64,000 bases of DNA from NCBI GenBank assembly GCA_963766735.1, contig CAVYBU010000003.1, positions 1 to 64,000 of the forward strand. The letters are read 5' to 3'. This DNA comes from an uncultured Chloroflexia bacterium (GTDB lineage: Bacteria; Chloroflexota; Limnocylindria; Limnocylindrales; CSP1-4). Under the pieces are notes generated by a model, which worked only from the letters and a program-made list of their open reading frames with translations, made no database searches and was not told the origin of the DNA. The translations under genes were made by a program, and so were the position numbers. Shown here piece by piece: positions 1-64,000 of the stretch (positions are counted from its first letter, which is position 1; each line of letters starts with the position of its first letter).

Positions 1-1
1 C

Positions 2-184
2 GAGCGCGAGTGGCCCATCCTCGTCGCTCGCTATCTCGCGGACCGGACGGAGCCCAATGGTGGTGTGGTGCCGGGCACCGACCGGGCACAGCCCCCGCCC
101 GGGTCGGCCGTTGAGGAGCCACCGATACCGCCCAGCAGGACGCATCAGGTTGCCAGCGCGCCGGAAGGGAACCGATCCATATGA
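2..184 (+). CDS. 3' end of upstream gene, possibly a GbsR/MarR-type regulator (partial)
   Basis: Open frame from the window edge (EREWPILVARYLADR...) ending in a TGA that overlaps the ATG at 181 (ATGA coupling). Family guess comes from context only. Confidence 0.35.
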   Translation, partial: EREWPILVARYLADRTEPNGGVVPGTDRAQPPPGSAVEEPPIPPSRTHQVASAPEGNRSI

Positions 185-1095
185 CCGCAATCATCGAGGC
201 CGAGCGCCTCACCAAGAGCTACGGGAGCCACCGCGGCATCATCGACGTGGATCTCGAGATCCAGCAAGGCGAGGTCTTCGGCTTCCTTGGCCCGAACGGT
301 GCCGGCAAGACGACGACCATCCGCACCTTCCTCGACCTGATCCGGCCGACGAGCGGCGTCACCCGGGTGTTCGGGATCGAATCGTCGGTCGACCCGGTGG
401 CGATCCACCGCCGGGTGGGCTACATCCCCGGCGAGTTCGCGCTCTACGACCGCCTGACCGGCGGCCAGACCATCCAGTACTTCGCGAACCTGCGGGGCGG
501 GGTTGACCCGCTCTACCAGCAGGACCTCATCGCACGGATGGATCTCGATCCGTCACGCCGGTTCAAGGAGTACTCGAAGGGCAACAAGCAGAAGGTCGGC
601 ATCGTCATCGCGCTCCAGCACCGACCGGACCTGCTCGTGCTCGACGAGCCGACGTCGGGTCTCGATCCCCTCGTGCAGCAGTCCTTCTTCGGCCTCGTGC
701 AGGAGGCGAAGGCGGAGGGCCGGACGGTCTTCCTCTCGAGCCACATCCTGGGCGAGGTCGAGAAGACGTGTGCCCGGGTCGCGATCATCCGCGAGGGCCG
801 CATCGTGAAGACGGACACGGTCGAGGCCCTGCGCGACCTCGCCCATCACCAGGTGGAGCTGCGCTTCACGGACACGGTGCCGGTCGCGGCCTTCGAGAGC
901 CTGCCCGGCGTGAGCGACGTGGTCGCGGATGACCATGTCCTGCGGCTTCGCGTCACCGGCGCGATCACCCCGGTCGTCCGGGCGGCCGCGCAGTACGACC
1001 TGCTCGATTTCGTCAGCCGTGAGCCCAGCCTCGAGGAGACGTTCCTCGCGCAGTACGGCCCGCAGGCCGTTGGGGAGAGCAGCGATGTCAGCTAG
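181..1095 (+). CDS. ABC-2 type exporter ATP-binding subunit
   Basis: Walker A GPNGAGKTT, signature YSKGNKQK, Walker B LVLDEP, H-loop SSH. Confidence 0.95.
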   Translation: MTAIIEAERLTKSYGSHRGIIDVDLEIQQGEVFGFLGPNGAGKTTTIRTFLDLIRPTSGVTRVFGIESSVDPVAIHRRVGYIPGEFALYDRLTGGQTIQYFANLRGGVDPLYQQDLIARMDLDPSRRFKEYSKGNKQKVGIVIALQHRPDLLVLDEPTSGLDPLVQQSFFGLVQEAKAEGRTVFLSSHILGEVEKTCARVAIIREGRIVKTDTVEALRDLAHHQVELRFTDTVPVAAFESLPGVSDVVADDHVLRLRVTGAITPVVRAAAQYDLLDFVSREPSLEETFLAQYGPQAVGESSDVS

Positions 1096-2764
1096 TGCCG
1101 GCGCGCCGCCGCTGGCGGCAGCCCGTACCGGGACAACACGCCTGAGCCGGGTCTACGGGCTCGGCAGCATCTACGGCAAGACGATGCGCGACTCGCGCCT
1201 CGCCTTCATCATCGCCGCCGGCTTCCTGTGCGGCATGGCGCTCGTCATGGGCGCGGCAATCTCGACGGTGTTCCCAACGCCCAACGCGCGCCTCGAAGTG
1301 GACGCGCTCATCGGGAGCATGCCGGCGTCCATGGTCAACCTGTTCGGCAGGCCGGTGGATCTCGGGACCCTCGGCGGCTACATGACGTTCAAGTACGGCG
1401 CCATCTTCGCCCTGGGCGTCGCGCTGTGGTCGATCATGGCCCTCTCCGGCACGCTCGCCGGCGAGGCACGACGCGGCAGCCTGGACCTGGTCGCCACAAC
1501 GCCGTTCGGCAAGCGACGCATCGCCCTCGAGAAGCTGGCGGCCCACCTCACGGTGGTGTGGCTGGCGCTCGCGATCTTCGCCGTCGTCACGACGCTCAGC
1601 TCGACGATCTTCGGGGATGCCGCCCTCGGCGACACCATCCCGCTCGAGTCCTCCGTCGCCTTCGCCCTGTGGGTCGGGTTCCTCGCCATGTTCTTCGGCG
1701 GCATCGCGTTCGCTCTGTCGCCCATTCTCGGCCGCGCCGGCTCCGCGGGGGTCGCCGGCATCGCCATGGTCTTCCTGTGGATCGCCGCCGGCATGGAGAT
1801 CGGCGGACCGCTCGTGGTCCTGAGCCCGTTCGCGTGGACGGCGGACCACATCGGGCTCGTGGGCATGTACGACTGGCCCGCACTGGCACTGGTCGGCATC
1901 GTCGGCGTCGTGTTCCTGGCCATCGGTATCGAGCTGTTCGTACGCCGCGATCTCGGGGTCACGGCCGGACTCTCGCTGCCCAGCCTGCCGGCGGGCATCC
2001 TGGGCGTTCGCGGACCCATCAGCCGGGCATTCGGCGACCAGCTGCCACGAGCAACCTCGTGGGGCATCGGTCTCGGCCTCACCGGGGCGCTGCTCGCGTC
2101 CCTGGTCGGTCCGATGGCAGAGCAGATCCAGACCAGCCCCGACCTGATGAAGGTCTTCAGCACGATCTTCCCCGACTTCGACCTCGCCGCGGCCGGCGGC
2201 TTCCTCCAGCTGTACGTGGCGCTGCTGTACATCGCGGCGGGGTTCGCCGCTGCCACCTTCGTCTCGAAGTGGGCATCGGACGAGACCGATGGCCGCCTGG
2301 AGCTGGTCCTCACCTCACCGGCCAGCCGGGCCCGCTGGGCGCTGGCAGGCGGCGTCGCCGCGCTGGCCGCGATCGTGGTGATGAGCGTCCTGTTCGCGGC
2401 CGGCATCGGGCTGGGTGCAGTGTCGAGCAATGTGACCGCCGGTGAGGCGATGCTCGGTTCCGCGGCGCTCGGCGTGTATGCCGCGGCGATCGTCGGGATC
2501 GGCGTCGCGGTCGGCGGGCTGTGGCGGACGTCCCTCGCGGCGGAGGTCGCCGCGCTGTTCGTGGTTGCCACCTACCTCGTCGACATCCTCGCACCGGCGC
2601 TCGGCCTCCCGGACTGGGTGCATCAGCTCGCCCTGACCGCACACCTGGGCCAGCCGATGGCCGGCAACTGGGACCTGGTCGGGGTTGGCGCCTGCCTCGT
2701 GATCGCCGTCGGCGGCGTGCTGCTGGGGGCGTGGGGCATGAAGCGGCGCGACGTCACCGGGTAG
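1085..2764 (+). CDS. ABC-2 type exporter permease, internally duplicated
   Basis: Two hydrophobic repeats, each with a GE/DE..G.L.L motif and ending RRD. ATG at 1085 overlaps the ATPase end. Confidence 0.88.
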   Translation: MSASAGAPPLAAARTGTTRLSRVYGLGSIYGKTMRDSRLAFIIAAGFLCGMALVMGAAISTVFPTPNARLEVDALIGSMPASMVNLFGRPVDLGTLGGYMTFKYGAIFALGVALWSIMALSGTLAGEARRGSLDLVATTPFGKRRIALEKLAAHLTVVWLALAIFAVVTTLSSTIFGDAALGDTIPLESSVAFALWVGFLAMFFGGIAFALSPILGRAGSAGVAGIAMVFLWIAAGMEIGGPLVVLSPFAWTADHIGLVGMYDWPALALVGIVGVVFLAIGIELFVRRDLGVTAGLSLPSLPAGILGVRGPISRAFGDQLPRATSWGIGLGLTGALLASLVGPMAEQIQTSPDLMKVFSTIFPDFDLAAAGGFLQLYVALLYIAAGFAAATFVSKWASDETDGRLELVLTSPASRARWALAGGVAALAAIVVMSVLFAAGIGLGAVSSNVTAGEAMLGSAALGVYAAAIVGIGVAVGGLWRTSLAAEVAALFVVATYLVDILAPALGLPDWVHQLALTAHLGQPMAGNWDLVGVGACLVIAVGGVLLGAWGMKRRDVTG

Positions 2765-2843
2765 GCGAGGGGTCGGCCCGGGGTGTCTCCCGGGCCGGCC
2801 CGAGCGCCCCGCAGCACGGGGTCGCGAATCGACAAGGAGCCTC

Positions 2844-3752
2844 ATGACCGATCAGATCGCCATTCACATCGAGGGCCTGACCAAGCACTACGGCAGCGTC
2901 CACGCCCTGGTGGACCTGGACCTCGACGTTCGCGCCGGCGAGGTGTTCGGCTTCCTCGGCCCCAACGGCGCCGGCAAGACGACGACGATCCGGACCCTGC
3001 TCGACGAGATCCGCCCAACGGCAGGCCGGGCCACGATCAAGGGCCTCGACACCCACGAGAAGGTGGTGGAGATCCGGCGCCACGTCGGCTACGTGCCCAG
3101 CGACCTGGCGATGTACCCGAGCCTCACCGGGCGCGACACGCTGACCTACTTCGCGAACCTCCGGGGGGGCGTCGACTGGGCGTATGTCGATGTCCTGGCC
3201 GAGCGGCTCGACGCCGACCTCTCGCGGAAGGTCGGTGACCTGTCCTCCGGCAACCGGCAGAAGGTCGGCGTGATCCAGGCGTTCATGAACCGGCCCGACG
3301 TCCTGATCATGGACGAGCCCAGCGCCGGCCTGGACCCGCTCATCCAGCGCGAGTTCCAGGCGATGATGCGAGAGGTCGCCGCCGAGGGTCGGACGGTGTT
3401 CCTCTCCAGCCACACCCTCTCGGAGGTTCAGCGCGTCGCGGACCGGGTCGGGATCATCCGCAGCGGCCGCCTCGAGGCGGTCGAGTCGGTTGCCGACCTG
3501 CGCTCGAAGTCGATCCGAAGGGTCGAGTTCGAGTTCACCGAGCCGGCGGACGCCTCTGTGTTCGCATCCCTGCCCGGCGTCCGGAGCGTGGCGGTCGAGG
3601 ACCACCGGGTCGTCCTGTCCTACGACGGCCGGATGGACGTCCTCCTCAAGACCGCGACCGCGCGCTATGACGTCGTGGACATCACGTCCCAGCCGGCCGA
3701 TCTCGAGGAGATCTTCCTCACCTACTACAGCGACGAGGCGGTGGCCGGGTGA
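2844..3752 (+). CDS. ABC-2 type exporter ATP-binding subunit (paralog of 181..1095)
   Basis: GPNGAGKTT, LSSGNRQK, IMDEP, SSH; RBS AAGGAG upstream. Confidence 0.95.
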   Translation: MTDQIAIHIEGLTKHYGSVHALVDLDLDVRAGEVFGFLGPNGAGKTTTIRTLLDEIRPTAGRATIKGLDTHEKVVEIRRHVGYVPSDLAMYPSLTGRDTLTYFANLRGGVDWAYVDVLAERLDADLSRKVGDLSSGNRQKVGVIQAFMNRPDVLIMDEPSAGLDPLIQREFQAMMREVAAEGRTVFLSSHTLSEVQRVADRVGIIRSGRLEAVESVADLRSKSIRRVEFEFTEPADASVFASLPGVRSVAVEDHRVVLSYDGRMDVLLKTATARYDVVDITSQPADLEEIFLTYYSDEAVAG

Positions 3753-5407
3753 TGCTGGCCGGCGTCCTGACCAAGACAGTCCGCGACCGCTGGGTGGCGT
3801 TCGTCGTGGGGTCGGTCGCGATCGGCCTGTTCACCGTCTTCGGCATGGCCGTCTACAGCGGGATCGATCTCTCCTTCTACGCCGGGCTGCCGGAACCACT
3901 CCTGGGGCTGATGGGCATCTCGGATGTGACCGACCTCAGCGGGCTCTCGTATGGGGCCATCTTCAGCTTCATGGGCGCGATGACCCTGGCCGGGCTCGCC
4001 GTCTGGGTGGGCGCCGGCGTTGTGGCCGGCGAGGAGCGCAACGGAACCATCAGCCTGCTGCTCGGCAACCCGAAGAGCCGGACGCATGTGCTTCTCGCCA
4101 GCGCGGGAGCCCTGGTCCTCCTCACCGCGCTGGGCGCGCTGATCATGCTCGCCGGCGGCCTTCTCAGCCCGGTGATCCTCGATGTCGACATCGGGGGCAG
4201 GGATATCGGGGCGCTGACGTTCCACCTGTTCGCCAACGCGCTGTTCTACGGCTTCATCGCGCTCGCAATCGGAGCGTGGACGGGCAACGGCGGGCTCGCG
4301 ACGGGTGTCGCCGCTGCCGTGATGGTCGTCTCCTACATCGCCGTCGGCCTGCTGCCGCTGTTCAAGGGGCTCGAGGACGTCGCCCGGGTGTTCCCCTGGT
4401 ACTACTTCGACGGCAGCGACCCCCAGTTCAACGGCATCGACTGGGGCCACATCGGCGTCCTGGCCGCCGGTTCCGGGATCCTCGCCGGGCTGGCGGTGAT
4501 CGGCTGGAACCGCCGCGATCTCAGGGGTCGGAGCACGGGGCGGACGATGGTCGACCGGCTCCGGAGCAGCCCGATCACCCGCAGGATCGTGGACCGGCTC
4601 GCTGGCTCCGCGGCCGTCTCCCACGTCTGGACCAGGACCATCTCGGAGCACCAGGCGCTCCTCGTGATCACCGCCTACATCATGGCCCTCGTGGGCATCT
4701 TCTACGGTCCGCTCTACTCGTTGCTCCCGGCTGAGGTCCTGGGCATGGCCGACCAGCTCCCCAAGGAGCTGCTGGCCCTCGTGGGCAATGCCGACATGAG
4801 CACGCCCGAGGGCTTCTACACGATCGAGGGCTTCGGCCTTGTCGTGCCGATCGCGATGATCCTCGTCACCGTCACGGTCGGATCCCGCGCCCTGGCCGGC
4901 GAGGAGGGGAACCGCACGATGGGCCTCCTCCTCGCGAACCCCGTCAAGCGCTCGAGCGTCGTCGTGGAGAAGACCGTGGCGCTGGTCATCATCGCCGCGG
5001 TCCTCGGGCTCGTCGCCTTCGGTGCGACGGTCCTGGGGTCCTATCTCGGTGGACTCGGCATGGATGCGGGCCACATCGCGGCGATCTGCCTCCTGGCCGT
5101 GCTGCTCGGGCTGGTCGTCGGCGGGCTGGCGCTCCTGCTGAGCGCCGCCACGGGCCGGGTGCGGTGGGCCGTGGAGGGCTCGATGGGGTTCGCGCTGATC
5201 GCCTGGCTGTTCAACGCCTACCTGCCGCTCAACGACAGCGTTGCCCGCTTCGCGGAGCTGTCCCCGTTCTACTACTACCTGGGCAATGACCCACTGGTCA
5301 ACGGGATCCACTGGGGCCATGCAGCGCTGCTGGCCGGGCTGTTCCTGGCAACGGCGGCTCTGTCCGTGGTCCTCTTCGAGCGCCGGGACCTGCGCCAGAC
5401 CAGCTAG
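3752..5407 (+). CDS. ABC-2 type exporter permease, internally duplicated
   Basis: Two repeats (AGEERNGT / AGEEGNRT; ..RRDL); TGATG coupling to the ATPase. Confidence 0.9.
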   Translation: MLAGVLTKTVRDRWVAFVVGSVAIGLFTVFGMAVYSGIDLSFYAGLPEPLLGLMGISDVTDLSGLSYGAIFSFMGAMTLAGLAVWVGAGVVAGEERNGTISLLLGNPKSRTHVLLASAGALVLLTALGALIMLAGGLLSPVILDVDIGGRDIGALTFHLFANALFYGFIALAIGAWTGNGGLATGVAAAVMVVSYIAVGLLPLFKGLEDVARVFPWYYFDGSDPQFNGIDWGHIGVLAAGSGILAGLAVIGWNRRDLRGRSTGRTMVDRLRSSPITRRIVDRLAGSAAVSHVWTRTISEHQALLVITAYIMALVGIFYGPLYSLLPAEVLGMADQLPKELLALVGNADMSTPEGFYTIEGFGLVVPIAMILVTVTVGSRALAGEEGNRTMGLLLANPVKRSSVVVEKTVALVIIAAVLGLVAFGATVLGSYLGGLGMDAGHIAAICLLAVLLGLVVGGLALLLSAATGRVRWAVEGSMGFALIAWLFNAYLPLNDSVARFAELSPFYYYLGNDPLVNGIHWGHAALLAGLFLATAALSVVLFERRDLRQTS

Positions 5408-5467
5408 GTTCGAGGCGACGCGTTCGGCAGCGGGGCGTCGTCCTGCCGTGGCCCGGCCGGCGGCCCG

Positions 5468-7045
5468 TCAGACCGCGCGGCGGCGCAGCTCGTGGACCGC
5501 GTCGTGCAGCTCCGCGGTGCTCAGGTCGGTCGTCGCGCGAACCAGCTCGTGCGGTCGCCCGCCCGCGAACGCGACTCCGGCTCCAGATCCGGACGCGTGG
5601 GTGTACGTGCGGAGGTCCGCGTGGTCGTGCGTGTGGTCGTCCTCATACACGTCGGGCGCCCACGGGACGCCGAGCGGGAACAGCTCCGCGAACATCTCCA
5701 CGAGCTCGGGGTCGAACTGGATGCCGGCCTGGCGGCGCAGCTCCGCGATCGCCTCGTCGTGGGTGATGGCGACACGGTACGGACGCCCGCCGATCATCGC
5801 CTCGTAGGCGTCCACGATGGACACGATCCGGGCTCCGACCGGGATCTCCGTGCCGGCCAGCCCGTGCGGGTAGCCGCGCCCGTCGAACCACTCGTGGTGG
5901 TGGAGCACGATCGTGGCGGCGTCACGCAGGGCGCCCGCCTGCTCCAGCACCACCTGGCCGATCTTGGGATGCTCAGTGACGACCCGCCACTCGGACGCCG
6001 CGAGGTCGCCGGGCTTGGCCAGGATCTCGTCCGGGATCGCCAGCTTGCCGAGGTCATGGAGCAGGCTTGCGGTCCGGATGCGGTCGAGCTCGCCTTCGGG
6101 CAGGTCGATCGAGCGGGCGAGCGCCACGGAGGCCTCCGCGATCAGGACGGAAGGCCTGCCTGCCCAGGACGCCCGGCCCACGAGCGTCCTGAGGAGCGCG
6201 TCCTGGGCCGCCGCCATGGCCGCGCGGCCCACGTCCACGGCTTGCGAGCGCGCCTCCGTGCCGATCGGAGAGCGGCGGACGGTGTCCTGATCGCCGGTCT
6301 CCCGGAACACGAACACCTGGTTGCGCCCGAGCGCCTTGGCGGAATAGAGCGCGGCGTCCGCATCGCGGACCAGGGCATCCGCCTCGAGGACACTGCCCAG
6401 CCCGCCCGCCACGCCGGCGGACAGCGTGATCGTCGCGCACTCGCCATCCGGCAGGCGGATCTCGCTGCCCGCGACGATCCGGCGCAGCTTCTCGGCCAGC
6501 GATGCAGCCGCGTCAACATCCGTCTCCGGCAGCACGACCAGGAACTCCTCGCCGCCGTACCGGCCGGCGTGGTCCACGGCCCGGACGTTGACGCTCAGGA
6601 GCTGGGCCACGTGCCGCAGGACAACATCGCCCGCGGCATGGCCGTGCGTGTCGTTCAGCCGCTTGAACTGGTCGAGGTCCACGAGGATCACCGACAGGGG
6701 GTGGTAGTAGCGCGTCGCACGGGCGATCTCGTCGTCGACGCGGCTGAGCACCGCCTGGCGGTTGGGGATGCCGGTGAGCTGATCGACCGTCGCCAGCCGC
6801 CAGGTGTCGGCGACCCGGTCCGCGAGGCCGCGGAAGGCGGCGCGGAGGCGCGGGTCCCTGATCCGCCCCGCGTCGAGCGCGACCAGGGCTCCCTCGTCTG
6901 CCGCGTCCCTGAGACGCTCTGCGAGCGTGGCGAGCCGGCGGTCCTGGCGGCGCACGACGAACGCGGAGAAGCCCGCTGTCCCGGCGAGCGCGCCGATCAG
7001 CGCGATCGCGACGGCAAGGACCAGCGCGACGGTCTGGGCGTCCAA
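5468..7045 (-). CDS. Membrane-anchored GGDEF + HD-GYP c-di-GMP enzyme
   Basis: N-terminal TM helix; DQLTG, DLDQFKRLND, RAVD I-site, GGEEF; then LHDLGK and HHEWFDGRGYP. Confidence 0.92.
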   Translation of the reverse strand: MDAQTVALVLAVAIALIGALAGTAGFSAFVVRRQDRRLATLAERLRDAADEGALVALDAGRIRDPRLRAAFRGLADRVADTWRLATVDQLTGIPNRQAVLSRVDDEIARATRYYHPLSVILVDLDQFKRLNDTHGHAAGDVVLRHVAQLLSVNVRAVDHAGRYGGEEFLVVLPETDVDAAASLAEKLRRIVAGSEIRLPDGECATITLSAGVAGGLGSVLEADALVRDADAALYSAKALGRNQVFVFRETGDQDTVRRSPIGTEARSQAVDVGRAAMAAAQDALLRTLVGRASWAGRPSVLIAEASVALARSIDLPEGELDRIRTASLLHDLGKLAIPDEILAKPGDLAASEWRVVTEHPKIGQVVLEQAGALRDAATIVLHHHEWFDGRGYPHGLAGTEIPVGARIVSIVDAYEAMIGGRPYRVAITHDEAIAELRRQAGIQFDPELVEMFAELFPLGVPWAPDVYEDDHTHDHADLRTYTHASGSGAGVAFAGGRPHELVRATTDLSTAELHDAVHELRRRAV

Positions 7046-7266
7046 AGGGCTGTCACCGCCTGTTGTTCGGGGCGCGGCACGGACCAGGTGGCCGCACGCG
7101 CTCTCTGGAGGCTACGCGACGGAACGGTGACGACCATGGGGCGATGGTCCCGGTGCCCCCGCACGATTCGGCGTCGGTTCCCGAGCGCACCGCACACCCG
7201 CCCACCAGGTCATGGCCCATAGGTACCGGGGCGGCACGTCAGTGCGAGAGCGCGCGATCCGTCCGG

Positions 7267-8106
7267 TCAGACGCCCTCCCGTCCGTCCCGGTTCACCCGG
7301 CCGCGCGCGAGGTCGCGTCCGCCGTCGTCACGCAGCCGCCACGCCCACCCGTCGGCCCCGGCACCCTCCGGCCACGCGGTGCCCGTCAGCGCAGCACCGG
7401 GCGCCGCGGCCGCCACGTACTCGAGCCTGACCCGGCGCGGAACCGCGGCGAGAATCCGGCGGCCGGGCTCGCCCGCGGCATGCAGCGCCTCCTCGAGGTA
7501 GTCCACGTAGGCGGCGTTGTTGACGTGGCCCATCGGGTCGATGTCCTGCGGACGGACCGTGGACCGGTGGGCGGCCGCATCGGGAGGCGCCGGGGGCAGG
7601 GATACACGTCCCGGTTCGAACGTGCCGGGTTGGACGGCAAACCGGGCCGCGAACTCGGGTGGCACGCGTCCGGGCATGCCCCGGTGGTCCGTCATCACCC
7701 AGTCCGTGTGGCCCCAGAACGCCAGGGTGCCGTCGCCCAGGCGCGCCTCGGTGCGGCGCCGCGCCCACACGCGGCGGATCCCCGTGACCGCGGTGGAGAT
7801 CGCCAGGGTCGTGCCCAGGGGGATGGTCGCGAGGATCACCAGGTCCGCCGCACGCACCACCCAGGCAAGTCCGTGCCCCGCGTACCAGGCCCGGTCAAAG
7901 CCCAGCCGCTCGGAGTGGACCCAGGCGATGTCCTGCGCGTAGCGGAGCAGGGCGGAGGTTCGCACGATGCCGTCGGGGCCGCACTCGTCGAACCGGGTCC
8001 GATAGGGGATCGTCATGCCTGCGCCGGGGGCCGGCGTGGCGTCGGAGGGCGCGGCGTCTTGCTCTCGGGATCTGCGATCCTCGCGGTCGGCGGGATCGCC
8101 GCTCAT
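7267..8106 (-). CDS. Acyl-ACP thioesterase (double hotdog fold)
   Basis: TRFDECGPDG, WVVR, DIDPMGHVNNAAY. Start is 8106 (ATGA overlap) or 8016. Confidence 0.85.
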   Translation of the reverse strand: MSGDPADREDRRSREQDAAPSDATPAPGAGMTIPYRTRFDECGPDGIVRTSALLRYAQDIAWVHSERLGFDRAWYAGHGLAWVVRAADLVILATIPLGTTLAISTAVTGIRRVWARRRTEARLGDGTLAFWGHTDWVMTDHRGMPGRVPPEFAARFAVQPGTFEPGRVSLPPAPPDAAAHRSTVRPQDIDPMGHVNNAAYVDYLEEALHAAGEPGRRILAAVPRRVRLEYVAAAAPGAALTGTAWPEGAGADGWAWRLRDDGGRDLARGRVNRDGREGV

Positions 8107-8789
8107 GCCGGCTTGCGTCCAGCCAACCGGTCCAGCCCCTCCAGGGCGATCAGCTTCAGGCTGTCGACGGCGACCGGGCCGCGCTCCCGGACCAGCCGTA
8201 CCTCGCACGAGCGTCGGGCATCGAAGACGACCAGCCCGGCCAGCAGCCGCACGCCCTCGTCGGCAGCGCCCCGGCGCGCGTCGTCGAGCTGGTGCAGGAC
8301 ATCCGCCTTGATTCCGCGCGCGCCCCACTTGCAGTCCCACGCCTCGCCGGCGCCATCCCGCTCCACCGTGACGTCGTAGGGGTGGATCTCCGCCGGTCGC
8401 CCGTCGAACAGGATGCGGCGCTCACGCCGGACCGGGCCGGTCCGGGCGGCGAGCAGGAGCTCGGTGAGCGCCTCCACGATGGCTCCGCGGAACTGGCTGC
8501 GCGTCTGGTCCCCGCGGTCCGCCACGGCCAGCGACACGGCCAGGATCGCATCGGAGCGATCCCTGGCAGGATCTCCGGGGAGCGGGGCGGCCGGACCGAA
8601 GAGGGTCGGGAACATCGTCCGCCACGAGACCGGATCCAGGGACTCGCCGTTCATCACGGCCCGCGCCAGGAGACGCTGGACAGTCGTGGCTTCGGCCAGC
8701 AACCCGGCCGCTCGCACCACGAGCGGGTCCGCCTGGATGTGCGCGTAGACGACTGCCCTCCCGTCTGGCCGGGCCTCCATGTACCGCAT
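8103..8789 (-). CDS. Hypothetical protein with PD-(D/E)XK nuclease-like motif
   Basis: RGAIVEAL...PYDVTV...WDCKWG pattern; translationally coupled at both ends. Confidence 0.6.
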   Translation of the reverse strand: MRYMEARPDGRAVVYAHIQADPLVVRAAGLLAEATTVQRLLARAVMNGESLDPVSWRTMFPTLFGPAAPLPGDPARDRSDAILAVSLAVADRGDQTRSQFRGAIVEALTELLLAARTGPVRRERRILFDGRPAEIHPYDVTVERDGAGEAWDCKWGARGIKADVLHQLDDARRGAADEGVRLLAGLVVFDARRSCEVRLVRERGPVAVDSLKLIALEGLDRLAGRKPA

Positions 8790-9088
8790 CAGGAGGGTTC
8801 TCCCAGGGCAGCGAGAGCCACCTGCGGAAGCGTGGACAACCAGTCGATGGCGCGGTGCGGATCCGTGACGCGACCGGCCTCGTCGACCAGCGCGGTCAGG
8901 GCCTCGTCGGTGCCCGGCGGCGCAGGCTCGCTGCCGCGCGCATCGGCGACGGCGCGCAGGCGGGCACGCCAGACCGTGCCCAAGTCGGTGACGTACTGGT
9001 ACTCGTCCTCGATGGGCTCCGCGGTCGCACACAGGACGGTGAACCCGGCGAGGGCGCGGTCGATCAGATCGGCGACTGTTGCAGGCAT
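8789..9088 (-). CDS. Small hypothetical protein
   Basis: Normal composition (MPATVADLIDRALAGF...); TACGCT -10 lies 7 nt upstream; TGATG overlap with the next gene. Confidence 0.65.
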   Translation of the reverse strand: MPATVADLIDRALAGFTVLCATAEPIEDEYQYVTDLGTVWRARLRAVADARGSEPAPPGTDEALTALVDEAGRVTDPHRAIDWLSTLPQVALAALGEPS

Positions 9089-9158
9089 GCCCCGCAGCGT
9101 ACGACGCGCAGCCGGATCGCGGAGCGCCCCGTGGGACCAACTGCCCGGCGGACGAGGA

Positions 9159-9419
9159 TCAGGCTGGGTCGCCGCTCCGCGAGAGGACCGTCGTCGCGGC
9201 CGCGCGCGGGCTGGCCGCCAGGCGCTGCTTCGCTTCCTGCTCCAGGCGCCCCAGCTTGCGACGGCCGTGCTCATCCCAGCGCGTCGAGTAGACCCGCAGG
9301 GCCTTGCGCCGGATCTCGTATGCGGCCTGCCGCTCGCCGGCGCGCTCGAGGCGTGCGACGCCGTCCAGCACGGCCCGGTAGAGCCCGGGGAGAACCTCGG
9401 CAGGGTTCTGATCATCCAT
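9159..9419 (-). CDS. Small helical hypothetical protein
   Basis: MDDQNPAEVLPGLYRAVLDGVARLE... protein-like composition. Confidence 0.6.
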   Translation of the reverse strand: MDDQNPAEVLPGLYRAVLDGVARLERAGERQAAYEIRRKALRVYSTRWDEHGRRKLGRLEQEAKQRLAASPRAAATTVLSRSGDPA

Positions 9420-9576
9420 CCAGAAGATGGTGGCCGCGGCGGGGACCGACGGGTATGGGTGGGATGTCCCGGGCGGACCCGCCGGGAGTCCGGGGTGCGT
9501 TGCCCGAGCGCACCGCGGTGCCATCCGCGGGCCTAGGATCCAGGTCTCGCGACCTGCGGGCGCTCCGCGGCATCGC

Positions 9577-9903
9577 TCAGTCGCCCCGGTGAGCCCCGCT
9601 CTCGATCCGGAAGCCACGACCGATCCCCCTGGCGGGCTCCCAGCGAACGATCACCCGGTCCACGTATCCCGCCGGAGGCCCGGCCTCCAGCCGCGCGACC
9701 AGCGCATCAAGGTCCGTGCGTCGTCCCTCGGCCACAACCCGGACGCTGCCGTCCGCCTCGTTGGCCACGAACCCGTCGAGCCCGAGCGCGCCCGCCTCCC
9801 GAAGGGCGAACACCCGATACCCGACGCCCTGGACTCGCCCGCGGACGCTCGCATCCAGGCGGGAGCGCCCGCCGGCGCCATCGGGCGCGCCAGAGCCGGT
9901 CAT
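9577..9903 (-). CDS. acyP: Acylphosphatase
   Basis: VRGRVQGVGYR, GFVANEADGSV, GPPAG motifs. Confidence 0.95.
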   Translation of the reverse strand: MTGSGAPDGAGGRSRLDASVRGRVQGVGYRVFALREAGALGLDGFVANEADGSVRVVAEGRRTDLDALVARLEAGPPAGYVDRVIVRWEPARGIGRGFRIESGAHRGD

Positions 9904-11123
9904 GCCGCGTGGTGCCGGCGCGGCCAGCGAACCAGGAGCACGTCGAGGACCAGCTCCGGGCTGACGTTGCCCGCGACCAGCTCATCCGCCCGCACCAGGC
10001 GGGCGAGCATCGCCGCGGCCGCGTCCGGCGGCAGGTCCTGCGCCGCGGCCTCGATCTCCTCGATCAGCGCGATGTCCCGGATCGAGCCGGGCGCGCCGCG
10101 CTGCGCGAGCGCGAGGTCGTGTGCGATGGCGCGCCAGACATCCAGGAGCAGCAGGAGCGCCCTGCGGCGGGCGGCTGCCGGCGTCTTCCTGACAGGACCC
10201 TCGTCGGCGAGCTCCTCCGGCACGTCGTCGGCACCGTCACCACTGCCAGCGGCCGTGCCCTGTGCGGGCACGGCTGGCGCCATGCCGGGGACGCCGCGTC
10301 TCCGGGCTTCCTCGGGCGGCACCACGGCCGGCACCACGGCCGGCACGAGCAGCGCGTCGAGCTCCATCGCGCGGGCGATCAGCGGCCTTGCAGCAGCCAG
10401 GCGGCGGGACGGACCCTGCGCCAGCAGGTCAAGGAGCGTGCGAGTCAGCTCCCCACGGATGACCTCGGCGCCATCCGCGGCGGCGTACGCGACGGCCAGG
10501 CCCGGGCGGCCGCCGGTGAGGCGGGCGAGTCGGGCAGCGGTCGGGGCATCGGCCAGGCCCCGCTCCACCAGCAATCGCTCGATCTCCCGTACCCCGAGGA
10601 CCCCGAGGCGGATCCGGGCACACCGGGACCGGATCGTCGGGAGCAGCAGCTCCTCGTCGTCGGCACAGAGGATCACCGTCGTCCCGCTCAGTGGCTCCTC
10701 GAGCGTCTTGAGCAGGGCGGACTGGGCATCCTCGTTCGCACGGTGGGCATCACGGATGATCGCCACCCGCCCGCCGCCTTCCACGGGCAGCAACGAGAGC
10801 TCGGTCACGAGGTCCCGGACGCCACGCTGCTTCGCGCCGGGTCCGCCGATGACGACCTGGGCGCCGATCCCCTCGGGTCCCAGCCGGTGGAGGTCGGGGT
10901 GGTTGCCGTGCTCGACCATCCGGCACGTGCGGCACGTACGGCACGGTCGGCCTGCACCGGTCGCGCCTGTGCACAGCAAGCCGGCTGCCAGGTCCAGGGC
11001 GAGGGACACCTTGCCCACGGACGCAGGTCCGCTGATGAGAAGCGCGTGTGGGACGCGCGAGGCCAGCATCGCGTGGACGGCCGTCACCGCGGCCGGGTGG
11101 CCGACGGTCAGGAAGCCGTCCAC
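9900..11123 (-). CDS. holB: DNA polymerase III delta' subunit
   Basis: HALLISGP..VGK, zinc module C..C-RTC-RTC, HPD, SALLKTLEEP, LLPTIRSRC. Confidence 0.92.
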   Translation of the reverse strand: MDGFLTVGHPAAVTAVHAMLASRVPHALLISGPASVGKVSLALDLAAGLLCTGATGAGRPCRTCRTCRMVEHGNHPDLHRLGPEGIGAQVVIGGPGAKQRGVRDLVTELSLLPVEGGGRVAIIRDAHRANEDAQSALLKTLEEPLSGTTVILCADDEELLLPTIRSRCARIRLGVLGVREIERLLVERGLADAPTAARLARLTGGRPGLAVAYAAADGAEVIRGELTRTLLDLLAQGPSRRLAAARPLIARAMELDALLVPAVVPAVVPPEEARRRGVPGMAPAVPAQGTAAGSGDGADDVPEELADEGPVRKTPAAARRRALLLLLDVWRAIAHDLALAQRGAPGSIRDIALIEEIEAAAQDLPPDAAAAMLARLVRADELVAGNVSPELVLDVLLVRWPRRHHAA

Positions 11124-11149
11124 GTCGCTGGCGCTGGTTCTGCCCGGAC

Positions 11150-13336
11150 TCAGTCCTCGGCGGGCTGAGCGGCCGGCTTCCTGGTCGTCCGGCGCTTGGG
11201 GGCCGCGGTCCCGGCGGCAGGAGCCGTCTGGGCCGGAGCCTCAACTGCCGTGGCCGGAGCCTCGGCTGCCGCGGCCGGCTTGCGCGTGGTCCGGCGCTTG
11301 GGGGCCGGCTTGGCGACCGGCTCGGCCGGGGCCTCGGCGACCGGGGCCGGAGCCTCGGCTGCCGCGGCCGGCTTCCTGGTCGTCCGGCGCTTGGGGGCCG
11401 CGGTCCCGGCGGCAGGAGCCGTCTGGGCCGGAGCCTCAACTGCCGTGGCCGGAGCCTCGGCTGCCGCGGCCGGCTTGCGCGTGGTCCGGCGCTTGGGGGC
11501 CGGCTTGGCGACCGGCTCGGCCGGGGCCTCGGCGACCGGGGCCGGAGCCTCGGCTGCCGCGGCCGGCTTCCTGGTCGTCCGGCGCTTGGGGGCCGCGGTC
11601 CCGGCGGCAGGAGCCGTCTGGGCTGGAGCCTCAACTGGCCGGGCACGCTGCAGCTGCGCGCGAAGCATCTCTTCGAGCTCCGGCGGAACCTCGCTCCACT
11701 CCGCGCCGCCCGTGCGCGGCGCACGATCGATGCGATCCTGGCGCTCCGGCCGCGGGCCGCGCGGGGACTGCTGCCCACCGCGACCGCCCCGGCTGCCCTG
11801 GCTGCCCTGGCTGCCGCCTCCACCCTGACCGCCACTGCGACCGGGGGCAGGTTCGGCGAAGCGGTTCGTGCCGCCGCCGCGACCGCCACCGTAGCGCTCG
11901 CGCTCGATGGCCGACGTGTAGGCGCTGCGGCCACCACCACCGCGACCGCTGCGGCCACCACCGCCGCCCCGGCCACCCTGGCCGCGGCGCTGCTCGGTGA
12001 GCAGGTACTCCGGGATCGCCGGCTCCTCGAAGTCTTCCTCATCGTCGGGGAGCGGCGCCAGTTTGGCGGCCGGCAGTGCGACCGGGGTCCCGGGCTGGCG
12101 GTCCCACACGGAACCGAACGGCGTGGACCGCGGGGAACGCGGCGGGGCCGAGAGTGCCTCCAGGTCGTCGAACGGTGTCGGCAGGTCGCCGGACGGGGTT
12201 CGGGACCGACCGCCACGTGCCGGCCGCTCCGGGGGCGCGGTGGCCGCGACGGCCTCGCCCTGCTCGACGTCATCGGCCTCTTCGACCTGGGCGTCCGCGA
12301 CGCCCTCGATCTCCTGGCCTTCGACATCCGCGACCGCGTCGACACCGCCGGCCTCGACCGGCTCACCGCCCTCGACCGACTGGTCGTCGCGACGGCCCCG
12401 GCCACGGCCACGGCCACCACGGCGACGGCGCCGGCGGCGGCCATCGCCCTCACCCTCGCCTTCGCCCTGGAGATCCTCGCCCGGGACGACCTCACCCGCG
12501 GCAATCTCGAGACCTTCCTCGAGCTCCGGAGCGTCCTCGACAGGCGCAGCGGCGGCCCGGGACAGCTTCTCGCCGGGCAAGGCCACGAGCCCGACGGTCG
12601 AGATGCCGATCGGGGCGACAACCGCCTCGCGACCCGGCTCACGACCGGAGTCGCGAGCGGAGTCTCGACCGCGGTCCCGCCCCGAGGACGAGCGCCCGCC
12701 GCGCGAGCCGCTGGCATAGCCGCCCTCTCGATCGGACCGGTCGCGACCGCGACCGCGACCGCGACCGCGACCCGAGCCTTCCGACAGCTTGTCCGGGACC
12801 TCGGTCATCGACAGGTCCTCGTCGTCGCCTGCGACGCGGCGCCCGGAGACCGTGGATCCCCTGTCAACCTTGGCGATGTGGATGATGTCGGTGAACAGGT
12901 CCGCGACCTCGATCAGGTCGGAGGACGTGTTGCCGCGGAAGCTGACCACCTCGACGCGGACGCCCATCTCCTGGACGGCGCGGATGGCTGACGCGAAGTC
13001 CCCGTCGCCCGACACGATGACGGCGACGTCCAGGTTGCGCGCGGTCTTCATCAGGTCCACGACGAGCTCGATGTCGAGGTTCGCCTTGACCTTGCCGTCG
13101 CCGTACTTCCGGATGTCCTTGCTGACGACCTTGTACTGGTGCCGCGCGAGGAACTGGTGGAAGTTGCGCTGGTTCTCATTGTCCGGGTCCAGCCCGGTGT
13201 AGGCATACGCGCGGACGAAGTCTCGTCCGGCGGTGACCGACTTCAGCAGGGTGACATAGTCGATATCCACGCCGGCCGCCTTGGCCGCGTAGAAGACATT
13301 CGCCACGTCCACGAAGACGGCGACGTTCTTCCCCAC
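11150..13336 (-). CDS. NYN (LabA/DUF88, PIN-like) RNase domain with a very long disordered C-terminal tail
   Basis: VFVDVAN, KANLDIELVVD, SGDGDF in the first ~160 aa; the rest is low-complexity R/G/E/P/A. Confidence 0.9.
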   Translation of the reverse strand: MGKNVAVFVDVANVFYAAKAAGVDIDYVTLLKSVTAGRDFVRAYAYTGLDPDNENQRNFHQFLARHQYKVVSKDIRKYGDGKVKANLDIELVVDLMKTARNLDVAVIVSGDGDFASAIRAVQEMGVRVEVVSFRGNTSSDLIEVADLFTDIIHIAKVDRGSTVSGRRVAGDDEDLSMTEVPDKLSEGSGRGRGRGRGRDRSDREGGYASGSRGGRSSSGRDRGRDSARDSGREPGREAVVAPIGISTVGLVALPGEKLSRAAAAPVEDAPELEEGLEIAAGEVVPGEDLQGEGEGEGDGRRRRRRRGGRGRGRGRRDDQSVEGGEPVEAGGVDAVADVEGQEIEGVADAQVEEADDVEQGEAVAATAPPERPARGGRSRTPSGDLPTPFDDLEALSAPPRSPRSTPFGSVWDRQPGTPVALPAAKLAPLPDDEEDFEEPAIPEYLLTEQRRGQGGRGGGGGRSGRGGGGRSAYTSAIERERYGGGRGGGTNRFAEPAPGRSGGQGGGGSQGSQGSRGGRGGQQSPRGPRPERQDRIDRAPRTGGAEWSEVPPELEEMLRAQLQRARPVEAPAQTAPAAGTAAPKRRTTRKPAAAAEAPAPVAEAPAEPVAKPAPKRRTTRKPAAAAEAPATAVEAPAQTAPAAGTAAPKRRTTRKPAAAAEAPAPVAEAPAEPVAKPAPKRRTTRKPAAAAEAPATAVEAPAQTAPAAGTAAPKRRTTRKPAAQPAED
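11170..11637. repeat. Near-perfect 195-bp tandem repeat (~2.4 copies) encoding 65-aa units with PKRRTTRKP
   Basis: GCTTCCTGGTCGTCC recurs at 11176, 11371 and 11566. Confidence 0.93.
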
Positions 13337-13392
13337 GTTGACTCCTAATGTGTTCGGGCGTGACCCGGACCTCGTCCGGCCCGCCCGGGGCG

Positions 13393-13842
13393 CTATGGGC
13401 GGCGGGCTGCCGCCAGGGGTCGCCGGAGCATGGGTCCGGCACTGGTGAACCCGGCGCGCTCGAAGCGCGCGAGGTCCACGGGATCTTCAGGCTGGGTCAT
13501 CTCGACCACTGTGCAACCCTTGTTGCCGGCCGAGCGGAGCAACTCCTCGAGCAGGGCGTTCGTCACGCGATTCGCGTCATGGTCCGGGGCGACGACCAGC
13601 AGGTCGACCGTGCCCACGTAGCCGCCGGCGATGACCGACGGACGCAGCACGAGGAGCGCCCCGCCCGCGATCTCCCGTCGCACCTCGGCGACGAGCACGC
13701 TCGCGTTGGGCAGGTAGACGAGCTGGCGAAGAAGGTCCGCGGCGTCGAGCGACCCGCGGTCGGATCCCCGCATCGCAGACCGGCCGAGCGCGGCCAGACG
13801 GTCGATGTCGGTGATGCGAGCCTGGCGGATCAGGTACTCCAC
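13393..13842 (-). CDS. GNAT-family acetyltransferase-like protein
   Basis: IRQARITD, LVAEV..EIAG, VDLLVVAPD, FERAGF; motif A is atypical. Confidence 0.75.
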   Translation of the reverse strand: MEYLIRQARITDIDRLAALGRSAMRGSDRGSLDAADLLRQLVYLPNASVLVAEVRREIAGGALLVLRPSVIAGGYVGTVDLLVVAPDHDANRVTNALLEELLRSAGNKGCTVVEMTQPEDPVDLARFERAGFTSAGPMLRRPLAAARRP

Positions 13843-14018
13843 GCCCAGCACGTACCTCGTACAGTGAGCGACCAATGCGCGAGCAGCCGGGCCGAACGGG
13901 TCCGGACGGGCGGCCCCGCGCCTGGGCCGCGATAACGGGTGCCCGGGAGGCGAGCGACACGAGGCTCGAACAGCCGTCCCGAAGCGGAGGGTCAGGTTTC
14001 AGGCCGCGAATCGCGGAC

Positions 14019-14046
14019 TTGCATCCCTGACTCCAGCGCCTATGAT
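14019..14046 (+). promoter_or_regulatory. Sigma70-type promoter of the liv operon
   Basis: TTGCAT-N16-TATGAT. Confidence 0.6.
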
Positions 14047-14211
14047 ACGGCATCGCTCCGGGATTCCATGTCCCGGGGTGCATTTGGTCCCTCGTCCCGT
14101 GCCGCCATCACCGCCGCGCCGATGCGTTCCTCGGCCACCTAGGGATGACGTCATGGTCCGCGAGCAACGAAAAGCCGCGGGCATCGACGAGGGGAATTGG
14201 AGGAGGAGCTC

Positions 14212-15504
14212 ATGAAGTTCGCACGCGTGGGCGTTGCCATTGCGGCCGCGGCCATCGTCGTCTCGGCCTGCGGGTCGAGCAGCGCTACCACAGCACCGGC
14301 GGCTACGGCCGCGCCGGACGCCACCGCAGCACCGGCCGCCACGGATGCCATGACACCCGTCGAGGATCCGCTCGGCGTCGTGGAGATCCCGGCCGGGGAG
14401 CCGCTTCACATCGCGTTCTGGGGCGTGCTGTCCGGCGCCGACTCGTCGCTGGGCGAGGATTCCAAGCAGGGCGTCGAGATCGCCATCGACGACATTGGTG
14501 GCTCGATCAAGGGCCACGACATCCGTCTGACCACTGAAGACGCCCTCTGCACCCCGGACGGCGGCGCGACCGCGGGGCAGAAGCTCGCGGCCGACAGCAC
14601 GATCGTCGGGCTCGTCGGCTCATCCTGCTCGGACGAGGCCGTCGGTGGCATCGCCAGCATCACCGCGGCCGGCCTGACGACGATCTCGCCGTCCAACACC
14701 CGGCCGGCGCTGACCGATCCCAACCGTGACGCCACCTACGCGGGCTACCTGCGCACGGCGCACAGCGACGCGTTCCAGGGCAAGGCCGCGGCCGAGTTTG
14801 TGTTCAACGAGCTCAAGCTGACCAAGGCCGCCACCATCCACGATGGCAGCACCTACGCCGAGGCCCTCCAGGGCGTCTTCGTCGAGGAGTTCCAGAAGCT
14901 CGGTGGCACGATCACGTCCCAGGAGGCCGTCACCAAGGAGACGACGGACATGAGCGCGGTGCTCAAGACCGTCGCCGCCAGCGGGCCGGAGGTCATCTAC
15001 TTCCCGGTGTTCGTCGCCGCCGCAGGCTTCCTGAAGGCCCAGATCCCGACCGTCAGCGGCCTTGAGAACGTCGTGACCATGGGCGCGGACGGCCACTTCT
15101 CCCCTGACTTCCTGAAGGCCGCCGGCAATGCCGCCGTGGGCCACTACCTGTCCAGCCCGAACTTCGGCGCCTTCGGCGCCGGCTATGCCGACCTCCTCGC
15201 CAAGCGCGAGGCCAAGTTCGGCGGCACGCCGCTGAGCGTCTTCCACGCCCATGGCTACGATGCCGCGAACATCCTGTTCGCTGCCCTCGAGAAGGTGGCT
15301 GTGGAGAATGCGGACGGCTCGCTGTCGGTCCCGAAGGGCGCCCTGCGGGACGCTATCTACGCGACCAAGGACTTCCCGGGCATCACCGGCACCCTGACCT
15401 GCACCGAGTTCGGTGACTGCGGCGCCCCGGTCATCGGGGTCTACCAGATCACCCAGGAGAACGTCGACGCGCTCACGATGCCGTCGGCCGTCATCTGGCC
15501 GTAG
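14212..15504 (+). CDS. livK: Branched-chain amino acid ABC transporter substrate-binding lipoprotein
   Basis: Lipobox VSAC; GSSCS, SPSNT, HGYDAA; strong GGAGGAGG RBS. Confidence 0.9.
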   Translation: MKFARVGVAIAAAAIVVSACGSSSATTAPAATAAPDATAAPAATDAMTPVEDPLGVVEIPAGEPLHIAFWGVLSGADSSLGEDSKQGVEIAIDDIGGSIKGHDIRLTTEDALCTPDGGATAGQKLAADSTIVGLVGSSCSDEAVGGIASITAAGLTTISPSNTRPALTDPNRDATYAGYLRTAHSDAFQGKAAAEFVFNELKLTKAATIHDGSTYAEALQGVFVEEFQKLGGTITSQEAVTKETTDMSAVLKTVAASGPEVIYFPVFVAAAGFLKAQIPTVSGLENVVTMGADGHFSPDFLKAAGNAAVGHYLSSPNFGAFGAGYADLLAKREAKFGGTPLSVFHAHGYDAANILFAALEKVAVENADGSLSVPKGALRDAIYATKDFPGITGTLTCTEFGDCGAPVIGVYQITQENVDALTMPSAVIWP

Positions 15505-15612
15505 TCGCTCGACCGGTGCCCTCTCGCTGAGAGCACCTTCCAGCCGCCGGGACGCGTGGGCACCGCCCACCCGTCCCGGCGGCTCCACCCGTCACCTGCC
15601 GGAGACCATCCG

Positions 15613-16685
<1,073 letters not shown>

Positions 16686-16689
<4 letters not shown>

Positions 16690-18437
16690 GCGCGTCAACG
16701 ATCCCGATGACGGGCATGACCGAGGCAGCCCCGAGCCCCTGGCACCTGCGGGCCCTCCTTCGGGCCGGTGTGCTCGGGGGGATCATCGCGATCTACCTGT
16801 GCCTGGTGGGCATCGTGCCGGTCTTCGCGGACCGACCGCTGATCATCGGCGTCGTCGAGCTCGGCCAGGCTGCCCTGCTCATCGCGTTCGGCGCTGTGGG
16901 CTACCTGGCCGCTCGCGGCCAAGTGGGGGTCTCCCGCCTCCGGGCCGTCGTGGCCGGAACGGTCGTCGGCGCGATCACCGGGGCCTTCCTGACCGGACTC
17001 GTCCTCGTGGGTTCGGTCGTGGATCTGCGGGCCGTCTTCCTCAATGCCTCGCCGGAGCTCTACACCCTGCTGACCAACGGCCAGGGGACAGAATGGGCCT
17101 GGTTCCCGATCGTGGTCGGCGCGATCACCGGCGGCCTGGCAGGCGTCCTGGCCGGGGTGCCCGCCGGGCTGCGCTCGCTGCTGCTGTGGGGCCTGGGATC
17201 GCTGGTCTTCTTCGGCCTCTTCGCAGGGCTGCTGCGAACGCCGATGCTCGTGACCCCTCTGTCCGACCTGGCCCGCTTCCTGCTGGCGCCGGACGGCCTG
17301 ACCGTCCCCGGCGCGATCCTCGTGTTCTTCGGGACCATCGCGATCCTCGCCATCGTCCGGAAGACGAAGCCCAAGCAGCGCGTGGACGCGCTGCCGCCGG
17401 CCCAGCGTCGCCTGATCGTCGGGCCGGTGGCGATCCTGGTCCTCGCCGTGATCCTGCTCTTCCCGCTCGCGATGGGTCCGTTCTTCGCGCAGGTCATCGC
17501 GACCGTGGCCCTGTTCATCCTGCTGGGCCTGGGCCTGAACATCACCCTGGGGCTGGCCGGCCTGCTGGACCTGGGCTTCGTCGCGTTCTATGCGGTGGGC
17601 GCGTATACCGTCGCCCTGCTGACCTCGACCGGCGAACTGGGCATCGCCAGCCTGACGTTCTGGCAGGCCGTCCCGTTCGCGGTCATCTTCTCCATGGGCT
17701 TCGCGATCTTCCTCGGCCTGCCCATCCTGGGCATCCGCGGCGACTACCTGGCGATCGCCACCCTGGGTTTCGGCGAGATCATCCGCATCCTCGTCGGATC
17801 GGACCTGTTCAAGGCGAGCCTGGGTGGACCACAGGGGATCCTCAACATCCCCAAGCCCATCGAGGTCGCGACCACCCACTGGCTCGCCGGACCCATGCAG
17901 ATCTACTACCTCGCCCTGGCCTTCGCCGCGGTCGTCGCATTCGCGGCCTGGCGCCTCCGTTCCTCGCGGATGGGACGGTCGTGGATGGCCATCCGCGAGG
18001 ACGAGGACGTGGCCGAGGGGATGGGCGTCAACCTCGTCCAGACGAAGCTGCTGGCCTACATGCTGGGCGGCGCCTTCGCCGGCCTCGCCGGCGCCATCTC
18101 GGTCGCGCTGATCGGGTCCGTCTTCCCCACCAGCATCCAGCTCCAGCTGTCGATCAACGTCGTCGCCATCGTGGTCGTGGGCGGCATGGGCAGCATTCCG
18201 GGTGTCGTCCTGGGAGCGCTGGTCCTCATCGGCCTGCCGGAGCTGTTCCGCGAGTTCTCGGACTACCGCCTCCTGTTCTATGGCATCGCCCTGATGGGCG
18301 TCATGATCTACCGGCCCGAGGGACTGCTGCCCTCGAGGATCGCCAAGCGCGAGCTGCACACCGCGGACGAGCTCGCCGGGATGGACGACACGAAGCTGCT
18401 CGCACGGGAAGAGATCACACAGAGGTCCGCGCAATGA
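16686..18437 (+). CDS. livM: Branched-chain amino acid ABC permease with extended N-terminal membrane domain
   Basis: GLAGLLDLGFVAFYAVGAY, RGDYLAIATLGFGEIIR, AIREDE. Confidence 0.93.
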
Positions 18438-19279
18438 TCCTGCTCAAAGCGGACCGGGTGACCAAGCGATTCGGTGGACTGACCGCGGTCAGCACGTTGG
18501 ACTTCGAGCTCGAGGAGGGTTCGATCGCCAGCGTCATCGGTCCCAACGGGGCCGGCAAGACGACGTTCTTCAACTGCCTGACCGGGTTCTTCCACGTGGA
18601 CGAGGGCACGATCACCTTCGCCGGTGAGCCAATCCACGCCCTTCGCCCGGACGAGGTTGCCCACTTCGGGATCTCGCGGACCTACCAGAACATCCGGCTG
18701 TTCAACAGCATGACGGCCCTGGAGAACATCCTGGTCGGCCAGCACAACCACCTGCGCGCCTCCTGGATGGGCGCCATCCTCCGGACGCGGTCACAGCGCC
18801 GGGAAGAGGCGGCGGCCCACGAAGAGGCGCAGCGGCTGCTGGAGTTCGTGGGGCTCAAGGGCCGCGGGGACTATCTCGCCGTGAAGCTCCCGTACGGGGA
18901 CCAGCGTCGGTTGGAGGTGGCCCGCGCCCTCGCCAACACGCCGCGCCTGCTCCTCCTCGACGAGCCGACGGCCGGGATGAACCCCGCCGAGACCCTCCAG
19001 ATGACCGACTTCTTCCGCAAGCTTCGAAGCGAGCTGGGGATCACCATCCTGCTCATCGAGCACGAGATGCGCGTGGTCATGGGGATCTCCGACAGGGTCA
19101 CGGTGCTGGACTACGGCCAGAAGATCGCCGAGGGGACGCCCAAGGAGATCCAGCGGGATCCTCGGGTCATCGAGGCCTATCTCGGCCGCGATGGGGCAGC
19201 CGAGGCGGTCGCAGCCAGGGAGGCCGACAGCACGGCAGCGGGATATGGCAACGGTGCCACCACGGCGGAGACCTCATGA
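18434..19279 (+). CDS. livG: Branched-chain amino acid ABC ATPase
   Basis: GPNGAGKTT, RTYQNIRLF, LPYGDQRRLE, LLLDEPTAGMN, VIEAYLG. Confidence 0.95.
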   Translation: MILLKADRVTKRFGGLTAVSTLDFELEEGSIASVIGPNGAGKTTFFNCLTGFFHVDEGTITFAGEPIHALRPDEVAHFGISRTYQNIRLFNSMTALENILVGQHNHLRASWMGAILRTRSQRREEAAAHEEAQRLLEFVGLKGRGDYLAVKLPYGDQRRLEVARALANTPRLLLLDEPTAGMNPAETLQMTDFFRKLRSELGITILLIEHEMRVVMGISDRVTVLDYGQKIAEGTPKEIQRDPRVIEAYLGRDGAAEAVAAREADSTAAGYGNGATTAETS

Positions 19280-19998
19280 GCACGCCCGTCGTCCTGTCCG
19301 TCACGGACGTCCACACCTTCTACGGCAGCATCCACGCCCTGCGTGGGATCTCGCTGGACGTGGGGCAGGGGGAGGTCGTCGCCCTGATCGGTGGCAACGG
19401 CGCCGGCAAGAGCACGACGCTCAACACGATCAGCGGCATCGTTCCTATGCGAAGCGGCCGGATCGAGTTGAACGGCGAGGACCTGGCCAAGTTCCCAGCC
19501 CACGAGATCACGGCGAAGGGCATCGGCCAGGTCCCGGAGGGCCGCCGGATCTTCGCCCGGCTGACCGTGTTCGAGAACCTCAAGATGGGCGCCTACGTCG
19601 TGTCCGACAAGGCGGTCATCGCCCAGCGGATCGACACGGCCTTCGAGATGTTCCCGCGCCTCAAGGAGCGCCAGGGCCAGGTCGCCGGGACCCTCAGCGG
19701 CGGCGAGCAGCAGATGCTGGCGATGAGCCGCGCCCTGATGTCGGACCCCAAGGTCCTGCTGATGGACGAGCCCTCGATGGGCCTGGCGCCGCTCCTGGTG
19801 GACCAGATCTTCGACAAGATCGCCGAGCTGCACGCTCGGGGCATCACGATCCTGCTCGTCGAGCAGAACGCCCGGAAGGCCCTCCAGATCGCGAACCGCG
19901 GCTACGTCATCGAGACGGGCAGCATCGTCCTCAGCGCGCCGGCCGAGGACCTGCGCGAGAACGAAGCAGTCAAGAAGGCCTACCTCGGCATCGACTGA
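19276..19998 (+). CDS. livF: Branched-chain amino acid ABC ATPase
   Basis: GGNGAGKST, VPEGRRIF, LSGGEQQM, MDEPSMGLAP. Confidence 0.95.
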   Translation: MSTPVVLSVTDVHTFYGSIHALRGISLDVGQGEVVALIGGNGAGKSTTLNTISGIVPMRSGRIELNGEDLAKFPAHEITAKGIGQVPEGRRIFARLTVFENLKMGAYVVSDKAVIAQRIDTAFEMFPRLKERQGQVAGTLSGGEQQMLAMSRALMSDPKVLLMDEPSMGLAPLLVDQIFDKIAELHARGITILLVEQNARKALQIANRGYVIETGSIVLSAPAEDLRENEAVKKAYLGID

Positions 19999-20006
19999 CG
20001 CGATTT

Positions 20007-20426
20007 TCAGCGCCGCGGCGGCTCCAGCGCGATGTCATACGCGGCACGGGCCATGATGATCGACCCGACCGCGGCGATCCAGAAGCCGTACGCGCGATCC
20101 GGGAGCAGGCCCTCTGGCACCTCCAGCAGGCCGGGCACCCACAGCACGACCCCGGCGATCGCCAGTCCCGCAAGCAGGCCGAAGGCGATCCCGCGGTCCA
20201 CGCCGACTGGCCGGCCGCCCGCGGCGTAGGGCAGGGCGATCAGCGCGATCGTCGCCAGTGCGGCCAGGAACGACGCGATCCCGGTCCCATCGAAGGCGCG
20301 GTAGACGGTCGCAGGGAGCCCGCCGTCGCCGCCCACGGTGTACCAGGGCAGCAGGCAGCCCACCAGCAGCACGATGGCGCCCAGGAACGCGAGGCGGCGG
20401 CCGTTGCCAAGGGGGCGTCGGTGCAT
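20007..20426 (-). CDS. Small membrane hypothetical protein (4 TM)
   Basis: Hydrophobic segments, LLPWY motif; coupled to the hpt stop. Confidence 0.75.
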   Translation of the reverse strand: MHRRPLGNGRRLAFLGAIVLLVGCLLPWYTVGGDGGLPATVYRAFDGTGIASFLAALATIALIALPYAAGGRPVGVDRGIAFGLLAGLAIAGVVLWVPGLLEVPEGLLPDRAYGFWIAAVGSIIMARAAYDIALEPPRR

Positions 20427-20992
20427 CAGTCGGGCGCGCCGTAGACCGTGGGGCGGAGCACGCCCACGAAGCGCAGGTTGCGATAGCGCTCGCCGAAGTC
20501 CAGCCCGTACCCGACCACGAACTGGTCCGGGATCTCGAACCCGACGTAGTCCACGGGGATCTCGACCAGCCGCCGGGCGGGCTTGTCCAGCAGCGTGCAG
20601 ATCCGGAGCGATGCCGGGTTCTTGCCGCGCAGGTAGCGGATCAGGTAGTTGAGCGTGAGCCCGGTGTCGATGATGTCCTCGACCAGGAGAACATCCTCGT
20701 CGGCGATGCTCGCGGAGAGGTCCTTCATGATCCGGACGAGCCCGGACGATTCCGTGGCAGTGCCACCGTAGGAGCTGACCTCCATGAGGTCGATCCGCAG
20801 CGGGAGCGGGATCTGGCGCATCAGGTCCGCCATGAACGGCAGGGATCCCTTGAGCACGCTCACGAGCGTGAGACTGCGCCCGGCGTAGTCCTCGCCGATC
20901 CGGCGGCCCAGCTCGGCCACCTTGGCGGCAATCACCTCTTCGCTCAGCAGGATTTCCCCGATGTCGGCCTGGAGATCGGCGGTGCGGGTCAT
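20426..20992 (-). CDS. hpt: Hypoxanthine phosphoribosyltransferase
   Basis: VLKGSLPFMADL, VSSYG, VLLVEDIIDTGLTL, FVVGYGLD. Confidence 0.96.
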   Translation of the reverse strand: MTRTADLQADIGEILLSEEVIAAKVAELGRRIGEDYAGRSLTLVSVLKGSLPFMADLMRQIPLPLRIDLMEVSSYGGTATESSGLVRIMKDLSASIADEDVLLVEDIIDTGLTLNYLIRYLRGKNPASLRICTLLDKPARRLVEIPVDYVGFEIPDQFVVGYGLDFGERYRNLRFVGVLRPTVYGAPD

Positions 20993-21083
20993 GGGCGGGT
21001 CGACGGTGCCTCCACGTGCATCTGGACGGGGTACTGGGCGATGATCGCGCGTCCGGGCGTCCGGCGCACGGCGAGTCGGCCGT

Positions 21084-21728
21084 TCACACCGGCTCCCGGT
21101 CGGGTCCGACAGCGGCGGACACGGCGAACAGGGCCACGGAGGCGGCCCCAGCGGCGCGGCGGCGCCGGCGGCCGCGGCGGCGGCGTCCGACGCTCCGAAC
21201 GGTCGCCACGACCAGGCCGGATGTGACGCCAGCCCCGCCGCCCGATGCAACGAGGGCCGGCAAACCCGAATCGAGGTCCGGCGATGCGGCAGTCGGCCCC
21301 GGCAGGAGTTCCGCCGGCGGCGTGACCAGGCCGTGGAGGCGCGGTGGCGTGCTCTGGCCGGTGGAGCCGGTCAAGTCCTCGATCAGGGCCATCCGTCCGA
21401 ACTTGAGCATCAGCATCCGGAAGTCCCGCGCATAGAACAGCTTGATGCGGATGTCCGGGTACAGCTCACGCAGGCGGCGCATCTTGCGGTTCTTCTTGCG
21501 GACCAGCTTCTGCTTCAGCGTGGTCAGCTCCACGTAGAGCTCCATGTCCGGCAGGTAGAAGTCCGGCGAGAAGCTCTCGACCACATCGCCGTCCAGGTTC
21601 CATCCGATCGGGAAGGTGTCGGGCTCGTATCGCCAACGGACCTGGTAGAAGTCCAGGATCCGTGCCAGCTCCGCTTCGCTGGCGTGCGCAAAAGCGGGGT
21701 GGGCGATCGCGCGTGTCGCGGCCGTCAC
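21084..21728 (-). CDS. PD-(D/E)XK-like (endonuclease I-like) conserved protein
   Basis: FAHASEAELARILD, WRYEP, FSPDFYLP..LYVELTT. Confidence 0.75.
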   Translation of the reverse strand: MTAATRAIAHPAFAHASEAELARILDFYQVRWRYEPDTFPIGWNLDGDVVESFSPDFYLPDMELYVELTTLKQKLVRKKNRKMRRLRELYPDIRIKLFYARDFRMLMLKFGRMALIEDLTGSTGQSTPPRLHGLVTPPAELLPGPTAASPDLDSGLPALVASGGGAGVTSGLVVATVRSVGRRRRGRRRRRAAGAASVALFAVSAAVGPDREPV

Positions 21729-21909
21729 GCGTTGGCCCCGGGCCCGTCGGGGCGACCGGACTGCGGGCGGGGGACACCCGGAGCCGCCGCTCCACACGAG
21801 GTGAGGTCGGCCCCGGTGAGGCGCGCCCGGCATCCGCGATGATCCATCGCGGGTCAGTCTACCGACTCTGGACCCAGAACAGATCGCGGGCATTGGTCCG
21901 GCGTTGAAT

Positions 21910-21926
21910 ATACCCCCATGGGGTAT
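21910..21926. promoter_or_regulatory. CsoR operator overlapping a TATCAT -10
   Basis: ATACCCC-CAT-GGGGTAT inverted repeat with the C/G tracts typical of CsoR boxes, just upstream of csoR. Confidence 0.8.
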
Positions 21927-21935
21927 CATCGAGCC

Positions 21936-22295
21936 ATGGGCGAAACAACCTCCCGGCCGGCGGCGGCGCACGGTGCCGACCACGCGACATTCAGGCACAG
22001 CTACAGCAAGGACAAGGCCCACCTGGTGCGGCGGCTCAGCCGCATCGAGGGCCAGGTCCGGGGCATCGCGCGCATGATCGAGCGCGAGGAATACTGCGTG
22101 GACATCCTCCAGCAGACAGCCGCCCTGCGGGCCGCCCTGGACGCCGTGTCGATCCTGATCCTCGAGGACCACGTCCAGGGTTGCGTCCGGACGGCCGCCG
22201 AGCGCGGCGAGGCGGACAAGTACGTGGGCGAGGTGATCGACGTGGTCCGGCGGACGCTCGGGCGGCCGGTGCGAGGGACGAAGAGCCCCGGCTGA
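21936..22295 (+). CDS. csoR: CsoR/RcnR-family metal-sensing repressor (x-C-H-C, Cu(I) type)
   Basis: RRLSRIEGQVRGI, YCVDIL, HVQGC. Confidence 0.9.
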   Translation: MGETTSRPAAAHGADHATFRHSYSKDKAHLVRRLSRIEGQVRGIARMIEREEYCVDILQQTAALRAALDAVSILILEDHVQGCVRTAAERGEADKYVGEVIDVVRRTLGRPVRGTKSPG

Positions 22296-22313
22296 CGGTT
22301 CCGGGATCGCGGG

Positions 22314-22353
22314 TTATCCACAACTCGCGCCCGCGGCAACGAATTGTGGACAA
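22314..22353. promoter_or_regulatory. Pair of inverted DnaA boxes
   Basis: TTATCCACA at 22314-22322 and TGTGGACAA (=TTGTCCACA) at 22345-22353. Confidence 0.7.
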
Positions 22354-22359
22354 GAGGTC

Positions 22360-22388
22360 TTGACGCCCACCCGGCCCGGGCCTAACGT
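22360..22388 (+). promoter_or_regulatory. Sigma70-type promoter upstream of the rsmG leader
   Basis: TTGACG-N17-TAACGT. Confidence 0.6.
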
Positions 22389-22390
22389 CC

Positions 22391-22550
22391 GCACTCCGCA
22401 CAAGGCGTGCGCGCACCGGGGAACGTCATCCGAGAGGGGCCACGGGGAGACCCGGGCCAGAACCGGACCGGATGACGCCAGACCGCGTCGACGCCCGCCC
22501 CGTGCGCACTCGTCGACGCCGGGAGCGGCTCCCGGACGAACCGGTGCACG
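22391..22550 (+). ncRNA. Candidate structured RNA leader (unassigned family)
   Basis: Four nested perfect stems of 7-9 bp and a GAGA tetraloop; see findings. Confidence 0.45.
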
Positions 22551-22566
22551 ACCACAGGAGGGTGCC

Positions 22567-23337
22567 CTGGATCGCCCGAGAGATCCGCTCCCGACGCGCG
22601 TCACGGACCTCCCGCCACTCCCAGCGGCGTATGAGGACACCCTGGCGGCGGGTTTGGAGGCTCTGGGTCTCCAGCTCGATCCGGACGTCCGGGCCGCCAT
22701 CGACGGCCACGCGCGCCTGCTCCTCGCCTGGACTGAGGCCATCAACCTGACGGCCATCCGCGACCCGGCGGGCGTCGCCCGTCTCCACGTCCTGGACAGC
22801 CTGGCGGCCGTACCTCTGCTGGCCGGCCGCGTGACGGGCCTCCTCGACCTCGGCAGCGGCGGCGGCTACCCCGGCCTCCCCCTCTCCGCGGCACTGCGGC
22901 CGACCCGGACCCTGCTCGTCGACTCGGTCGCCAAGAAGGTCGGGTTCCTGCGCACGGTCGTGGAGGCGACCGGCCTGGCCGATCGGGTGGCCGCGGAGAG
23001 CGTCCGCGGGGAGGCGCTCGCGCGGGATCCCCGCGACCGCGAGGCGTGGGGCGTCGTGACCGCCCGTGCCGTCACCGACCTGGCCGGGCTGGTCGAGATA
23101 GCGCTCCCGCTCGTGGCCCCCGGCGGCATCCTCATGGCCTGGAAGCAGGAGCCCCTGGAGGACGAGCTGACGGCGGCGGCCCCGGTCTTCCGGGCCCTTC
23201 GAGCGGGCCGGGTGACCGTCCACGAGACGGCCGTGCCGGGACTGGAGAAGCACCGGCTCGTCGTCATCCCGCGCGGCGGCTCCATCGACGGGCGCTACCC
23301 GAGGGATCCCGCCGAGCGCCGGCGCCGCCAATTGTGA
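22567..23337 (+). CDS. rsmG: 16S rRNA m7G527 methyltransferase
   Basis: WTEAINLTAIRD, HVLDSL, DLGSGGGYPG, DSVAKK, TARAV. Probable CTG start 5 nt after AGGAGG. Confidence 0.92.
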   Translation: MDRPRDPLPTRVTDLPPLPAAYEDTLAAGLEALGLQLDPDVRAAIDGHARLLLAWTEAINLTAIRDPAGVARLHVLDSLAAVPLLAGRVTGLLDLGSGGGYPGLPLSAALRPTRTLLVDSVAKKVGFLRTVVEATGLADRVAAESVRGEALARDPRDREAWGVVTARAVTDLAGLVEIALPLVAPGGILMAWKQEPLEDELTAAAPVFRALRAGRVTVHETAVPGLEKHRLVVIPRGGSIDGRYPRDPAERRRRQL

Positions 23338-23380
23338 AGTCGCGCCTTGCCGCCGTGCCCTGCTGCGCTACCCTGCCTCA

Positions 23381-24103
23381 GTGCGCGTTGCCGTGCTCTC
23401 CGACATCCATGCGAACATCGCCGCCCTGAACGCCGTGCTCGCCGCCGTCCCGTCCGTGGACGAGGTCTGGCAGCTGGGCGACATCGTCGGTTACGGTCCG
23501 GAACCCGACGAGGTGGTGGCGCGCCTGAGGGAGGTCGGCGCGCTTGGCGTCCGAGGCAACCATGACGCCGCGGCGGTCGGCGGACCGGAGATCGACTCGT
23601 TCAACGTGGACGCACGCAACGCGATGCTGTGGACACGCGCGACGATCGGCGACGACACGCTGGCCTGGCTCGGAGCACTGCCGGAACGCCTCGAGCGGGA
23701 GGGGTTCACCCTGGTTCACGGCAGCCCGCGGGACCCGATCTGGGAGTACGTCACCTCCACTCCAGTGGCACGGGCGGCGATCGCCGCGATGGACACGCCG
23801 GGTGGCCTGCATGGGCACACACACATCCCGATCGCCTATCTCGAGGACGACGGACGCCTGGAGACGATGAGCCCCGGCGCCGGCTCCCGGATCGCCTTCG
23901 AGGGCCGCAGGGTGCTCCTCAATCCGGGCAGCGTCGGCCAGCCGCGTGACGGCATCCCTGCAGCGTCGTGGATGCTCCTCGACACGGACGATGGCTCAGC
24001 AACCTGGCAGCGCACGGCCTACGACGTGAGCATCGTCCAGGCCGCGATGAGCCGGGTCGGCCTCCCGGAGCGGCTCGTGGCGCGCCTGGCGTACGGCCTC
24101 TAG
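23381..24103 (+). CDS. Calcineurin-like metallophosphoesterase
   Basis: SDIHAN, GDIVGYG, RGNHD, HGSP, GHTH, NPGSVGQPRD. Confidence 0.92.
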   Translation: MRVAVLSDIHANIAALNAVLAAVPSVDEVWQLGDIVGYGPEPDEVVARLREVGALGVRGNHDAAAVGGPEIDSFNVDARNAMLWTRATIGDDTLAWLGALPERLEREGFTLVHGSPRDPIWEYVTSTPVARAAIAAMDTPGGLHGHTHIPIAYLEDDGRLETMSPGAGSRIAFEGRRVLLNPGSVGQPRDGIPAASWMLLDTDDGSATWQRTAYDVSIVQAAMSRVGLPERLVARLAYGL

Positions 24104-24105
24104 CC

Positions 24106-26274
24106 GTGATCGGCGGACGCAGGCCCATCTCCGGCCGCAAGCCCGGCGACAAGCGGATCCGGGTCGAGCGGCATCACTCGCCGTACTTCCGGTACACCGG
24201 TCCGGGTCAGCTCACGGCCAAGGCCGCGGCCAGCGCGCCCACGACGGCGACGGGCCGCTTCACCGCCCGAGTGAAGCACGGGCTCCTGGGGCGGCCGCTC
24301 GCGAACGAGGAGGAGCTCGGCGAGAGGCTGCCGAAGAGGAAGGCCCTCGCGATCTTCAGCTCGGACGCGATCTCGTCGTCGGCCTACGCCACCGAGGAGA
24401 TCCTGCTCGCGTTCATGCTGGCCGGAGTGGGTGGGCTTGCCTTCAGCCTGTCGGTCGAGGTCAGCATCGCGATCGCGGTCCTGCTCGGGATCGTTGCCTT
24501 CAGCTATCGCCAGGTCTGCATCGCCTACCCCACGGGCGGCGGCTCCTACTCGGTGTCGAAGGCGAACTTCGGCCGGCTCGCGTCGCTCATCGCCGCTTCG
24601 GCGCTGCTCATCGACTACACGCTCACGGTCGCGGTCTCCACCTCGTCCGCCGTCGAGCAGATCGCCTCCGCGTTCCCCGGCATGCACGACTGGAAGGTGG
24701 TCATCGGGGTGGTGGCGATCGGCCTGATCACCCTGGGCAACCTGCGGGGCATGCGCGAGGCCGGCAACATCTTCGCGATCCCGACCTACCTGTTCCTCGG
24801 CGGCGCGTTCCTCATGATCGGCATGGGAACGTACCGGATCCTGTTCACAGGTGACACCGGCCCGGCGCCCACCCCCGAGGTGATCGCGGTCATGTCCGAG
24901 ACCGCCCAGAACGTGACGATCCTCATCCTGCTCCGGGCGTTTGCATCCGGCGCCGTCGCCCTCACCGGGACCGAGGCGATCGCGACCGGGGTGCCGGCGT
25001 TCAAGCCGCCCGAGGCCAGGAACGCGGCCCGGACGCTGATGGTGATGGCCGTGATCCTGGCGATCCTGTTCATCGGCATGACGTACCTGGCCGCGGGCTT
25101 CCACATCCTGCCGGCCCCGGGCCAGACCGTCATCGCGCAGATCGCCAATCACGTCTATGGCGACACGGTGGCGTTCTACCTGTTCCAGGTGTTCACCGCG
25201 TTGCTGCTGTTCCTCGCGGCCAACACCTCGTTCGCAGCGTTCCCGCGGCTGGCGGCCGTTCTCGCCGAGGATGGCTTCATCCCGCGCCAGTTCGCGTTCC
25301 GCGGCGACCGGCTCGCCTACTCCGCCGGGATCATCATCCTGGGCGCCATCGCGGCGCTGGTGGTGGTCGCCGGCGGCGGCTCCACCCACGCGCTGATCCC
25401 GCTGTACGCGGTGGGCGTGTTCATCGACTTCACGATCTCCCAGTCCGGCATGGTTCGCCACTGGCTGCGCACCAGGGACCAGGGCTGGCGCCACCGGCTG
25501 GTCATCAATGCGACGGGTGCTGTGCTGACGGGTGTGATTGCGGTCGTCGTCACCTCGGTCAAGTTCACGGCCGGAGCGTGGTTCGTCATCGTCCTGATCC
25601 CCACCCTGGTTGGCGTGATGCTGTTCATCCATCGCCAGTACGTGGGCCAGGCCGGGGAGCTCGCGGTCCGCGACGACCTTGTCTTCGACCAGCCGCACCG
25701 GGAGCAGCGGGTGGTGATCCCGGTCAACGGGATCAATCGCTCCGTCGTCCAGGCCGTGGTGTTCGGTCGCGCGCTCGCGAGCGATCCGTCGCTGCTGCAG
25801 GCGGTGTTCGTGACCACCGAGATCGAGGCCGCTGCGCACCTTCGGGAACGCTGGGAGCGCCAGCTCCCGGGCGTGCCGCTGGTCGTGGTCGAGTCGCCGT
25901 ACCGGGCGCTGGTTGGCCCGGTGGTCACCTACCTCGACGTGCTCGACATGGCGTGGCCGCCGGGCAAGGAGGCCCCAACCACGATCGTGGTCCTGCCCGA
26001 GTACGTCGCGCGGCACTGGTGGGACCGGATGCTCTACAACCAGCAGGCCAGGCGCCTGAAGGCGGCGCTCGTCGGCCGGGAGCACACGGTCATCGCGGAT
26101 GTGCCGTATCGTCGCAGCGATCACAGCAGCGATCACAGAGCGATCACAGCAGCGAGTAGCCGCCCAGCGTTCCTCACGAGGTCGCTCGAAACGTGCTCGC
26201 GGTCTACATCAGCGATGACCCCGAGTCCACGGCCGCCATGCGCGAGCGCTGGGAGCGGCAGGTCCCGGGCGTGA
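24106..26274 (+). CDS. kimA: APC-family KimA/YdaO-like potassium transporter (3' end garbled)
   Basis: SSDAISSSAYATEE, YPTGGGSY, LTGTEAI, FPRL, LIPLYAVGVF, ESPYR. Homology ends at DVPYRR (~26115). Confidence 0.85.
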   Translation: MIGGRRPISGRKPGDKRIRVERHHSPYFRYTGPGQLTAKAAASAPTTATGRFTARVKHGLLGRPLANEEELGERLPKRKALAIFSSDAISSSAYATEEILLAFMLAGVGGLAFSLSVEVSIAIAVLLGIVAFSYRQVCIAYPTGGGSYSVSKANFGRLASLIAASALLIDYTLTVAVSTSSAVEQIASAFPGMHDWKVVIGVVAIGLITLGNLRGMREAGNIFAIPTYLFLGGAFLMIGMGTYRILFTGDTGPAPTPEVIAVMSETAQNVTILILLRAFASGAVALTGTEAIATGVPAFKPPEARNAARTLMVMAVILAILFIGMTYLAAGFHILPAPGQTVIAQIANHVYGDTVAFYLFQVFTALLLFLAANTSFAAFPRLAAVLAEDGFIPRQFAFRGDRLAYSAGIIILGAIAALVVVAGGGSTHALIPLYAVGVFIDFTISQSGMVRHWLRTRDQGWRHRLVINATGAVLTGVIAVVVTSVKFTAGAWFVIVLIPTLVGVMLFIHRQYVGQAGELAVRDDLVFDQPHREQRVVIPVNGINRSVVQAVVFGRALASDPSLLQAVFVTTEIEAAAHLRERWERQLPGVPLVVVESPYRALVGPVVTYLDVLDMAWPPGKEAPTTIVVLPEYVARHWWDRMLYNQQARRLKAALVGREHTVIADVPYRRSDHSSDHRAITAASSRPAFLTRSLETCSRSTSAMTPSPRPPCASAGSGRSRA

Positions 26275-26590
26275 CGCTGGTGATCGTCGAGTCCCCCTAC
26301 CGCGCACTGTCGGGCCCCTTCATGGCATACCTCGACGTCCTGGACCGAGCCTGGCCCCCGGCAAGCCGGCGCCGACAACCTTCGTCGTCATCCCCGAGTA
26401 CGTCGCCCGCCACTGGTGGGAGCGCATCCTCTACAACCAGTCAGCGCGCCGGCTGCGGACGAACCTCCTCGGTCGCCCGCACACCGTCGTGGTGGACGTC
26501 CCCTACCGGCGCGACGAGCCGCGGAGGTTCGGCCAGGACGAGCCCGAAGCCGGGCCCGAGCCCGACGACCGAACGGCGGTCGCGCACTGA
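26193..26590 (+). pseudogene. Orphan second copy of the KimA cytoplasmic domain, with a 1-nt frameshift at ~26360
   Basis: RERWERQVPG..ESPYRAL..YLDVLD, then shifted frame PEYVARHWWERILYNQ..DVPYRR; diverged from the first copy. Confidence 0.75.
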
Positions 26591-26688
26591 TCGCACGGGT
26601 CCGGTGGTATCGTGACGCGTCGCGGCGACCGGCCGGGCACCGTGCCTGACGCGCCGGACAACGCGCATGGCAGGAGGCTCCTGAGCTC

Positions 26689-27147
26689 GTGGCCGAGTCG
26701 TCGGCACCCCAATTCCGGCGTGCCGTCATCGCCCTGGCGGGCGGGCGGACGGATCGTCCCATCGTCTCCCTGGCGGCCGAGGTCGCGAAGGCCGGCAAGG
26801 CCGAGCTGATCGGCGTCCATGTCGTCGAGATCGACTGGACGCTGCCGCTGGATGCCGATGTCGCCGGTCACTCGGAGGACGCACAGCGCGTCCTGGACAT
26901 CGCCGAGGCCACCGCCGAGGCCGCGCGATACCGCCTGGAGCCGGTCCTTCTCCAGGCGCGCGACGTGGGTGCTGCCATCGTGGACGAGGCCAGCGAAAGG
27001 GAGGCAGACCTGATCATCGTTGGCCTCCCGTTCCGGCGCCGGTTCGGGGGCGACTTCACCATCGGCGCGACCATCCCGTACGTCCTGAAGAACGCCCCGT
27101 GCGCGGTCTGGGTCATCCGTGAAGCGATGCCCGAGGAGCAAGCATGA
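26689..27147 (+). CDS. Universal stress protein
   Basis: AIVDEA..ADLIIVG, GATIPYVLKNAPCAVWV. Confidence 0.9.
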   Translation: MAESSAPQFRRAVIALAGGRTDRPIVSLAAEVAKAGKAELIGVHVVEIDWTLPLDADVAGHSEDAQRVLDIAEATAEAARYRLEPVLLQARDVGAAIVDEASEREADLIIVGLPFRRRFGGDFTIGATIPYVLKNAPCAVWVIREAMPEEQA

Positions 27148-27653
27148 AAGTCGTGATCATCGGCTGTGGTCGAGTCGGGGCCGGTGTGGCCGACGAGCTC
27201 GATCGCGCCGGCTGGCAGGTCCTGATCATCGATCGGGCATCGGCCGCCTTCGACCGTCTTCCGTCGGGGTTCGGCGGGACCGCGCTCCGCGGTGACGGCA
27301 CCGACGAGGACACCCTGCGCCACGCCGGAGCCGAGGGCGCGGACCTGTTCCTCGCGCTGACCGAGGGGGACAACCGCAATATCATGGCCTCGCAGCTGGG
27401 CATCGAGGCGCTTGGTGCCCGGCAGACGATAGCCAAGGTCAACGACCCGGTGAGAGCCGAGGCGTACGCCCTCCTGGGGATCGCCACCCTCTGCCGCACC
27501 AACCTGATGATGTCCGCTGTGCTGGGCCACCTGGGTCAGGCGGCGCCTGCCCACCCGGGAATCCACGCCCCGGACAAGCCCCACTCGCACCCGGACGGCG
27601 CGGCGGTCGGCACTGTGGTCGCGGGCGGCCCCGTCACCACGACGGAGGTCTGA
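27144..27653 (+). CDS. trkA: TrkA-family RCK_N-only protein (CeoB-like)
   Basis: IIGCGRVG, GDGTDED, TEGDNRN. Confidence 0.88.
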   Translation: MKVVIIGCGRVGAGVADELDRAGWQVLIIDRASAAFDRLPSGFGGTALRGDGTDEDTLRHAGAEGADLFLALTEGDNRNIMASQLGIEALGARQTIAKVNDPVRAEAYALLGIATLCRTNLMMSAVLGHLGQAAPAHPGIHAPDKPHSHPDGAAVGTVVAGGPVTTTEV

Positions 27654-27656
27654 GCG

Positions 27657-28328
27657 ATGTTCGTGCTGGTCGTTGGGGGCGGCAAGGTCGGGTACTACCT
27701 GACCAAGGAGCTGATCGATTCAGGGCACGAGGTCGCCCTGATGGAGAAGGACCGGGCGCGCGCGGAGCAGATCCGCGACGAGATCGGTTCCGTGGTGATC
27801 GCGCAGGACGGGTGCGAGGGCAAGTACCTCAACGAAGCCGGCGCCAACCGGGCGGACATCGTGGCGGCGGTCACCGGCGATGACGAGGACAACCTCGTCA
27901 TCTGCCAGATGGCCAAGCACCACTTCGACGTGCCGCGCACGATCGCTCGCGTCAACAACCCGAAGAACGAGCACCTGTTCCGCCACCTGGGCGTGGACGA
28001 GATCATCAGTCCCACCCGGATGATCCTGGGCTCCATCGAGCAGGACATCCCGGTCCACGAGCTGCTGCACCTCGCGGCACTGGGTGTCGGGGAGCTGGAG
28101 ATCATCGAGGCACACCTGCAGCCCGGTTCGCCGGCGATCGGGCGCGTCGCGCTGGATCTCACCATCCCGGGTGGATGCTCGCTGTTCGGTGTCATCCGGG
28201 CTGGCGTGCCCACGCCGCTCGGGCCGGACACGGTCCTGGCCGATGGCGACAAGGTGATCGCGATCGGGCGACCGGACTGCGAGGCGGCTCTGCGCGCGCA
28301 ACTGATCGGGGAGTTCGCGGAGGCCTGA
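27657..28328 (+). CDS. trkA: TrkA-family RCK_N + RCK_C protein (CeoC-like)
   Basis: VGGGKVG, TGDDEDNL, ARVNNPKN, C-terminal RCK_C. Confidence 0.92.
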   Translation: MFVLVVGGGKVGYYLTKELIDSGHEVALMEKDRARAEQIRDEIGSVVIAQDGCEGKYLNEAGANRADIVAAVTGDDEDNLVICQMAKHHFDVPRTIARVNNPKNEHLFRHLGVDEIISPTRMILGSIEQDIPVHELLHLAALGVGELEIIEAHLQPGSPAIGRVALDLTIPGGCSLFGVIRAGVPTPLGPDTVLADGDKVIAIGRPDCEAALRAQLIGEFAEA

Positions 28329-28612
28329 TGCGGCTTGCGCTGCGGCGGCGGGCCCCGGAGGGGCTGGGCTTGGGCTGCGCTGACTGACACCGTGCCTCGC
28401 CCGCACCTCGCGCGGCAGTCCTCCGGCCCCCCTGTCCGGGCCGCGTCTGCTGACGCTGCGCCGCACCGGCAACACCGTCACAACGCGCACGCCCGCACGC
28501 GGCGGGCGGCGTGAAGGGTGCTGCGAAGGCCGACGCGGTTGCGGCGACGGCCCACGATCCCGACAGGTCCGTTCGTGCAGACCAGGATTGCGACATTGTT
28601 ATGGACACTTAT

Positions 28613-28643
28613 CTTGACAATGTCATTGTCAAGGTTCTACCCT
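28613..28643 (+). promoter_or_regulatory. HAIR-like HspR operator over a sigma70 promoter
   Basis: Perfect inverted repeat CTTGACAATG-T-CATTGTCAAG (28613-28633) containing -35 TTGACA, then N18 and TACCCT. Confidence 0.75.
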
Positions 28644-28742
28644 CCTGACTGCCAACTCGGGCGGCCAATTCGCCCGGTCGGCGACCACCCAACCGCAGCC
28701 GGTGGCGGAGAGCCACCGGTCGATCTGCAGGAGGTTCGACAG

Positions 28743-29249
28743 ATGACGCTCGTTCGCCGCACGTCGCCCTTCAGCGAGCTTGTGACGCTTCGCCGGGCGA
28801 TGGACCATCTCTTTGACGACACGGTGTTCCGACCGTTCTCGGCCGCATCCGACAGTGGCGATGCCCACCTCCCTCTCGACGTTCGGACCACCCCGGACGC
28901 GCTCCTGGTGGAGGCGGCCCTGCCTGGCATGAGCCCCGACGACGTCGACATCACGGTCGAGAACAACACCCTCACCATTCGCGCGGAGGACAGCGCGAGT
29001 CACACAGCCGAGGAATCGGGTTGGCTCGTGCGCGAGATCTCCCGGGGCAGCGTGATGCGGACGGTGACCCTGCCCACAGGACTTGAGGCCGAGAGAGCGG
29101 AGGCCACGTTCGAGCATGGCATGCTCCGGCTCCGCATCCCCAGGGCCGAGCAGGTGAAGCCCCGCCAGATCCAGATCCGACCGGTGACCCCGGACGAGGG
29201 GAAGGCCGTCGGGGCCGGTACCCTCCCCGCGGACGCACCGGAGGCCTGA
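28743..29249 (+). CDS. Small heat shock protein Hsp20
   Basis: LPG..PDDVDITVENNTLTI, RE...G...R.VTLP, ATFEHGMLRLRIP; RBS AGGAGG. Confidence 0.95.
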   Translation: MTLVRRTSPFSELVTLRRAMDHLFDDTVFRPFSAASDSGDAHLPLDVRTTPDALLVEAALPGMSPDDVDITVENNTLTIRAEDSASHTAEESGWLVREISRGSVMRTVTLPTGLEAERAEATFEHGMLRLRIPRAEQVKPRQIQIRPVTPDEGKAVGAGTLPADAPEA

Positions 29250-29252
29250 CCG

Positions 29253-29669
29253 ATGGCAGCCGCGCGCCGGCCTGACCGGGACGCCACCCGTCCCGTCTAT
29301 GTCATCAGCGTCGCCGCGACCCTGGTCTCGGCACACCCGAGGACGCTGCGGATCTACGAGGACGAGGGCCTGGTCTGCCCGGCGCGCACCCCCACCAACA
29401 TCCGCCTCTACTCGGAGGAGGACATCCGTCGGATCCTGTGGATCCGACACCTGACCCGTGATCGCGGCGTCAACCTTGCCGGGGTCCGCACCCTGTTCGA
29501 GCTCGAGGAGCGACTCGGCAAGAGGATCCTCGAGGCCCTCTATGACGAGGGGATACGGGAGCAGCGGGCCGAAGCCGAGGCGGCAGCGGCGGCGGACAGT
29601 CGCGCGGCAGCCACCCCCAAGGCCCCCAAGGCCACTGATACCCATGACACCCCGGGAAAGCGGGCCTGA
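29253..29669 (+). CDS. hspR: MerR-family heat-shock repressor HspR
   Basis: VYVISVAATLVSAHPRTLRIYE..GL..P.R, RLYS, GVNLAGV. Confidence 0.9.
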   Translation: MAAARRPDRDATRPVYVISVAATLVSAHPRTLRIYEDEGLVCPARTPTNIRLYSEEDIRRILWIRHLTRDRGVNLAGVRTLFELEERLGKRILEALYDEGIREQRAEAEAAAAADSRAAATPKAPKATDTHDTPGKRA

Positions 29670-29763
29670 CGCCCGGATCCCACGCCATGACAACAGACCG
29701 AATTCGTAGCAAGCACCGAACCGTCGTGCCGGGCCAGCCGGGCGACATCGCAAGGAGACCCTG

Positions 29764-32256
29764 ATGGCCAAGCGCCCGTCGAACCCGGAGGAAGAGCCCA
29801 CGCAGGCCGCGCCCGAGCTGCGCGAGCTGCCGCTCGTCGCGCTCCGGGAGACGGTCATCTTCCCCGAGATGATCGTCCCGCTCCAGGTCGGGCGCGAGAA
29901 GAGCGTCGCGGCGCTCAACGCCGCGACCGAATCCGGTGGCCCCATCGCCCTCGTGACTCAACGCCAGGCAGAGCAGGAGGAGATCGGGGACCCGTCGGAG
30001 CTCTTCCCGATCGGCACGCTGGCCAAGATCGCCCAGGTCGTGCAGCTCCAGGACGGCACCGTCCGGGCCATCGTGCAAGGTCAGGGCCGCATCCGGGTCC
30101 ATGGCTTCACGCAGACGTCCCCGTACCTCGTCGCGCTCGTGGAGGACCTGGCCGACGCGACCCCCACCGGCGTCGAGATCCAGGCCCTCATCCGGAGCGT
30201 GCAGGCACAGATCGAGCAGTACGTTGCCAGCGGCGCCCCAGTGCCGCCGGAGGCCGCAGTCGCCGCCCGGAACATCACGGAGCCAGGGCTCCTCGCGGAC
30301 ATGGTGGCCTACAGCCCCGACATGTCCACCGAGCAGCGCCAGGAGCTCCTCGAGACCATCGACGTCGAGCAGCGCCTCAAGCTCGTCTCGGTCTTCCTTG
30401 CCCGCCAGATCGAGATCCTCGAGCTCAAGGGGAAGATCCAGAGCGAGGTCAAGTCCGAGATGGACAAGACCCAGCGGGAGTACATCCTCCGGGAGCAGCT
30501 GAAGGCGATCCAGCGCGAGCTGGGCGAGGACGACCCGCAGCAGGCCGAGATCAACGAGCTGCGCGAGAAGGTCGAGTCCTCTGGCATGCCGGAGGAGGTC
30601 GCGACCAGGGCGATCAAGGAGATCGACCGGATGAGCCGCATCCCGTCCGCCTCGCCCGAGGTCGGCGTGATCCGGACCTACGTGGACTGGCTCGTCTCGC
30701 TGCCCTGGACCACCTCCACGGATGACCGCCTCGACATCAGGGAGGCGGCCCAGATCCTGGACGAGGACCACTACGGCCTGGAGAAGGTCAAGGAGCGCAT
30801 CCTCGAGTACCTCGCGGTGCGCACGCTCGCGGACACGATCCGCAGCCCGATCCTGCTGTTCGTGGGCCCTCCCGGCGTGGGCAAGACCAGCCTGGGCAAG
30901 AGCATCGCGCGAGCGATGGGGCGCAACTTCACCCGGATGAGCCTCGGCGGGATCCACGACGAGGCGGAGATCCGTGGTCACCGGCGAACCTATATCGGCG
31001 CGCTGCCCGGCCGGATCATCCAGAGCATCAAGACCGCCGGCACGAACAACCCGGTGTTCATGCTGGACGAGGTGGACAAGATCGGGATGGACTTCCGGGG
31101 TGACCCGTCGTCTGCCCTGCTCGAGGTCCTGGACCCCGAGCAGAACTTCAGCTTCCAGGACAACTACCTCGAGGTCCCCTTCGACCTGCGCAAGGTGCTG
31201 TTCGTCGCCACGGCCAACCTGCTCGACCCGATCCCGGCCGCCCTCCGCGACCGCATGGAGGTCATCCAGCTGCCCGGCTACACGCAGCAGGAGAAGGTGG
31301 GGATCGCCCGGCGGTTCCTGGTCCAGAAGCAGATGGACAGCCACGGGCTCAAGCCGAAGCACGTCGAGATCACCGACGAGGTCCTCGTCGCCCTGGTCCA
31401 GGCCTACACCAAGGAAGCCGGCGTCCGAAATCTCGAGCGCGAGCTCGCCAACATCATGCGCAAGGTCGCGCGATCGGTGGCCGAGGGCCGCAAGCGAAAG
31501 ACCGTCGTGACCGTCAAGAAGCTCGAGGAGTACCTCGGCCCGCCGCGGTTCGAGTACGGCGAGCTGGAGGCCGTGGACCAGACCGGGTCCGCCATCGGCC
31601 TGGTGGTGACGGAGGTCGGCGGCGACGTTGTTGCGGTCGAGGTCACCAAGATGGAGGGCAAGGAGGACTTCATCCTCACCGGCCAGCTGGGTGACGTCAT
31701 GCGCGAGTCCGCCCGGGCCGCCCTGAGCTGGATCCGTTCGAACGCCCCGGCGCTCGGCATCCCGCGCGAGACCTTCGAGAAGAACACCCTCCACATCCAC
31801 GTTCCGGCCGGAGGGATCCCCAAGGACGGCCCGTCCGCCGGCGTCACGATGGCCACGGCCATGGTCTCCGCCCTGACCGGGATCCCCGTCCGGAAGGACG
31901 TGGCCATGACGGGTGAGATCACGCTCCGCGGTCGCGTCCTCCCCATCGGCGGGCTCAAGAGCAAGATCCTTGCCGCGCACCTCGCCGGCGCGGGCATGGT
32001 CATCCTGCCCAGGAAGAACGAGAAGGACCTCCGGGACATCCCCGAGGAGATCCGCAGGCAGCTCAAGCTGGTCCTCGTCGACACGATGGACCAGGTCCTC
32101 GACGCCGCCCTGCGAAGGAGCCCGCAGCCGCTCGAGCCGGAGACCACCACGGTCGACGGCGGCGGCGGCGGATCTGAGACAGGCGGTGGATCCCGCGTCC
32201 GCGCCCCGTTCCCGCCCGCCGACCACCCCGGGGTCGTCGTGCAGGGAACCCGCTAG
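29764..32256 (+). CDS. lon: Lon protease
   Basis: [30 protein letters not shown] catalytic Ser, GGLKSK. Confidence 0.97.
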
Positions 32257-32281
32257 CAACCGGCGACGGCGGTCCGGTCCG

Positions 32282-33418
32282 ATGGAATACCGCGACTACT
32301 ACGAGATCCTGGGCGTCCCTCGCTCGGCCACGCAGGCCGAGGTGAAGAAGGCGTTCCGGAAGCTCGCCCGCGAGCACCACCCGGACCGGAACCCCGGTGA
32401 CGCCAAGGCAGAGCGCCGGTTCAAGGACGTCAACGAGGCCAACACGGTCCTCTCGGATCCCGACAAGCGCAAGCAGTACGACACCCTCGGCGCCCGATGG
32501 GACCAGTTCCAGGGCGCCGGCGGGGGCCGTGGCGGCCCGGACCCGTTCGGGCCTGGCGGGCCGTTCGCCGCATGGGGGACGGGTGGTGGGACCGGTGGGG
32601 CGGGCAGCGCGCGCTATGAGTTCCGGACCACCGGCGCCGGAGACCCCGGCTTCTCCGATTTCTTCCGCATGTTCTTCACTGGAGCGGCGGCCGGCGCGGG
32701 AGCGGCGGGAAGCGGCACGAGCGGGACCCGGACCCGGGCGCGGGGGGCAACCGCCGGGCGCGGATCCGGGGCGGGAGCATCGTTCCAGGACATCCTGTCC
32801 GGGATGGGCCTCGGGGGGAACGGCGGAGCGGGTACGACGTCCTCCGGTCCCTCGCCGACGGCGCGCACGCCGAGTGGCCGCGGCCCGCACCAGGGTGCAT
32901 CAGGAACGAAGGCGGGCGTGCTCGAGGCCGCCACCGATCTCTCGCTGGAGGAGGCGTTCCATGGAACGAGCCGCCTGGTCGAGGTGGAGGGCAAGCGCTA
33001 CGAGGTCAAGGTCCCGCGCGGCGTGGACAGCGGGAGTCGGATTCGTCTCTCGGGCAAGGGTCCCGGCGGGCGGGATGTGGTCGTTGCCATCCGCGTCGTC
33101 CCGCACGGCGTGTACGTTCGCCGCGGAGCCGACCTGGAGCGAGAGCTCCCCGTCACCCTGGGAGAAGCCTTGCTGGGCGCCGAGATCCCGCTCGCCACGC
33201 TCAAGGGACGGATCCTCATGACGATCCCGCCCGGGACCCAGCCCGGGCGAATGATGCGCCTCAGGGGCCAGGGCATGCCCAAGGTGAAGGACGAGGGCGC
33301 CGGGGACCTGTACGTGAAGGTCCGCGTGGTGCTCCCGACCCCGCTCGAGGGAGATGCCGCGGATGCCGCTCGCACCTTCCTGGACCTCGCGAACCAGCCC
33401 GATCCCCGCACCACCTAG
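32282..33418 (+). CDS. Class B J-domain chaperone (CbpA/DnaJ2-like, no zinc finger)
   Basis: [13 protein letters not shown] region with FSDFF, C-terminal LRGQGMP. Confidence 0.93.
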
Positions 33419-33439
33419 CCACGACCACGGATACCGGAT

Positions 33440-36181
<2,742 letters not shown>

Positions 36182-36189
36182 CCCGCCCG

Positions 36190-36834
36190 ATGCGTTTCGA
36201 CGAGGTCCTCCGCCGGCTGGAGCCCCTGCCCGCGGTCCTGCCGGACGGCCCTGATGCCCTGATCCCCGTGTTCGCGGACACCGGCAGAGCCGGTCCTCGT
36301 CCGGCGTGGGAGGCTGCGGCGGGGTCCGCGCGTCCGGCGGCGGTGCTCGTCCTGCTCTTCCCGGATGACGAAGGAGAGGCGCGCCTGGTGCTCACCGAAC
36401 GCGCTGATCGCGGCGGCCACCATTCCGGCGAGGTCTCCTTCCCGGGCGGACGCACGGAGCCCGAGGACGCGGACATCGTGGCCACCGCCCTGCGAGAGGC
36501 GGCCGAGGAGATCGACCTGGACCCGGTCGCGGCGGGCGTGCGCGTGCTCGGGGCGCTCCCGGTCCAGTGGATCCCGGTCAGCAACTACTGCGTGACGCCG
36601 GTTGTGGCAGTGGCTGAGCGGCGGCCGGTGATGACCCCCCACGACGCCGAGGTCGCCGCGATCCTCGAGGCACCGGTCCGCGCGTTCCTGCCGGACGGGG
36701 AGCTCGTGAGCGTGGATCGAGAGATCCGCGGCTGGCGGATCCGCTACGCCGCCTACCCGGTCGATGGGCTGGCCGTGTGGGGGATGACCGCACGGGTGCT
36801 GGGCGGCCTTGGGGCATGGTTGGCGCGCGCCTGA
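36190..36834 (+). CDS. Nudix hydrolase, CoA pyrophosphatase type
   Basis: LTER..HSGEVSFPGG, ALREAAEEI, VWGMTA. Confidence 0.9.
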   Translation: MRFDEVLRRLEPLPAVLPDGPDALIPVFADTGRAGPRPAWEAAAGSARPAAVLVLLFPDDEGEARLVLTERADRGGHHSGEVSFPGGRTEPEDADIVATALREAAEEIDLDPVAAGVRVLGALPVQWIPVSNYCVTPVVAVAERRPVMTPHDAEVAAILEAPVRAFLPDGELVSVDREIRGWRIRYAAYPVDGLAVWGMTARVLGGLGAWLARA

Positions 36835-36874
36835 ACCGGCCGGCCGGCCGCGGCCTCCTGAGCAGACCTCCGCC

Positions 36875-37363
36875 TCAGAGCGGCTCGCCCTCGGTGGCGT
36901 CCGGATCCCCGGCGCGTCGATCCGCGTCCACGGGACGCGGTGACAGCCGCCCCTCGCCACGGGCGACAGGATGGGCACCCGGAGCGATGGACCGCGCCAC
37001 CCCCTCCACCACGCCCGATCCGAGGGCCTTGGGGGGCTCCGCGAACTCCACGACGATCGCCCGCATCGGTGCTCCATCCGTCCATGCCGCGTGCAGCACG
37101 TCAGGCGGCCAGACAGCGGCCTCGCCAGCCTGGACGCGGCATCGCTCGTCGCCTACGCCCACCCAACCGCCGCCCTCGATCACCACGAAGTACGTCCAGT
37201 TGGGGTTCGTGTGGGGCGAGACCCGGGCGTGCCGGTCGAAGGCGAGCTCGCTGATGACGCCGGTCGCCTCGCTGCGGATGACCTGGCCCTCGATGCCGGT
37301 CGTCCCCGGCGGCCCGTCAGGCCGCCGATGCCCCACCCCGAACCGCCTGACCTCGATCGGCAC
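36875..37363 (-). CDS. Cupin-domain protein
   Basis: PHTNP..FVVIEGGG, GE..WP.DV.H. Confidence 0.8.
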   Translation of the reverse strand: MPIEVRRFGVGHRRPDGPPGTTGIEGQVIRSEATGVISELAFDRHARVSPHTNPNWTYFVVIEGGGWVGVGDERCRVQAGEAAVWPPDVLHAAWTDGAPMRAIVVEFAEPPKALGSGVVEGVARSIAPGAHPVARGEGRLSPRPVDADRRAGDPDATEGEPL

Positions 37364-37374
37364 GGGTTGCTCCG

Positions 37375-37800
37375 TCAGCGGCGCCGGCGGCGACGCGAGG
37401 ACTTGGTGCGAATCGTGCTCTCCGGATGCGCGAAGCGGTCGCGCGAGAAGTAGCGCTGCTTCGCGAGCTGGCGCTCATATGCGCGGAAGTACGGCGGGAA
37501 CCGGATGAAACGGATCCAGACGAAGGCGCCGAGACCCGCCACGAGGGTCGCCAGCACGAGGATCATGTCGAACCGGAAGATCCAGTAGACGATCATCAGG
37601 CTGTACAGCACGACGCCCGTCCAGAGCAGCCACTCGTACATCTGCAGGTAGACGGCGTGACGATGGAGCTGGCGCGTCCGGACGTTGTAGAAGATCACGG
37701 TCGCGATCAGCAGCACCACGGATGCCACGAAGATCTGGTTGTACAGCGACGGGAAGTCGCTGAACGGCTCGAACAGGTATTCCCAGGGCCAGAGCGTCAC
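37375..37800 (-). CDS. Membrane hypothetical protein (3 TM, basic tail)
   Basis: Aromatic/hydrophobic segments, clean codon usage, ends SSRRRRRR. Confidence 0.75.
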   Translation of the reverse strand: MTLWPWEYLFEPFSDFPSLYNQIFVASVVLLIATVIFYNVRTRQLHRHAVYLQMYEWLLWTGVVLYSLMIVYWIFRFDMILVLATLVAGLGAFVWIRFIRFPPYFRAYERQLAKQRYFSRDRFAHPESTIRTKSSRRRRRR

Positions 37801-37980
37801 GCCAGTTCTTCTCCACACGGCCGGTGATGCCCGGCATCGCTGATGGGCGATCCGAGTATGCCACGGGGCCGCGGTATACTCGCCCGCAGGATCGCGCCTG
37901 CCCGGAGCGGTCGGGGATGCGTCCCCGGCCGGTGGATCCGCGGGGCGCCGGAGCTACCCACCGGAGGAGGACCCGCCCAG

Positions 37981-39528
37981 GTGCGTGCGCTGCTCTCGGT
38001 CGCCAGGCGCGAAGGGATCTCGGCCTTCGCGCGAGAGCTGCAGACCCTCGGCGTGGAGCTGTATGCCACCGACGGCACGCGCGAGCATCTCGCCGAGGAC
38101 GGCATCGAGGCGGCGTCGGTCAGCGACCTCACCGCGGTCGCCCCGCTCGTCGGCGGCCAGGTCCGAACCTTCCACCCCGCGATCTACGCCGGCATCCTGG
38201 CCCGTCGCGACGTCCCCGAGCAGCTCGAGGAGCTGGTCGAGCACGGCATCGGCCTCATCGACATCGTCGTCGTCAACGTCAAGCCGTTCGGGCCCGAGGT
38301 CGGCCGCCGCTACATCGGCATCGACGAGGCGATCGAGCTGATCGACGTCGCCGGTGCGGCACTCCTGGGCGCCGCCGCGCGCAACGCCGCCGGGGTCATC
38401 GCCATCTGCCGCCCGGAACACTACGCGACCGTGCTCGAGGAGCTGCGGACGCTCACTCAGGTTTCGGCTGATACGCGCTACCGACTGGCCGCGGACGCGT
38501 TCAGCACGGTCGCCGCGTACTACGCGGAGATCGCGGCCTACCTGAACCAGATCTCGAACAACGTGTACCCGCAACGCCTGGCGCTCGTGCTGGAGAAGGT
38601 TTCCGATCTGCCCTACGGCGAGAACCCGCACCAGCGTGCGGCGTTCTATCGCGAGACCACGCACAGGTCCAGCTCACTGGCCGACGCCTCGCTCCTGGCC
38701 GGGAACCAGCCCACGTTCAACAACCTGCTGGACCTGGATGCCGCATACGCGATCGCAGCCGACTACACGGCTCCGACCGTCGTGATCACCAAGCACACGG
38801 ATCCAGTCGGCATCGCCTCGTCCGAGGAGCTCGTGGAGGCATACCGGCGGGCGCTCGACACGGACCCCGTGGCGTCGTTCGGCGGCATCGTGGGCGTGAA
38901 CCGGGAGCTGGACGAGGCCACGGCGCGCGAGATCGCGTCCAACTCCTACGAGGCGGTGATCGCGCCCGGGTTCTCCGAGGCAGCGCTCGGAATCCTGCGC
39001 GCCAAGTCCGGGCTGGAGCTCCTCGCCGTTCCACCGACCCCCGGCGAGGGCATGCGCGACTACGGCATCGCCAGCCTGGACTTCAAGCGGGTCGGCGGCG
39101 GCCTGCTGGTCGAGGCGCTGGACACGCTGGACATCGACCGCGCCCAGCTGCAGGTCGTCACCCGCCGGCATCCGACGCTCGGCGAGCTGACGGACCTCCT
39201 GTTCGCCTGGCGCGCCGTGCGGCACGTCCGCTCCAACGCCATCGTCCTCGCGCGCAACGGCGCCAGCGTGGGGATCGGGGCGGCACAGGCCAGCCGGAGC
39301 GTCTCCGTGGACATCGCCCTCCGCCGGGCCGGCGGGCGCAGCAAGCTCGCCGTCATGGCCTCGGACGCCTACTTCCCGTTCCCGGACGGGATCCAGATCG
39401 CCGCCAACGCCGGCGTGACCGCGATCATCCAGCCCGGTGGCTCGATCCGGGACGAGATGGCGATCGAGGTCGCGGACCGGCATCATCTCGCGATGGTCTT
39501 CACCGGGAGACGCCACTTCCGTCACTGA
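37981..39528 (+). CDS. purH: PurH homolog (AICAR transformylase/IMP cyclohydrolase), divergent active sites
   Basis: RALLSV, YGENPHQ, KH, SFGG, SNAIV, IQPGGSIRD, TGRRHFRH; RBS GGAGGAGG. Confidence 0.9.
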   Translation: MRALLSVARREGISAFARELQTLGVELYATDGTREHLAEDGIEAASVSDLTAVAPLVGGQVRTFHPAIYAGILARRDVPEQLEELVEHGIGLIDIVVVNVKPFGPEVGRRYIGIDEAIELIDVAGAALLGAAARNAAGVIAICRPEHYATVLEELRTLTQVSADTRYRLAADAFSTVAAYYAEIAAYLNQISNNVYPQRLALVLEKVSDLPYGENPHQRAAFYRETTHRSSSLADASLLAGNQPTFNNLLDLDAAYAIAADYTAPTVVITKHTDPVGIASSEELVEAYRRALDTDPVASFGGIVGVNRELDEATAREIASNSYEAVIAPGFSEAALGILRAKSGLELLAVPPTPGEGMRDYGIASLDFKRVGGGLLVEALDTLDIDRAQLQVVTRRHPTLGELTDLLFAWRAVRHVRSNAIVLARNGASVGIGAAQASRSVSVDIALRRAGGRSKLAVMASDAYFPFPDGIQIAANAGVTAIIQPGGSIRDEMAIEVADRHHLAMVFTGRRHFRH

Positions 39529-39588
39529 ACCCATGTGGCCTCCCGCATGGGACGCGCCGCCGCCACCCTGACTGTCCTGGAGGAAGCG

Positions 39589-40566
39589 ATGGAACAGCTG
39601 CTCGCGCTGGAGATGGTCCGGGTCACCGAGGCTGCCGCGATCGCCTCGGCGCGGTTCATGGGTCGCGGCATGCGCGACGAAGCGGACCTGGCGGCCACCG
39701 AGGCCATGCGGCGCACCATGGACGAGGCCGACATCGCGGGCACCATCGTCATCGGCGAGGGCGAGCGCGACGAGGCCCCGATGCTGTACATCGGCGAGCG
39801 GGTTGGCCGCCGCGAAGGGGCCTCCGAGGCGGTGGACATAGCCGTTGACCCGCTGGAGGGCACGAACCTGGTCGCCACCGGCCAGGACGGTGCGCTCACG
39901 GTGCTGGCCGCGTCCGAGCGGGGAGGCCTGACCCACGCCCCGGACACCTATCTCGAGAAGCTTGCCGTGGGACCGGTGGCGGCGGGATGCGTGGACATCA
40001 GGTTGTCGCCCAGCGAGAACTGCCATCGAATCGCCGAGGCGCTGCGCCGCGAGGTCTCCGACATCACGGTCATCATCCTGGACCGTGAGCGGCATGCCGA
40101 CCTGATCGCCGAGGTGCGGGGAACCGGAGCCCGGATCAAGCTGATCACCGACGGCGATGTCTCGGCCGCGATCAGCTGCGCCGTCCAGGGCACGGGTGTC
40201 CATGCCGTGATGGGCACCGGCGGAGCACCCGAGGGCGTCATCACGGCCGCGGCGCTCCGGTGCCTGGGCGGGGAACTCCAGGCCCGGTTCCGCTTCCGCA
40301 GCAGCGAGGAGCGCGAACGCGCGCTGGGCATGCTGGGCCACGTGGACGAGGAGAAGGTCTTCATGACCGAGGACCTCGCATCGGGCGACAACCTGGTGTT
40401 CGCGGCGACGGGCGTCACGCCCGGCGACCTGCTCCAGGGGGTGCGCTTCTTCGGCGGTGGAGCGCGGACGCACAGCCTCGTGATGGCCTACCAGGCGAAG
40501 CAGGTCCGGTTCGTGGACACCGTCCACATGTTCGACCGGGACCGGCCGCCCGCCGTCCGGCTGTAG
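39589..40566 (+). CDS. glpX: Class II fructose-1,6-bisphosphatase
   Basis: RVTEAAA, IGEGERDEAPMLYIGE, DIAVDPLEGT, DGDV, GGAPEGV. Confidence 0.96.
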   Translation: MEQLLALEMVRVTEAAAIASARFMGRGMRDEADLAATEAMRRTMDEADIAGTIVIGEGERDEAPMLYIGERVGRREGASEAVDIAVDPLEGTNLVATGQDGALTVLAASERGGLTHAPDTYLEKLAVGPVAAGCVDIRLSPSENCHRIAEALRREVSDITVIILDRERHADLIAEVRGTGARIKLITDGDVSAAISCAVQGTGVHAVMGTGGAPEGVITAAALRCLGGELQARFRFRSSEERERALGMLGHVDEEKVFMTEDLASGDNLVFAATGVTPGDLLQGVRFFGGGARTHSLVMAYQAKQVRFVDTVHMFDRDRPPAVRL

Positions 40567-40568
40567 CG

Positions 40569-41270
40569 ATGGTCCCGCGCATCGTGGCGATGGGCGGCGG
40601 GGGTTTCAGCCAGGAGCCGGACAACCCGCTGCTGGACGATTACGTGCTCTCGCTCACGGGTCGGAGCCGGCCCCGGGTCTGCTTCCTGCCCACCGCGGCC
40701 GGCGACGATCTCGACTACGTCGCGGGCTTCTACGACGCCTTCGCGCGGCGAGCCGAGGCGACATGGATGCCACTGTTCGCGCGCCGGCACGCCGACCTTC
40801 GCGGATTGCTCCTGGACCAGGATGTCATCTATGTGGGCGGCGGCAACACCGCGAACATGCTGGCGATCTGGAAGGCTCACGGCGTGGACGGCGTTCTCCG
40901 CGACGCGTGGCAGGCAGGCATCGTCCTGGCCGGGCTGTCGGCCGGCGCCATCTGCTGGTTCAGCCACGGAGTCACGGACTCGTTTGGGACGGACCTCGCC
41001 CCGCTCGACGGCACGCTGGGGTTCCTCGACGGCAGCTTCTGCCCGCACTACGACGGCGAGGCGCTGAGGCGGCCCCGCTACCAGACGCTGCTGGCAACCG
41101 GGCTCCCCGGCGGCTGGGGCTGCGACGACGGCGCCGCACTGGTGTTCGAGGGCGAGGTGCTCCGGGAGGTCGTCGCATCGCGCTCGGGAGCCGCAGCCTA
41201 CCGGGTTGACCTCGTCGGCGGGCAGGTCCGCGAGGTCATCGTGCCGGCCCGGTTCCTCGGGGATTCCTGA
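40569..41270 (+). CDS. pepE: Peptidase E (S51 family)
   Basis: MGGGGF, LPTA, YVGGGNT, GLSAGA, CPHYD. Confidence 0.9.
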   Translation: MVPRIVAMGGGGFSQEPDNPLLDDYVLSLTGRSRPRVCFLPTAAGDDLDYVAGFYDAFARRAEATWMPLFARRHADLRGLLLDQDVIYVGGGNTANMLAIWKAHGVDGVLRDAWQAGIVLAGLSAGAICWFSHGVTDSFGTDLAPLDGTLGFLDGSFCPHYDGEALRRPRYQTLLATGLPGGWGCDDGAALVFEGEVLREVVASRSGAAAYRVDLVGGQVREVIVPARFLGDS

Positions 41271-41871
41271 CGGGGTCGAGCAACGGGCTCCAGCCCTCGC
41301 CGTCCCAGGTCGCGATCGGGCGGGCCGCGTCCTCCGCCTCAACGGACCGCTGCCGGGCGACCGCCGACGCCACCGTCTCACCCCAGCCCGGCGGCGCCAG
41401 CCCGGGCGCCAGGTCCGCGAGCGGAGCCAGGACGAACAGTCGCCGTTGCGCCTCCCGGTGCGGAACCCTGAGCGGTAGCGCGGCCTTGGCCGGATCCCGG
41501 CTCCGGCCGGCCCCGGGTCGCTCCACGTCCACCTGGTGCCGCCCGAACACCAGCAGGTCCAGGTCCACCTCGCGCGGCCCCCACCGCTCGCGCGCCTGCC
41601 TGCCGAACGCCCGCTCCAGCTCCTTGAGCGCAATCAGCAGGGCCGATGCTCCGGTCGCGGCGTCGGGACCGCCGGGCACCTCCAGCGCCACGCAGGCGTT
41701 CCGGAACTCGGGCTGGTCCACGACGCCCACCGGGTCCGTCGCATAGAGGCGGGACACGCCGCGCAGGCTGACCCCCGGCAGCGCCGCCAGGGCATGGACC
41801 GCCGCCGAGAGCGTTCCGGCCGCGTCACCCACGTTGGCCCCCAGCCCGATGTACGCCCGCACACGACCCAC
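41236..41871 (-). CDS. folK: 6-hydroxymethyl-7,8-dihydropterin pyrophosphokinase
   Basis: AYIGLGANVGD, QPEFRNA, RWGPREVDLDLL, PH, RRLFVLAPLADL. Confidence 0.93.
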   Translation of the reverse strand: MGRVRAYIGLGANVGDAAGTLSAAVHALAALPGVSLRGVSRLYATDPVGVVDQPEFRNACVALEVPGGPDAATGASALLIALKELERAFGRQARERWGPREVDLDLLVFGRHQVDVERPGAGRSRDPAKAALPLRVPHREAQRRLFVLAPLADLAPGLAPPGWGETVASAVARQRSVEAEDAARPIATWDGEGWSPLLDPVRNPRGTGPAR

Positions 41872-41904
41872 GGCCCATCGCCTCCCGATCGCTAGACTCC
41901 GGGG

Positions 41905-42990
41905 ATGCCCCCGGTCACGGTCCTCATCCTCGCCCCGGCACTCGCGCCCGACGCCGGTCCTCTCGAACACGCCCTCGACACGGCGCGCGGCGCGCTCGCG
42001 GACCACCACCAGCGAGGCTTCCTGGAGGCCGGAGCGGCGAGAGCCGTGATCCGCCGGGAGCCGCCCGACGATACCCCATTCGGGGCGCGCCTCCGCCGTC
42101 TCGCCGAGGAGCTCCGACCCGCGGGCCTGATCGTCCTCGGCGCCGGCTCCCTCCCCCTCGCGAGCCACGCGGACCGCCGTGCGTTCGTCGAGGCCGCCGC
42201 GGGGATGCGGCCGTCGGCCCTCGCCAATCACCGGTACTCGGCGGATGCGATCGCCCTCGCGCGGGCGGACCTGGTGCTCCCGGACCTCCCGGAGGAGCTC
42301 GCCTCCGACAACGCGTTCCCCCGCTGGCTGGCGGAGGTGGCCTCGGTCCCGGTCGCGGACCTGCGGGCTCGGCGCTGGCTGGCCATGGACGTTGACTCGC
42401 CGCTGGACCTCCTCCTCCTGGATGGAGCCTGGGGCGCCCCGACCGGCCTGCCGCTCCCCGGGGACGCCGATACGGAGCTGGTCCGCGTCCGCCTGGCGGC
42501 GCTCCGGGAGCTGGCGGCGGACCCCGGCGCCGAGCTCCTGGTCTCGGGCCGGATGGCGTCGGCCGACCTTCGCTGGCTGGAACGCGAGACCCGGTCCCGG
42601 ACCCGCGCGCTCATCGAGGAGCGGGGCCTCCGCACCGCCGCAGCCGGGGCCCTGGTCGGCCGCCCGAACCGCAGGCCGGCGCGCAGCATCCTGGGCACGG
42701 TCCTGGAGCGGGACGGTGCCGGCAGTCTCGGCCGGCACGTCGCGGGGCTCGCGGACGGTGCGCTCCTGGACAGCCGCGTCCTGATGGCCCACCACATGGG
42801 CGCCGACGAGAGCGGCTGGCCGTCCGCGGAAGACCGATTCGCGAGCGATCTCCTCCTCGCGGACCGCGTCCGTGACCCATGGCTGGCGGAGCTCACGGCG
42901 TCGGCGGCCGGGGCGAGCGTGCCGATCGTGCTGGGCGGGCACGGCCTGGTGGGACCAGGAGCCCGACTGGCGCTGGGCGACCGGCAGTGA
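41905..42990 (+). CDS. Conserved hypothetical protein, CofC/nucleotidyltransferase-like N-terminal half
   Basis: GAGSLPL, NHRYSAD, SDN, MDVDSPLDL, EERG, DRFASDL, LGGH. Confidence 0.7.
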   Translation: MPPVTVLILAPALAPDAGPLEHALDTARGALADHHQRGFLEAGAARAVIRREPPDDTPFGARLRRLAEELRPAGLIVLGAGSLPLASHADRRAFVEAAAGMRPSALANHRYSADAIALARADLVLPDLPEELASDNAFPRWLAEVASVPVADLRARRWLAMDVDSPLDLLLLDGAWGAPTGLPLPGDADTELVRVRLAALRELAADPGAELLVSGRMASADLRWLERETRSRTRALIEERGLRTAAAGALVGRPNRRPARSILGTVLERDGAGSLGRHVAGLADGALLDSRVLMAHHMGADESGWPSAEDRFASDLLLADRVRDPWLAELTASAAGASVPIVLGGHGLVGPGARLALGDRQ

Positions 42991-44225
42991 CGGATCCCCC
43001 GGACCGCCCGTCGCCGGCGCTTGCCCAGCCCGGATATCGGCGCGAGGCACTGCCGGACCCGGAGGCCGTGGGCGAGGACGAGGTGCTGGTGGCGGCGATA
43101 CGGGCCGAGATCGAGACCGGCGGACCGATCACGTTCGCGCGGTTCATGGAGCGGGCGCTGTACGAGCCGGGACGCGGCTACTACCGTCGGCCCGAGCCGG
43201 GGCCGGGGCGCACGGGCGACTTCCTGACGGCCCCCGAGACACATCCGATCTTCGGCGCGGCGGTCGGCCTGCTGCTCGAGCAGGCCTGGGACGCGATGGG
43301 GCGGCCCCGCCCGTTCGTGGTCACGGAACCGGGCGCAGGGAGCGGCGCGCTGGCGGCCGGGCTGCTGGGCGGTCTGCGTGACCTTCGCTCGCCAATGCTG
43401 GACGCCATCCGGTACCGCCCGGTCGAGGTCGAGGCGGCGCGGGTTGCGGTGTTCCAGGAACGCCTCACCTCCGAGGGCTTCGCCGGGCAGCTGGAGACGG
43501 GCAGTCCCCCAGCGACCCCGCTCGAGTCGGGTGCCGTAGTGGCCAACGAGGTGGTCGACGCGCTTCCGGTGCACCGTGTGGTCGGTCGAGCCGTCGGGAT
43601 CCGGGAGCTGCTGGTCGGCGTTGGAGGGGACGGCGGGTTCGAGACGGTCGAAGCCGAGCCAACGACGCGGGCGCTGGCCGAGCGCCTGGCGACCGAGGGC
43701 GTGACGCTCGCAGACGGGCAGGTTACCGAGGTCTGCCTCGCCACGGACGGGTGGCTGGCGGGCGCGGTCCGTCACCTGGCCAGGGGCATCGTCGTTCTGA
43801 TCGACTACGCCGCTGAACCCGCCACACTCCATGGACCCGACCACCGCACCGGCACCCTGCGGGCCTTCGCGCGGCACGCGGTGGGCGGCGACCCGTTCCG
43901 GCACGTCGGGCGCCAGGACCTGACGGCGACCGTGGACCTCGCCGCCGTCCGGACGGCGGCGGACCGGGCCGGGCTGGACGCCCTGGGCGAGACGACCCAG
44001 GCCGAGTTGCTCGCGGCGGTCGGCAGCGCGGAGCTGACCGGGGCCTGGCTCAGACGGCCGGGCGCGGACCTCCAGGACGTGCTGCTGCTCCGATCCGCGC
44101 TCATGCGGCTCATGGACACGCGTGGCATGGGTGGCTTCCGGGTGCTCGCCTTCGGCCGCGGCCTCCGTCCGGGGACAATGCTGCCCGGGCTGGCGCGGGC
44201 GCTTCGCCCTGGCTCAGGCCGCTGA
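42987..44225 (+). CDS. MidA/NDUFAF7-family SAM-dependent methyltransferase
   Basis: GPITFARFMERALY, GDFLTAPE..FG, EPGAGSG, ANEVVDALPV, IDY, QDLTA.VD. Confidence 0.92.
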   Translation: MTDPPDRPSPALAQPGYRREALPDPEAVGEDEVLVAAIRAEIETGGPITFARFMERALYEPGRGYYRRPEPGPGRTGDFLTAPETHPIFGAAVGLLLEQAWDAMGRPRPFVVTEPGAGSGALAAGLLGGLRDLRSPMLDAIRYRPVEVEAARVAVFQERLTSEGFAGQLETGSPPATPLESGAVVANEVVDALPVHRVVGRAVGIRELLVGVGGDGGFETVEAEPTTRALAERLATEGVTLADGQVTEVCLATDGWLAGAVRHLARGIVVLIDYAAEPATLHGPDHRTGTLRAFARHAVGGDPFRHVGRQDLTATVDLAAVRTAADRAGLDALGETTQAELLAAVGSAELTGAWLRRPGADLQDVLLLRSALMRLMDTRGMGGFRVLAFGRGLRPGTMLPGLARALRPGSGR

Positions 44226-44396
44226 TGCCGTCCGTGCCGGATCGGCCGGGAACTCCCGGGACCAGCCGGGGACCGCACCGGATGCGTACATCGCACGGCC
44301 GAAGCACGCCGCCAACACCGCGCGAAGGGCCGGATGGACGGCGATCCACGCCATGCGGACCGGGCCGTCCGGACCGGGTCCCGGGGTCGGGGCCGC

Positions 44397-44405
44397 TGCT
44401 AGAAT
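44397..44405 (+). promoter_or_regulatory. Extended -10 promoter element of the nuo operon
   Basis: TGcTAGAAT about 105 nt upstream of nuoA. Confidence 0.5.
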
Positions 44406-44511
44406 GGCCTCGCTGCGCTGGAAGATTCGGCGGCGCGGCATGCCCACTGCCATCAAGCGCGAACGCGGGTCGGCCGTCCCCGTACCGGCCCCGCTCGACC
44501 TCGAGGACCAC

Positions 44512-44868
44512 GTGACCGGGATCTGGTACGTCGTCGGGTTTGCCCTCGTCGGAGTCCTGTTCGTGTTCGGCGTGATCGGGCTCGCATGGCTGATCACCCA
44601 TCGCACCCGCGGCGACGTCCACAAGGGCTACCCGTACGAGTCGGGCATCGACACCTACGGCGACACCCACGCCCGGTTCGGCATCTCGTTCTACATCTAC
44701 GCCCTGATGTTCGTCGCCTTCGACATCGAGGTGATCTTCATCTTCCTGTGGGCCCTGGTGTTCCAGGATCTCCTGCTGGGCGGGTTCATCACCATGTTGA
44801 TCTTCGTCGGCATCCTGATGCTCGGCCTCGCGTACGCGTGGCGCAAGGGGGTGTTGTCGTGGCGCTGA
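44512..44868 (+). CDS. nuoA: Complex I subunit A
   Basis: [27 protein letters not shown]. Confidence 0.95.
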
Positions 44869-45608
44869 CCCCGGATGGTCCCGGCGAGCCCGTCATCCCC
44901 GACGCCGCCGCGGCGGACGTGCCCTCCGCCGCGGATGCCAGGTCGGCGCTCGTCGAAGCCTCACCCAGGGACCTGACCCAGCCCATCGTCGTCCCAAACA
45001 CCCTCTGGACCTCGATCCGGTCGGACGCGTACCGCTCCGAGGCGCCGGCATTCACGCACCTGCGCGAGCTTGAGGGGTCGGACCTCGTTCTCTCCGACAC
45101 CGCCCGCTGGGGCCAGCTGGAGGTGATCCCCACCAAGGCCGACCTCGTCGTGGACCTGATCCGGATGAACAGTCTCTGGCCGCTGCTCTCGGGCCTCGCC
45201 TGCTGCGCGATCGAGATGATGTCCGCGGCCACGTCCAAGAACGACATGGACCGCTGGGGCATGTTCCCGTTCCGTGCCTCTCCGCGCCAGGCCGACGTCC
45301 TGATCGTCGCCGGCACCCTGACCACCAAGATGGCCGGCCCGCTCATCCGGCTCTGGGAGCAGATGCCGGAGCCCAAGTGGTGCGTCGCGATGGGCGACTG
45401 CACCTGCTCCGGGGGCCGCTACAAGCGCAGCTACTCCACCATCGAGGGCATCGACCGTGTCATGCCCGTGGACGTCTACGTGCCGGGCTGTCCGCCGCGG
45501 CCGGAAGGCCTGATCTACGGGATGATGAAGCTCGGCCAGCTGGTCAAGGAACAGCGCGGCCACTGGCCCGAGCGCAAGATCGGCCCGAACGTGCCGACGG
45601 ACGTCTAG
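44859..45608 (+). CDS. nuoB: Complex I subunit B
   Basis: [41 protein letters not shown]. Confidence 0.96.
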
Positions 45609-45611
45609 GCG

Positions 45612-46160
45612 ATGGACCGCTCGCTCCGCATCCTGCTCGAGGCCCGCTTTGCGGACAGGCTGACCGGTCCCGTCCGACAGCGCCACGACACCACCGAGAT
45701 CCGGATCCGCCCGGCGGACGTGATCGAGGTACTGCGCACGCTCCACGATGACCCGGATCTGGAGTTCGTCGTCCTCGCGGACCTGTGCGGCGTGGACACC
45801 GGGACGCACATGCAGGTCGTGTACCACCTGTGGTCGATGAAGACGCCGGACTGGCTCCGCATCGTGGCGGACGGCATGCCCCGGGATGACCCGCGCTGTC
45901 CCTCGCTCACCGGCCTGTGGCCCGGCGCCGAGTGGATGGAACGCGAGACGTACGACATGTTCGGGATCATCTTCGAAGGCAACCGGGACCTCCGGCGCAT
46001 CTACATGCCGCCCGACTACACGAGCTTCCCGCTGCGGAAGGACTTCTACCTGGCCGATGACGCCGCCCGCTCCCCGGGTGGCGGCGTGCGCCACATGGAA
46101 CAGACCCAGGCGCCGAACCAGGCGACGCCGGGCGTGCTCCGCCGGACCATGAAGGCCTGA
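45612..46160 (+). CDS. nuoC: Complex I subunit C
   Basis: DLCGVD, W.ERETYDMFGI.F, PLRKDF. Confidence 0.94.
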   Translation: MDRSLRILLEARFADRLTGPVRQRHDTTEIRIRPADVIEVLRTLHDDPDLEFVVLADLCGVDTGTHMQVVYHLWSMKTPDWLRIVADGMPRDDPRCPSLTGLWPGAEWMERETYDMFGIIFEGNRDLRRIYMPPDYTSFPLRKDFYLADDAARSPGGGVRHMEQTQAPNQATPGVLRRTMKA

Positions 46161-46162
46161 CG

Positions 46163-47398
46163 ATGACAACCGCCAAGCCCCACCAGCACCCCTCCCTCGA
46201 TGATCCCCGGATCCTGCTCGACGACCAGATCGGGCAGTTCGAGGCCGTCCCGCCGTACCCGCCGCGCACCGAGCGCGAGGCCGAGTTCTACACCCTCCGC
46301 GACGGCGAGATGTTCGTCAACATGGGGCCGCAGCACCCGTCCACGCACGGCGTGCTCCGCGTCGTGCTCAAGATCAACGGCGAGCGCGTCGTGGACCTGG
46401 ACCCGGTCCTCGGCTACCTCCACCGCGGGGTGGAGAAGCTGTGCGAGAACTCGGACTACCACCACATCATCAGCCAGGTCGATCCGCTGGAGTACGTGAG
46501 CTCGCTGTTCATGGAGTGGTCGCCGGTAATGGCGTTCGAGAAGCTCCTTGACGTCGAGGTCCCGCGCCGCGCCGAGTACATCCGCGTGCTCACCGGGGAG
46601 CTCCTCCGCGTGTCGAGCCACGCGCTGTTCCAGGGCTGGATGGCGCTGGACCTGGGCGGTCTCGCCCCGATCCTGTACAGCTTCATCGAGCGCGACGAGA
46701 TCGTGGAGATGCTGGCTGCGGTCACTGGCCAGCGGATGCTGTTCAACTACTTCCGGATCGGCGGCGTCAACGGGGACCTGAACCACGAGTTCATGTCCCG
46801 CCTCGGCGACTGGATGAGCCGCGCCACCAAGCAGGTCGAGGCGAACATCGGCCTGCTCAACGAGAACGAGATCTTCGTCCGCCGCATGCGCGGCATCGGC
46901 GTCCTGGACGGGGCAACTGCCCTCCGGATGGGCGCCAGCGGCCCCAACCTGCGGGCTTCGGGCGTCGCGTTCGACGTCCGCCGGGCGCACCCGTACTCCA
47001 TCTATCCGGAGCTCGAGTTCGACATCCCGACCCGGGGCGTCGAGCGAGGCGGGGACAGCCTGGACCGCTACCTGCTGCGCCAGGACGAGATCCGTCAGAG
47101 CCTGCGGATCATCGACCAGTGCCTGCACAACATGCCGGACGGTCCGGTCATGGCCCGTCTCCCGCGCCTGCTGCGCCCGCGCCCGGGTCGCGCCTGGGCG
47201 GCGGTCGAGGCTCCGCGCGGGCTGTACGGCACATACGCCATCTCGGATGGCACGGACCAGCCCTTCCGCATGAAGATCCACGACCCGTCATTCGTGCATC
47301 TGCAGCTCGTGGGGCTGCTCATGAAGGACAACCTGATCGCGGACACGATGGCCGTGATGGCGTCCCTGGATCCGGTCATGGGCGGGATCGACAAGTGA
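46163..47398 (+). CDS. nuoD: Complex I subunit D
   Basis: NMGPQHPSTHGVLR, GYLHRGVEK, RIGGV, EAPRG, SLDPVMG; no NiFe CxxC motifs. Confidence 0.95.
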   Translation: MTTAKPHQHPSLDDPRILLDDQIGQFEAVPPYPPRTEREAEFYTLRDGEMFVNMGPQHPSTHGVLRVVLKINGERVVDLDPVLGYLHRGVEKLCENSDYHHIISQVDPLEYVSSLFMEWSPVMAFEKLLDVEVPRRAEYIRVLTGELLRVSSHALFQGWMALDLGGLAPILYSFIERDEIVEMLAAVTGQRMLFNYFRIGGVNGDLNHEFMSRLGDWMSRATKQVEANIGLLNENEIFVRRMRGIGVLDGATALRMGASGPNLRASGVAFDVRRAHPYSIYPELEFDIPTRGVERGGDSLDRYLLRQDEIRQSLRIIDQCLHNMPDGPVMARLPRLLRPRPGRAWAAVEAPRGLYGTYAISDGTDQPFRMKIHDPSFVHLQLVGLLMKDNLIADTMAVMASLDPVMGGIDK

Positions 47399-47462
47399 CG
47401 CCCACCAAACGACGACCGATCCCCGCGCCCGAGCGCGATCGGCGCCGGCTGAGGTTCGTGCG

Positions 47463-48803
47463 ATGACAACGCCCAACCGCACCTGGGGCCACCTCACCCC
47501 CGCCGGGAAGGTGCTGATCCCCCTGCTGTTCCTGCTCCTGGTTGTGGCGCCGGTCCTGACGATCCTGCTGGTCACCATCGTCGTCCCGTGGCTGATCGAC
47601 GTGCTCAACTCGAATCTGGGCATCGTCCGGTTCGTGGTCGCGATCGGCGGGGTCCTGCTGTTCAGCATCCCGGCCGCATTCATCATCATCTACATGGAGC
47701 TGAAGGTCATCGCCTTCATGAACCTCCGGGTCGGGCCCAACCGCATCGGTCCGGGCGGGGCGCTCATGTCGGTGGTCCACGGCCTCAAGGTCCTCACCAA
47801 GGAGGACTTCACTCCCACCGGCGCGGACCGGATCGTGTTCACCTGGGCTCCGGTGATCGTGTTCCTCACCGCGGTGATGACCTTCCTCGTCATCCCGTTC
47901 GGGCCCGGCCTGGTGGGCCAGGACCTCAACATCGGCCTCCTGTACCTGTTCGCTGTCGGCGGCATGTCGGTGATCGGGCTGATGCTCGCCGGCTGGGCCA
48001 GCTTCAACAAGTACTCGCTGCTGGGCGGCCTCCGGGCCGCGGCCCAGATGGTCAGCTACGAGATCCCGCTCACGCTCTCCGTGGTCGGCCTGATCCTGCT
48101 GGCCGGGACCATGAGCCTGAACCAGATCGCGGAGGCCCAGGCCGGCTGGTTCACGGACTGGTACGTCTTCCGCCAGCCGCTGGGTGCCCTCATCTTCTTC
48201 ATCGCCGCCACCGCCGAGGCCAACCGGACGCCGTTCGACATGGCCGAGGCGGACAGCGAGATCGTGGCGGGGTTCGCCACCGAGTATTCGGGGATGCGCT
48301 TCGGCTTCCTGTTCTTCGCCGAGTACGTGAACGTGTTCATCATCTCGGCGCTGATGGTCACGCTGTTCTTCGGCAGCTGGAACGCCCCGTTCCCGTTCCC
48401 GGAGATCACGCTGGCGCTGGACCCGGGCTCGCTGGGCATCGGCCTGCCGATCCTGCTGCTGGCGGTGCCGGTCGTGCTCACCCTGGTGTTTGCCGCGCCG
48501 TTCTACCTCGCCCGGAGCTCCAGGCCGGCCTGGCAGGCCCTGCTCCTCGGCTTCGTGGCGTTCAACCTGGTCGGCTTCGCCGCCCTGGGCCTGCTGGCCT
48601 ACATCGGCTGGCCGTGGCTGGCCGGTCTCGTCTGGTTCATGCTCAAGTCGTTCGGCTTCGTCTACGTGTTCGTGTGGATGCGCGGCACCTTCCCCCGCGT
48701 GCGCATCGACCAGCTGATGGGGTTCGCCTGGAAGTGGCTCCTGCCCGCCGCCCTCCTGAACCTCTTCGTCACGGCCGCAGCCATCATCATCGTGAAGTCG
48801 TGA
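47463..48803 (+). CDS. nuoH: Complex I subunit H
   Basis: R.GPNR, KED, GWASFNKYSLLGGLR, SYE, NRTPFD.AEA, EYSG, PRVRIDQ. Confidence 0.95.
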   Translation: MTTPNRTWGHLTPAGKVLIPLLFLLLVVAPVLTILLVTIVVPWLIDVLNSNLGIVRFVVAIGGVLLFSIPAAFIIIYMELKVIAFMNLRVGPNRIGPGGALMSVVHGLKVLTKEDFTPTGADRIVFTWAPVIVFLTAVMTFLVIPFGPGLVGQDLNIGLLYLFAVGGMSVIGLMLAGWASFNKYSLLGGLRAAAQMVSYEIPLTLSVVGLILLAGTMSLNQIAEAQAGWFTDWYVFRQPLGALIFFIAATAEANRTPFDMAEADSEIVAGFATEYSGMRFGFLFFAEYVNVFIISALMVTLFFGSWNAPFPFPEITLALDPGSLGIGLPILLLAVPVVLTLVFAAPFYLARSSRPAWQALLLGFVAFNLVGFAALGLLAYIGWPWLAGLVWFMLKSFGFVYVFVWMRGTFPRVRIDQLMGFAWKWLLPAALLNLFVTAAAIIIVKS

Positions 48804-48810
48804 GCACCCC

Positions 48811-49476
48811 ATGAGCTTCATCCCCGGCATCGGCCTCGTCCGCGGCATGGGCCTGACCCTGCGCCGGTTCTTCCAGCCCAAGGCAACCATCCAGTGGCCG
48901 GAACAGAAGGCCGACGTCGCTCCCAAGTTCCGCGGTCGTCTCCAGCTGCTGTACGACGAGTACGGCTCGCTCAAGTGCGAGACGTGCTTCCAGTGCGCCC
49001 AGGCCTGCCCGATCGAGTGCATCGACATGGGTGGCATGGACACCAAGGGCCGCTTCCACGTCCACTGGGGCCCGTCCGAGACGTACTCCGAGCGGCGAGA
49101 GGAGTCCGCACTCCGCCGGTCCGGCCGCCCGGTGGCAGACCCGGCGTTCGCCAGCTTCGAGGCCCTGGACGTCGCCGCCGTGGACGAGATCCTCGAGGCC
49201 CACGACTACGACCCCGGAGACCTGCTGGCGATCCTCGAGGAGACGCAGGCGGCCTACGGGTATCTCCCTGTCGCGGCGCTCAAGCACATCTCGCGGATCA
49301 CCGGGGCGTGGTACGCCACGATCTACGGCGCCGCCACCTCGTACCGCCACCTCCGGTTCGAGCCGCCTGCGGTCGCTTCGGCCGCGCCGGCGGGCGAGGG
49401 CCAGCGGGTGCAGGAGGCCGGCTACCGCTCCGCGCTGGACGCGGCGCTGGGCTACGGCGGGGAGCGCCCGAACTGA
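48811..49476 (+). CDS. nuoI: Fusion of NuoI N-half (one CxxCxxCxxxCP) and the NuoE N-terminal helical domain
   Basis: GMGLTLRRFF..ATIQWPE..FRG..KCETCFQCAQACP, then LLAILEETQAAYGYLP..IYGAATSY; no second ferredoxin motif and no 2Fe-2S Cys. Confidence 0.9.
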   Translation: MSFIPGIGLVRGMGLTLRRFFQPKATIQWPEQKADVAPKFRGRLQLLYDEYGSLKCETCFQCAQACPIECIDMGGMDTKGRFHVHWGPSETYSERREESALRRSGRPVADPAFASFEALDVAAVDEILEAHDYDPGDLLAILEETQAAYGYLPVAALKHISRITGAWYATIYGAATSYRHLRFEPPAVASAAPAGEGQRVQEAGYRSALDAALGYGGERPN

Positions 49477-50834
49477 TGAGCACCTTCCTCACGGTCCCCA
49501 AGGATTGGCCGCTCGTCATCACCGGACGCGCAGGGGCCATCGCAGCGGATCCCGCGGACCTGGACGCGGCCGTCGCCGCGGGCGCGTTCGAGGCGCTCCG
49601 CGTGGTCGTCCGTGACCTGGGCGCTACCGGCACCATCGCCACGATCGCCGCCTCGGGCCTGCGCGGACGCGGCGGCGCGGGCCTCCCCACCGGTGAGAAG
49701 TGGCGCGCCGCAGCCGCGCACGAGGCGGACCAGCGCTACGTGGTCGCCAACGCCTACGACGCGGACCCGGGTGTCCAGATCGGAAGCGCGCTGCTGGCGG
49801 CAGACCCCTGGGTCGTCATCGAGGGCCTCGTGATCGCCGCGTTCACCGCCGGTGCCACGGAGGCGATCCTCGCCCTCCGGGCGGATGACACGGCCCTGGT
49901 CACGATGCTCGAGGGCGCCGTCCTCGCGGCGGGGGAGGCCGGGTTCCTCGGCGACGACGTCATGGGCTCCGGCCACCGCGTCACCGTCACGGTCAGGCCG
50001 GTGCAGGGCGCCTACATGCTGGGCGAGGAGACCGTCCTGCTCAGGGCTCTCGAGGGCAAGCGAGGCCAGCCCGAGCAGCAGCCGCCGTATCCCACCGAAC
50101 GCGGCCTGTGGGACAAGCCCACCGTCGTCAACAACGTCCAGACCCTGGCCGCCGTGCCCTGGATCATCCGCGAGGGCGCGGACCGCTTCGCCGCGATCGG
50201 CGGCGGGAACGGCCAGACAGGCGGGACATCCACCGGAACCGCCCTGGTCCAGCTCCGCGGTCCCGAGGGTGCGGGCATCGCCGAGGTGCCCCTGGGCACG
50301 TCTCTGCGGACCCTGGTGGATCTCGCGGGCGGCAGCGGCACACGACCGCTCAAGGCGCTCCTGGTCGGCGGGCCCACCGGAGGCATCCTGCCCGCGGACC
50401 TCCTGGACACCCCGTACGACTTCGACCCGCTCCGCGATGCCGGCGCCCACATCGGATCCGGTTCCGTGGTGATCGCGGACGAGCGGGCGTGCGTCGTGGA
50501 TCTCGCCCGGCTCCTCACCCGCTTCGCCGCCGACCAGGCGTGCGGCAAGACGATCCCCTGCCGGATCGGCCTGCGCCGTCTCTCGGAGATCGGCGACCGC
50601 ATCGCCGAGGGCCATCCCCGGCCGACGGATCCGGCGCTCATCGGGGACCTCGCCCACGACATCGCGGCGAGCGCCCTGTGCGACCACGAGCGCCTTGCCG
50701 TCCTGCCGCTCACCAGCGTGATGCGATACTTCCGTCCCGAGATCGACGACCACCTCCTCCGCTCCACCTGTCCCGCCGGCGTCTGCGCGCCGATTGCGGT
50801 GGCGGCGGGCGCAGCGACACCAGGACCCCGCTGA
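49476..50834 (+). CDS. nuoF: NuoF/HydB-like flavoprotein subunit, degenerate
   Basis: SGLRGRGGAG, GEET, PTVVNNV, GGPTGG, CGKTIPCR, CPAGVC. Confidence 0.88.
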   Translation: MSTFLTVPKDWPLVITGRAGAIAADPADLDAAVAAGAFEALRVVVRDLGATGTIATIAASGLRGRGGAGLPTGEKWRAAAAHEADQRYVVANAYDADPGVQIGSALLAADPWVVIEGLVIAAFTAGATEAILALRADDTALVTMLEGAVLAAGEAGFLGDDVMGSGHRVTVTVRPVQGAYMLGEETVLLRALEGKRGQPEQQPPYPTERGLWDKPTVVNNVQTLAAVPWIIREGADRFAAIGGGNGQTGGTSTGTALVQLRGPEGAGIAEVPLGTSLRTLVDLAGGSGTRPLKALLVGGPTGGILPADLLDTPYDFDPLRDAGAHIGSGSVVIADERACVVDLARLLTRFAADQACGKTIPCRIGLRRLSEIGDRIAEGHPRPTDPALIGDLAHDIAASALCDHERLAVLPLTSVMRYFRPEIDDHLLRSTCPAGVCAPIAVAAGAATPGPR

Positions 50835-53491
50835 TGGCCGACCTCATCGTGCGCCCCGACAGCCCCGTCCAGAGCCGGGTCGAGTCACGCCCGGACACGC
50901 CCGCAGTCCTCGACACGGTCACGGCGCGGGATGACTCCCTCGCCGAGCGGCTGATCACCACCCAGTCACCGCAGCGCCCGCAGAGCACGCCACGTATCCG
51001 CCTGGAGGTGGACGGGCGCCTGATCGAGGGCTTCGAAGGCCAGACGATCCTCGAGGTCTGCCGCGACAACGGGATCGAGATCCCCACCCTCTGCTACGAA
51101 CCCAAGCTGCCGGGCTTCGGCGCCTGCCGGATGTGCGTGGTCGAGGTGGAGGGCGAGGACGCCCCGCCGATCTCCTGCTCGCGCGAGGCCGAGGCGGACA
51201 TGGTTGTCCGCACCCAGACGGACGAGTTGCGCCGGATCCGGCGGACCAACCTCGAGTTGATCTTCTCGGACCACAACGCGTACTGCCTGCCGCCGTGCCA
51301 GAACAAGTGCCCCAGCCACATCGACATCCCGGGCTTCCTGAAGGCCAACGCGGAGGCCAACTGGACCGAGTCCGTGCGCACCTTCAAGCGCACGATCCCG
51401 TTCCCCAGCATCCTGGGACGCGTCTGCCCCGCCCCCTGCGAGGAGCACTGCCGACGGGACGAGGTGGACGAGGCGATCGCCATCCGGGACAGCCACCGCT
51501 ACGCCGGCGACCAGGTCCTGCGGGCCATGCTTGACGAGGGCATCGACCCACCGCTCCCGTTCGAGAAGCAGGCCCCATCCGGGCGCCGGGCGGCTGTCAT
51601 CGGCTCGGGACCGGCCGGCATGAGCGCAGCGTTCTACCTGCTGCTGGCCGGCCACGACGTGACGATCTTCGAGCGGGACCCCGCACCCGGCGGCATGCTC
51701 CGGTACGGCATCCCGCAGTACCGGCTGCCCAAGGTCGAGGTCCTCGAGGCCGAGTACGAGTCGGTGACCCGCCTGGGCGGCAGGATGGTCTGCAACCAGG
51801 AGCTGGGCAGGGACTTCACGCTGGACGACCTGCAGAACCAGGGCTTCGATGCCGTCCTGGTTGCCATCGGCTGCTACGACACCAACAAGCTCGGCATCCC
51901 CGACGAGGACGCCGACGGCGTCATCGACGGCCTCGACTACCTGCGCACGGCCACGCTGGGCCTGGAGTACCCGGGCCACGCCGCCGCGCGCATCGTGGTC
52001 GTGGGCGGCGGCTTCTCCGCGATGGACTGCGTCCGCACCTCCGTCCGCCAGGGCTCGAAGGACGTCACGCTCGTCTACCGCCGCGACATGAAGGACATGC
52101 CGGCCGCCTCCGAGGTCCACGAGGCCATCGAGGAGGGTGTCACCACCATCTTCCAGGCCGGTCCCACGCGTGTCGTCAAGGACGCGAACACGGGCAAGGT
52201 CACCGGCATCGAGTTCATCCGCATGAAGCTCGGTGAGCCCGACGCGTCAGGGCGGCGACGCCCGGAGCCCGCTCCCGATACCGAGTTCATCATCCCCTGC
52301 GACCGCGTGCTGCTGGCCATCGGCCAGGGCCCGGACCTGCGCTGGTTCGGCGCCGGCAACGACGGCGTCACCGCGAACCGCCAGCGCCGCCTCAAGGCCG
52401 ACGCCGTCACGTTCGAGACGGACCGGCCCGGCGTGTTCGCAGCCGGAGACGTCCGGATCGGCGCCGCGACGGTCGTCCAGGCCATCGCCGAGGGCCGCCG
52501 CTCCGCCTACGCCGTGGACGCATACCTGCGCGGCAACGACCTGGCCGCCATCCGGACCCGGCAGACACTCGCCGAGCCGCAACCCGAGTTCCTCTCGATC
52601 GTGCCGTTCACCGGCGAGGTCAAGGAACCGCGCTACCGCCTCCGGGCCCTGGAGCCCGAGGCCCGCAGCGACAGCTACCTCGAGTACGAGATCCCGTACA
52701 CCCGGGACGAGGCCGTCGCGGAGTCCACCCGCTGCCTCCAGTGCACCTGCGAGGCGATCGGCTTCTGCGACCTGCGCCGGCTGGGCATCGAGTACGGCAC
52801 CACCCTGAAGACGCTCGAGAAGGGCTTCCACCAGGGTGCCGGATACCGCTCCGTCACCGAGAACCGGTTCACGGGGCTGAACCACGACTACGTCCGGGAC
52901 GACAGCCACGCGTTCATCCTGCGGGAGCCCGCCCGGTGCATCGACTGCGGCCGCTGCGCCAACGTCTGCGCCGAGGTGGTCGGCGCTGCCTGCTACGACT
53001 TCATGCGGATCGGCTTCGACACCCTGGTGACCACGCCGCTCGACATGAGCCTCAACGACACGCCGTGCGTGTCCTGCGGCCGCTGCGCGGAGACGTGCCC
53101 GACGGGGGCGCTGATGCCCAAGCCCCGGATCCTGCAGAAGTACGAGGTCGACGAGAGCCGCTGCATCCTGTGCGGCATCTGCGTCGACGCCTGCCCCTAC
53201 GACGCCGTCCGCGACAGCGACCAGTTCGAGCTCAGCCACACGTCCCGCGAGGAGCCGTCCATCGATCTCCTCGCGCTGGCCGCGGTCGAGCGCGAGACGG
53301 AGATGAGCTACATCCGCCGCGAGCGCGACTGGGCGGAGCGAGCCCGGGCCGAGGGACGCGTCCTCGACCGGTCCCGGCTCCTGCCCGTGCTCCCCGCCTC
53401 ACTCGCCAATGGGAACGGGAACGGGAACGGGCACCAGGATGCGCCCGCGAACGACCCGGCCAAGTCCATCAACGCTGAGAGGGACGCGTGA
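50834..53491 (+). CDS. Fusion of NuoG-type Fe-S domains, a GltD/SfrB-like FAD-NADPH oxidoreductase and the NuoI C-half
   Basis: GACRMC 2Fe-2S; PPCQNKCP, GRVCPAPCE; GSGPAG; GGGFSAMD..YRR; CIDCGRC, CVSCGRCAETCP; YEVDESRCILCGICVDACP..FEL. Confidence 0.92.
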   Translation: MADLIVRPDSPVQSRVESRPDTPAVLDTVTARDDSLAERLITTQSPQRPQSTPRIRLEVDGRLIEGFEGQTILEVCRDNGIEIPTLCYEPKLPGFGACRMCVVEVEGEDAPPISCSREAEADMVVRTQTDELRRIRRTNLELIFSDHNAYCLPPCQNKCPSHIDIPGFLKANAEANWTESVRTFKRTIPFPSILGRVCPAPCEEHCRRDEVDEAIAIRDSHRYAGDQVLRAMLDEGIDPPLPFEKQAPSGRRAAVIGSGPAGMSAAFYLLLAGHDVTIFERDPAPGGMLRYGIPQYRLPKVEVLEAEYESVTRLGGRMVCNQELGRDFTLDDLQNQGFDAVLVAIGCYDTNKLGIPDEDADGVIDGLDYLRTATLGLEYPGHAAARIVVVGGGFSAMDCVRTSVRQGSKDVTLVYRRDMKDMPAASEVHEAIEEGVTTIFQAGPTRVVKDANTGKVTGIEFIRMKLGEPDASGRRRPEPAPDTEFIIPCDRVLLAIGQGPDLRWFGAGNDGVTANRQRRLKADAVTFETDRPGVFAAGDVRIGAATVVQAIAEGRRSAYAVDAYLRGNDLAAIRTRQTLAEPQPEFLSIVPFTGEVKEPRYRLRALEPEARSDSYLEYEIPYTRDEAVAESTRCLQCTCEAIGFCDLRRLGIEYGTTLKTLEKGFHQGAGYRSVTENRFTGLNHDYVRDDSHAFILREPARCIDCGRCANVCAEVVGAACYDFMRIGFDTLVTTPLDMSLNDTPCVSCGRCAETCPTGALMPKPRILQKYEVDESRCILCGICVDACPYDAVRDSDQFELSHTSREEPSIDLLALAAVERETEMSYIRRERDWAERARAEGRVLDRSRLLPVLPASLANGNGNGNGHQDAPANDPAKSINAERDA

Positions 53492-54024
53492 CGCTGCCGG
53501 AGACGATCCCGCTGCTCGGGTTCGGGTGGGATGACCTGCTGTTCATGATTCTGGCCGGGATCATGGTCGGGTCGGCGCTGCTGGTCGTGACCATGAAGGA
53601 CATCATCCGCTGCGGCCTGGCGATGATCGTGTGCTTCGCGGCACTCGCGGGGCTGTACGTGTTCGCGGGCGCACCACTGGTCGCCGGTGCCCAGGTGCTG
53701 GTCTACATCGGTGCCATCAGCGTCCTTGTCCTGTTCGCGATCATGCTGACCCAGACGAAGGCCGGTCCCGCAGCGCTCGTGTTCCAGACGCAGGCCATCC
53801 CGGCCGCGATCGCGGCCGTGGTGCTGGCGCTGCTGATCGCCGTCTCAGTTGCGTCCACCGACTGGCCGGAGGCCGGCGCCCGGATCTGGACGGACACGAC
53901 CGCGATGGCGACGACGCTGTTCGCGGACTTCACGCTCCCGTTCGAGGTCGTGAGCGTGCTGCTCCTGGCCGCGGTCGTCGGTGCCGTGTACATCGCCAGG
54001 CGCGAGCCGGGAGGGAGCGACTGA
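53488..54024 (+). CDS. nuoJ: Complex I subunit J
   Basis: QVLVYIGAISVL.LFAIML, PFEVVSVLLL. Confidence 0.95.
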   Translation: MTLPETIPLLGFGWDDLLFMILAGIMVGSALLVVTMKDIIRCGLAMIVCFAALAGLYVFAGAPLVAGAQVLVYIGAISVLVLFAIMLTQTKAGPAALVFQTQAIPAAIAAVVLALLIAVSVASTDWPEAGARIWTDTTAMATTLFADFTLPFEVVSVLLLAAVVGAVYIARREPGGSD

Positions 54025-54356
54025 TGTTCTCCTTCCTCGACAACGTCTCGCAGAGCCTGGACGCCTACCTGGTCCTGGCCGGCCTGCTGTTCGCCATCGG
54101 CGCGTTCGGCTTCCTGGCCCGCCGGAACGCGATCAGCATGCTGATGTCCATCGAGCTGATGCTCAACGCGGTGAACCTCTCGATCATCGCGTTCGGGGCA
54201 TTCACCACCTCGCTGCGCGAGAGCGCCTCCGTGATCGCGCTGATCGTCATTGCGGCCGCGGCGGCCGAGGCGACGATCGGCCTGGCGATCGTGATCGCGA
54301 TCTACCGCAACCGGAAGACGCCGCTCGTCGACGAGTACGACGCGATGCGGCAGTAG
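54024..54356 (+). CDS. nuoK: Complex I subunit K
   Basis: RRNAISMLMSIELMLNA, AAAEA.IGLAI. Confidence 0.95.
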   Translation: MFSFLDNVSQSLDAYLVLAGLLFAIGAFGFLARRNAISMLMSIELMLNAVNLSIIAFGAFTTSLRESASVIALIVIAAAAAEATIGLAIVIAIYRNRKTPLVDEYDAMRQ

Positions 54357-54368
54357 GCGGCGATCACG

Positions 54369-56419
54369 ATGTACCCCCTCCTGAACACCTTGTTCGCCTC
54401 CGAGGGAGAGGCCGTCGTCACCGGAGCGGTGGATCCGGGGATCTACCCCCTGCTGATCGCGCTGATCCCGTTGCTGCCTATCCTCGGCTTCGCCTTCACC
54501 GCCCTGTTCGGGCGCCGGCTGCAGGCGAAGGGGGGCGGACCGCCGCCGAGATCGTGCCGGTGGGCATCGTCATCGCGGTCTGGGTGATCGCGATGATGGT
54601 CATCGTCCCGGCGCTGACCCACGCGGAGCCCTTCGGCGAGCACGGCCTGGACGTCACGCTCTGGACGTGGATCCCCGCCGGGGACTTCGTGGTGAACATG
54701 GGATTCCACGTGGATGCCCTGACCGCGGCGCTCCTGATCGTCGTCACGACCATCGGCATGCTCGTGCACATCTACTCGATCGGGTACATGGCGCACGACC
54801 CGGGCACGTGGCGGTTCTTCGCCTACCTCAACCTGTTCATGTTCTCGATGCTCGTGCTCGTGCTGGCGGACAACTGGGTGCTGGTGTTCGCGGGCTGGGA
54901 GCTGGTGGGCCTGTCCTCGTACTCGCTGATCGGGTTCTGGTACCCGAAGCGGTCCGCGGCGCTGGCCGCCAAGAAGGCGTTCATCGTGAACCGCGTCGGC
55001 GACGTGGGCTTCGCGCTCGGGATCATGGCGATCTGGGTCAATACCGGGACGCTGAACATCCAGGAATTGCTTGCCAGGCTGATCGAGATGCCGGCCGCAG
55101 AGCTGACGATCCCGCTCGTGGTCGTCGCGCTGCTCGTGTTCGCAGGCGCGATGGGCAAGAGCGCCCAGTTCCCGCTGCACGTCTGGCTCCCGGACGCGAT
55201 GGAGGGCCCGACCCCGGTCTCCGCCCTGATCCACGCTGCCACCATGGTCAACGCCGGCGTCTACCTCGTCGCGCGCGCCAACCCGCTGTTCGCGCACGCG
55301 CAGGAAGCGATGGTCGTCGTTGCGGCGATCGGCATCTTCACCGCCATCCTCGCGGCGTCGATCGCGTTCACCCAGACCGACATCAAGCGCGTGCTCGCGT
55401 ACTCCACCCTCTCGCAGCTGGGCTACATGTTCGCCGCGCTGGGCGTGGGCGCCTACGTCGCGGCCATCTTCCACCTCATGACCCACGGCTTCTTCAAGGG
55501 CCTCCTGTTCCTCGGGTCGGGCTCGGTCATCCACGCGGTGGACGGCGAGCAGGACATGAACCGGATGGGAAGGCTGTGGCGGAAGATCCCGATCACGCAC
55601 TGGACGATGCTCGTGGGCACGATCGCGATCGCGGGCATCCCGCCGCTCGCGGGCTTCTTCTCCAAGGACGAGATCCTGGGCGAGGCGTTCAAGTTCGGGT
55701 TCTACTGGGTCTGGGGTATCGGCCTGGTGGTCGCGGCGATGACCGCGTTCTACATGTGGCGCCTGATGGGCAAGACGTTCTACGGCGAGTCCCACGTGGA
55801 CCCGAGCGTGGAGCCCAAGGTCCACGAGTCGCCGTGGACCATGACCCTGCCGCTCGTCCTGCTCGCGATCCCGGCCGCGTTGCTGGGCATCGCCCTGGGC
55901 ACGCCGCTCGGTGCCTCGACCCTCAAGGGCTGGCTGGAGCCGGTCTTCGTCGAGTCCGAGGAGTACCTCTACGGCGAGCCGCACGCGTACGAGCTGTTCG
56001 GCATCGACGGGTACCTGATCCTGGCCAGCGTCGCCGTGGCAACCCTCGGCCTGATCCTCGGGATCTGGCTGTTCGGCGCCTTCAAGCGCCGGGGCAAGCC
56101 GGAGCGCGTCCGGCAGCTGACCAACGCGAACGGCGCGACGCGGTTCCTCTACCGCGCGACGCTCAACAAGTGGTGGTTCGACGAGCTCAACGACCTGCTG
56201 TTCATCCGCATCGGCGGGCGCATCGCCGCCGCCATGTGGTGGTTCGACCGATCCATCGTGGACGGTGCCGTCAACGGCGTCGGCAGCGTGACCCGCGGCG
56301 CGGGCGGCGGGCTGCGTCAGATCCAGACGGGGCGTGTCCAGAACTACGCGCTGGGCATCGCGATCGGGTTGATCGTGATGGCGGCCTCGTTCCTCCTGAT
56401 CGTGGGGCAGCCCCGATGA
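54369..56419 (+). CDS. nuoL: Complex I subunit L (1-nt frameshift in the G-run at ~54530-54535, likely a sequencing error)
   Basis: N-terminus LIPLLPILGF in one frame continues as RTAAEIVP..YSIGYM, GWELVG, GKSAQFPL, EGPTPVSALIHAATMV, QTGRVQNY. Confidence 0.93.
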
Positions 56420-57963
56420 TCGACCTCTCCGGGCTGCACCTGGTGACCCTGGTCACCTTCCTGCCCCTGCTGGGCGCTCTCGTGATCGCGTTCACGCCGA
56501 CCAGCCGGCCGAACGTCGCGCGCTACACCGCGCTCGGTTTCGCCCTCCTCGCGTGGGTCGCCTCGCTCGCGCTGCTGGTCGCCTTCGTGGCCGGTGCGGA
56601 TGGCTTCCAGTTCGTCGACCAGGTCGACTGGATCCCGATGTTCGGCATCCAGTACAAGGTGGGCGTGGACGGGCTCTCGCTCGTGCTCGTGGTCCTCACC
56701 ACGACCCTCACCTGGATCAGCATCCTCGCCTCCTTCGGCCCGATCCAGAACCGGGTGAAGGAGTACATGATCTCGTTCCTCGTCCTCGAGGTGGGGATGA
56801 CGGGCGTGTTCGTTGCGATGGACCTGTTCCTGTTCTACATCTTCTGGGAGCTGGTCCTCGTCCCGATGTACCTGATCATCGGGATCTGGGGCGGCAAGAA
56901 CCGCATCTACGCCACCATCAAGTTCGTCCTCTACACCCTGGTCGGGTCGCTGCTGATGCTGGTCGCGATCCTGGCCGCCGCCTTCACCTACCAGACCACC
57001 AACGGGTGGGCAGGGGCGTTCGACGTCGGGAAGCTCACCGAGTTCGCGGCCGCCGGCAACTTCGACGGCACCTTCGGCTTCTTCGCGTTCGCGGCATTCG
57101 CGCTCGCCTTTGCGATCAAGGTCCCGATGTTCCCGTTCCACACCTGGCTCCCGGACGCCCACGTGGAGGCGCCCACGGCGGGCTCCGTCATCCTGGCCGG
57201 CGTCCTGCTGAAGCTGGGTGGCTACGGGTTCATCCGGTTCGCGATCCCGCTGTTCCCGGAGGCGGCGCAGACCTGGGCCCCGCTGATCATCGTGATGAGC
57301 CTGATCGCGATCATCTACGGCGCGATCGTCGCCCTGGTCCAGCCAGACCTCAAGAAGCTGGTCGCCTATTCGTCGGTCAGCCACATGGGCTTCGTGACCC
57401 TGGGCATCTTCGTGTTCCAGGAACAGGGCATGCAGGGGGCCATCCTCCAGATGGTCAACCACGGGCTCATCACCGGCGCACTCTTCCTCCTCGTGGGCGT
57501 GATCTACGAGCGCACCCACGATCGGACGATCGCCAAGATGGGCGGGCTGGGGTCGAAGACCCCTGTGTACGCCGCCGCGTTCGGGTTCTTCGTCTTCGCC
57601 TCGGTCGGCCTGCCGGGCCTGTCCGGGTTCGTGGGCGAGTTCCTGGTCCTGGTCGGAACGTTCGCCTTCAACCCCGCCGCCGCCGCGATCGCGACCTTCG
57701 TGATGATCCTTGCCGCCGGGTACCTGCTCTGGATGTTCCAGCGAGTGGCCTTCGGCGAGCTGTCGGGGTTCCTCAAGGGTCTCGGCGACCACCTCACCGA
57801 CCTCCGCCCTGTCGAGGCACTCACGCTTGTGCCGCTGGGCGCGCTGGTCGTGGTGTTCGGCCTCTTCCCGGGCCTGCTCCTGGACCTGATCGCCGGTTCC
57901 GTGACGAACGCACTCGCCGCGGTGCAACAGGCTGCACCCATCGCCCTCGGCCTGTGGCGGTAG
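56416..57963 (+). CDS. nuoM: Complex I subunit M
   Basis: GVDGLS, FWE..LVPM, KVPMFPFHTWLPDAHVEAPT, LVAYSSVSHMG, FVGEF. Confidence 0.96.
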   Translation: MIDLSGLHLVTLVTFLPLLGALVIAFTPTSRPNVARYTALGFALLAWVASLALLVAFVAGADGFQFVDQVDWIPMFGIQYKVGVDGLSLVLVVLTTTLTWISILASFGPIQNRVKEYMISFLVLEVGMTGVFVAMDLFLFYIFWELVLVPMYLIIGIWGGKNRIYATIKFVLYTLVGSLLMLVAILAAAFTYQTTNGWAGAFDVGKLTEFAAAGNFDGTFGFFAFAAFALAFAIKVPMFPFHTWLPDAHVEAPTAGSVILAGVLLKLGGYGFIRFAIPLFPEAAQTWAPLIIVMSLIAIIYGAIVALVQPDLKKLVAYSSVSHMGFVTLGIFVFQEQGMQGAILQMVNHGLITGALFLLVGVIYERTHDRTIAKMGGLGSKTPVYAAAFGFFVFASVGLPGLSGFVGEFLVLVGTFAFNPAAAAIATFVMILAAGYLLWMFQRVAFGELSGFLKGLGDHLTDLRPVEALTLVPLGALVVVFGLFPGLLLDLIAGSVTNALAAVQQAAPIALGLWR

Positions 57964-57973
57964 GAGGACACCC

Positions 57974-59437
57974 GTGATCTTCTCCGACGCCGTCACGCTG
58001 GCGCCGTTCATCGCCGCGGTGCTGCTGGCAGCCGCGATCATCGTCGTCGACTTCATCGTGCCCGGCCGCAAGGTCCCGGTGCTCGCGGTGACGTTTGTCG
58101 GCCTTGCGCTCGTCGCCGGGCTGATCGTCCTCACGGGCCAGACCGGATCCACGGCCTTCAACGGCTCCTACGTGGTGGACCCGCTGACCACGTTCCTGGA
58201 CGTGCTGTTCGTGGCGATCGTCGCGCTGAGCGTCGCGTTCGCGCCGGACTACATGGAGGAGCGCGGCCTGCCGGTGGCCGAGTTCAGCGCGATCCTCGTG
58301 TTCGCGATGTCGGGCGCCATGCTCCTTGCCGGGTCGGCGGACCTGCTGCTGCTGTTCCTGGGCCTGGAGCTCATGGTCCTGCCCGGGTACATCCTGGCCG
58401 GCTACCACAAGTCGGACGGCTTCTCGACCGAGGGCGCGATCAAGTACTTCCTGCTCGGGTCCTTCTCCTCCGCCATCTTCCTGTTCGGGCTCGCGTTCGT
58501 GTGGGGCATGACCGGCACCACCCGGATCGATGGCGTGGCGCAATCCCTGGCCGCGCTCGTGAGCGGCACCGCGGCGCTCTCGCCGGGCCTGGCCCTTGGC
58601 CTCGCGTTCATGACCACGGGCGTGGCATTCAAGATCGCCGCCGTCCCGTTCCACTACTGGACGCCGGATGCGTACCAGGGCTCCCCGACCCCGGTCACCG
58701 GCTATCTGTCGGTCGGGCCGAAGATCGGGGCGTTCGCACTGATCATCCGGCTCTTCGGCGAAGCGCTCGGTCCCCTCGCGCTGGACTGGAACATCGTGAT
58801 CATGGTGCTGGCGGCCCTGACGATGACCCTTGGCAACCTGGTCGCGCTGACCCAGGACAACGTCAAGCGGATGCTCGCGTACTCCTCGATCGCACACACC
58901 GGCTACATGCTGGTCGGGTTCGCGGCGTTCGCGGCCGGTGAGATCCAGGGCCTCGAGGGGCTGCTCTTCTACAGCGCCGCGTACGCGTTCATGAACCTGG
59001 GCGCATTCGCCGTGATCGCGGCCCTCCAGAAGCGCCGTGCGGTGACCAGCAACCTGTCCACCTTCGCGGGCCTCATCCGCCGTGAGCCGGTCCTGGCGTT
59101 GATGATGACCCTGTTCATGCTGTCCCTCACGGGCATCCCGCCCACGGCCGGGTTCTTCGGCAAGTTCTACGTGATCCTCTCGGCGGTCCAGGCCGGTGGG
59201 TGGCTGACCGCCCTCGCGATCCTTGCGGTGCTCAACGCGGCGGTGGCGGCGTTCTACTACCTGCGCGTCGTGGTCTACATGTTCATGCGGGAACCGGAGG
59301 GCGAGATCCCGGTGATGCCGCACGGGCGCCTCGTCTGGGCCGGACTGGTGGTGGCAACGGTGTTGACGGTGGCGCTGGGCCTGTTCCCCAACGCCCTGCT
59401 GGACATCGTCGAGGGCGCGGCCGCGGCGATCGGCTAG
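57974..59437 (+). CDS. nuoN: Complex I subunit N
   Basis: EGAIKYFLLG, FKIAAVPFH.W.PDAYQGSPT, KRMLAYSSIAH, GIPPTAGFFGK. Confidence 0.96.
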   Translation: MIFSDAVTLAPFIAAVLLAAAIIVVDFIVPGRKVPVLAVTFVGLALVAGLIVLTGQTGSTAFNGSYVVDPLTTFLDVLFVAIVALSVAFAPDYMEERGLPVAEFSAILVFAMSGAMLLAGSADLLLLFLGLELMVLPGYILAGYHKSDGFSTEGAIKYFLLGSFSSAIFLFGLAFVWGMTGTTRIDGVAQSLAALVSGTAALSPGLALGLAFMTTGVAFKIAAVPFHYWTPDAYQGSPTPVTGYLSVGPKIGAFALIIRLFGEALGPLALDWNIVIMVLAALTMTLGNLVALTQDNVKRMLAYSSIAHTGYMLVGFAAFAAGEIQGLEGLLFYSAAYAFMNLGAFAVIAALQKRRAVTSNLSTFAGLIRREPVLALMMTLFMLSLTGIPPTAGFFGKFYVILSAVQAGGWLTALAILAVLNAAVAAFYYLRVVVYMFMREPEGEIPVMPHGRLVWAGLVVATVLTVALGLFPNALLDIVEGAAAAIG

Positions 59438-59486
59438 GTCCGGGCCCGGAACACATGGGGACTGGGGCCAGCCTCCCCGCGACACC

Positions 59487-60113
59487 ATGATCGACGCGCT
59501 TGCCACGGGCGCCCTGTTCGGGCTGTCGGCCGGCCTCGCCCCGGGTCCGCTGCTCGCGCTTGTCATCTCACAGACCGTGCGCCACGGCCTTGGCCAGGGA
59601 GTGCGGGTGGCGCTCGCCCCGCTGGTCACGGACCTGCCGATCGTCATTGTCTCCGCGCTCCTCGTGGGAACCGTGGCCGGCGCGTCCGGGCCGCTGACGG
59701 TCATCGCCCTGGCAGGTGCCGCCTTCGTCTCGTGGCTGGCCTGGGACACCTGGCGGGCACAGCCGCCGGGCATGCTCCTCGAGGGCGAGACGCCACCGGC
59801 GCCGCGATCGTGGACCCGTGGGGTCGTGGCCAACGGGCTCAGCCCGCATCCCTGGCTGTTCTGGATCGTCGTTGGCGCACCGACGCTGCTCTCCGCGTAC
59901 TCCAGCGGCGGGGTGCCGACAGCAGCCGCGTTCCTGCTCGGGTTCTACGGATGCCTCCTCGGGTCGAAGCTGGGCATCGCGCTGGCGGTCGGGCGGACGC
60001 GAGGTCGTGTCGCCGGGCGCGGCTACCGGTTGACCATGCGCGTGCTGGCGGTGCTGCTGGTCGCGTTCGCCGTCGGGCTGCTGCGCGAGGGACTGCTCCT
60101 GGTGACCGGCTGA
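59487..60113 (+). CDS. LysE-family translocator
   Basis: GLSAGLAPGP, G...G, NGLSPHPWLFW. Confidence 0.88.
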   Translation: MIDALATGALFGLSAGLAPGPLLALVISQTVRHGLGQGVRVALAPLVTDLPIVIVSALLVGTVAGASGPLTVIALAGAAFVSWLAWDTWRAQPPGMLLEGETPPAPRSWTRGVVANGLSPHPWLFWIVVGAPTLLSAYSSGGVPTAAAFLLGFYGCLLGSKLGIALAVGRTRGRVAGRGYRLTMRVLAVLLVAFAVGLLREGLLLVTG

Positions 60114-60128
60114 CGGCCACGCGCGGCG

Positions 60129-60794
60129 TCAGGGAGTGACGGTCACCCCTGGCAGGATCGACCCGAGGCCGGCGGCCATCACATCCGGACCGATCCCACC
60201 CAGCGCACCGTCGCGCACGATCCCATCCTTGTCGATCCAGAAGTGGACTGGAAGGGCAAGGGCACCCCACGCGGCCTGCGCGGTGCCGTCCGTGTCCAGC
60301 CCGACCGGGAAGGTCATGCCCACCTCGGCGGCAAACGCGGCAACCGCGGCCTCGTCCTCGCGCACGTCCACGGGGACGACGACGATGTCCGTGTCCTCGT
60401 AGCGTGCTGCGAAACCGGCCATGAGCGGCAGTTCGTCCACGCAAGACGGGCACCACGTGGCCATGAAGTTGACCCAGACCGGCTTGCCCCTGAGCGCGGC
60501 GAGGTCGATCGTGCCGCCTCCGACCTTCGGGACCACCAGCGGCGGCGCCGGCTGTCCGACGCCAAACGCCTCGGAGCCGGCGGTGGCCGACGGCTCTGCG
60601 GGAGTTGGAGTGGCCGGCGATGCCGTGGGAGTGGGGGCGGGTGACGGGAACGGCGTTGGCTCCGCGGTCGGTGTCGGCGCGGGTGAGGCCGCGGGTGCGG
60701 GCCCCGGCAGGAACGCGACCAGCCCACCAATGATGAGGCCTCCCACGACGACGCCCGTGACAAGCCCCAGTGCGATGACAGTCCTCCCACCCAT
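60129..60794 (-). CDS. Membrane-anchored TlpA/ResA-like thiol-disulfide oxidoreductase
   Basis: TM + PT-rich linker, NFMATWCPSC..ELP, LPVHFWIDKDG. Confidence 0.92.
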   Translation of the reverse strand: MGGRTVIALGLVTGVVVGGLIIGGLVAFLPGPAPAASPAPTPTAEPTPFPSPAPTPTASPATPTPAEPSATAGSEAFGVGQPAPPLVVPKVGGGTIDLAALRGKPVWVNFMATWCPSCVDELPLMAGFAARYEDTDIVVVPVDVREDEAAVAAFAAEVGMTFPVGLDTDGTAQAAWGALALPVHFWIDKDGIVRDGALGGIGPDVMAAGLGSILPGVTVTP

Positions 60795-60861
60795 CTGGCG
60801 AGCGTACCAGCACTAACGGGGAGAGGCACGTTCCTCCGGAGTCAACTAGGATTCGCGCGCC

Positions 60862-61596
60862 ATGGTCGCCACCCTGCTCACCGCACTCCGCACGCGGCTC
60901 CTGCCTGCGCTCGTGACCGCGATGGGCGTCATGCTGGTCACGGCCGGCCTGCTCTCGTACGCGGACCCCGCCACAGCCGGCACCGCGGTCGTGGAGACGC
61001 CGAGCATCGAGACCCTCGCGCCGACCGAGGAGCCCACGCCGACGATCGAGGTGGCGTCTCCATCGGTGAACCCGTCCACAACGGCATCGGCTGAGCCGAC
61101 GGCAGAGGCAACGCCGCCACCCGCCGGGCGGGCTGTTGCCACCCGCGTGGTTGTCCCGGCGCTCAAGATCGACATGCCGATCGTCGAGGGCAACGCCAGC
61201 TACCCATACTGCAACGTCGCGATGTACATCAAGGAGCTGGGCCAGCCCGGCGAGGACCGCGCCACGTACCTCTACGCCCATGCGCGCGACGGCATGTTCG
61301 GCCCGATCTACGAGCTCGCGATCCCGAAGAAGAACGGCAAGAAGATGCTGGGGATGGTCGTGCAGGTCTACACCAGCGACGACAAGCTCTACCTGTACGA
61401 GATCCGCGAGGTGCGGCTCCACCAGCTGGACCTGGACGACGCGCTGGGGGCCACCTCAGAGGAGCTCTGGCTCCAGACCTCGGAGGGACCCAAGGGCACG
61501 CCGGGCAAGACCCAGGTCCGCGCCCTCCCGATCTCGGTCGGCCAGGCGGACCCGGCGGACGCGCATCCCAAGGCGAAGCCCGTCGCCTGCGGGTAG
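60862..61596 (+). CDS. Sortase-fold membrane protein with Ser in place of the catalytic Cys
   Basis: TM + PT linker, VVPALKIDMPIVEG, YLYAHAR, LWLQTSEG. Confidence 0.78.
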   Translation: MVATLLTALRTRLLPALVTAMGVMLVTAGLLSYADPATAGTAVVETPSIETLAPTEEPTPTIEVASPSVNPSTTASAEPTAEATPPPAGRAVATRVVVPALKIDMPIVEGNASYPYCNVAMYIKELGQPGEDRATYLYAHARDGMFGPIYELAIPKKNGKKMLGMVVQVYTSDDKLYLYEIREVRLHQLDLDDALGATSEELWLQTSEGPKGTPGKTQVRALPISVGQADPADAHPKAKPVACG

Positions 61597-61681
61597 GAGC
61601 TCAGATCCCGGTCGATCCGCCGCAGCAGGATCGCGGCCGGCGCCGCGCCCGCGGATCAGCGCCTCCTGCCTGGCTGCGCGG

Positions 61682-63415
61682 TCAGGTGGCTCCCCCTGGG
61701 CCGGCCGCAGGGGGTCCGGGCGCGCGGTCGGGGTGGGGCCCGCCGGGTTCGGCACGTTCGACCGCTCCATCGGCACCAGGCGCTGTGGCGGGGGCCGGGA
61801 CCGGCTCCCGCGGCGCGAGCCTGCGTCGCCGCCGGTCCAGCAGCAGGGCCGGCGGCACCGCCGCTGCCGTCACGGCCGCGGCGACCAGGAAGATGCCGAC
61901 CATGATCCGCGCGGCCTCGCCTGCCGCCCAGGCCTCCAGGGCCTCGACCACCAGCGGGTCCTTCAGCTGCCGCCCATGGAGGGCCTCCGGGACGTACTGC
62001 AGGTAGGCGTCCGACGAGGCGTAGACCTGGTCGTACAGACGGTCGATGGTCGTGGAGCCGTATGCCGTGAGGATCGCGAGGCCCACGGCCATACCGATCA
62101 TCCGTGCAACGGTCACGGTGGACGATGCGATGCCGTACTGCTCCACGGCTACCGCTTCCACGGCCGCCGTCGAGCGCGGCGTCACCGTGAGCCCGAAGCC
62201 AGCCCCGAATAGCGCCAGCGCCGCCGCCGCGCCCTGAACCGAGGTCTCCGGGGTCCAGCCCGCCATGAGCACGAGGCCGACGATCGACGCCGAGAGGCCC
62301 GCCACCGTGACCAGGCGCAGCGAGAAGATCCGCACCGCGAAACCAGACAGCAGGGCCGCGACCGCGGTTGCGGCCGCGAGCGAACCGAGCGCGACCTGCT
62401 GCTCGGCTGGGCCGCCATACAGAACGCGGTCCACGAACACCGCCGCGCCCACGATCGCCGTCGCCAGGCCGTAGCCGGTCAGGACGGAGACGAGCGCCGC
62501 CGAGGCGAACCCCGCGTGCCGGAAGAGCCGCGGGTCGAGGAAGGGGTCCTGGACGCGCAGGCCCCGGATGATGGAGACCGGCCCGGCAACAGCGGCGATG
62601 CCGGCCAGGACCAGCCCGATCGTCGAGGGGTCCGGCCCGCTCCCGAGGCCGGTCGCGTCGCCGCCCTCCGCCCGACTGCCGAGCAGCGTCAACGCGCCCA
62701 GGGCTCCGACCAGGAACGCGGAGAACAGAAGCGCGCCGACCACGTCGACACGCCCGCTGCGGCGCGGCGTCTCCCAGCCGCTGCTGGCCGCCCAGGCCAG
62801 CGCCAGCGCGCCGATGCCGACCGGCACATTGACGTAGAAGACCCAGCGCCACGCGGGCGCCAGCGCATCCGCCAGGACCGAGCCCGGCGCCACGCCCAGG
62901 CGCGCGAGGGCGACCTCCGGGTGGATGACATCGAGGATCGCCGCGCCGAGGAACGGCCCTGCGGCCATCCCCAGGAACGTGAGCGCACCGATGACGCCCA
63001 GGGCTCGCGATCTGCCAGAGCCCGGGAACAGGTGGGACGCCGCGGACGTGGCCACGGGCACCAGCGCCCCGCCGCCGGCCGCCTGGACCAGTCGCGCGAC
63101 GATCAGCAATTCGAGCGTCGGCGCGGCACCGGCGAGCGCAGAGCCAACCGTGAACAGTCCGAGAGCCCCGAGGAACACGCGGCGGTTGCCCCACAGGTCC
63201 GCCAGTCGCCCGGCCAGCGGCATGGTGACGACGTAGACCAGCAGGTAGCCGTTGATGATCCAGGACGCCTCGCGGAGGCGGGCCCACGTGGCCAGGTCGG
63301 TGACGATCGCCGGCAGGGCGACCGCCGTGATCATCAGTTCGAGGCCGGCCAGGAAGACGCCCGTCCCCAGGACGGCGAGGAGCACGAGGGAATCTCGGCG
63401 CGGGAGCTGGTCCAC
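61682..63415 (-). CDS. MFS transporter, DHA2 (14-TM) drug:H+ antiporter type
   Basis: WIINGYLL, GRLADLWGNRR, RLVQAAGGG, WRWVFYVNVP. Confidence 0.92.
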   Translation of the reverse strand: MDQLPRRDSLVLLAVLGTGVFLAGLELMITAVALPAIVTDLATWARLREASWIINGYLLVYVVTMPLAGRLADLWGNRRVFLGALGLFTVGSALAGAAPTLELLIVARLVQAAGGGALVPVATSAASHLFPGSGRSRALGVIGALTFLGMAAGPFLGAAILDVIHPEVALARLGVAPGSVLADALAPAWRWVFYVNVPVGIGALALAWAASSGWETPRRSGRVDVVGALLFSAFLVGALGALTLLGSRAEGGDATGLGSGPDPSTIGLVLAGIAAVAGPVSIIRGLRVQDPFLDPRLFRHAGFASAALVSVLTGYGLATAIVGAAVFVDRVLYGGPAEQQVALGSLAAATAVAALLSGFAVRIFSLRLVTVAGLSASIVGLVLMAGWTPETSVQGAAAALALFGAGFGLTVTPRSTAAVEAVAVEQYGIASSTVTVARMIGMAVGLAILTAYGSTTIDRLYDQVYASSDAYLQYVPEALHGRQLKDPLVVEALEAWAAGEAARIMVGIFLVAAAVTAAAVPPALLLDRRRRRLAPREPVPAPATAPGADGAVERAEPGGPHPDRAPGPPAAGPGGAT

Positions 63416-63466
63416 GCCCCGAGTTTAGGCGGTGCCGGCCCATGAGCGGTGGCGTGTCGAGGGGTG

Positions 63467-63511
63467 TTGACAGGGGCTCGCTTCACTCCTAATATCAACG
63501 CCCATTGATAT
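63467..63511 (+). promoter_or_regulatory. Sigma70 promoter with overlapping ArsR-type operator
   Basis: TTGACA-N17-TAATAT; inverted repeat ATATCAA-N6-TTGATAT at 63492-63511. Confidence 0.72.
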
Positions 63512-63563
63512 AAATGGCGGTTGATCCTTCGGCGTCTCCCAAGTTGCAGGTTGCCTGACCGAC

Positions 63564-63938
63564 GTGTCTCCTTCCCCCGCGCGCTTCCGCAGCACCCTCG
63601 CCGCCGCCGTGGACCAGCCCGACGACCTCCGCGAGCTGCGACGCTTCCACAAGGTCCTGGCGGACGTGAACCGGCTGCGCATCGTGCGCCGGCTCGCGGA
63701 CGGCCCGGCGACGGTCTCGGAGCTGATCGAGCACGTCGGGTTGTCGCAGCCCCTGGTCTCGTGGCACCTGGGCAAGCTGCGCGAGGTGGGCCTGGTGGCC
63801 GCGCGTCGCCGCGGCCGGGAGGTCGTCCACACGATCGTTCCGGAGGCGTTCGCGACCTTTGCCCAACGTGAGGCCCGGGTCCTTGGCCTGGAGCCCGACG
63901 CCGCAGCCGCGGCCGACCTGAAGGGAGCCATCTCGTGA
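63564..63938 (+). CDS. ArsR/SmtB-family regulator (true start may be ATG 63514 if one C is missing at ~63555)
   Basis: KVLADVNRLRIV, TVSEL, LSQPLVSWHLGKLREVGLV..RRRGR. Confidence 0.9.
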   Translation: MSPSPARFRSTLAAAVDQPDDLRELRRFHKVLADVNRLRIVRRLADGPATVSELIEHVGLSQPLVSWHLGKLREVGLVAARRRGREVVHTIVPEAFATFAQREARVLGLEPDAAAAADLKGAIS

Positions 63939-64000
63939 GCGGTGCCATCGTCAGCCCTGAGCTGCGGGCGAAGATCCGCGGCATGGTCACGCCGATCGCC
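63935..64000 (+). CDS. 5' end of the next gene, possibly a CDP-alcohol phosphatidyltransferase (partial)
   Basis: GTGA overlap with the arsR stop; MSGAIVSPELRAKIRGMVTPIA. Only 22 codons are visible. Confidence 0.35.
   Translation, partial: MSGAIVSPELRAKIRGMVTPIA

Follow-up and report, generated by a model that had tools for sequence, protein, structure and literature searches.

Profile searches and alignments show that the nuoI gene of a complex I operon in an uncultured Chloroflexia bacterium is cut between its two ferredoxin motifs. The halves flank a three-gene module, by the same means shown to derive from Nfn-Bfu/Stn-type transhydrogenases, and are joined in frame to its two ends. A split NuoI joined to both ends of a borrowed NADPH-type flavoprotein module is apparently undescribed; a literature search returned no published description of a split-NuoI, module-fused complex I. 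At a probability of roughly 55%, we read the enzyme of this lineage as a non-bifurcating complex I in which the NuoI halves would re-associate and NADPH would be the main input at the third gene of the module.

A split nuoI within the nuo operon

We analyzed a stretch of 64,000 nucleotides, referred to here as the window (Table 1). Based on NCBIfam matches for NuoA, -B, -C, -D, -H, -J, -K, -L, and -N and a Pfam match for NuoM among the translated genes of the window, the gene order is nuoA-B-C-D-H-(gene 1-gene 2-gene 3)-J-K-L-M-N. The ten nuo genes of an 11-subunit-type complex I core are all present in one operon, three plus-strand genes fill the interval between nuoH and nuoJ, and nuoE, nuoF, and nuoG are absent elsewhere in the operon, all as read in an earlier note on this DNA. 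Neighboring genes are coupled by the overlaps given in that note, TGATG at 49474-49478 (gene 1/gene 2) and at 50832-50836 (gene 2/gene 3) and GTGA at 53488-53491 (gene 3/nuoJ). The start of NuoB is uncertain (GTG at 44838 or at 44859), and NuoB models cover aa 85-231 of a 247-aa translation that contains the CC...C...CP cysteine set, which we take to be the ligands of cluster N2. In this assembly, the nuoL reading frame shifts at a G run near 54528-54535, so that the N terminus lies in a different frame; nuoL is single-frame in 19/19 relatives, and the break is a probable homopolymer frameshift of this assembly only.

Table 1. Coordinates of the nuo genes, the three-gene module, and its domains in the 64,000-nt window
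Feature	Position	Strand	Assignment
nuoA	44440..44868	+	NF005839 NuoA, E 4.9e-26, on ORF 44122-44868; ATG ('MPTAIK') put at 44440
nuoB	44859..45608	+	NuoB models, E 4.5e-64, above cutoff; ~85-aa N-terminal extension
nuoC	45612..46160	+	TIGR01961, E 1.4e-33
nuoD	46163..47398	+	NF008974, E 1.6e-126
nuoH	47463..48803	+	NF004741, E 1.2e-95, above cutoff
Gene 1 (221 aa)	48811..49476	+	NuoI N-half fused to NuoE/NfnC N-terminal domain
NuoI N-half core	48844..49041	+	TIGR01971 1-65, genome search E 1.7e-13; TIQWPE, FRG, first CxxCxxCxxxCP (CETCFQCAQACP)
NuoE/HoxE/FdsG/NfnC-type N-terminal helical domain, Cys-free, without [2Fe-2S]	49159..49371	+	NF004638 aa 117-187; PF01257
Gene 2 (452 aa)	49476..50834	+	NuoF/BfuB-like core; PF01512, PF10589
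Gene 3 (885 aa)	50834..53491	+	[2Fe-2S] + GltD FAD/NAD(P)H + HydA-type 2x[4Fe-4S] + NuoI C-half + tail
NuoG/HydA-type [2Fe-2S] domain	50993..51220	+	PF13510 aa 54-129, E 9.5e-21
GltD/NfnB-type domain	51284..52537	+	PF14691 aa 151-228; PF07992 aa 253-554; TIGR01318 aa 153-565
HydA/HoxU/NuoG-type 2x[4Fe-4S] domain	52916..53113	+	PF22117 aa 695-760; CIDCGRCANVC ... CVSCGRCAETCP
NuoI C-half	53126..53257	+	TIGR01971 71-114, genome search E 7.6e-11; YEVDESRCILCGICVDACP...FELS, second CxxCxxCxxxCP
nuoJ	53488..54024	+	NF005163, E 3.5e-34
nuoK	54024..54356	+	NF004320, above cutoff; ATG at 54024 overlaps nuoJ stop
nuoL	54369..56419	+	NF005141, E 5e-215 (main frame)
nuoM	56416..57963	+	PF00361, E 1.9e-78; ATG at 56416
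nuoN	57974..59437	+	TIGR01770, E 2.8e-130, above cutoff

The operon is a real, conserved 11-subunit-type complex I. It is the sole one in the genome, because the only match in a whole-genome NuoD search is the nuoD of this operon and because no intact NuoI was found, with 0/16 TIGR01971 matches in the genome reaching the family cutoff of 113 bits. The two best of these matches (51.6 and 43.2 bits) are complementary and nonoverlapping and fall on two different genes. In the protein profile search, aa 12-77 of gene 1 correspond to positions 1-65 of the 121 in TIGR01971 (E 1.2e-13). NuoI models make up seven of this gene's eight best NCBIfam matches, and its N-half can be aligned with TYKY/NuoI chains from solved complex I structures (E 3e-12). 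For the last 135 aa of gene 3, TIGR01971 positions 70-114 are the top of 72 family matches (E 2.6e-12), placing an in-frame half of NuoI at each end of the module, as the earlier note had proposed. The four cysteines and the proline of the gene 1 motif are invariant in 21/21 sequences, as are C777, C780, C783, C787, and P788 of gene 3 in 19/19. Alignment with three intact NuoI proteins of the same class places the break in the loop that joins the two CxxCxxCxxxCP motifs. These motifs and the TIQWPE/FRG segment are all retained, split over two chains, and are invariant in relatives. The pieces together resemble NuoI in having an N-terminal helix, the TIQYPE-type and FRG motifs, both cysteine motifs, and an FE(L) tail in the usual order, as well as in their placement in the nuoI slot, downstream of nuoH and upstream of nuoJ. 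Unlike NuoI/Nqo9/TYKY (NDUFS8), however, they are encoded some 4 kb apart and belong to two polypeptides, each piece being joined to a further protein.

A trimmed transhydrogenase module

The earlier note had described the insertion as E/F/G-like. That a module is inserted holds; alignments to 9bov, 8oh5, and HydB identify it more exactly as a trimmed Nfn-Bfu/Stn-type transhydrogenase module, since gene 3 resembles NfnA/StnC, gene 2 the BfuB core, and the tail of gene 1 NfnC/StnA. In gene 1, aa 117-187 correspond to positions 1 to ~70 of the FdsG/HoxE/NuoE models, aa 125-186 match PF01257 positions 2-63 of 145, and aa 117-186 match 9bov_C and 8oh5_A. The translation contains no cysteine downstream of the NuoI motif (after aa 70), and the C1 [2Fe-2S] cluster domain of the NuoE-like subunit is absent from gene 1. 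Fewer than three cysteines occur in this tail in 80/80 near relatives; some other genera of Limnocylindria retain the [2Fe-2S] domain.

Gene 2 scores 315 bits against TIGR01959 (cutoff, 559), and its aa 24-442 align to residues 160-574 of 630 in HydB (8a6t_B) and 113-526 of 584 in 9bov_B. It ends just after CPAGVC, and in the alignment both the N-terminal thioredoxin-like fold and the C-terminal B3/B4 cluster domain of BfuB are absent from it. Gene 3 matches NF009454 over aa 55-714 (E 2.3e-163), aligns over aa 55-787 to residues 4-699 of 9bov_A (E 6.8e-157), and also matches 8oh5_C and 9n5u_A. The cysteines of its [2Fe-2S] domain are invariant in 19/19 sequences; its GltD/NfnB-type domain has two [4Fe-4S] sites, an FAD fold, and an NAD(P)H fold with VYRR; and its 2x[4Fe-4S] domain matches FeFe-hydrogenase and HoxU models, with the same motifs aligning in 9bov_A. 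Gene 3 is shorter than the NfnA/StnC large subunits (885 aa versus 1172-1178); the FdhF/NuoG-like C-terminal domain is absent from it, and the NuoI C-half stands in its place.

The module thus shares with StnABC/NfnABC (PDB 8OH5, 9BOV, 9N5U) a NuoE-like N-domain, a NuoF-like core, and a large [2Fe-2S]/GltD/HydA-type subunit, including the NfnA/StnC-like domain order of gene 3 ([2Fe-2S], GltD-type FAD/NADPH, HydA-type 2x[4Fe-4S]). It differs in the terminal domains missing from gene 2, in the loss of the C1 [2Fe-2S] domain in this genus and of one B1 cysteine, and in the NuoI C-half that replaces the FdhF-like C-terminal domain (StnC residue 683 on). The published accounts, as far as cited here, describe StnABC and NfnABC as soluble tetramers whose FdhF/NuoG-like C-terminal domain mediates tetramer formation; the genes of the present module instead sit within the nuo operon.

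Conservation and distribution

The same split was sought in relatives and found. Fused gene 1 occurs in 192/201 Limnocylindria genomes, single-contig genomes among them, and in 40/41 relatives, and at least 559 species genomes encode a relative. Among the 80 nearest species loci, 66 are complete with all seven parts, every one of the 66 is colinear, and gene order is kept in 20/20 sampled loci. Among class genomes at least 90% complete, only 3/121 encode an intact NuoI, and all three also have the split form. Each fusion junction is crossed by contigs from separate runs, and the statement of the earlier note that the split is not a sequencing artifact stands. In Ktedonobacteria, including named Dictyobacter isolates, the module forms a separate nuoB-gene1-gene2-gene3 cluster; it is accompanied by nuoB alone in Ktedonobacteria and three further families, an independent genomic link to cluster N2.

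Electron input and alternative readings

In the reading that we prefer, the two NuoI halves would re-associate into one 2x[4Fe-4S] NuoI fold with N6a and N6b, and the module would be locked on NuoB/NuoD as a closed ring of NuoI-N, the NuoE N-domain, the NuoF-like protein, the StnC-like protein, and NuoI-C. In Limnocylindrales, NADPH would be the main hydride donor to the GltD-type FAD of gene 3, and electrons would pass from FAD to the two GltD [4Fe-4S] clusters, then to the HydA-type 2x[4Fe-4S] domain, to N6a/N6b, to N2 in NuoB, and finally to quinone, the reduction of which via N2 would drive proton pumping. For comparison, the Stn paper, in the part cited, gives the path as FAD-NADPH to C7, C6, C5, C4, and C3, then to B1 and FMN, and calls the FdhF-like domain of StnC from residue 683 a non-functional branch. 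The NuoI C-half would take over the position of this dead end beyond the HydA-type domain, and the NuoF-like protein and the NuoE N-domain would be mainly scaffold and side branch. The module is presumably non-bifurcating, since none of the cofactor domains required for bifurcation is present.

Three lines of evidence point to NADPH as the main input. First, gene 3 is conserved like NuoD (median identity, 86.0% versus 85.3%), whereas gene 2 shows the lowest identity among the module genes in 56/57 loci (median, 68.4%). Second, the VYRR...MPA motif of gene 3 is invariant, Y415, R416, and R417 included, and aligns with the same pattern in NADPH-binding 9bov_A/NfnA; we assume that its RR pair holds the 2'-phosphate of NADPH. 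Third, the NuoF-like NADH site looks degraded in this lineage. The Lys of GTK and the Glu of NNVET, presumed NADH-site residues from work on Thermus Nqo1, are both replaced in gene 2, the Lys by I, A, V, M, or C in 71/71 near relatives and the Glu by Q in 61/71 and by A, H, V, G, or L in the rest. The N3/B1 cluster motif of gene 2 reads ACGKTIPC, with the second Cys replaced, and this position is T or S in 71/71 near relatives.

These losses weigh on the possible but rather doubtful alternative of a dual-input enzyme, in which NuoI would likewise re-associate but NADH at FMN and NADPH at the GltD-type FAD would both feed N6a/N6b. The FMN loop of gene 2 (GLRGRGGAG) aligns to the HydB/9bov_B loop and is conserved in 21/21 sequences compared, GEET shows little or no variation among relatives, and the remaining three B1 cysteines occur in 71, 71, and 70 of 71 near relatives; this conservation suggests that gene 2 retains a cofactor site and is not an inert scaffold. 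The T or S at the second B1 Cys could keep a 3Fe-4S or O-ligand cluster, and one related family (f3) and the Ktedonobacteria retain the Lys, the Glu, and all four B1 cysteines. According to the cited part of the Stn paper, the glycine-rich loop of the NuoF-like subunit binds FMN, and the FMN site of Stn binds NAD. Against dual input in this lineage, neither the GTK Lys nor the NNVET Glu occurs in any of the 71 near relatives, the N1a-type [2Fe-2S] domain is absent, and gene 2 is the module gene under least conservation.

An enzyme working mainly in reverse, with the proton motive force driving electrons from quinol to NADP+ and thereby supplying NADPH for biosynthesis, seems improbable. Complex I and GltD-type sites are reversible in principle, and no feature of the sequence fixes the direction. 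However, this is the sole complex I in nearly all class genomes, and a solely biosynthetic function would leave them no proton-pumping dehydrogenase of the complex I type. The genome also encodes PntB, which could supply NADPH; it also makes the NADH and NADPH pools interconvertible in either direction, a point against the preferred NADPH reading as well.

Slighter still is the chance of a Bfu-type bifurcating or confurcating complex I that couples NADPH, NAD(H), and a low-potential carrier during quinone reduction. The nearest sequence relatives of the module, NfnABC and StnABC, are bifurcating, and a Bfu-linked complex I has been predicted by Schut et al. (PMC9304861, in the section cited). 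Published accounts define Bfu bifurcation by a minimal site, [B1-FMN-C1], together with extra cluster domains of BfuB (B2-B5), among them the ferredoxin-reducing C-terminal 2x[4Fe-4S] domain (B3/B4); with C1, the BfuB thioredoxin fold and C-terminal domain, and one B1 Cys all missing here, bifurcation already appears disfavored.

Comparably remote is a protein in which the NuoI halves never meet, the last motif of gene 3 pairing in-chain with the CVSCGRCAETCP motif and the half-NuoI of gene 1 serving only as a membrane-arm anchor. Pfam Fer4_7, Fer4_9, and Fer4_10 do cover motifs two and three of gene 3 (aa 738-791) at the usual spacing. By 9bov_A/HydA/HoxU homology, though, the second motif is already paired with CIDCGRCANVC (aa 702-712), and the third motif with its flanks best matches NuoI positions 70-114. 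The four gene 1 cysteines are invariant despite having no partner in their own chain, and N6a/N6b would have to be missing in 118/121 genomes. An assembly chimera, frameshift artifact, or set of decaying pseudogenes, to which the frameshift in nuoL in the same window and a gene 3 broken into two frames in 2/20 sampled loci might point, has a negligible probability and is refuted by conservation, given the class-wide architecture, the 66 colinear loci, the invariant motifs, and the junction-bridging contigs.

Relation to other complex I variants

Cyanobacterial NDH-1 (ferredoxin) and Fpo (FpoF/F420) likewise pair a NuoEFG-free NuoA-D plus NuoH-N core with a lineage-specific donor module, which docks on an intact NuoI/FpoI-type subunit. 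We know of no such 11-subunit relative with a core subunit split by its input module. Nuo-Bfu is a predicted 14-subunit complex I in which BfuABC replaces NuoEFG (Schut et al. 2022, PMC9304861), and the part of that paper cited here reports it from Deferribacteres, Proteobacteria, Planctomycetes, and Nitrospirae and not from Chloroflexota. As in the operon described here, a Bfu-related module in the middle of the nuo operon is the proposed electron input of a proton-pumping complex; in Nuo-Bfu as described there, however, the module occupies the nuoEFG slot, NuoI is intact, BfuB keeps its extra clusters, and a GltD domain is absent. In Mbx-like operons, which are related to complex I, a gltD-related flavoprotein is described as replacing NuoI and reducing NAD(P)+ (Degli Esposti 2015, PMC4758237, in the passage cited). 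The present operon also encodes a GltD-type NAD(P)H flavoprotein at the NuoI position but, unlike those operons as described in that passage, keeps NuoI, split and fused, within a full nuo operon with NuoL, NuoM, and NuoN.

The NADH-site residues persist in the more basal forms (f3, part of f4, and Ktedonobacteria), so NADH may be a further substrate of the ancestral enzyme. On the preferred reading, the split-NuoI fusion would be a conserved way to wire a new fuel inlet onto a proton pump.

NuoI is encoded in two halves flanking an inserted module

NCBIfam and Pfam models name the genes around the nuoI slot as NuoA, B, C, D, and H upstream and NuoJ, K, L, M, and N downstream, so the operon reads A-B-C-D-H-[1-2-3]-J-K-L-M-N, with three genes in the place of nuoI as an earlier note on this DNA had claimed. 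Within this G+C-rich window (~70%), consecutive gene ends overlap by TGATG twice and by GTGA once (gene 1/2, gene 2/3, and gene 3/nuoJ).

Positions of the module genes and of the two genes that flank them in the window
Feature	Position	Strand	Remark
nuoH	47463-48803	+	flanks module upstream
gene 1	48811-49476	+	221 aa
gene 2	49476-50834	+	452 aa
gene 3	50834-53491	+	885 aa
nuoJ	53488-54024	+	flanks module downstream

Residues 12 to 77 of gene 1 correspond to positions 1-65 of the 121-position NuoI model TIGR01971. NuoI models account for seven of the eight best NCBIfam matches of gene 1, which also aligns with the TYKY/NuoI chains of solved complex I structures. Of the 72 family matches to the C-terminal 135 residues of gene 3, NuoI positions 70-114 rank first. 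The model scan thus agrees with the earlier proposal of a NuoI N-half in gene 1 and a C-half in gene 3. When the whole genome (3.6 Mb, 94% complete) was searched for NuoI, the two best matches were the halves themselves (model positions 1-65 and 71-114), and none of the 16 matches reached the cut-off; no intact nuoI was therefore found in the genome. Aligned with three intact NuoI sequences of the same class, gene 1 reaches the loop that follows the first CxxCxxCxxxCP motif, and gene 3 resumes just ahead of the second.

In the 2x[4Fe-4S] ferredoxin fold, each cluster is ligated by three cysteines of one motif and a single cysteine of the other. Because of this three-plus-one rule, and because both NuoI motifs are invariant among the relatives' sequences and no other NuoI was found, we infer that the two halves pair to form clusters N6a and N6b. 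Co-folding of gene 1 aa 1-112 with gene 3 aa 758-835 and two 4Fe-4S clusters, run without controls, scored 0.28, 0.31, and 0.24 where the mark was 0.32, a result that speaks neither for nor against pairing; we give little weight to the alternative that the halves stay unpaired.

Several further features of the locus were recorded. Behind the NuoI C-half, gene 3 carries a tail of ~75 aa (window 53260-53488) in which a ...ERDW...GR...LLPVLP... stretch is conserved and an (NG)n repeat occurs; families f1 and f2 of the class keep this tail, and it is missing in f4, whose protein stops soon after the NuoI half. NuoB and NuoD have N-terminal extensions of ~85 aa (window 44859-45120) and ~45 aa (window 46163-46300), respectively, before the parts that match their models. 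Directly 5' of nuoA lies a Methyltransf_28 (PF02636) gene at 42879-44225 (+), and among 61 loci of relatives with enough upstream sequence, 59 have a look-alike no more than 1.2 kb ahead of nuoA; we take this family to be MidA/NDUFAF7, which includes the mitochondrial complex I assembly factor methylating NDUFS2/NuoD. The frame 56553-57977, considered as nuoM, matched no family, and nuoM is instead 56416-57963. In nuoL (window 54369-54600), the N-terminal ~55 aa (MYPLL...GRRLQAKG) lie in one frame and the remainder of NuoL in another, with the switch at a G run near 54528-54535. The gene is in a single frame in all 19 relatives having both parts, and the switch is probably a homopolymer assembly error and less likely a fresh pseudogene.

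The split is conserved across the Limnocylindria

The fused gene 1 was found in 40 of 41 relatives, the sole miss being a 72%-complete genome, and, class-wide, in 192 of 201 genomes, with completeness of 66 to 91% in the nine without it; these counts include eight genomes flagged as unpublished. Identity to gene 1 falls to 40 to 49% in f4 and ~31% in f3, and the match still covers both parts. The order gene 1-2-3 holds in all 20 loci sampled from four families, with gene 3 extending into the NuoI half; L041 and L047 are the two loci in which gene 3 is spread over two frames. A relative is encoded in at least 559 species genomes, the 80 nearest of which formed the scope of a contig scan, confined to near taxa: 66 species-level loci have all seven parts, colinear in every case, and the other 14 miss at least one part. 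Every carrier close to the window is a metagenome-assembled genome, and the names of near-identical proteins put the organism in Candidatus Limnocylindrales (Chloroflexota).

Relatives with an intact nuoI, which the earlier note had regarded as speaking against its reading, are rare: intact NuoI occurs in only 3 of 121 class genomes at least 90% complete, a count that includes three unpublished genomes. Because the three (G110, G100, and G061; loci L129-L131) exceed the family cut-off, they suggest that a few lineages of the class have a second, canonical complex I; G110 has its intact NuoI besides a split one and is the only one of the three with half matches among the matches listed.

An assembly artefact is another explanation of the split. 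Contigs from public sequencing runs (Logan) cross both junctions, the check that the earlier note had proposed; no single piece covers the full stretch, and the uncovered parts carry no meaning. Run X1, possibly the window's own sample, covers 48700-49335 and 52589-53398. A contig from X15, an RNA-library run, lies over 53069-53340; DNA carry-over is possible there, and the contig is no proof of transcription. One contig joining 50211 to 52454 was set aside as another organism or a chimera, since its shorter side has 22 letters and 29 foreign letters lie between. The split-NuoI layout is not an artefact, an explanation to which we attach little probability.

The module resembles an electron-bifurcating transhydrogenase

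For the predicted folds of the module parts, matches to chains in a search of all solved structures are decisive; the closest include 9bov, 8oh5, and 9n5u, which are NfnABC/StnABC transhydrogenases. Gene 1 aa 117-187 represent the N-terminal helical domain of NuoE/HoxE/FdsG/NfnC, with aa 117-186 aligning to 9bov_C, NfnC, and 8oh5_A; this NuoE-type domain has no Cys and therefore no [2Fe-2S] cluster. Gene 2 is NuoF-like (315 bits against a NuoF cut-off of 559), and its aa 24-442 align to the cores of HydB, 9bov_B (residues 113-526 of 584), NfnB, and 8oh5_B. Gene 3 runs from a NuoG/HydA-type [2Fe-2S] domain through a GltD-type domain, with two [4Fe-4S] sites, a FAD fold, and a NAD(P)H fold, to a HydA/HoxU-type 2x[4Fe-4S] domain and then the NuoI half. 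Its aa 55-787 match 9bov_A residues 4-699 (E 6.8e-157), and it also matches 8oh5_C and 9n5u_A (NfnA/StnC).

According to the available sections of the StnABC study, NADPH reduces the FAD in StnC, electrons pass via C7, C6, C5, C4, and C3 to B1 and FMN in StnB, and the FdhF-like domain of StnC from residue 683 is a nonfunctional side branch (PMC10482914). The likeness of gene 3 to StnC ends where this FdhF-like domain starts, and gene 3 has the NuoI C-half there instead. For the Bfu enzymes, the available sections state that bifurcation requires a [B1-FMN-C1] site and the C-terminal B3/B4 domain of BfuB, the NuoF-like subunit, and that nonbifurcating homologues lack B2-B5 (PMC9304861, PMC11829005). 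The window's module, in contrast, has neither C1 nor the BfuB N- and C-terminal domains, and one B1 Cys is gone. By these losses, we do not class it as a Bfu enzyme, although it is derived from one, and bifurcation has little probability as its present activity.

In gene 3, the [2Fe-2S] cysteines, the GltD cluster cysteines, the FAD motif GxGPAG, and the VYRR motif are invariant. Gene 2 retains the FMN loop GLRGRGGAG and GEET and has changed elsewhere, as counted in 71 near-complete orthologues among the 80 nearest species. In its N3/B1 motif, positions 1, 3, and 4 are Cys in 71, 71, and 70 of the 71, and position 2, never Cys, is T in 38 and S in 33. In GTK, the Lys is replaced by I, A, V, M, or C, and the Glu of NNVET is Q in 61 of 71 and E in none. 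In f4, Ala stands at the second B1 Cys position, with K and E kept. All four B1 cysteines are kept in f3, in one f1 genus (L032), and in Ktedonobacteria-type loci, and K and E are kept in f3 and the Ktedonobacteria-type loci, L032 having neither. From this distribution, the changes are derived within the class. Three conserved cysteines in the form C-x2-(non-Cys)-x2-C...C are the typical look of 3Fe-4S sites, and one idea is that the B1 site of gene 2 may resemble one.

The NuoE-like [2Fe-2S] domain is kept in some f1 genera, f2, and f4 and is missing in the window's clade (80/80), f3, and Ktedonobacteria. Sequences from 57 loci, compared with the window, have a median identity of 86.0% in gene 3, 85.3% in NuoD, and 68.4% in gene 2; in 56 of these loci, gene 2 is conserved less than genes 1 and 3.

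The window's genome has a single NuoD and three NuoF-like genes, the other two on contigs C8 and C21, outside a nuo context. The C8 gene (G000:C8:162100-164160; locus L147, 8101-10160; minus strand) is followed by [2Fe-2S] and HydA-type ferredoxin matches on the same strand, from which it is probably a soluble Hox/Fds/Bfu-type diaphorase. The other lies at G000:C21:52664-53746, and PntB is encoded at C21:39787-41076.

The module occurs beside NuoB in other Chloroflexota

A gene 1 profile, at a threshold that also admits many plain NuoE-type proteins without fusion, found ORFs of 229 to 253 aa in which a NuoI half runs into a NuoE domain in other Chloroflexota families: f25 (29/29), f29 (11/11), f10 (4/5), and single genomes of f47 and f20. 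By near-identical protein names, f25 is Ktedonobacteraceae and includes Dictyobacter alpinus (KDA_07470) and D. arantiisoli. Of the six loci fetched, five have the order nuoB-gene1-gene2-gene3 with no further nuo gene within the 18-kb locus; the sixth, from f20, reads A-B-C-D-H-1-2-3. In L139 (G337:C1:1295000-1313000), the cluster stands between a divergent isocitrate dehydrogenase gene and a glycosyl hydrolase gene, and L140-L143 are Ktedonobacteria-type loci with the same separate four-gene cluster. In each of five such genomes, the two half matches are accompanied by one intact NuoI within a canonical operon, by at least two NuoD, and by two NuoB, of which one adjoins the module; in G337, the second NuoD lies in a nuoA-C-D-H cluster without nuoB. 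NuoB is the subunit that holds N2 and contacts NuoI. That it travels with the module in these bacteria is independent genomic evidence tying the module and the NuoI halves to the quinone module. A profile search of 1.84 billion representatives gave 72 clusters at E <= 1e-30; among 10 full-length clusters looked up, most of them without a name, no taxon outside Chloroflexota/Limnocylindria was found.

Proposed electron route

Established directly are how the genes are arranged and conserved, what each part is homologous to, and the retention or loss of cofactor motifs. In the reading we prefer, the NuoI halves would associate into N6a/N6b, NADPH would reduce the FAD of gene 3, and electrons would pass from the GltD clusters to the HydA-type clusters, N6a/N6b, N2, and quinone, with the NuoF-like subunit mainly a scaffold or side branch in this lineage. 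From the sequences, we put the probability of this reading as a whole at roughly 0.55. The RR of VYRR, invariant in gene 3, presumably holds the NADPH 2'-phosphate, and the replaced GTK Lys and NNVET Glu of gene 2 are presumably NADH-site residues of the NuoF-like protein. An enzyme run on both NADH and NADPH is less likely than this reading but more likely than the other alternatives; f4, f3, and the Ktedonobacteria-type loci keep both of these residues, and the window's FMN loop is intact. Reverse operation of the complex has little probability.

Novelty and implications

A full-text literature search found no published description of a complex I with a split NuoI and this module, in line with the earlier note, which knew of none; clade tables in supplements of Bfu, Stn, and Chloroflexi papers could list such genes. 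Closest among published proposals are the predicted Nuo-Bfu, with its intact NuoI and a Bfu module in the EFG slot (PMC9304861), and mbx-like operons, where a gltD-type gene replaces NuoI (PMC4758237), whereas in the window NuoI is split by the module and kept as halves. For Thermomicrobium roseum, a figure legend gives the type I NADH dehydrogenase genes as 'nuoA-E,H-N', F and G being absent (PMC6776052).

The layout departs from other complexes I in three respects: domain insertion has divided a core Fe-S subunit, the donor module comes from an electron-bifurcating transhydrogenase, and at least 118 of 121 good genomes of a widespread class have no other complex I. Complex I is among the best-studied enzymes, and its core subunits are regarded as fixed; to our knowledge, the known input modules (NuoEFG, FpoF, and ferredoxin sites) all dock on an intact NuoI. 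Tentatively, and at somewhat short of even odds, an entire class of bacteria abundant in soil and freshwater may respire by a proton-pumping complex I on NADPH and not NADH. A soluble Nfn/Stn transhydrogenase module would have been spliced into the NuoI loop, N6a/N6b would be built from two polypeptides, a former dead-end branch would be the main wire to quinone, and the B1/N3 site, Cys-x2-(T/S/A)-x2-Cys, would now be 3Fe-4S or O-ligated. The question is open to bench tests, since named Dictyobacter isolates have, in addition to a canonical complex I, a separate cluster in which the module is linked to nuoB. If the complex is run by NADPH, models of redox balance and energy yield would change for the class and for Ktedonobacteria, and the complex would also illustrate how modules are swapped naturally in the evolution of complex I.

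Follow-up and report, generated by a model that had tools for sequence, protein, structure and literature searches.

A complex I operon with nuoI split around an StnABC/NfnABC-related module: a candidate NADPH:menaquinone proton pump in Chloroflexota

The window analysed here is the whole 64,000-nucleotide stretch of contig CAVYBU010000003.1, from an uncultured bacterium of the Limnocylindrales (Chloroflexota). It hosts a complex I operon in which nuoA, B, C, D, H, J, K, L, M and N are all present and co-oriented, with three further genes between nuoH and nuoJ (Table 1). A one-base frameshift in nuoL near 54530-54545 is likely an assembly error. No second copy of nuoA, B, C, D, H, J or K was found in this genome, which is 94% complete. 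The order A-B-C-D-H-[I-N::E']-F'-[G'::I-C]-J-K-L-M-N is shared by 80 of 80 loci, as far as the contigs extend.

Table 1. Features of the operon, in window coordinates.
Feature	Position	Strand	Remarks
nuoA, nuoB, nuoC, nuoD, nuoH	44122..48803	+	Upstream; coordinates are ORF limits
NuoI-N::E', 221 aa	48811..49476	+	NuoI N-half (C56, C59, C62, C66) and NfnC/StnA-type N-terminal helical domain
F', 452 aa	49476..50834	+	FMN subunit of BfuB/NfnB type, trimmed of its thioredoxin and ferredoxin domains
G'::NuoI-C ORF, 885 aa	50834..53491	+	StnC/NfnA-type subunit; FdhF-like domain replaced by NuoI C-half
NuoG/BfuA 2Fe-2S domain, A1/N1b-like	50993..51220	+	C87/C98/C101/C115; Fer2_4 aa 54-129, E 1e-20
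His-Cys3 (N5/A3-like) motif, first half	51266..51286	+	S145-D146-H147...C151; 82/82 homologues
Circularly permuted GltD/NfnL domain	51287..52744	+	Clusters A7 and A6, FAD site GSGPAG, conserved R297
Second Rossmann fold, NADP(H)-type site	52004..52084	+	GGGFSAMD 391-398, YRR 415-417; motif shared with 9BOV_A, 8OH5_C, 9N5U_A
N5/A3-like motif, second half	52748..52774	+	C639 and C645, 109/109; putative ligands from their spacing
Two 4Fe-4S motifs	52916..53113	+	C702/705/708/712 and C745/748/751/755; Fer4_Nqo3 aa 695-760
NuoI C-half	53132..53278	+	C777/C780/C783/C787, directly behind A4 motif; TIGR01971 positions ~69-112 in relatives
nuoJ, K, L, M, N	53488..59437	+	Downstream; nuoJ start overlaps G'::NuoI-C stop

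The additional genes form an NfnC-NfnB-NfnA-like trio placed inside a split nuoI. The best structures for E', F' and G' are the three Nfn-Bfu subunits, i.e. the NfnC/StnA N-domain, HydB/NfnB/StnB (E 1e-98 to 1e-95 for F', versus 1e-69 for NuoF) and NfnA/StnC. That these matches follow the subunit order supports derivation from an StnABC/NfnABC-type enzyme, much as the first-pass annotation of this DNA had proposed. The start of NuoI-N::E' matches NuoI 3-76 (hhalign 98.6%), and the two NuoI halves, on different polypeptides, carry one CxxCxxCxxxCP motif each. Intact NuoI occurs in only 3 of 151 genomes of the class. Profiles of the canonical NADH module fail at this locus, with 315 bits against a required 559 for TIGR01959 and 89 against 470 for TIGR01973. 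Three points had been missing from the first-pass annotation, the NuoI N-half on the other polypeptide, an FMN subunit without its bifurcating parts and the possible survival of a second NADH door.

G'::NuoI-C had been read as a 2Fe-2S domain, SDH, a GltD-like unit, RCLQCTC..FCDL and two 4Fe-4S motifs, a layout that Pfam families, motifs and alignments bear out. Beyond the domains in Table 1, Pfam assigns NADH-G_4Fe-4S_3 weakly to aa 136-152 (the SDH...C151 half), Fer4_20 to aa 151-228, Pyr_redox_2 to aa 253-554 (E 5e-32) and Fer4 to aa 770-792. The motifs SDH, GSGPAG and RCLQCTC..FCDL lie at 145-147, 257-262 and 633-647. As had been noted, there is no molybdopterin or H-cluster family among the best 25 of 33 Pfam families. 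The predicted likeness to the nested layout of StnC and Nfn-Bfu enzymes is evident from single unbroken alignments to NfnA (9BOV_A, aa 55-787, E 7e-157) and StnC (8OH5_C, aa 54-789, E 4e-140). In place of the FdhF-like part, tail aa 762-845 match the second half of NuoI (8QBY_I 93-144, E 1e-12), in line with the earlier reading. Five polyferredoxin chains outrank NuoI here on summed repeats, therefore this assignment leans partly on gene context. The FAD domain superimposes on 5JCA_L (Foldseek TM 0.80, rmsd 2.6 A). The AlphaFold model is unreliable at aa 638-828 (pLDDT < 50), which places the A4-to-N6a step outside its reliable part.

Using ligand numbering transferred from PMC11829005 and PMC10482914, cluster A7 is assigned C159, C198, C202 and H221 (the last at the StnC Lys170 position), while A6 would be held by C155, C206, C634 and C637. 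The two 4Fe-4S motifs are read as an A2/N4-like junction cluster and the A4 branch cluster. The claim that RCLQCTC..FCDL completes the N5-like set holds only in part. Residues 600-637 of G' match aa 32-69 of an NfnL-like protein from the same genome (E 0.002), which identifies RCLQC (C634, C637) as the permuted N-terminal motif of the GltD/NfnL domain; it therefore most likely completes a GltD cluster. The N5-like set would therefore gain only C639 and C645, joining H147 and C151. Each of the 25 positions predicted to ligate a cluster is conserved in 105 or more of the 109 homologues, with gaps in incomplete rows and one substitution accounting for the missing cases; for the 2Fe-2S ligands the count is 106/109, the remaining rows being gaps. 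In the NADP(H)-type site, GGG, D398 and YRR are each found in 109/109 Chloroflexota homologues, with Ser, Ala or Thr at position 396. R297 aligns with StnC R239. Among the 5006 six-frame ORFs in this genome that reach 300 aa, just 5 contain the GGGxx[AS]xD...YRR pattern, and the four besides G'::NuoI-C are in or at loci that this protein matched by tblastn.

The partner subunits have lost much of their redox machinery. The 2Fe-2S domain is missing from NuoI-N::E', and a pattern search found none of 77 E' homologues keeping the four 2Fe-2S cysteines. In F' the flavin-site Asp is Tyr94, the second N3/B1 Cys is Thr359 and the AFM motif of BfuB is lost, while the C/H/C/C of the Zn site is retained. 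An Asp equivalent to NfnB D195 is found in 0 of 103 F' homologues. The second N3 Cys is missing in all 89 F' proteins of families f1-f3, versus all four N3 Cys in 14/14 more distant members. Near-invariant are GLRGRGG, Lys75, Asp97, Thr223 and GEE (103/103). The ferredoxin branch of Nfn-Bfu enzymes is absent from the sequence of the module. F' also drifts faster than G', the opposite of canonical complex I, so that the FMN subunit has decayed relative to G'. Over 53 loci, identity to the window proteins is 78.8% for G', 76.5% for NuoD and 59.5% for F', and G' exceeds F' in every one. In a matched control of one genome pair, the canonical F and G subunits are 75% and 61% identical, compared with 53% for F' and 78% for G'.

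On balance we lean towards the view that this variant complex I, with nuoI split round an NfnABC/StnABC-related module, works as an NADPH:menaquinone proton pump. NADPH entry at the FAD site of G' is the likeliest reading, and the sole complex I found in this genome is likely to take its electrons mainly from NADPH, not the usual NADH. From there a predicted series of iron-sulfur clusters would carry the electrons to where the pump reduces quinone, by the path NADPH > FAD > A7 > A6 > A3(N5) > A2(N4) > A4 > N6a > N6b > N2 > menaquinone. Canonical NuoG passes electrons to NuoI through N5, the equivalent of A3. The solved structures of Nfn-Bfu enzymes already have A6 positioned on A3, within the A-cluster path and its Y junction (PMC12018979, in excerpt). 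Because A6 occupies this hand-over cluster, the exit would shift to the A4 branch, an arm of the junction that otherwise goes unused and the exact point at which NuoI-C is fused. The two NuoI halves would assemble, so that two polypeptides would share the ligation of N6a and likewise that of N6b, and these clusters would staple the module to NuoB/D. F' would no longer bifurcate, and may serve as a minor NADH door at most, or as a scaffold. Per electron pair to menaquinone, NADPH (about -370 mV in cells) offers ~590 meV versus ~410 meV for NADH, the former nearly what it takes to pump four protons against 150 mV. MenB was found in this genome; it was not found in two streamlined genomes, thus menaquinone is not established for every carrier.

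A rival is that the arm has two doors, with NADH oxidised at a functional FMN of F' (three-Cys N3, A1, A2) and NADPH at the FAD, joining at A2; such an arm could also act as a transhydrogenase without bifurcation, reducing NAD+ with NADPH. A second NADH door may indeed survive in F', given that GEE, Lys75 and Asp97 are kept. The NADH-ribose Glu (of GEE), Lys75 and the glycine loop have roles described in PMC11829005 and PMC12018979 (both in excerpt). F' is retained in every operon, including those of 1.0-1.4 Mb genomes, and the A1 ligands of G' are invariant though A1 lies off the NADPH-to-quinone path. Searches for NDH-2 came up empty in this genome, as they did in 49 of 101 genomes of the order and in 9/9 genomes of the streamlined Limnocylindrus family (f2). 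NADH therefore needs another exit, and this makes the two-door scheme the main rival. Against it stand the replaced flavin-site Asp, the lost N3 Cys and E' 2Fe-2S domain, and a drift of F' far exceeding that of canonical NuoF in the same genomes. PntB, found in 5/5 genomes tested, could convert NADH to NADPH, and NADH may reach the pump partly through PntAB. Moreover, the E'F'G' module is retained even where a canonical NADH complex I exists, as in 4/4 genomes from two other Chloroflexota families. We regard the two-door scheme as unlikely.

Complex I chemistry is reversible, and the first-pass annotation had also offered NADP+ reduction by reverse flow. Proton-motive force would here drive electrons from quinol to NADP+ to supply biosynthesis. 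Where a second canonical complex I exists, a division between forward NADH oxidation and reverse NADP+ reduction is conceivable, but in most genomes of the class this complex I is the only one. Glucose-6-phosphate dehydrogenase and a COX1-type oxidase, like PntB, occur in 5/5 genomes, so that these cells have less costly ways to make NADPH and need a pump that runs forwards. We consider reverse flow improbable as the main role. We find it about as improbable that the FAD site is the entry for NADH or another donor, with YRR merely inherited. YRR is present in 114/115 long StnC-like relatives, therefore it is partly inherited and its conservation alone is no proof of selection for NADPH here. 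His221, found in 109/109 G' homologues versus Lys in 110/115 long StnC-like representatives, suggests a retuned site, and the lack of detectable NDH-2 in about half of the order fits such a donor. However, the Rossmann strand does not end in an acidic residue, both YRR and RRR 474-476 persist in 108-109/109 across lineages only 45% identical, and the three closest solved relatives all use NADPH (PMC10482914, PMC11829005 and PMC12018979, in excerpt).

We give very little credence to a soluble Stn-like enzyme merely located in the nuo operon, outside complex I: several families do carry the four cassette genes apart from the membrane-arm genes, and the NuoI-C match is short and ferredoxin-like, but each NuoI half is joined in frame to one end of the module, 148 of 151 class genomes have no intact NuoI, the tetramer-forming FdhF domain is gone (PMC10482914), and in three of the four two-complex genomes a stand-alone cassette, nuoB-[I-N::E']-F'-[G'::I-C], supplies exactly the nuoB and nuoI that a separate nuoA-C-D-H cluster lacks. 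Both the gene fusions and the way the cassettes complement each other support a tie between the module and complex I.

The proposed NADPH pump has several known relatives. The StnABC/NfnABC enzymes (S. ovata 8OH5, C. saccharolyticus 9BOV, T. sibiricus 9N5U) share the nested A-subunit layout (~730 aa), the C-B-A gene order, a BfuB-type FMN subunit with Zn-site ligands, YRR and R297 (R239). They differ in having an FdhF-like domain and A5 where NuoI-C stands here, Lys170 instead of His at A7 (strictly conserved in StnC as a ligand of A7/C7; PMC10482914), D195, AFM and the thioredoxin and ferredoxin domains of BfuB, and a BfuC-type subunit with its 2Fe-2S cluster that is not fused to NuoI-N; the module here lies in a membrane nuo operon of COX1-oxidase organisms. 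We rejected membership of the Stn group itself, given the His at Lys170 and the missing FdhF-like domain and intact BfuBC core (thioredoxin, B1, B3/B4, AFM, C1). The NfnL/GltD/SfrB-type NADPH flavoproteins (5JCA_L, 4YLF_B, 6S6S) share the FAD fold, GxGxxG and GGGxxAxD with YRR, whereas the domain here is circularly permuted and nested in BfuA. Geobacter SfrAB, which we take to be of GltD-type make-up, is unlike G'::NuoI-C not fused to NuoI. It is a separate putative NADPH dehydrogenase (PMC2825233, in excerpt).

Canonical 14-subunit complex I (Thermus 2FUG/4HEA, E. coli 7AWT) shares the ten other Nuo subunits, and its N1b/N4/N5 are homologous to A1/A2/A3 of G'. Here, in contrast, NuoI is on two polypeptides, an FAD protein stands instead of NuoG, NuoE has no 2Fe-2S cluster, NuoF is degenerate, and the predicted exit and donor are A4 and NADPH, not N5 and NADH. 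Another relative is Nuo-Bfu, predicted by Schut et al. 2022, in which a nuo cluster likewise has a BfuABC-type module at its centre instead of NuoEFG, with menaquinone as acceptor and the same argument that a more reducing donor is needed. It is described from Deferribacteres, Proteobacteria, Planctomycetes and Nitrospirae as confurcating NADH and ferredoxin through an intact BfuBC, and the excerpted text mentions neither an NADP(H) domain nor a split NuoI (PMC9304861, in excerpt). Both are present here, and BfuBC is stripped rather than bifurcation-competent with six clusters.

A tree places the NuoI-fused proteins on one side of a branch from 47 StnC-like proteins (SH-aLRT 98). In sediment relatives labelled Actinomycetota (e.g. 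locus L161) the bifurcating-type BfuBC is intact in sequence, which points to an NfnABC-complex I ancestor. Among these, GES occurs in F at 4/7 loci without YRR versus 0/35 with it (kin that are not independent), which suggests a hand-over pattern between F and G'. GES is the motif of the NADP-specific HydB of T. kivui (PMC8578170, in excerpt). With somewhat less confidence than in the pump itself, we propose a one-time insertion of a whole bifurcating NfnABC into nuoI, giving a three-donor pump (NADPH, NADH, ferredoxin) that may be intact still in the sediment bacteria. It would have been stripped to its NADPH door in Chloroflexota, with split-ligated N6a/N6b and an A4 exit, yielding a widespread, undescribed and dedicated NADPH:quinone proton pump, fed by PntAB, in an abundant soil and freshwater class.

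Known complex I input swaps involve ferredoxin, F420 or, as predicted, NADH plus ferredoxin, and a literature search turned up no published example of a natural complex I with NADPH entry. If our reading is true, NADPH would be a main respiratory fuel in nearly all of the 151 sampled class genomes, including 1 Mb streamlined cells, and the usual split (NADH for energy, NADPH for biosynthesis) would be inverted in this class. A core subunit divided between its two interleaved cluster motifs, together with a new exit, would show how much rewiring the peripheral arm tolerates. The progression from an intact NfnABC to the stripped module would be a natural experiment on the requirements of Bfu bifurcation, and an NADPH-oxidising pump could serve to burn off surplus NADPH in engineered cells. 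One E'F'G'-type member has been recorded in the cultured species Thermogemmatispora carboxidivorans, which opens this complex I variant to testing.

The operon in question lies in DNA of about 70% G+C; the genome measures 3.6 Mb, and its completeness is rated at 94%. The co-oriented genes of the operon begin with nuoA, B, C, D and H and end with nuoJ, K, L, M and N (Pfam and NCBIfam); between these two sets stand three unusual genes with overlapping start and stop codons. The last of the three encodes P0001, the 885-residue protein in which the first-pass annotation had read a GltD-like FAD unit nested in a NuoG-type N5 motif and followed by the C-half of NuoI. Pfam searches recovered every element it had listed. 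Its coordinates took in the elements of P0001, while the N-half of NuoI, on P0002, and the trimmed P0003 fell outside them. P0003 lacks the thioredoxin and ferredoxin domains of HydB/NfnB/StnB. From the identities of the three proteins we conclude that an Nfn-Bfu-type C-B-A trio (here E', F' and G') sits between the nuoI halves and is fused to both. NuoI carries two CxxCxxCxxxCP motifs that cross-ligate two clusters, as in 2x[4Fe-4S] ferredoxin folds. Because each chain holds one of these motifs, N6a and N6b would each need both polypeptides.

Positions of the features discussed; window positions unless a locus or contig is named
Feature	Position	Strand	Assignment	Evidence or remark
NuoD	46163-47398		short type	two Pfam segments; best NCBIfam PRK12322, near FpoD
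P0002	48811-49476	+	NuoI N-half and N-terminal domain of an NfnC/StnA-type subunit (E')	hhalign 98.6%, NuoI 3-76
P0003	49476-50834	+	nearer HydB/NfnB/StnB than NuoF (F')	E 1e-98 to 1e-95; NuoF 1e-69 or weaker
P0001	50834-53491	+	StnC/NfnA-type subunit (G') fused to NuoI C-half
nuoL	54529-54545		one-base frameshift	G-rich run
Extra base in nuoL	54529-54535			contigs from 3 of 4 DNA runs
Host gene pair	C4:117200-119540 (L130:9179-11544)		putatively NfnS/NfnL-like
Tandem G'::NuoI-C	L104:6306-11347			one copy frameshifted
Tandem G'::NuoI-C	L116:6422-11491
NfnABC in split nuoI	L161:7224-12674			example from L134-L208

A single unbroken alignment of about 730 residues joins P0001 to NfnA of Caldicellulosiruptor (9BOV_A, E 7e-157) and to Sporomusa StnC (8OH5_C, E 4e-140); with Thermococcus NfnA (9N5U_A) the alignment is in two pieces. 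Foldseek gave the same top three as the sequence search. Since canonical NuoG from a related genome is matched at residues 55-155 and then 695-760, about 500 residues have been inserted between these stretches. This insert represents a GltD/NfnL domain that has been circularly permuted: residues 153-567 correspond to NfnL from position 72 onward, and residues 600-637, ending in RCLQC, to the NfnL N-terminus. Mapping onto NfnA (PMC11829005, in part) gives C159, C198, C202 and H221 as ligands of cluster A7. Those of A6 would be C155, C206, C634 and C637, and those of the N5-like A3 H147, C151, C639 and C645. Lys170, strictly conserved in StnC according to the available text of PMC10482914, is present in 110 of 115 long StnC-like representatives, and its position is held by His in 109/109 P0001 homologues. 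The NuoI part starts about 12 residues past the last A4 ligand, with its first Cys 22 past that ligand. A common automatic label, 'formate dehydrogenase major subunit', was rejected, as the molybdopterin domain is absent. The AlphaFold model of the single chain is sound across the 2Fe-2S and GltD regions and has pLDDT < 50 over residues 638-828; no distances were taken from it.

A3 corresponds to N5, the NuoI-facing cluster of canonical complex I, and in the P0001-type layout it would already be joined to A6. In the solved Nfn-Bfu enzymes the path is FAD-A7-A6-A3-A2-A1-B1, with A2 the centre of a Y whose third branch is unused (PMC12018979 and PMC10482914, both in excerpt). In the variant described here, electrons would pass from NADPH through FAD, A7, A6, A3, A2, A4, N6a, N6b and N2 to quinone. 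With cellular potentials from PMC10482914 and menaquinone at -74 mV from PMC9304861 (as given in the parts available), the computed yield per pair to menaquinone is about 590 meV for NADPH and 410 meV for NADH, i.e. 3.9 versus 2.7 protons at 150 mV. This higher yield would be a reason for the swap to NADPH. The host genome encodes MenB, and PF02621, a marker of the futalosine route, was not found in 5/5 genomes. Neither menB nor this marker was found in the streamlined G025 and G028 (91-93% complete), both carriers of the complex. COX1 and glucose-6-phosphate dehydrogenase were each present in 5/5 genomes tested; PF00180 could not tell NADP-linked enzymes apart from NAD-linked ones.

An orthologue of P0001, whole or in contig-cut pieces, occurs in 39 of 41 relatives, 1.0-1.4 Mb genomes among them, and the remaining two are 68% and 72% complete. 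Gene order is the same in 80/80 loci (L021-L100) as far as the contigs extend; this recurrence, together with that in other lineages, led us to reject an assembly artefact. Among 151 class genomes with a completeness of 90% or more, the NuoI family was matched in 150, with an intact NuoI above cut-off in only 3, none of these being the unpublished G503, G468 and G483 that the tally takes in. A query across the G'/NuoI-C junction, run on 401 genomes (114 with any match), hit 47/47 sampled class genomes and, elsewhere, 28 of 30 in family f24, 9 of 11 in f28, 5/5 in f9 and one genome each from f19 and f46. In f24, f28, f9 and f46 the module occurs on its own, as the cassette nuoB-[I-N::E']-F'-[G'::I-C]. 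A canonical complex I is also present in 4/4 tested genomes with the cassette, and the three cassette genomes whose second nuoD region was read each carry a nuoA-C-D-H cluster that lacks both nuoB and nuoI. The cassette supplies just the genes missing from this cluster, and so exact a fit argues strongly, on genetic grounds, that the module forms part of a complex I. In the 94% complete host genome, tblastn gave no further copy of nuoA, B, C, D, H, J or K.

The P0001 system appears to be a genuine variant of complex I, and a conserved one; we predict from its genes that it works like an NfnA grafted onto a proton pump. It belongs neither to Stn/Nfn-Bfu nor to Nuo-Bfu as these are defined. In the literature searched, outside subscription journals, no title or abstract opening matched this arrangement, a split NuoI or an NADPH-linked complex I. 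The Nuo-Bfu set of PMC9304861 may include intact relatives.

Several further features of these loci may be recorded. The nuoL frameshift is most likely an assembly error, because contigs from most of the DNA runs have one extra base. Metatranscriptome contigs from four runs fall along the operon at 88% identity or more; as mixed-organism contigs without a silent-region control, they were not counted as evidence of expression. The second NuoD of f24 and f28 genomes shares a gap with the short NuoD of the window. E' forms of about 280 residues retain a degenerate thioredoxin-like domain (L040, L045, L075), which is lost from those of about 225 residues, the window's included; 17 of 84 order members lack the Zn-site tail of F'. 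Two f24 genomes each carry two G'::NuoI-C copies in tandem. In L110 and L111 (f4) the cassette reads nuoB-nuoD-[I-N::E']-F'-G', with no nuoA/C/H or membrane genes nearby, and in the tree its G' groups with f24/f28/f9 proteins and not with the rest of its own class, a hint of transfer. G' of L101 is identical to WP_052888283.1, a public record named Thermogemmatispora carboxidivorans; for a related isolate, the available text of PMC6776052 lists only 'nuo, ndh, sdh'. The host also encodes a putative NfnS/NfnL-like gene pair, three more probable GltD-like flavoproteins (C3, C27, C30/C4 loci), an apparent NuoEF/G-like cluster near a molybdopterin-type gene (C8) and a NuoF-like gene (C21).

Which nucleotide enters, and where, can be approached through conservation. 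GGG, D398, YRR and R476 are kept in 109/109 G', and R297 in 82/82; the last equals StnC R239, an essential residue (PMC10482914, in part). The Asp corresponding to NfnB D195 is gone from 103/103 F'; the AFM motif has been lost too, and in 89/89 members of f1-f3 one N3 Cys (residue roles from PMC12018979). Over 53 loci, identity to the window is 78.8% for G', 76.5% for NuoD and 59.5% for F', which puts G' level with NuoD in conservation and F' far behind. In one genome pair with both systems, canonical NuoF and NuoG are 75% and 61% identical, against 53% for F' and 78% for G'; constraint has therefore moved from F to G'.

Set beside NADPH entry at G' is a model in which NADH enters via F' as well, which we regard as unlikely yet worth keeping, given several results that weigh against entry of NADPH alone. 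YRR stands in 114 of 115 StnC-like relatives, so that of G' is partly inherited. F' retains its glycine loop and Lys75, along with Asp97 and GEE, among them the Glu responsible for NADH selection in NfnB; in 14/14 distant members it also has the full set of four N3 Cys. A protein query for NDH-2, used since PF22366 proved a poor probe (3 of 14 controls), matched 52 of 101 order genomes, but neither the host nor any of 9 streamlined genomes. NADH must thus exit via F' or via PntAB, whose beta subunit is present in 5/5 genomes tested. Outright loss of FMN by F' was not accepted, too many pocket residues being kept.

Older forms of the complex may survive elsewhere. P0137, a distant representative, led to 76 metagenome loci, with the same gene order in those of at least 9 kb. 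In most, F is a complete BfuB with NADEGDPGAFM and four B1 Cys; two C-terminal ferredoxin motifs follow in 39 of 42 and are fused to G' in two more. Where E was read, the ligands of its 2Fe-2S cluster are retained. For one of these loci, NuoH falls in a cluster with a protein that carries the label Actinomycetota. In the sediment and freshwater metagenome loci L134-L208, a complete NfnABC, its BfuBC intact and with the ferredoxin domain, lies between the nuoI halves of a whole nuo operon; these loci are candidates for a bifurcating complex I with three donors. Among intact-BfuBC relatives YRR is lost in 7 of 42 loci, and GES replaces GEE in F of 4 of these 7; none of the 35 loci with YRR has GES. 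HydB of T. kivui also has GES, and reduces NADP+, not NAD+ (PMC8578170, in excerpt). The pattern hints that selection keeps an NADP(H) site; it is a hint and no statistic, because these loci are related to one another and 3 of the 7 depart from the pattern. In L134, L135, L136, L144 and P0137, G' is without the NADPH motif and F has GES and a GKHIRT loop, which suggests that NADP(H) specificity may have moved to the FMN site in this sub-lineage.

A tree of the shared 700-residue region (quick search, SH-aLRT support only, midpoint rooting, without AU test) placed 24/24 NuoI-fused proteins opposite 47 StnC-like ones across one branch, with SH-aLRT 98. Its rows were 22 of 34 aligned family rows, P0137, P0268 and the StnC-like proteins (8 picked, 39 random), one row being left out for short coverage. 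A single origin of the NuoI-fused proteins is compatible with this tree rather than demonstrated by it. The simplest history would be that a whole NfnABC was inserted once into nuoI and that its bifurcating parts were later lost in Chloroflexota. P0268, of 1049 residues, is a G'::NuoI-C without YRR that continues into an apparent 2-oxoacid:ferredoxin oxidoreductase beta-type domain, and may possibly take direct 2-oxoacid input.
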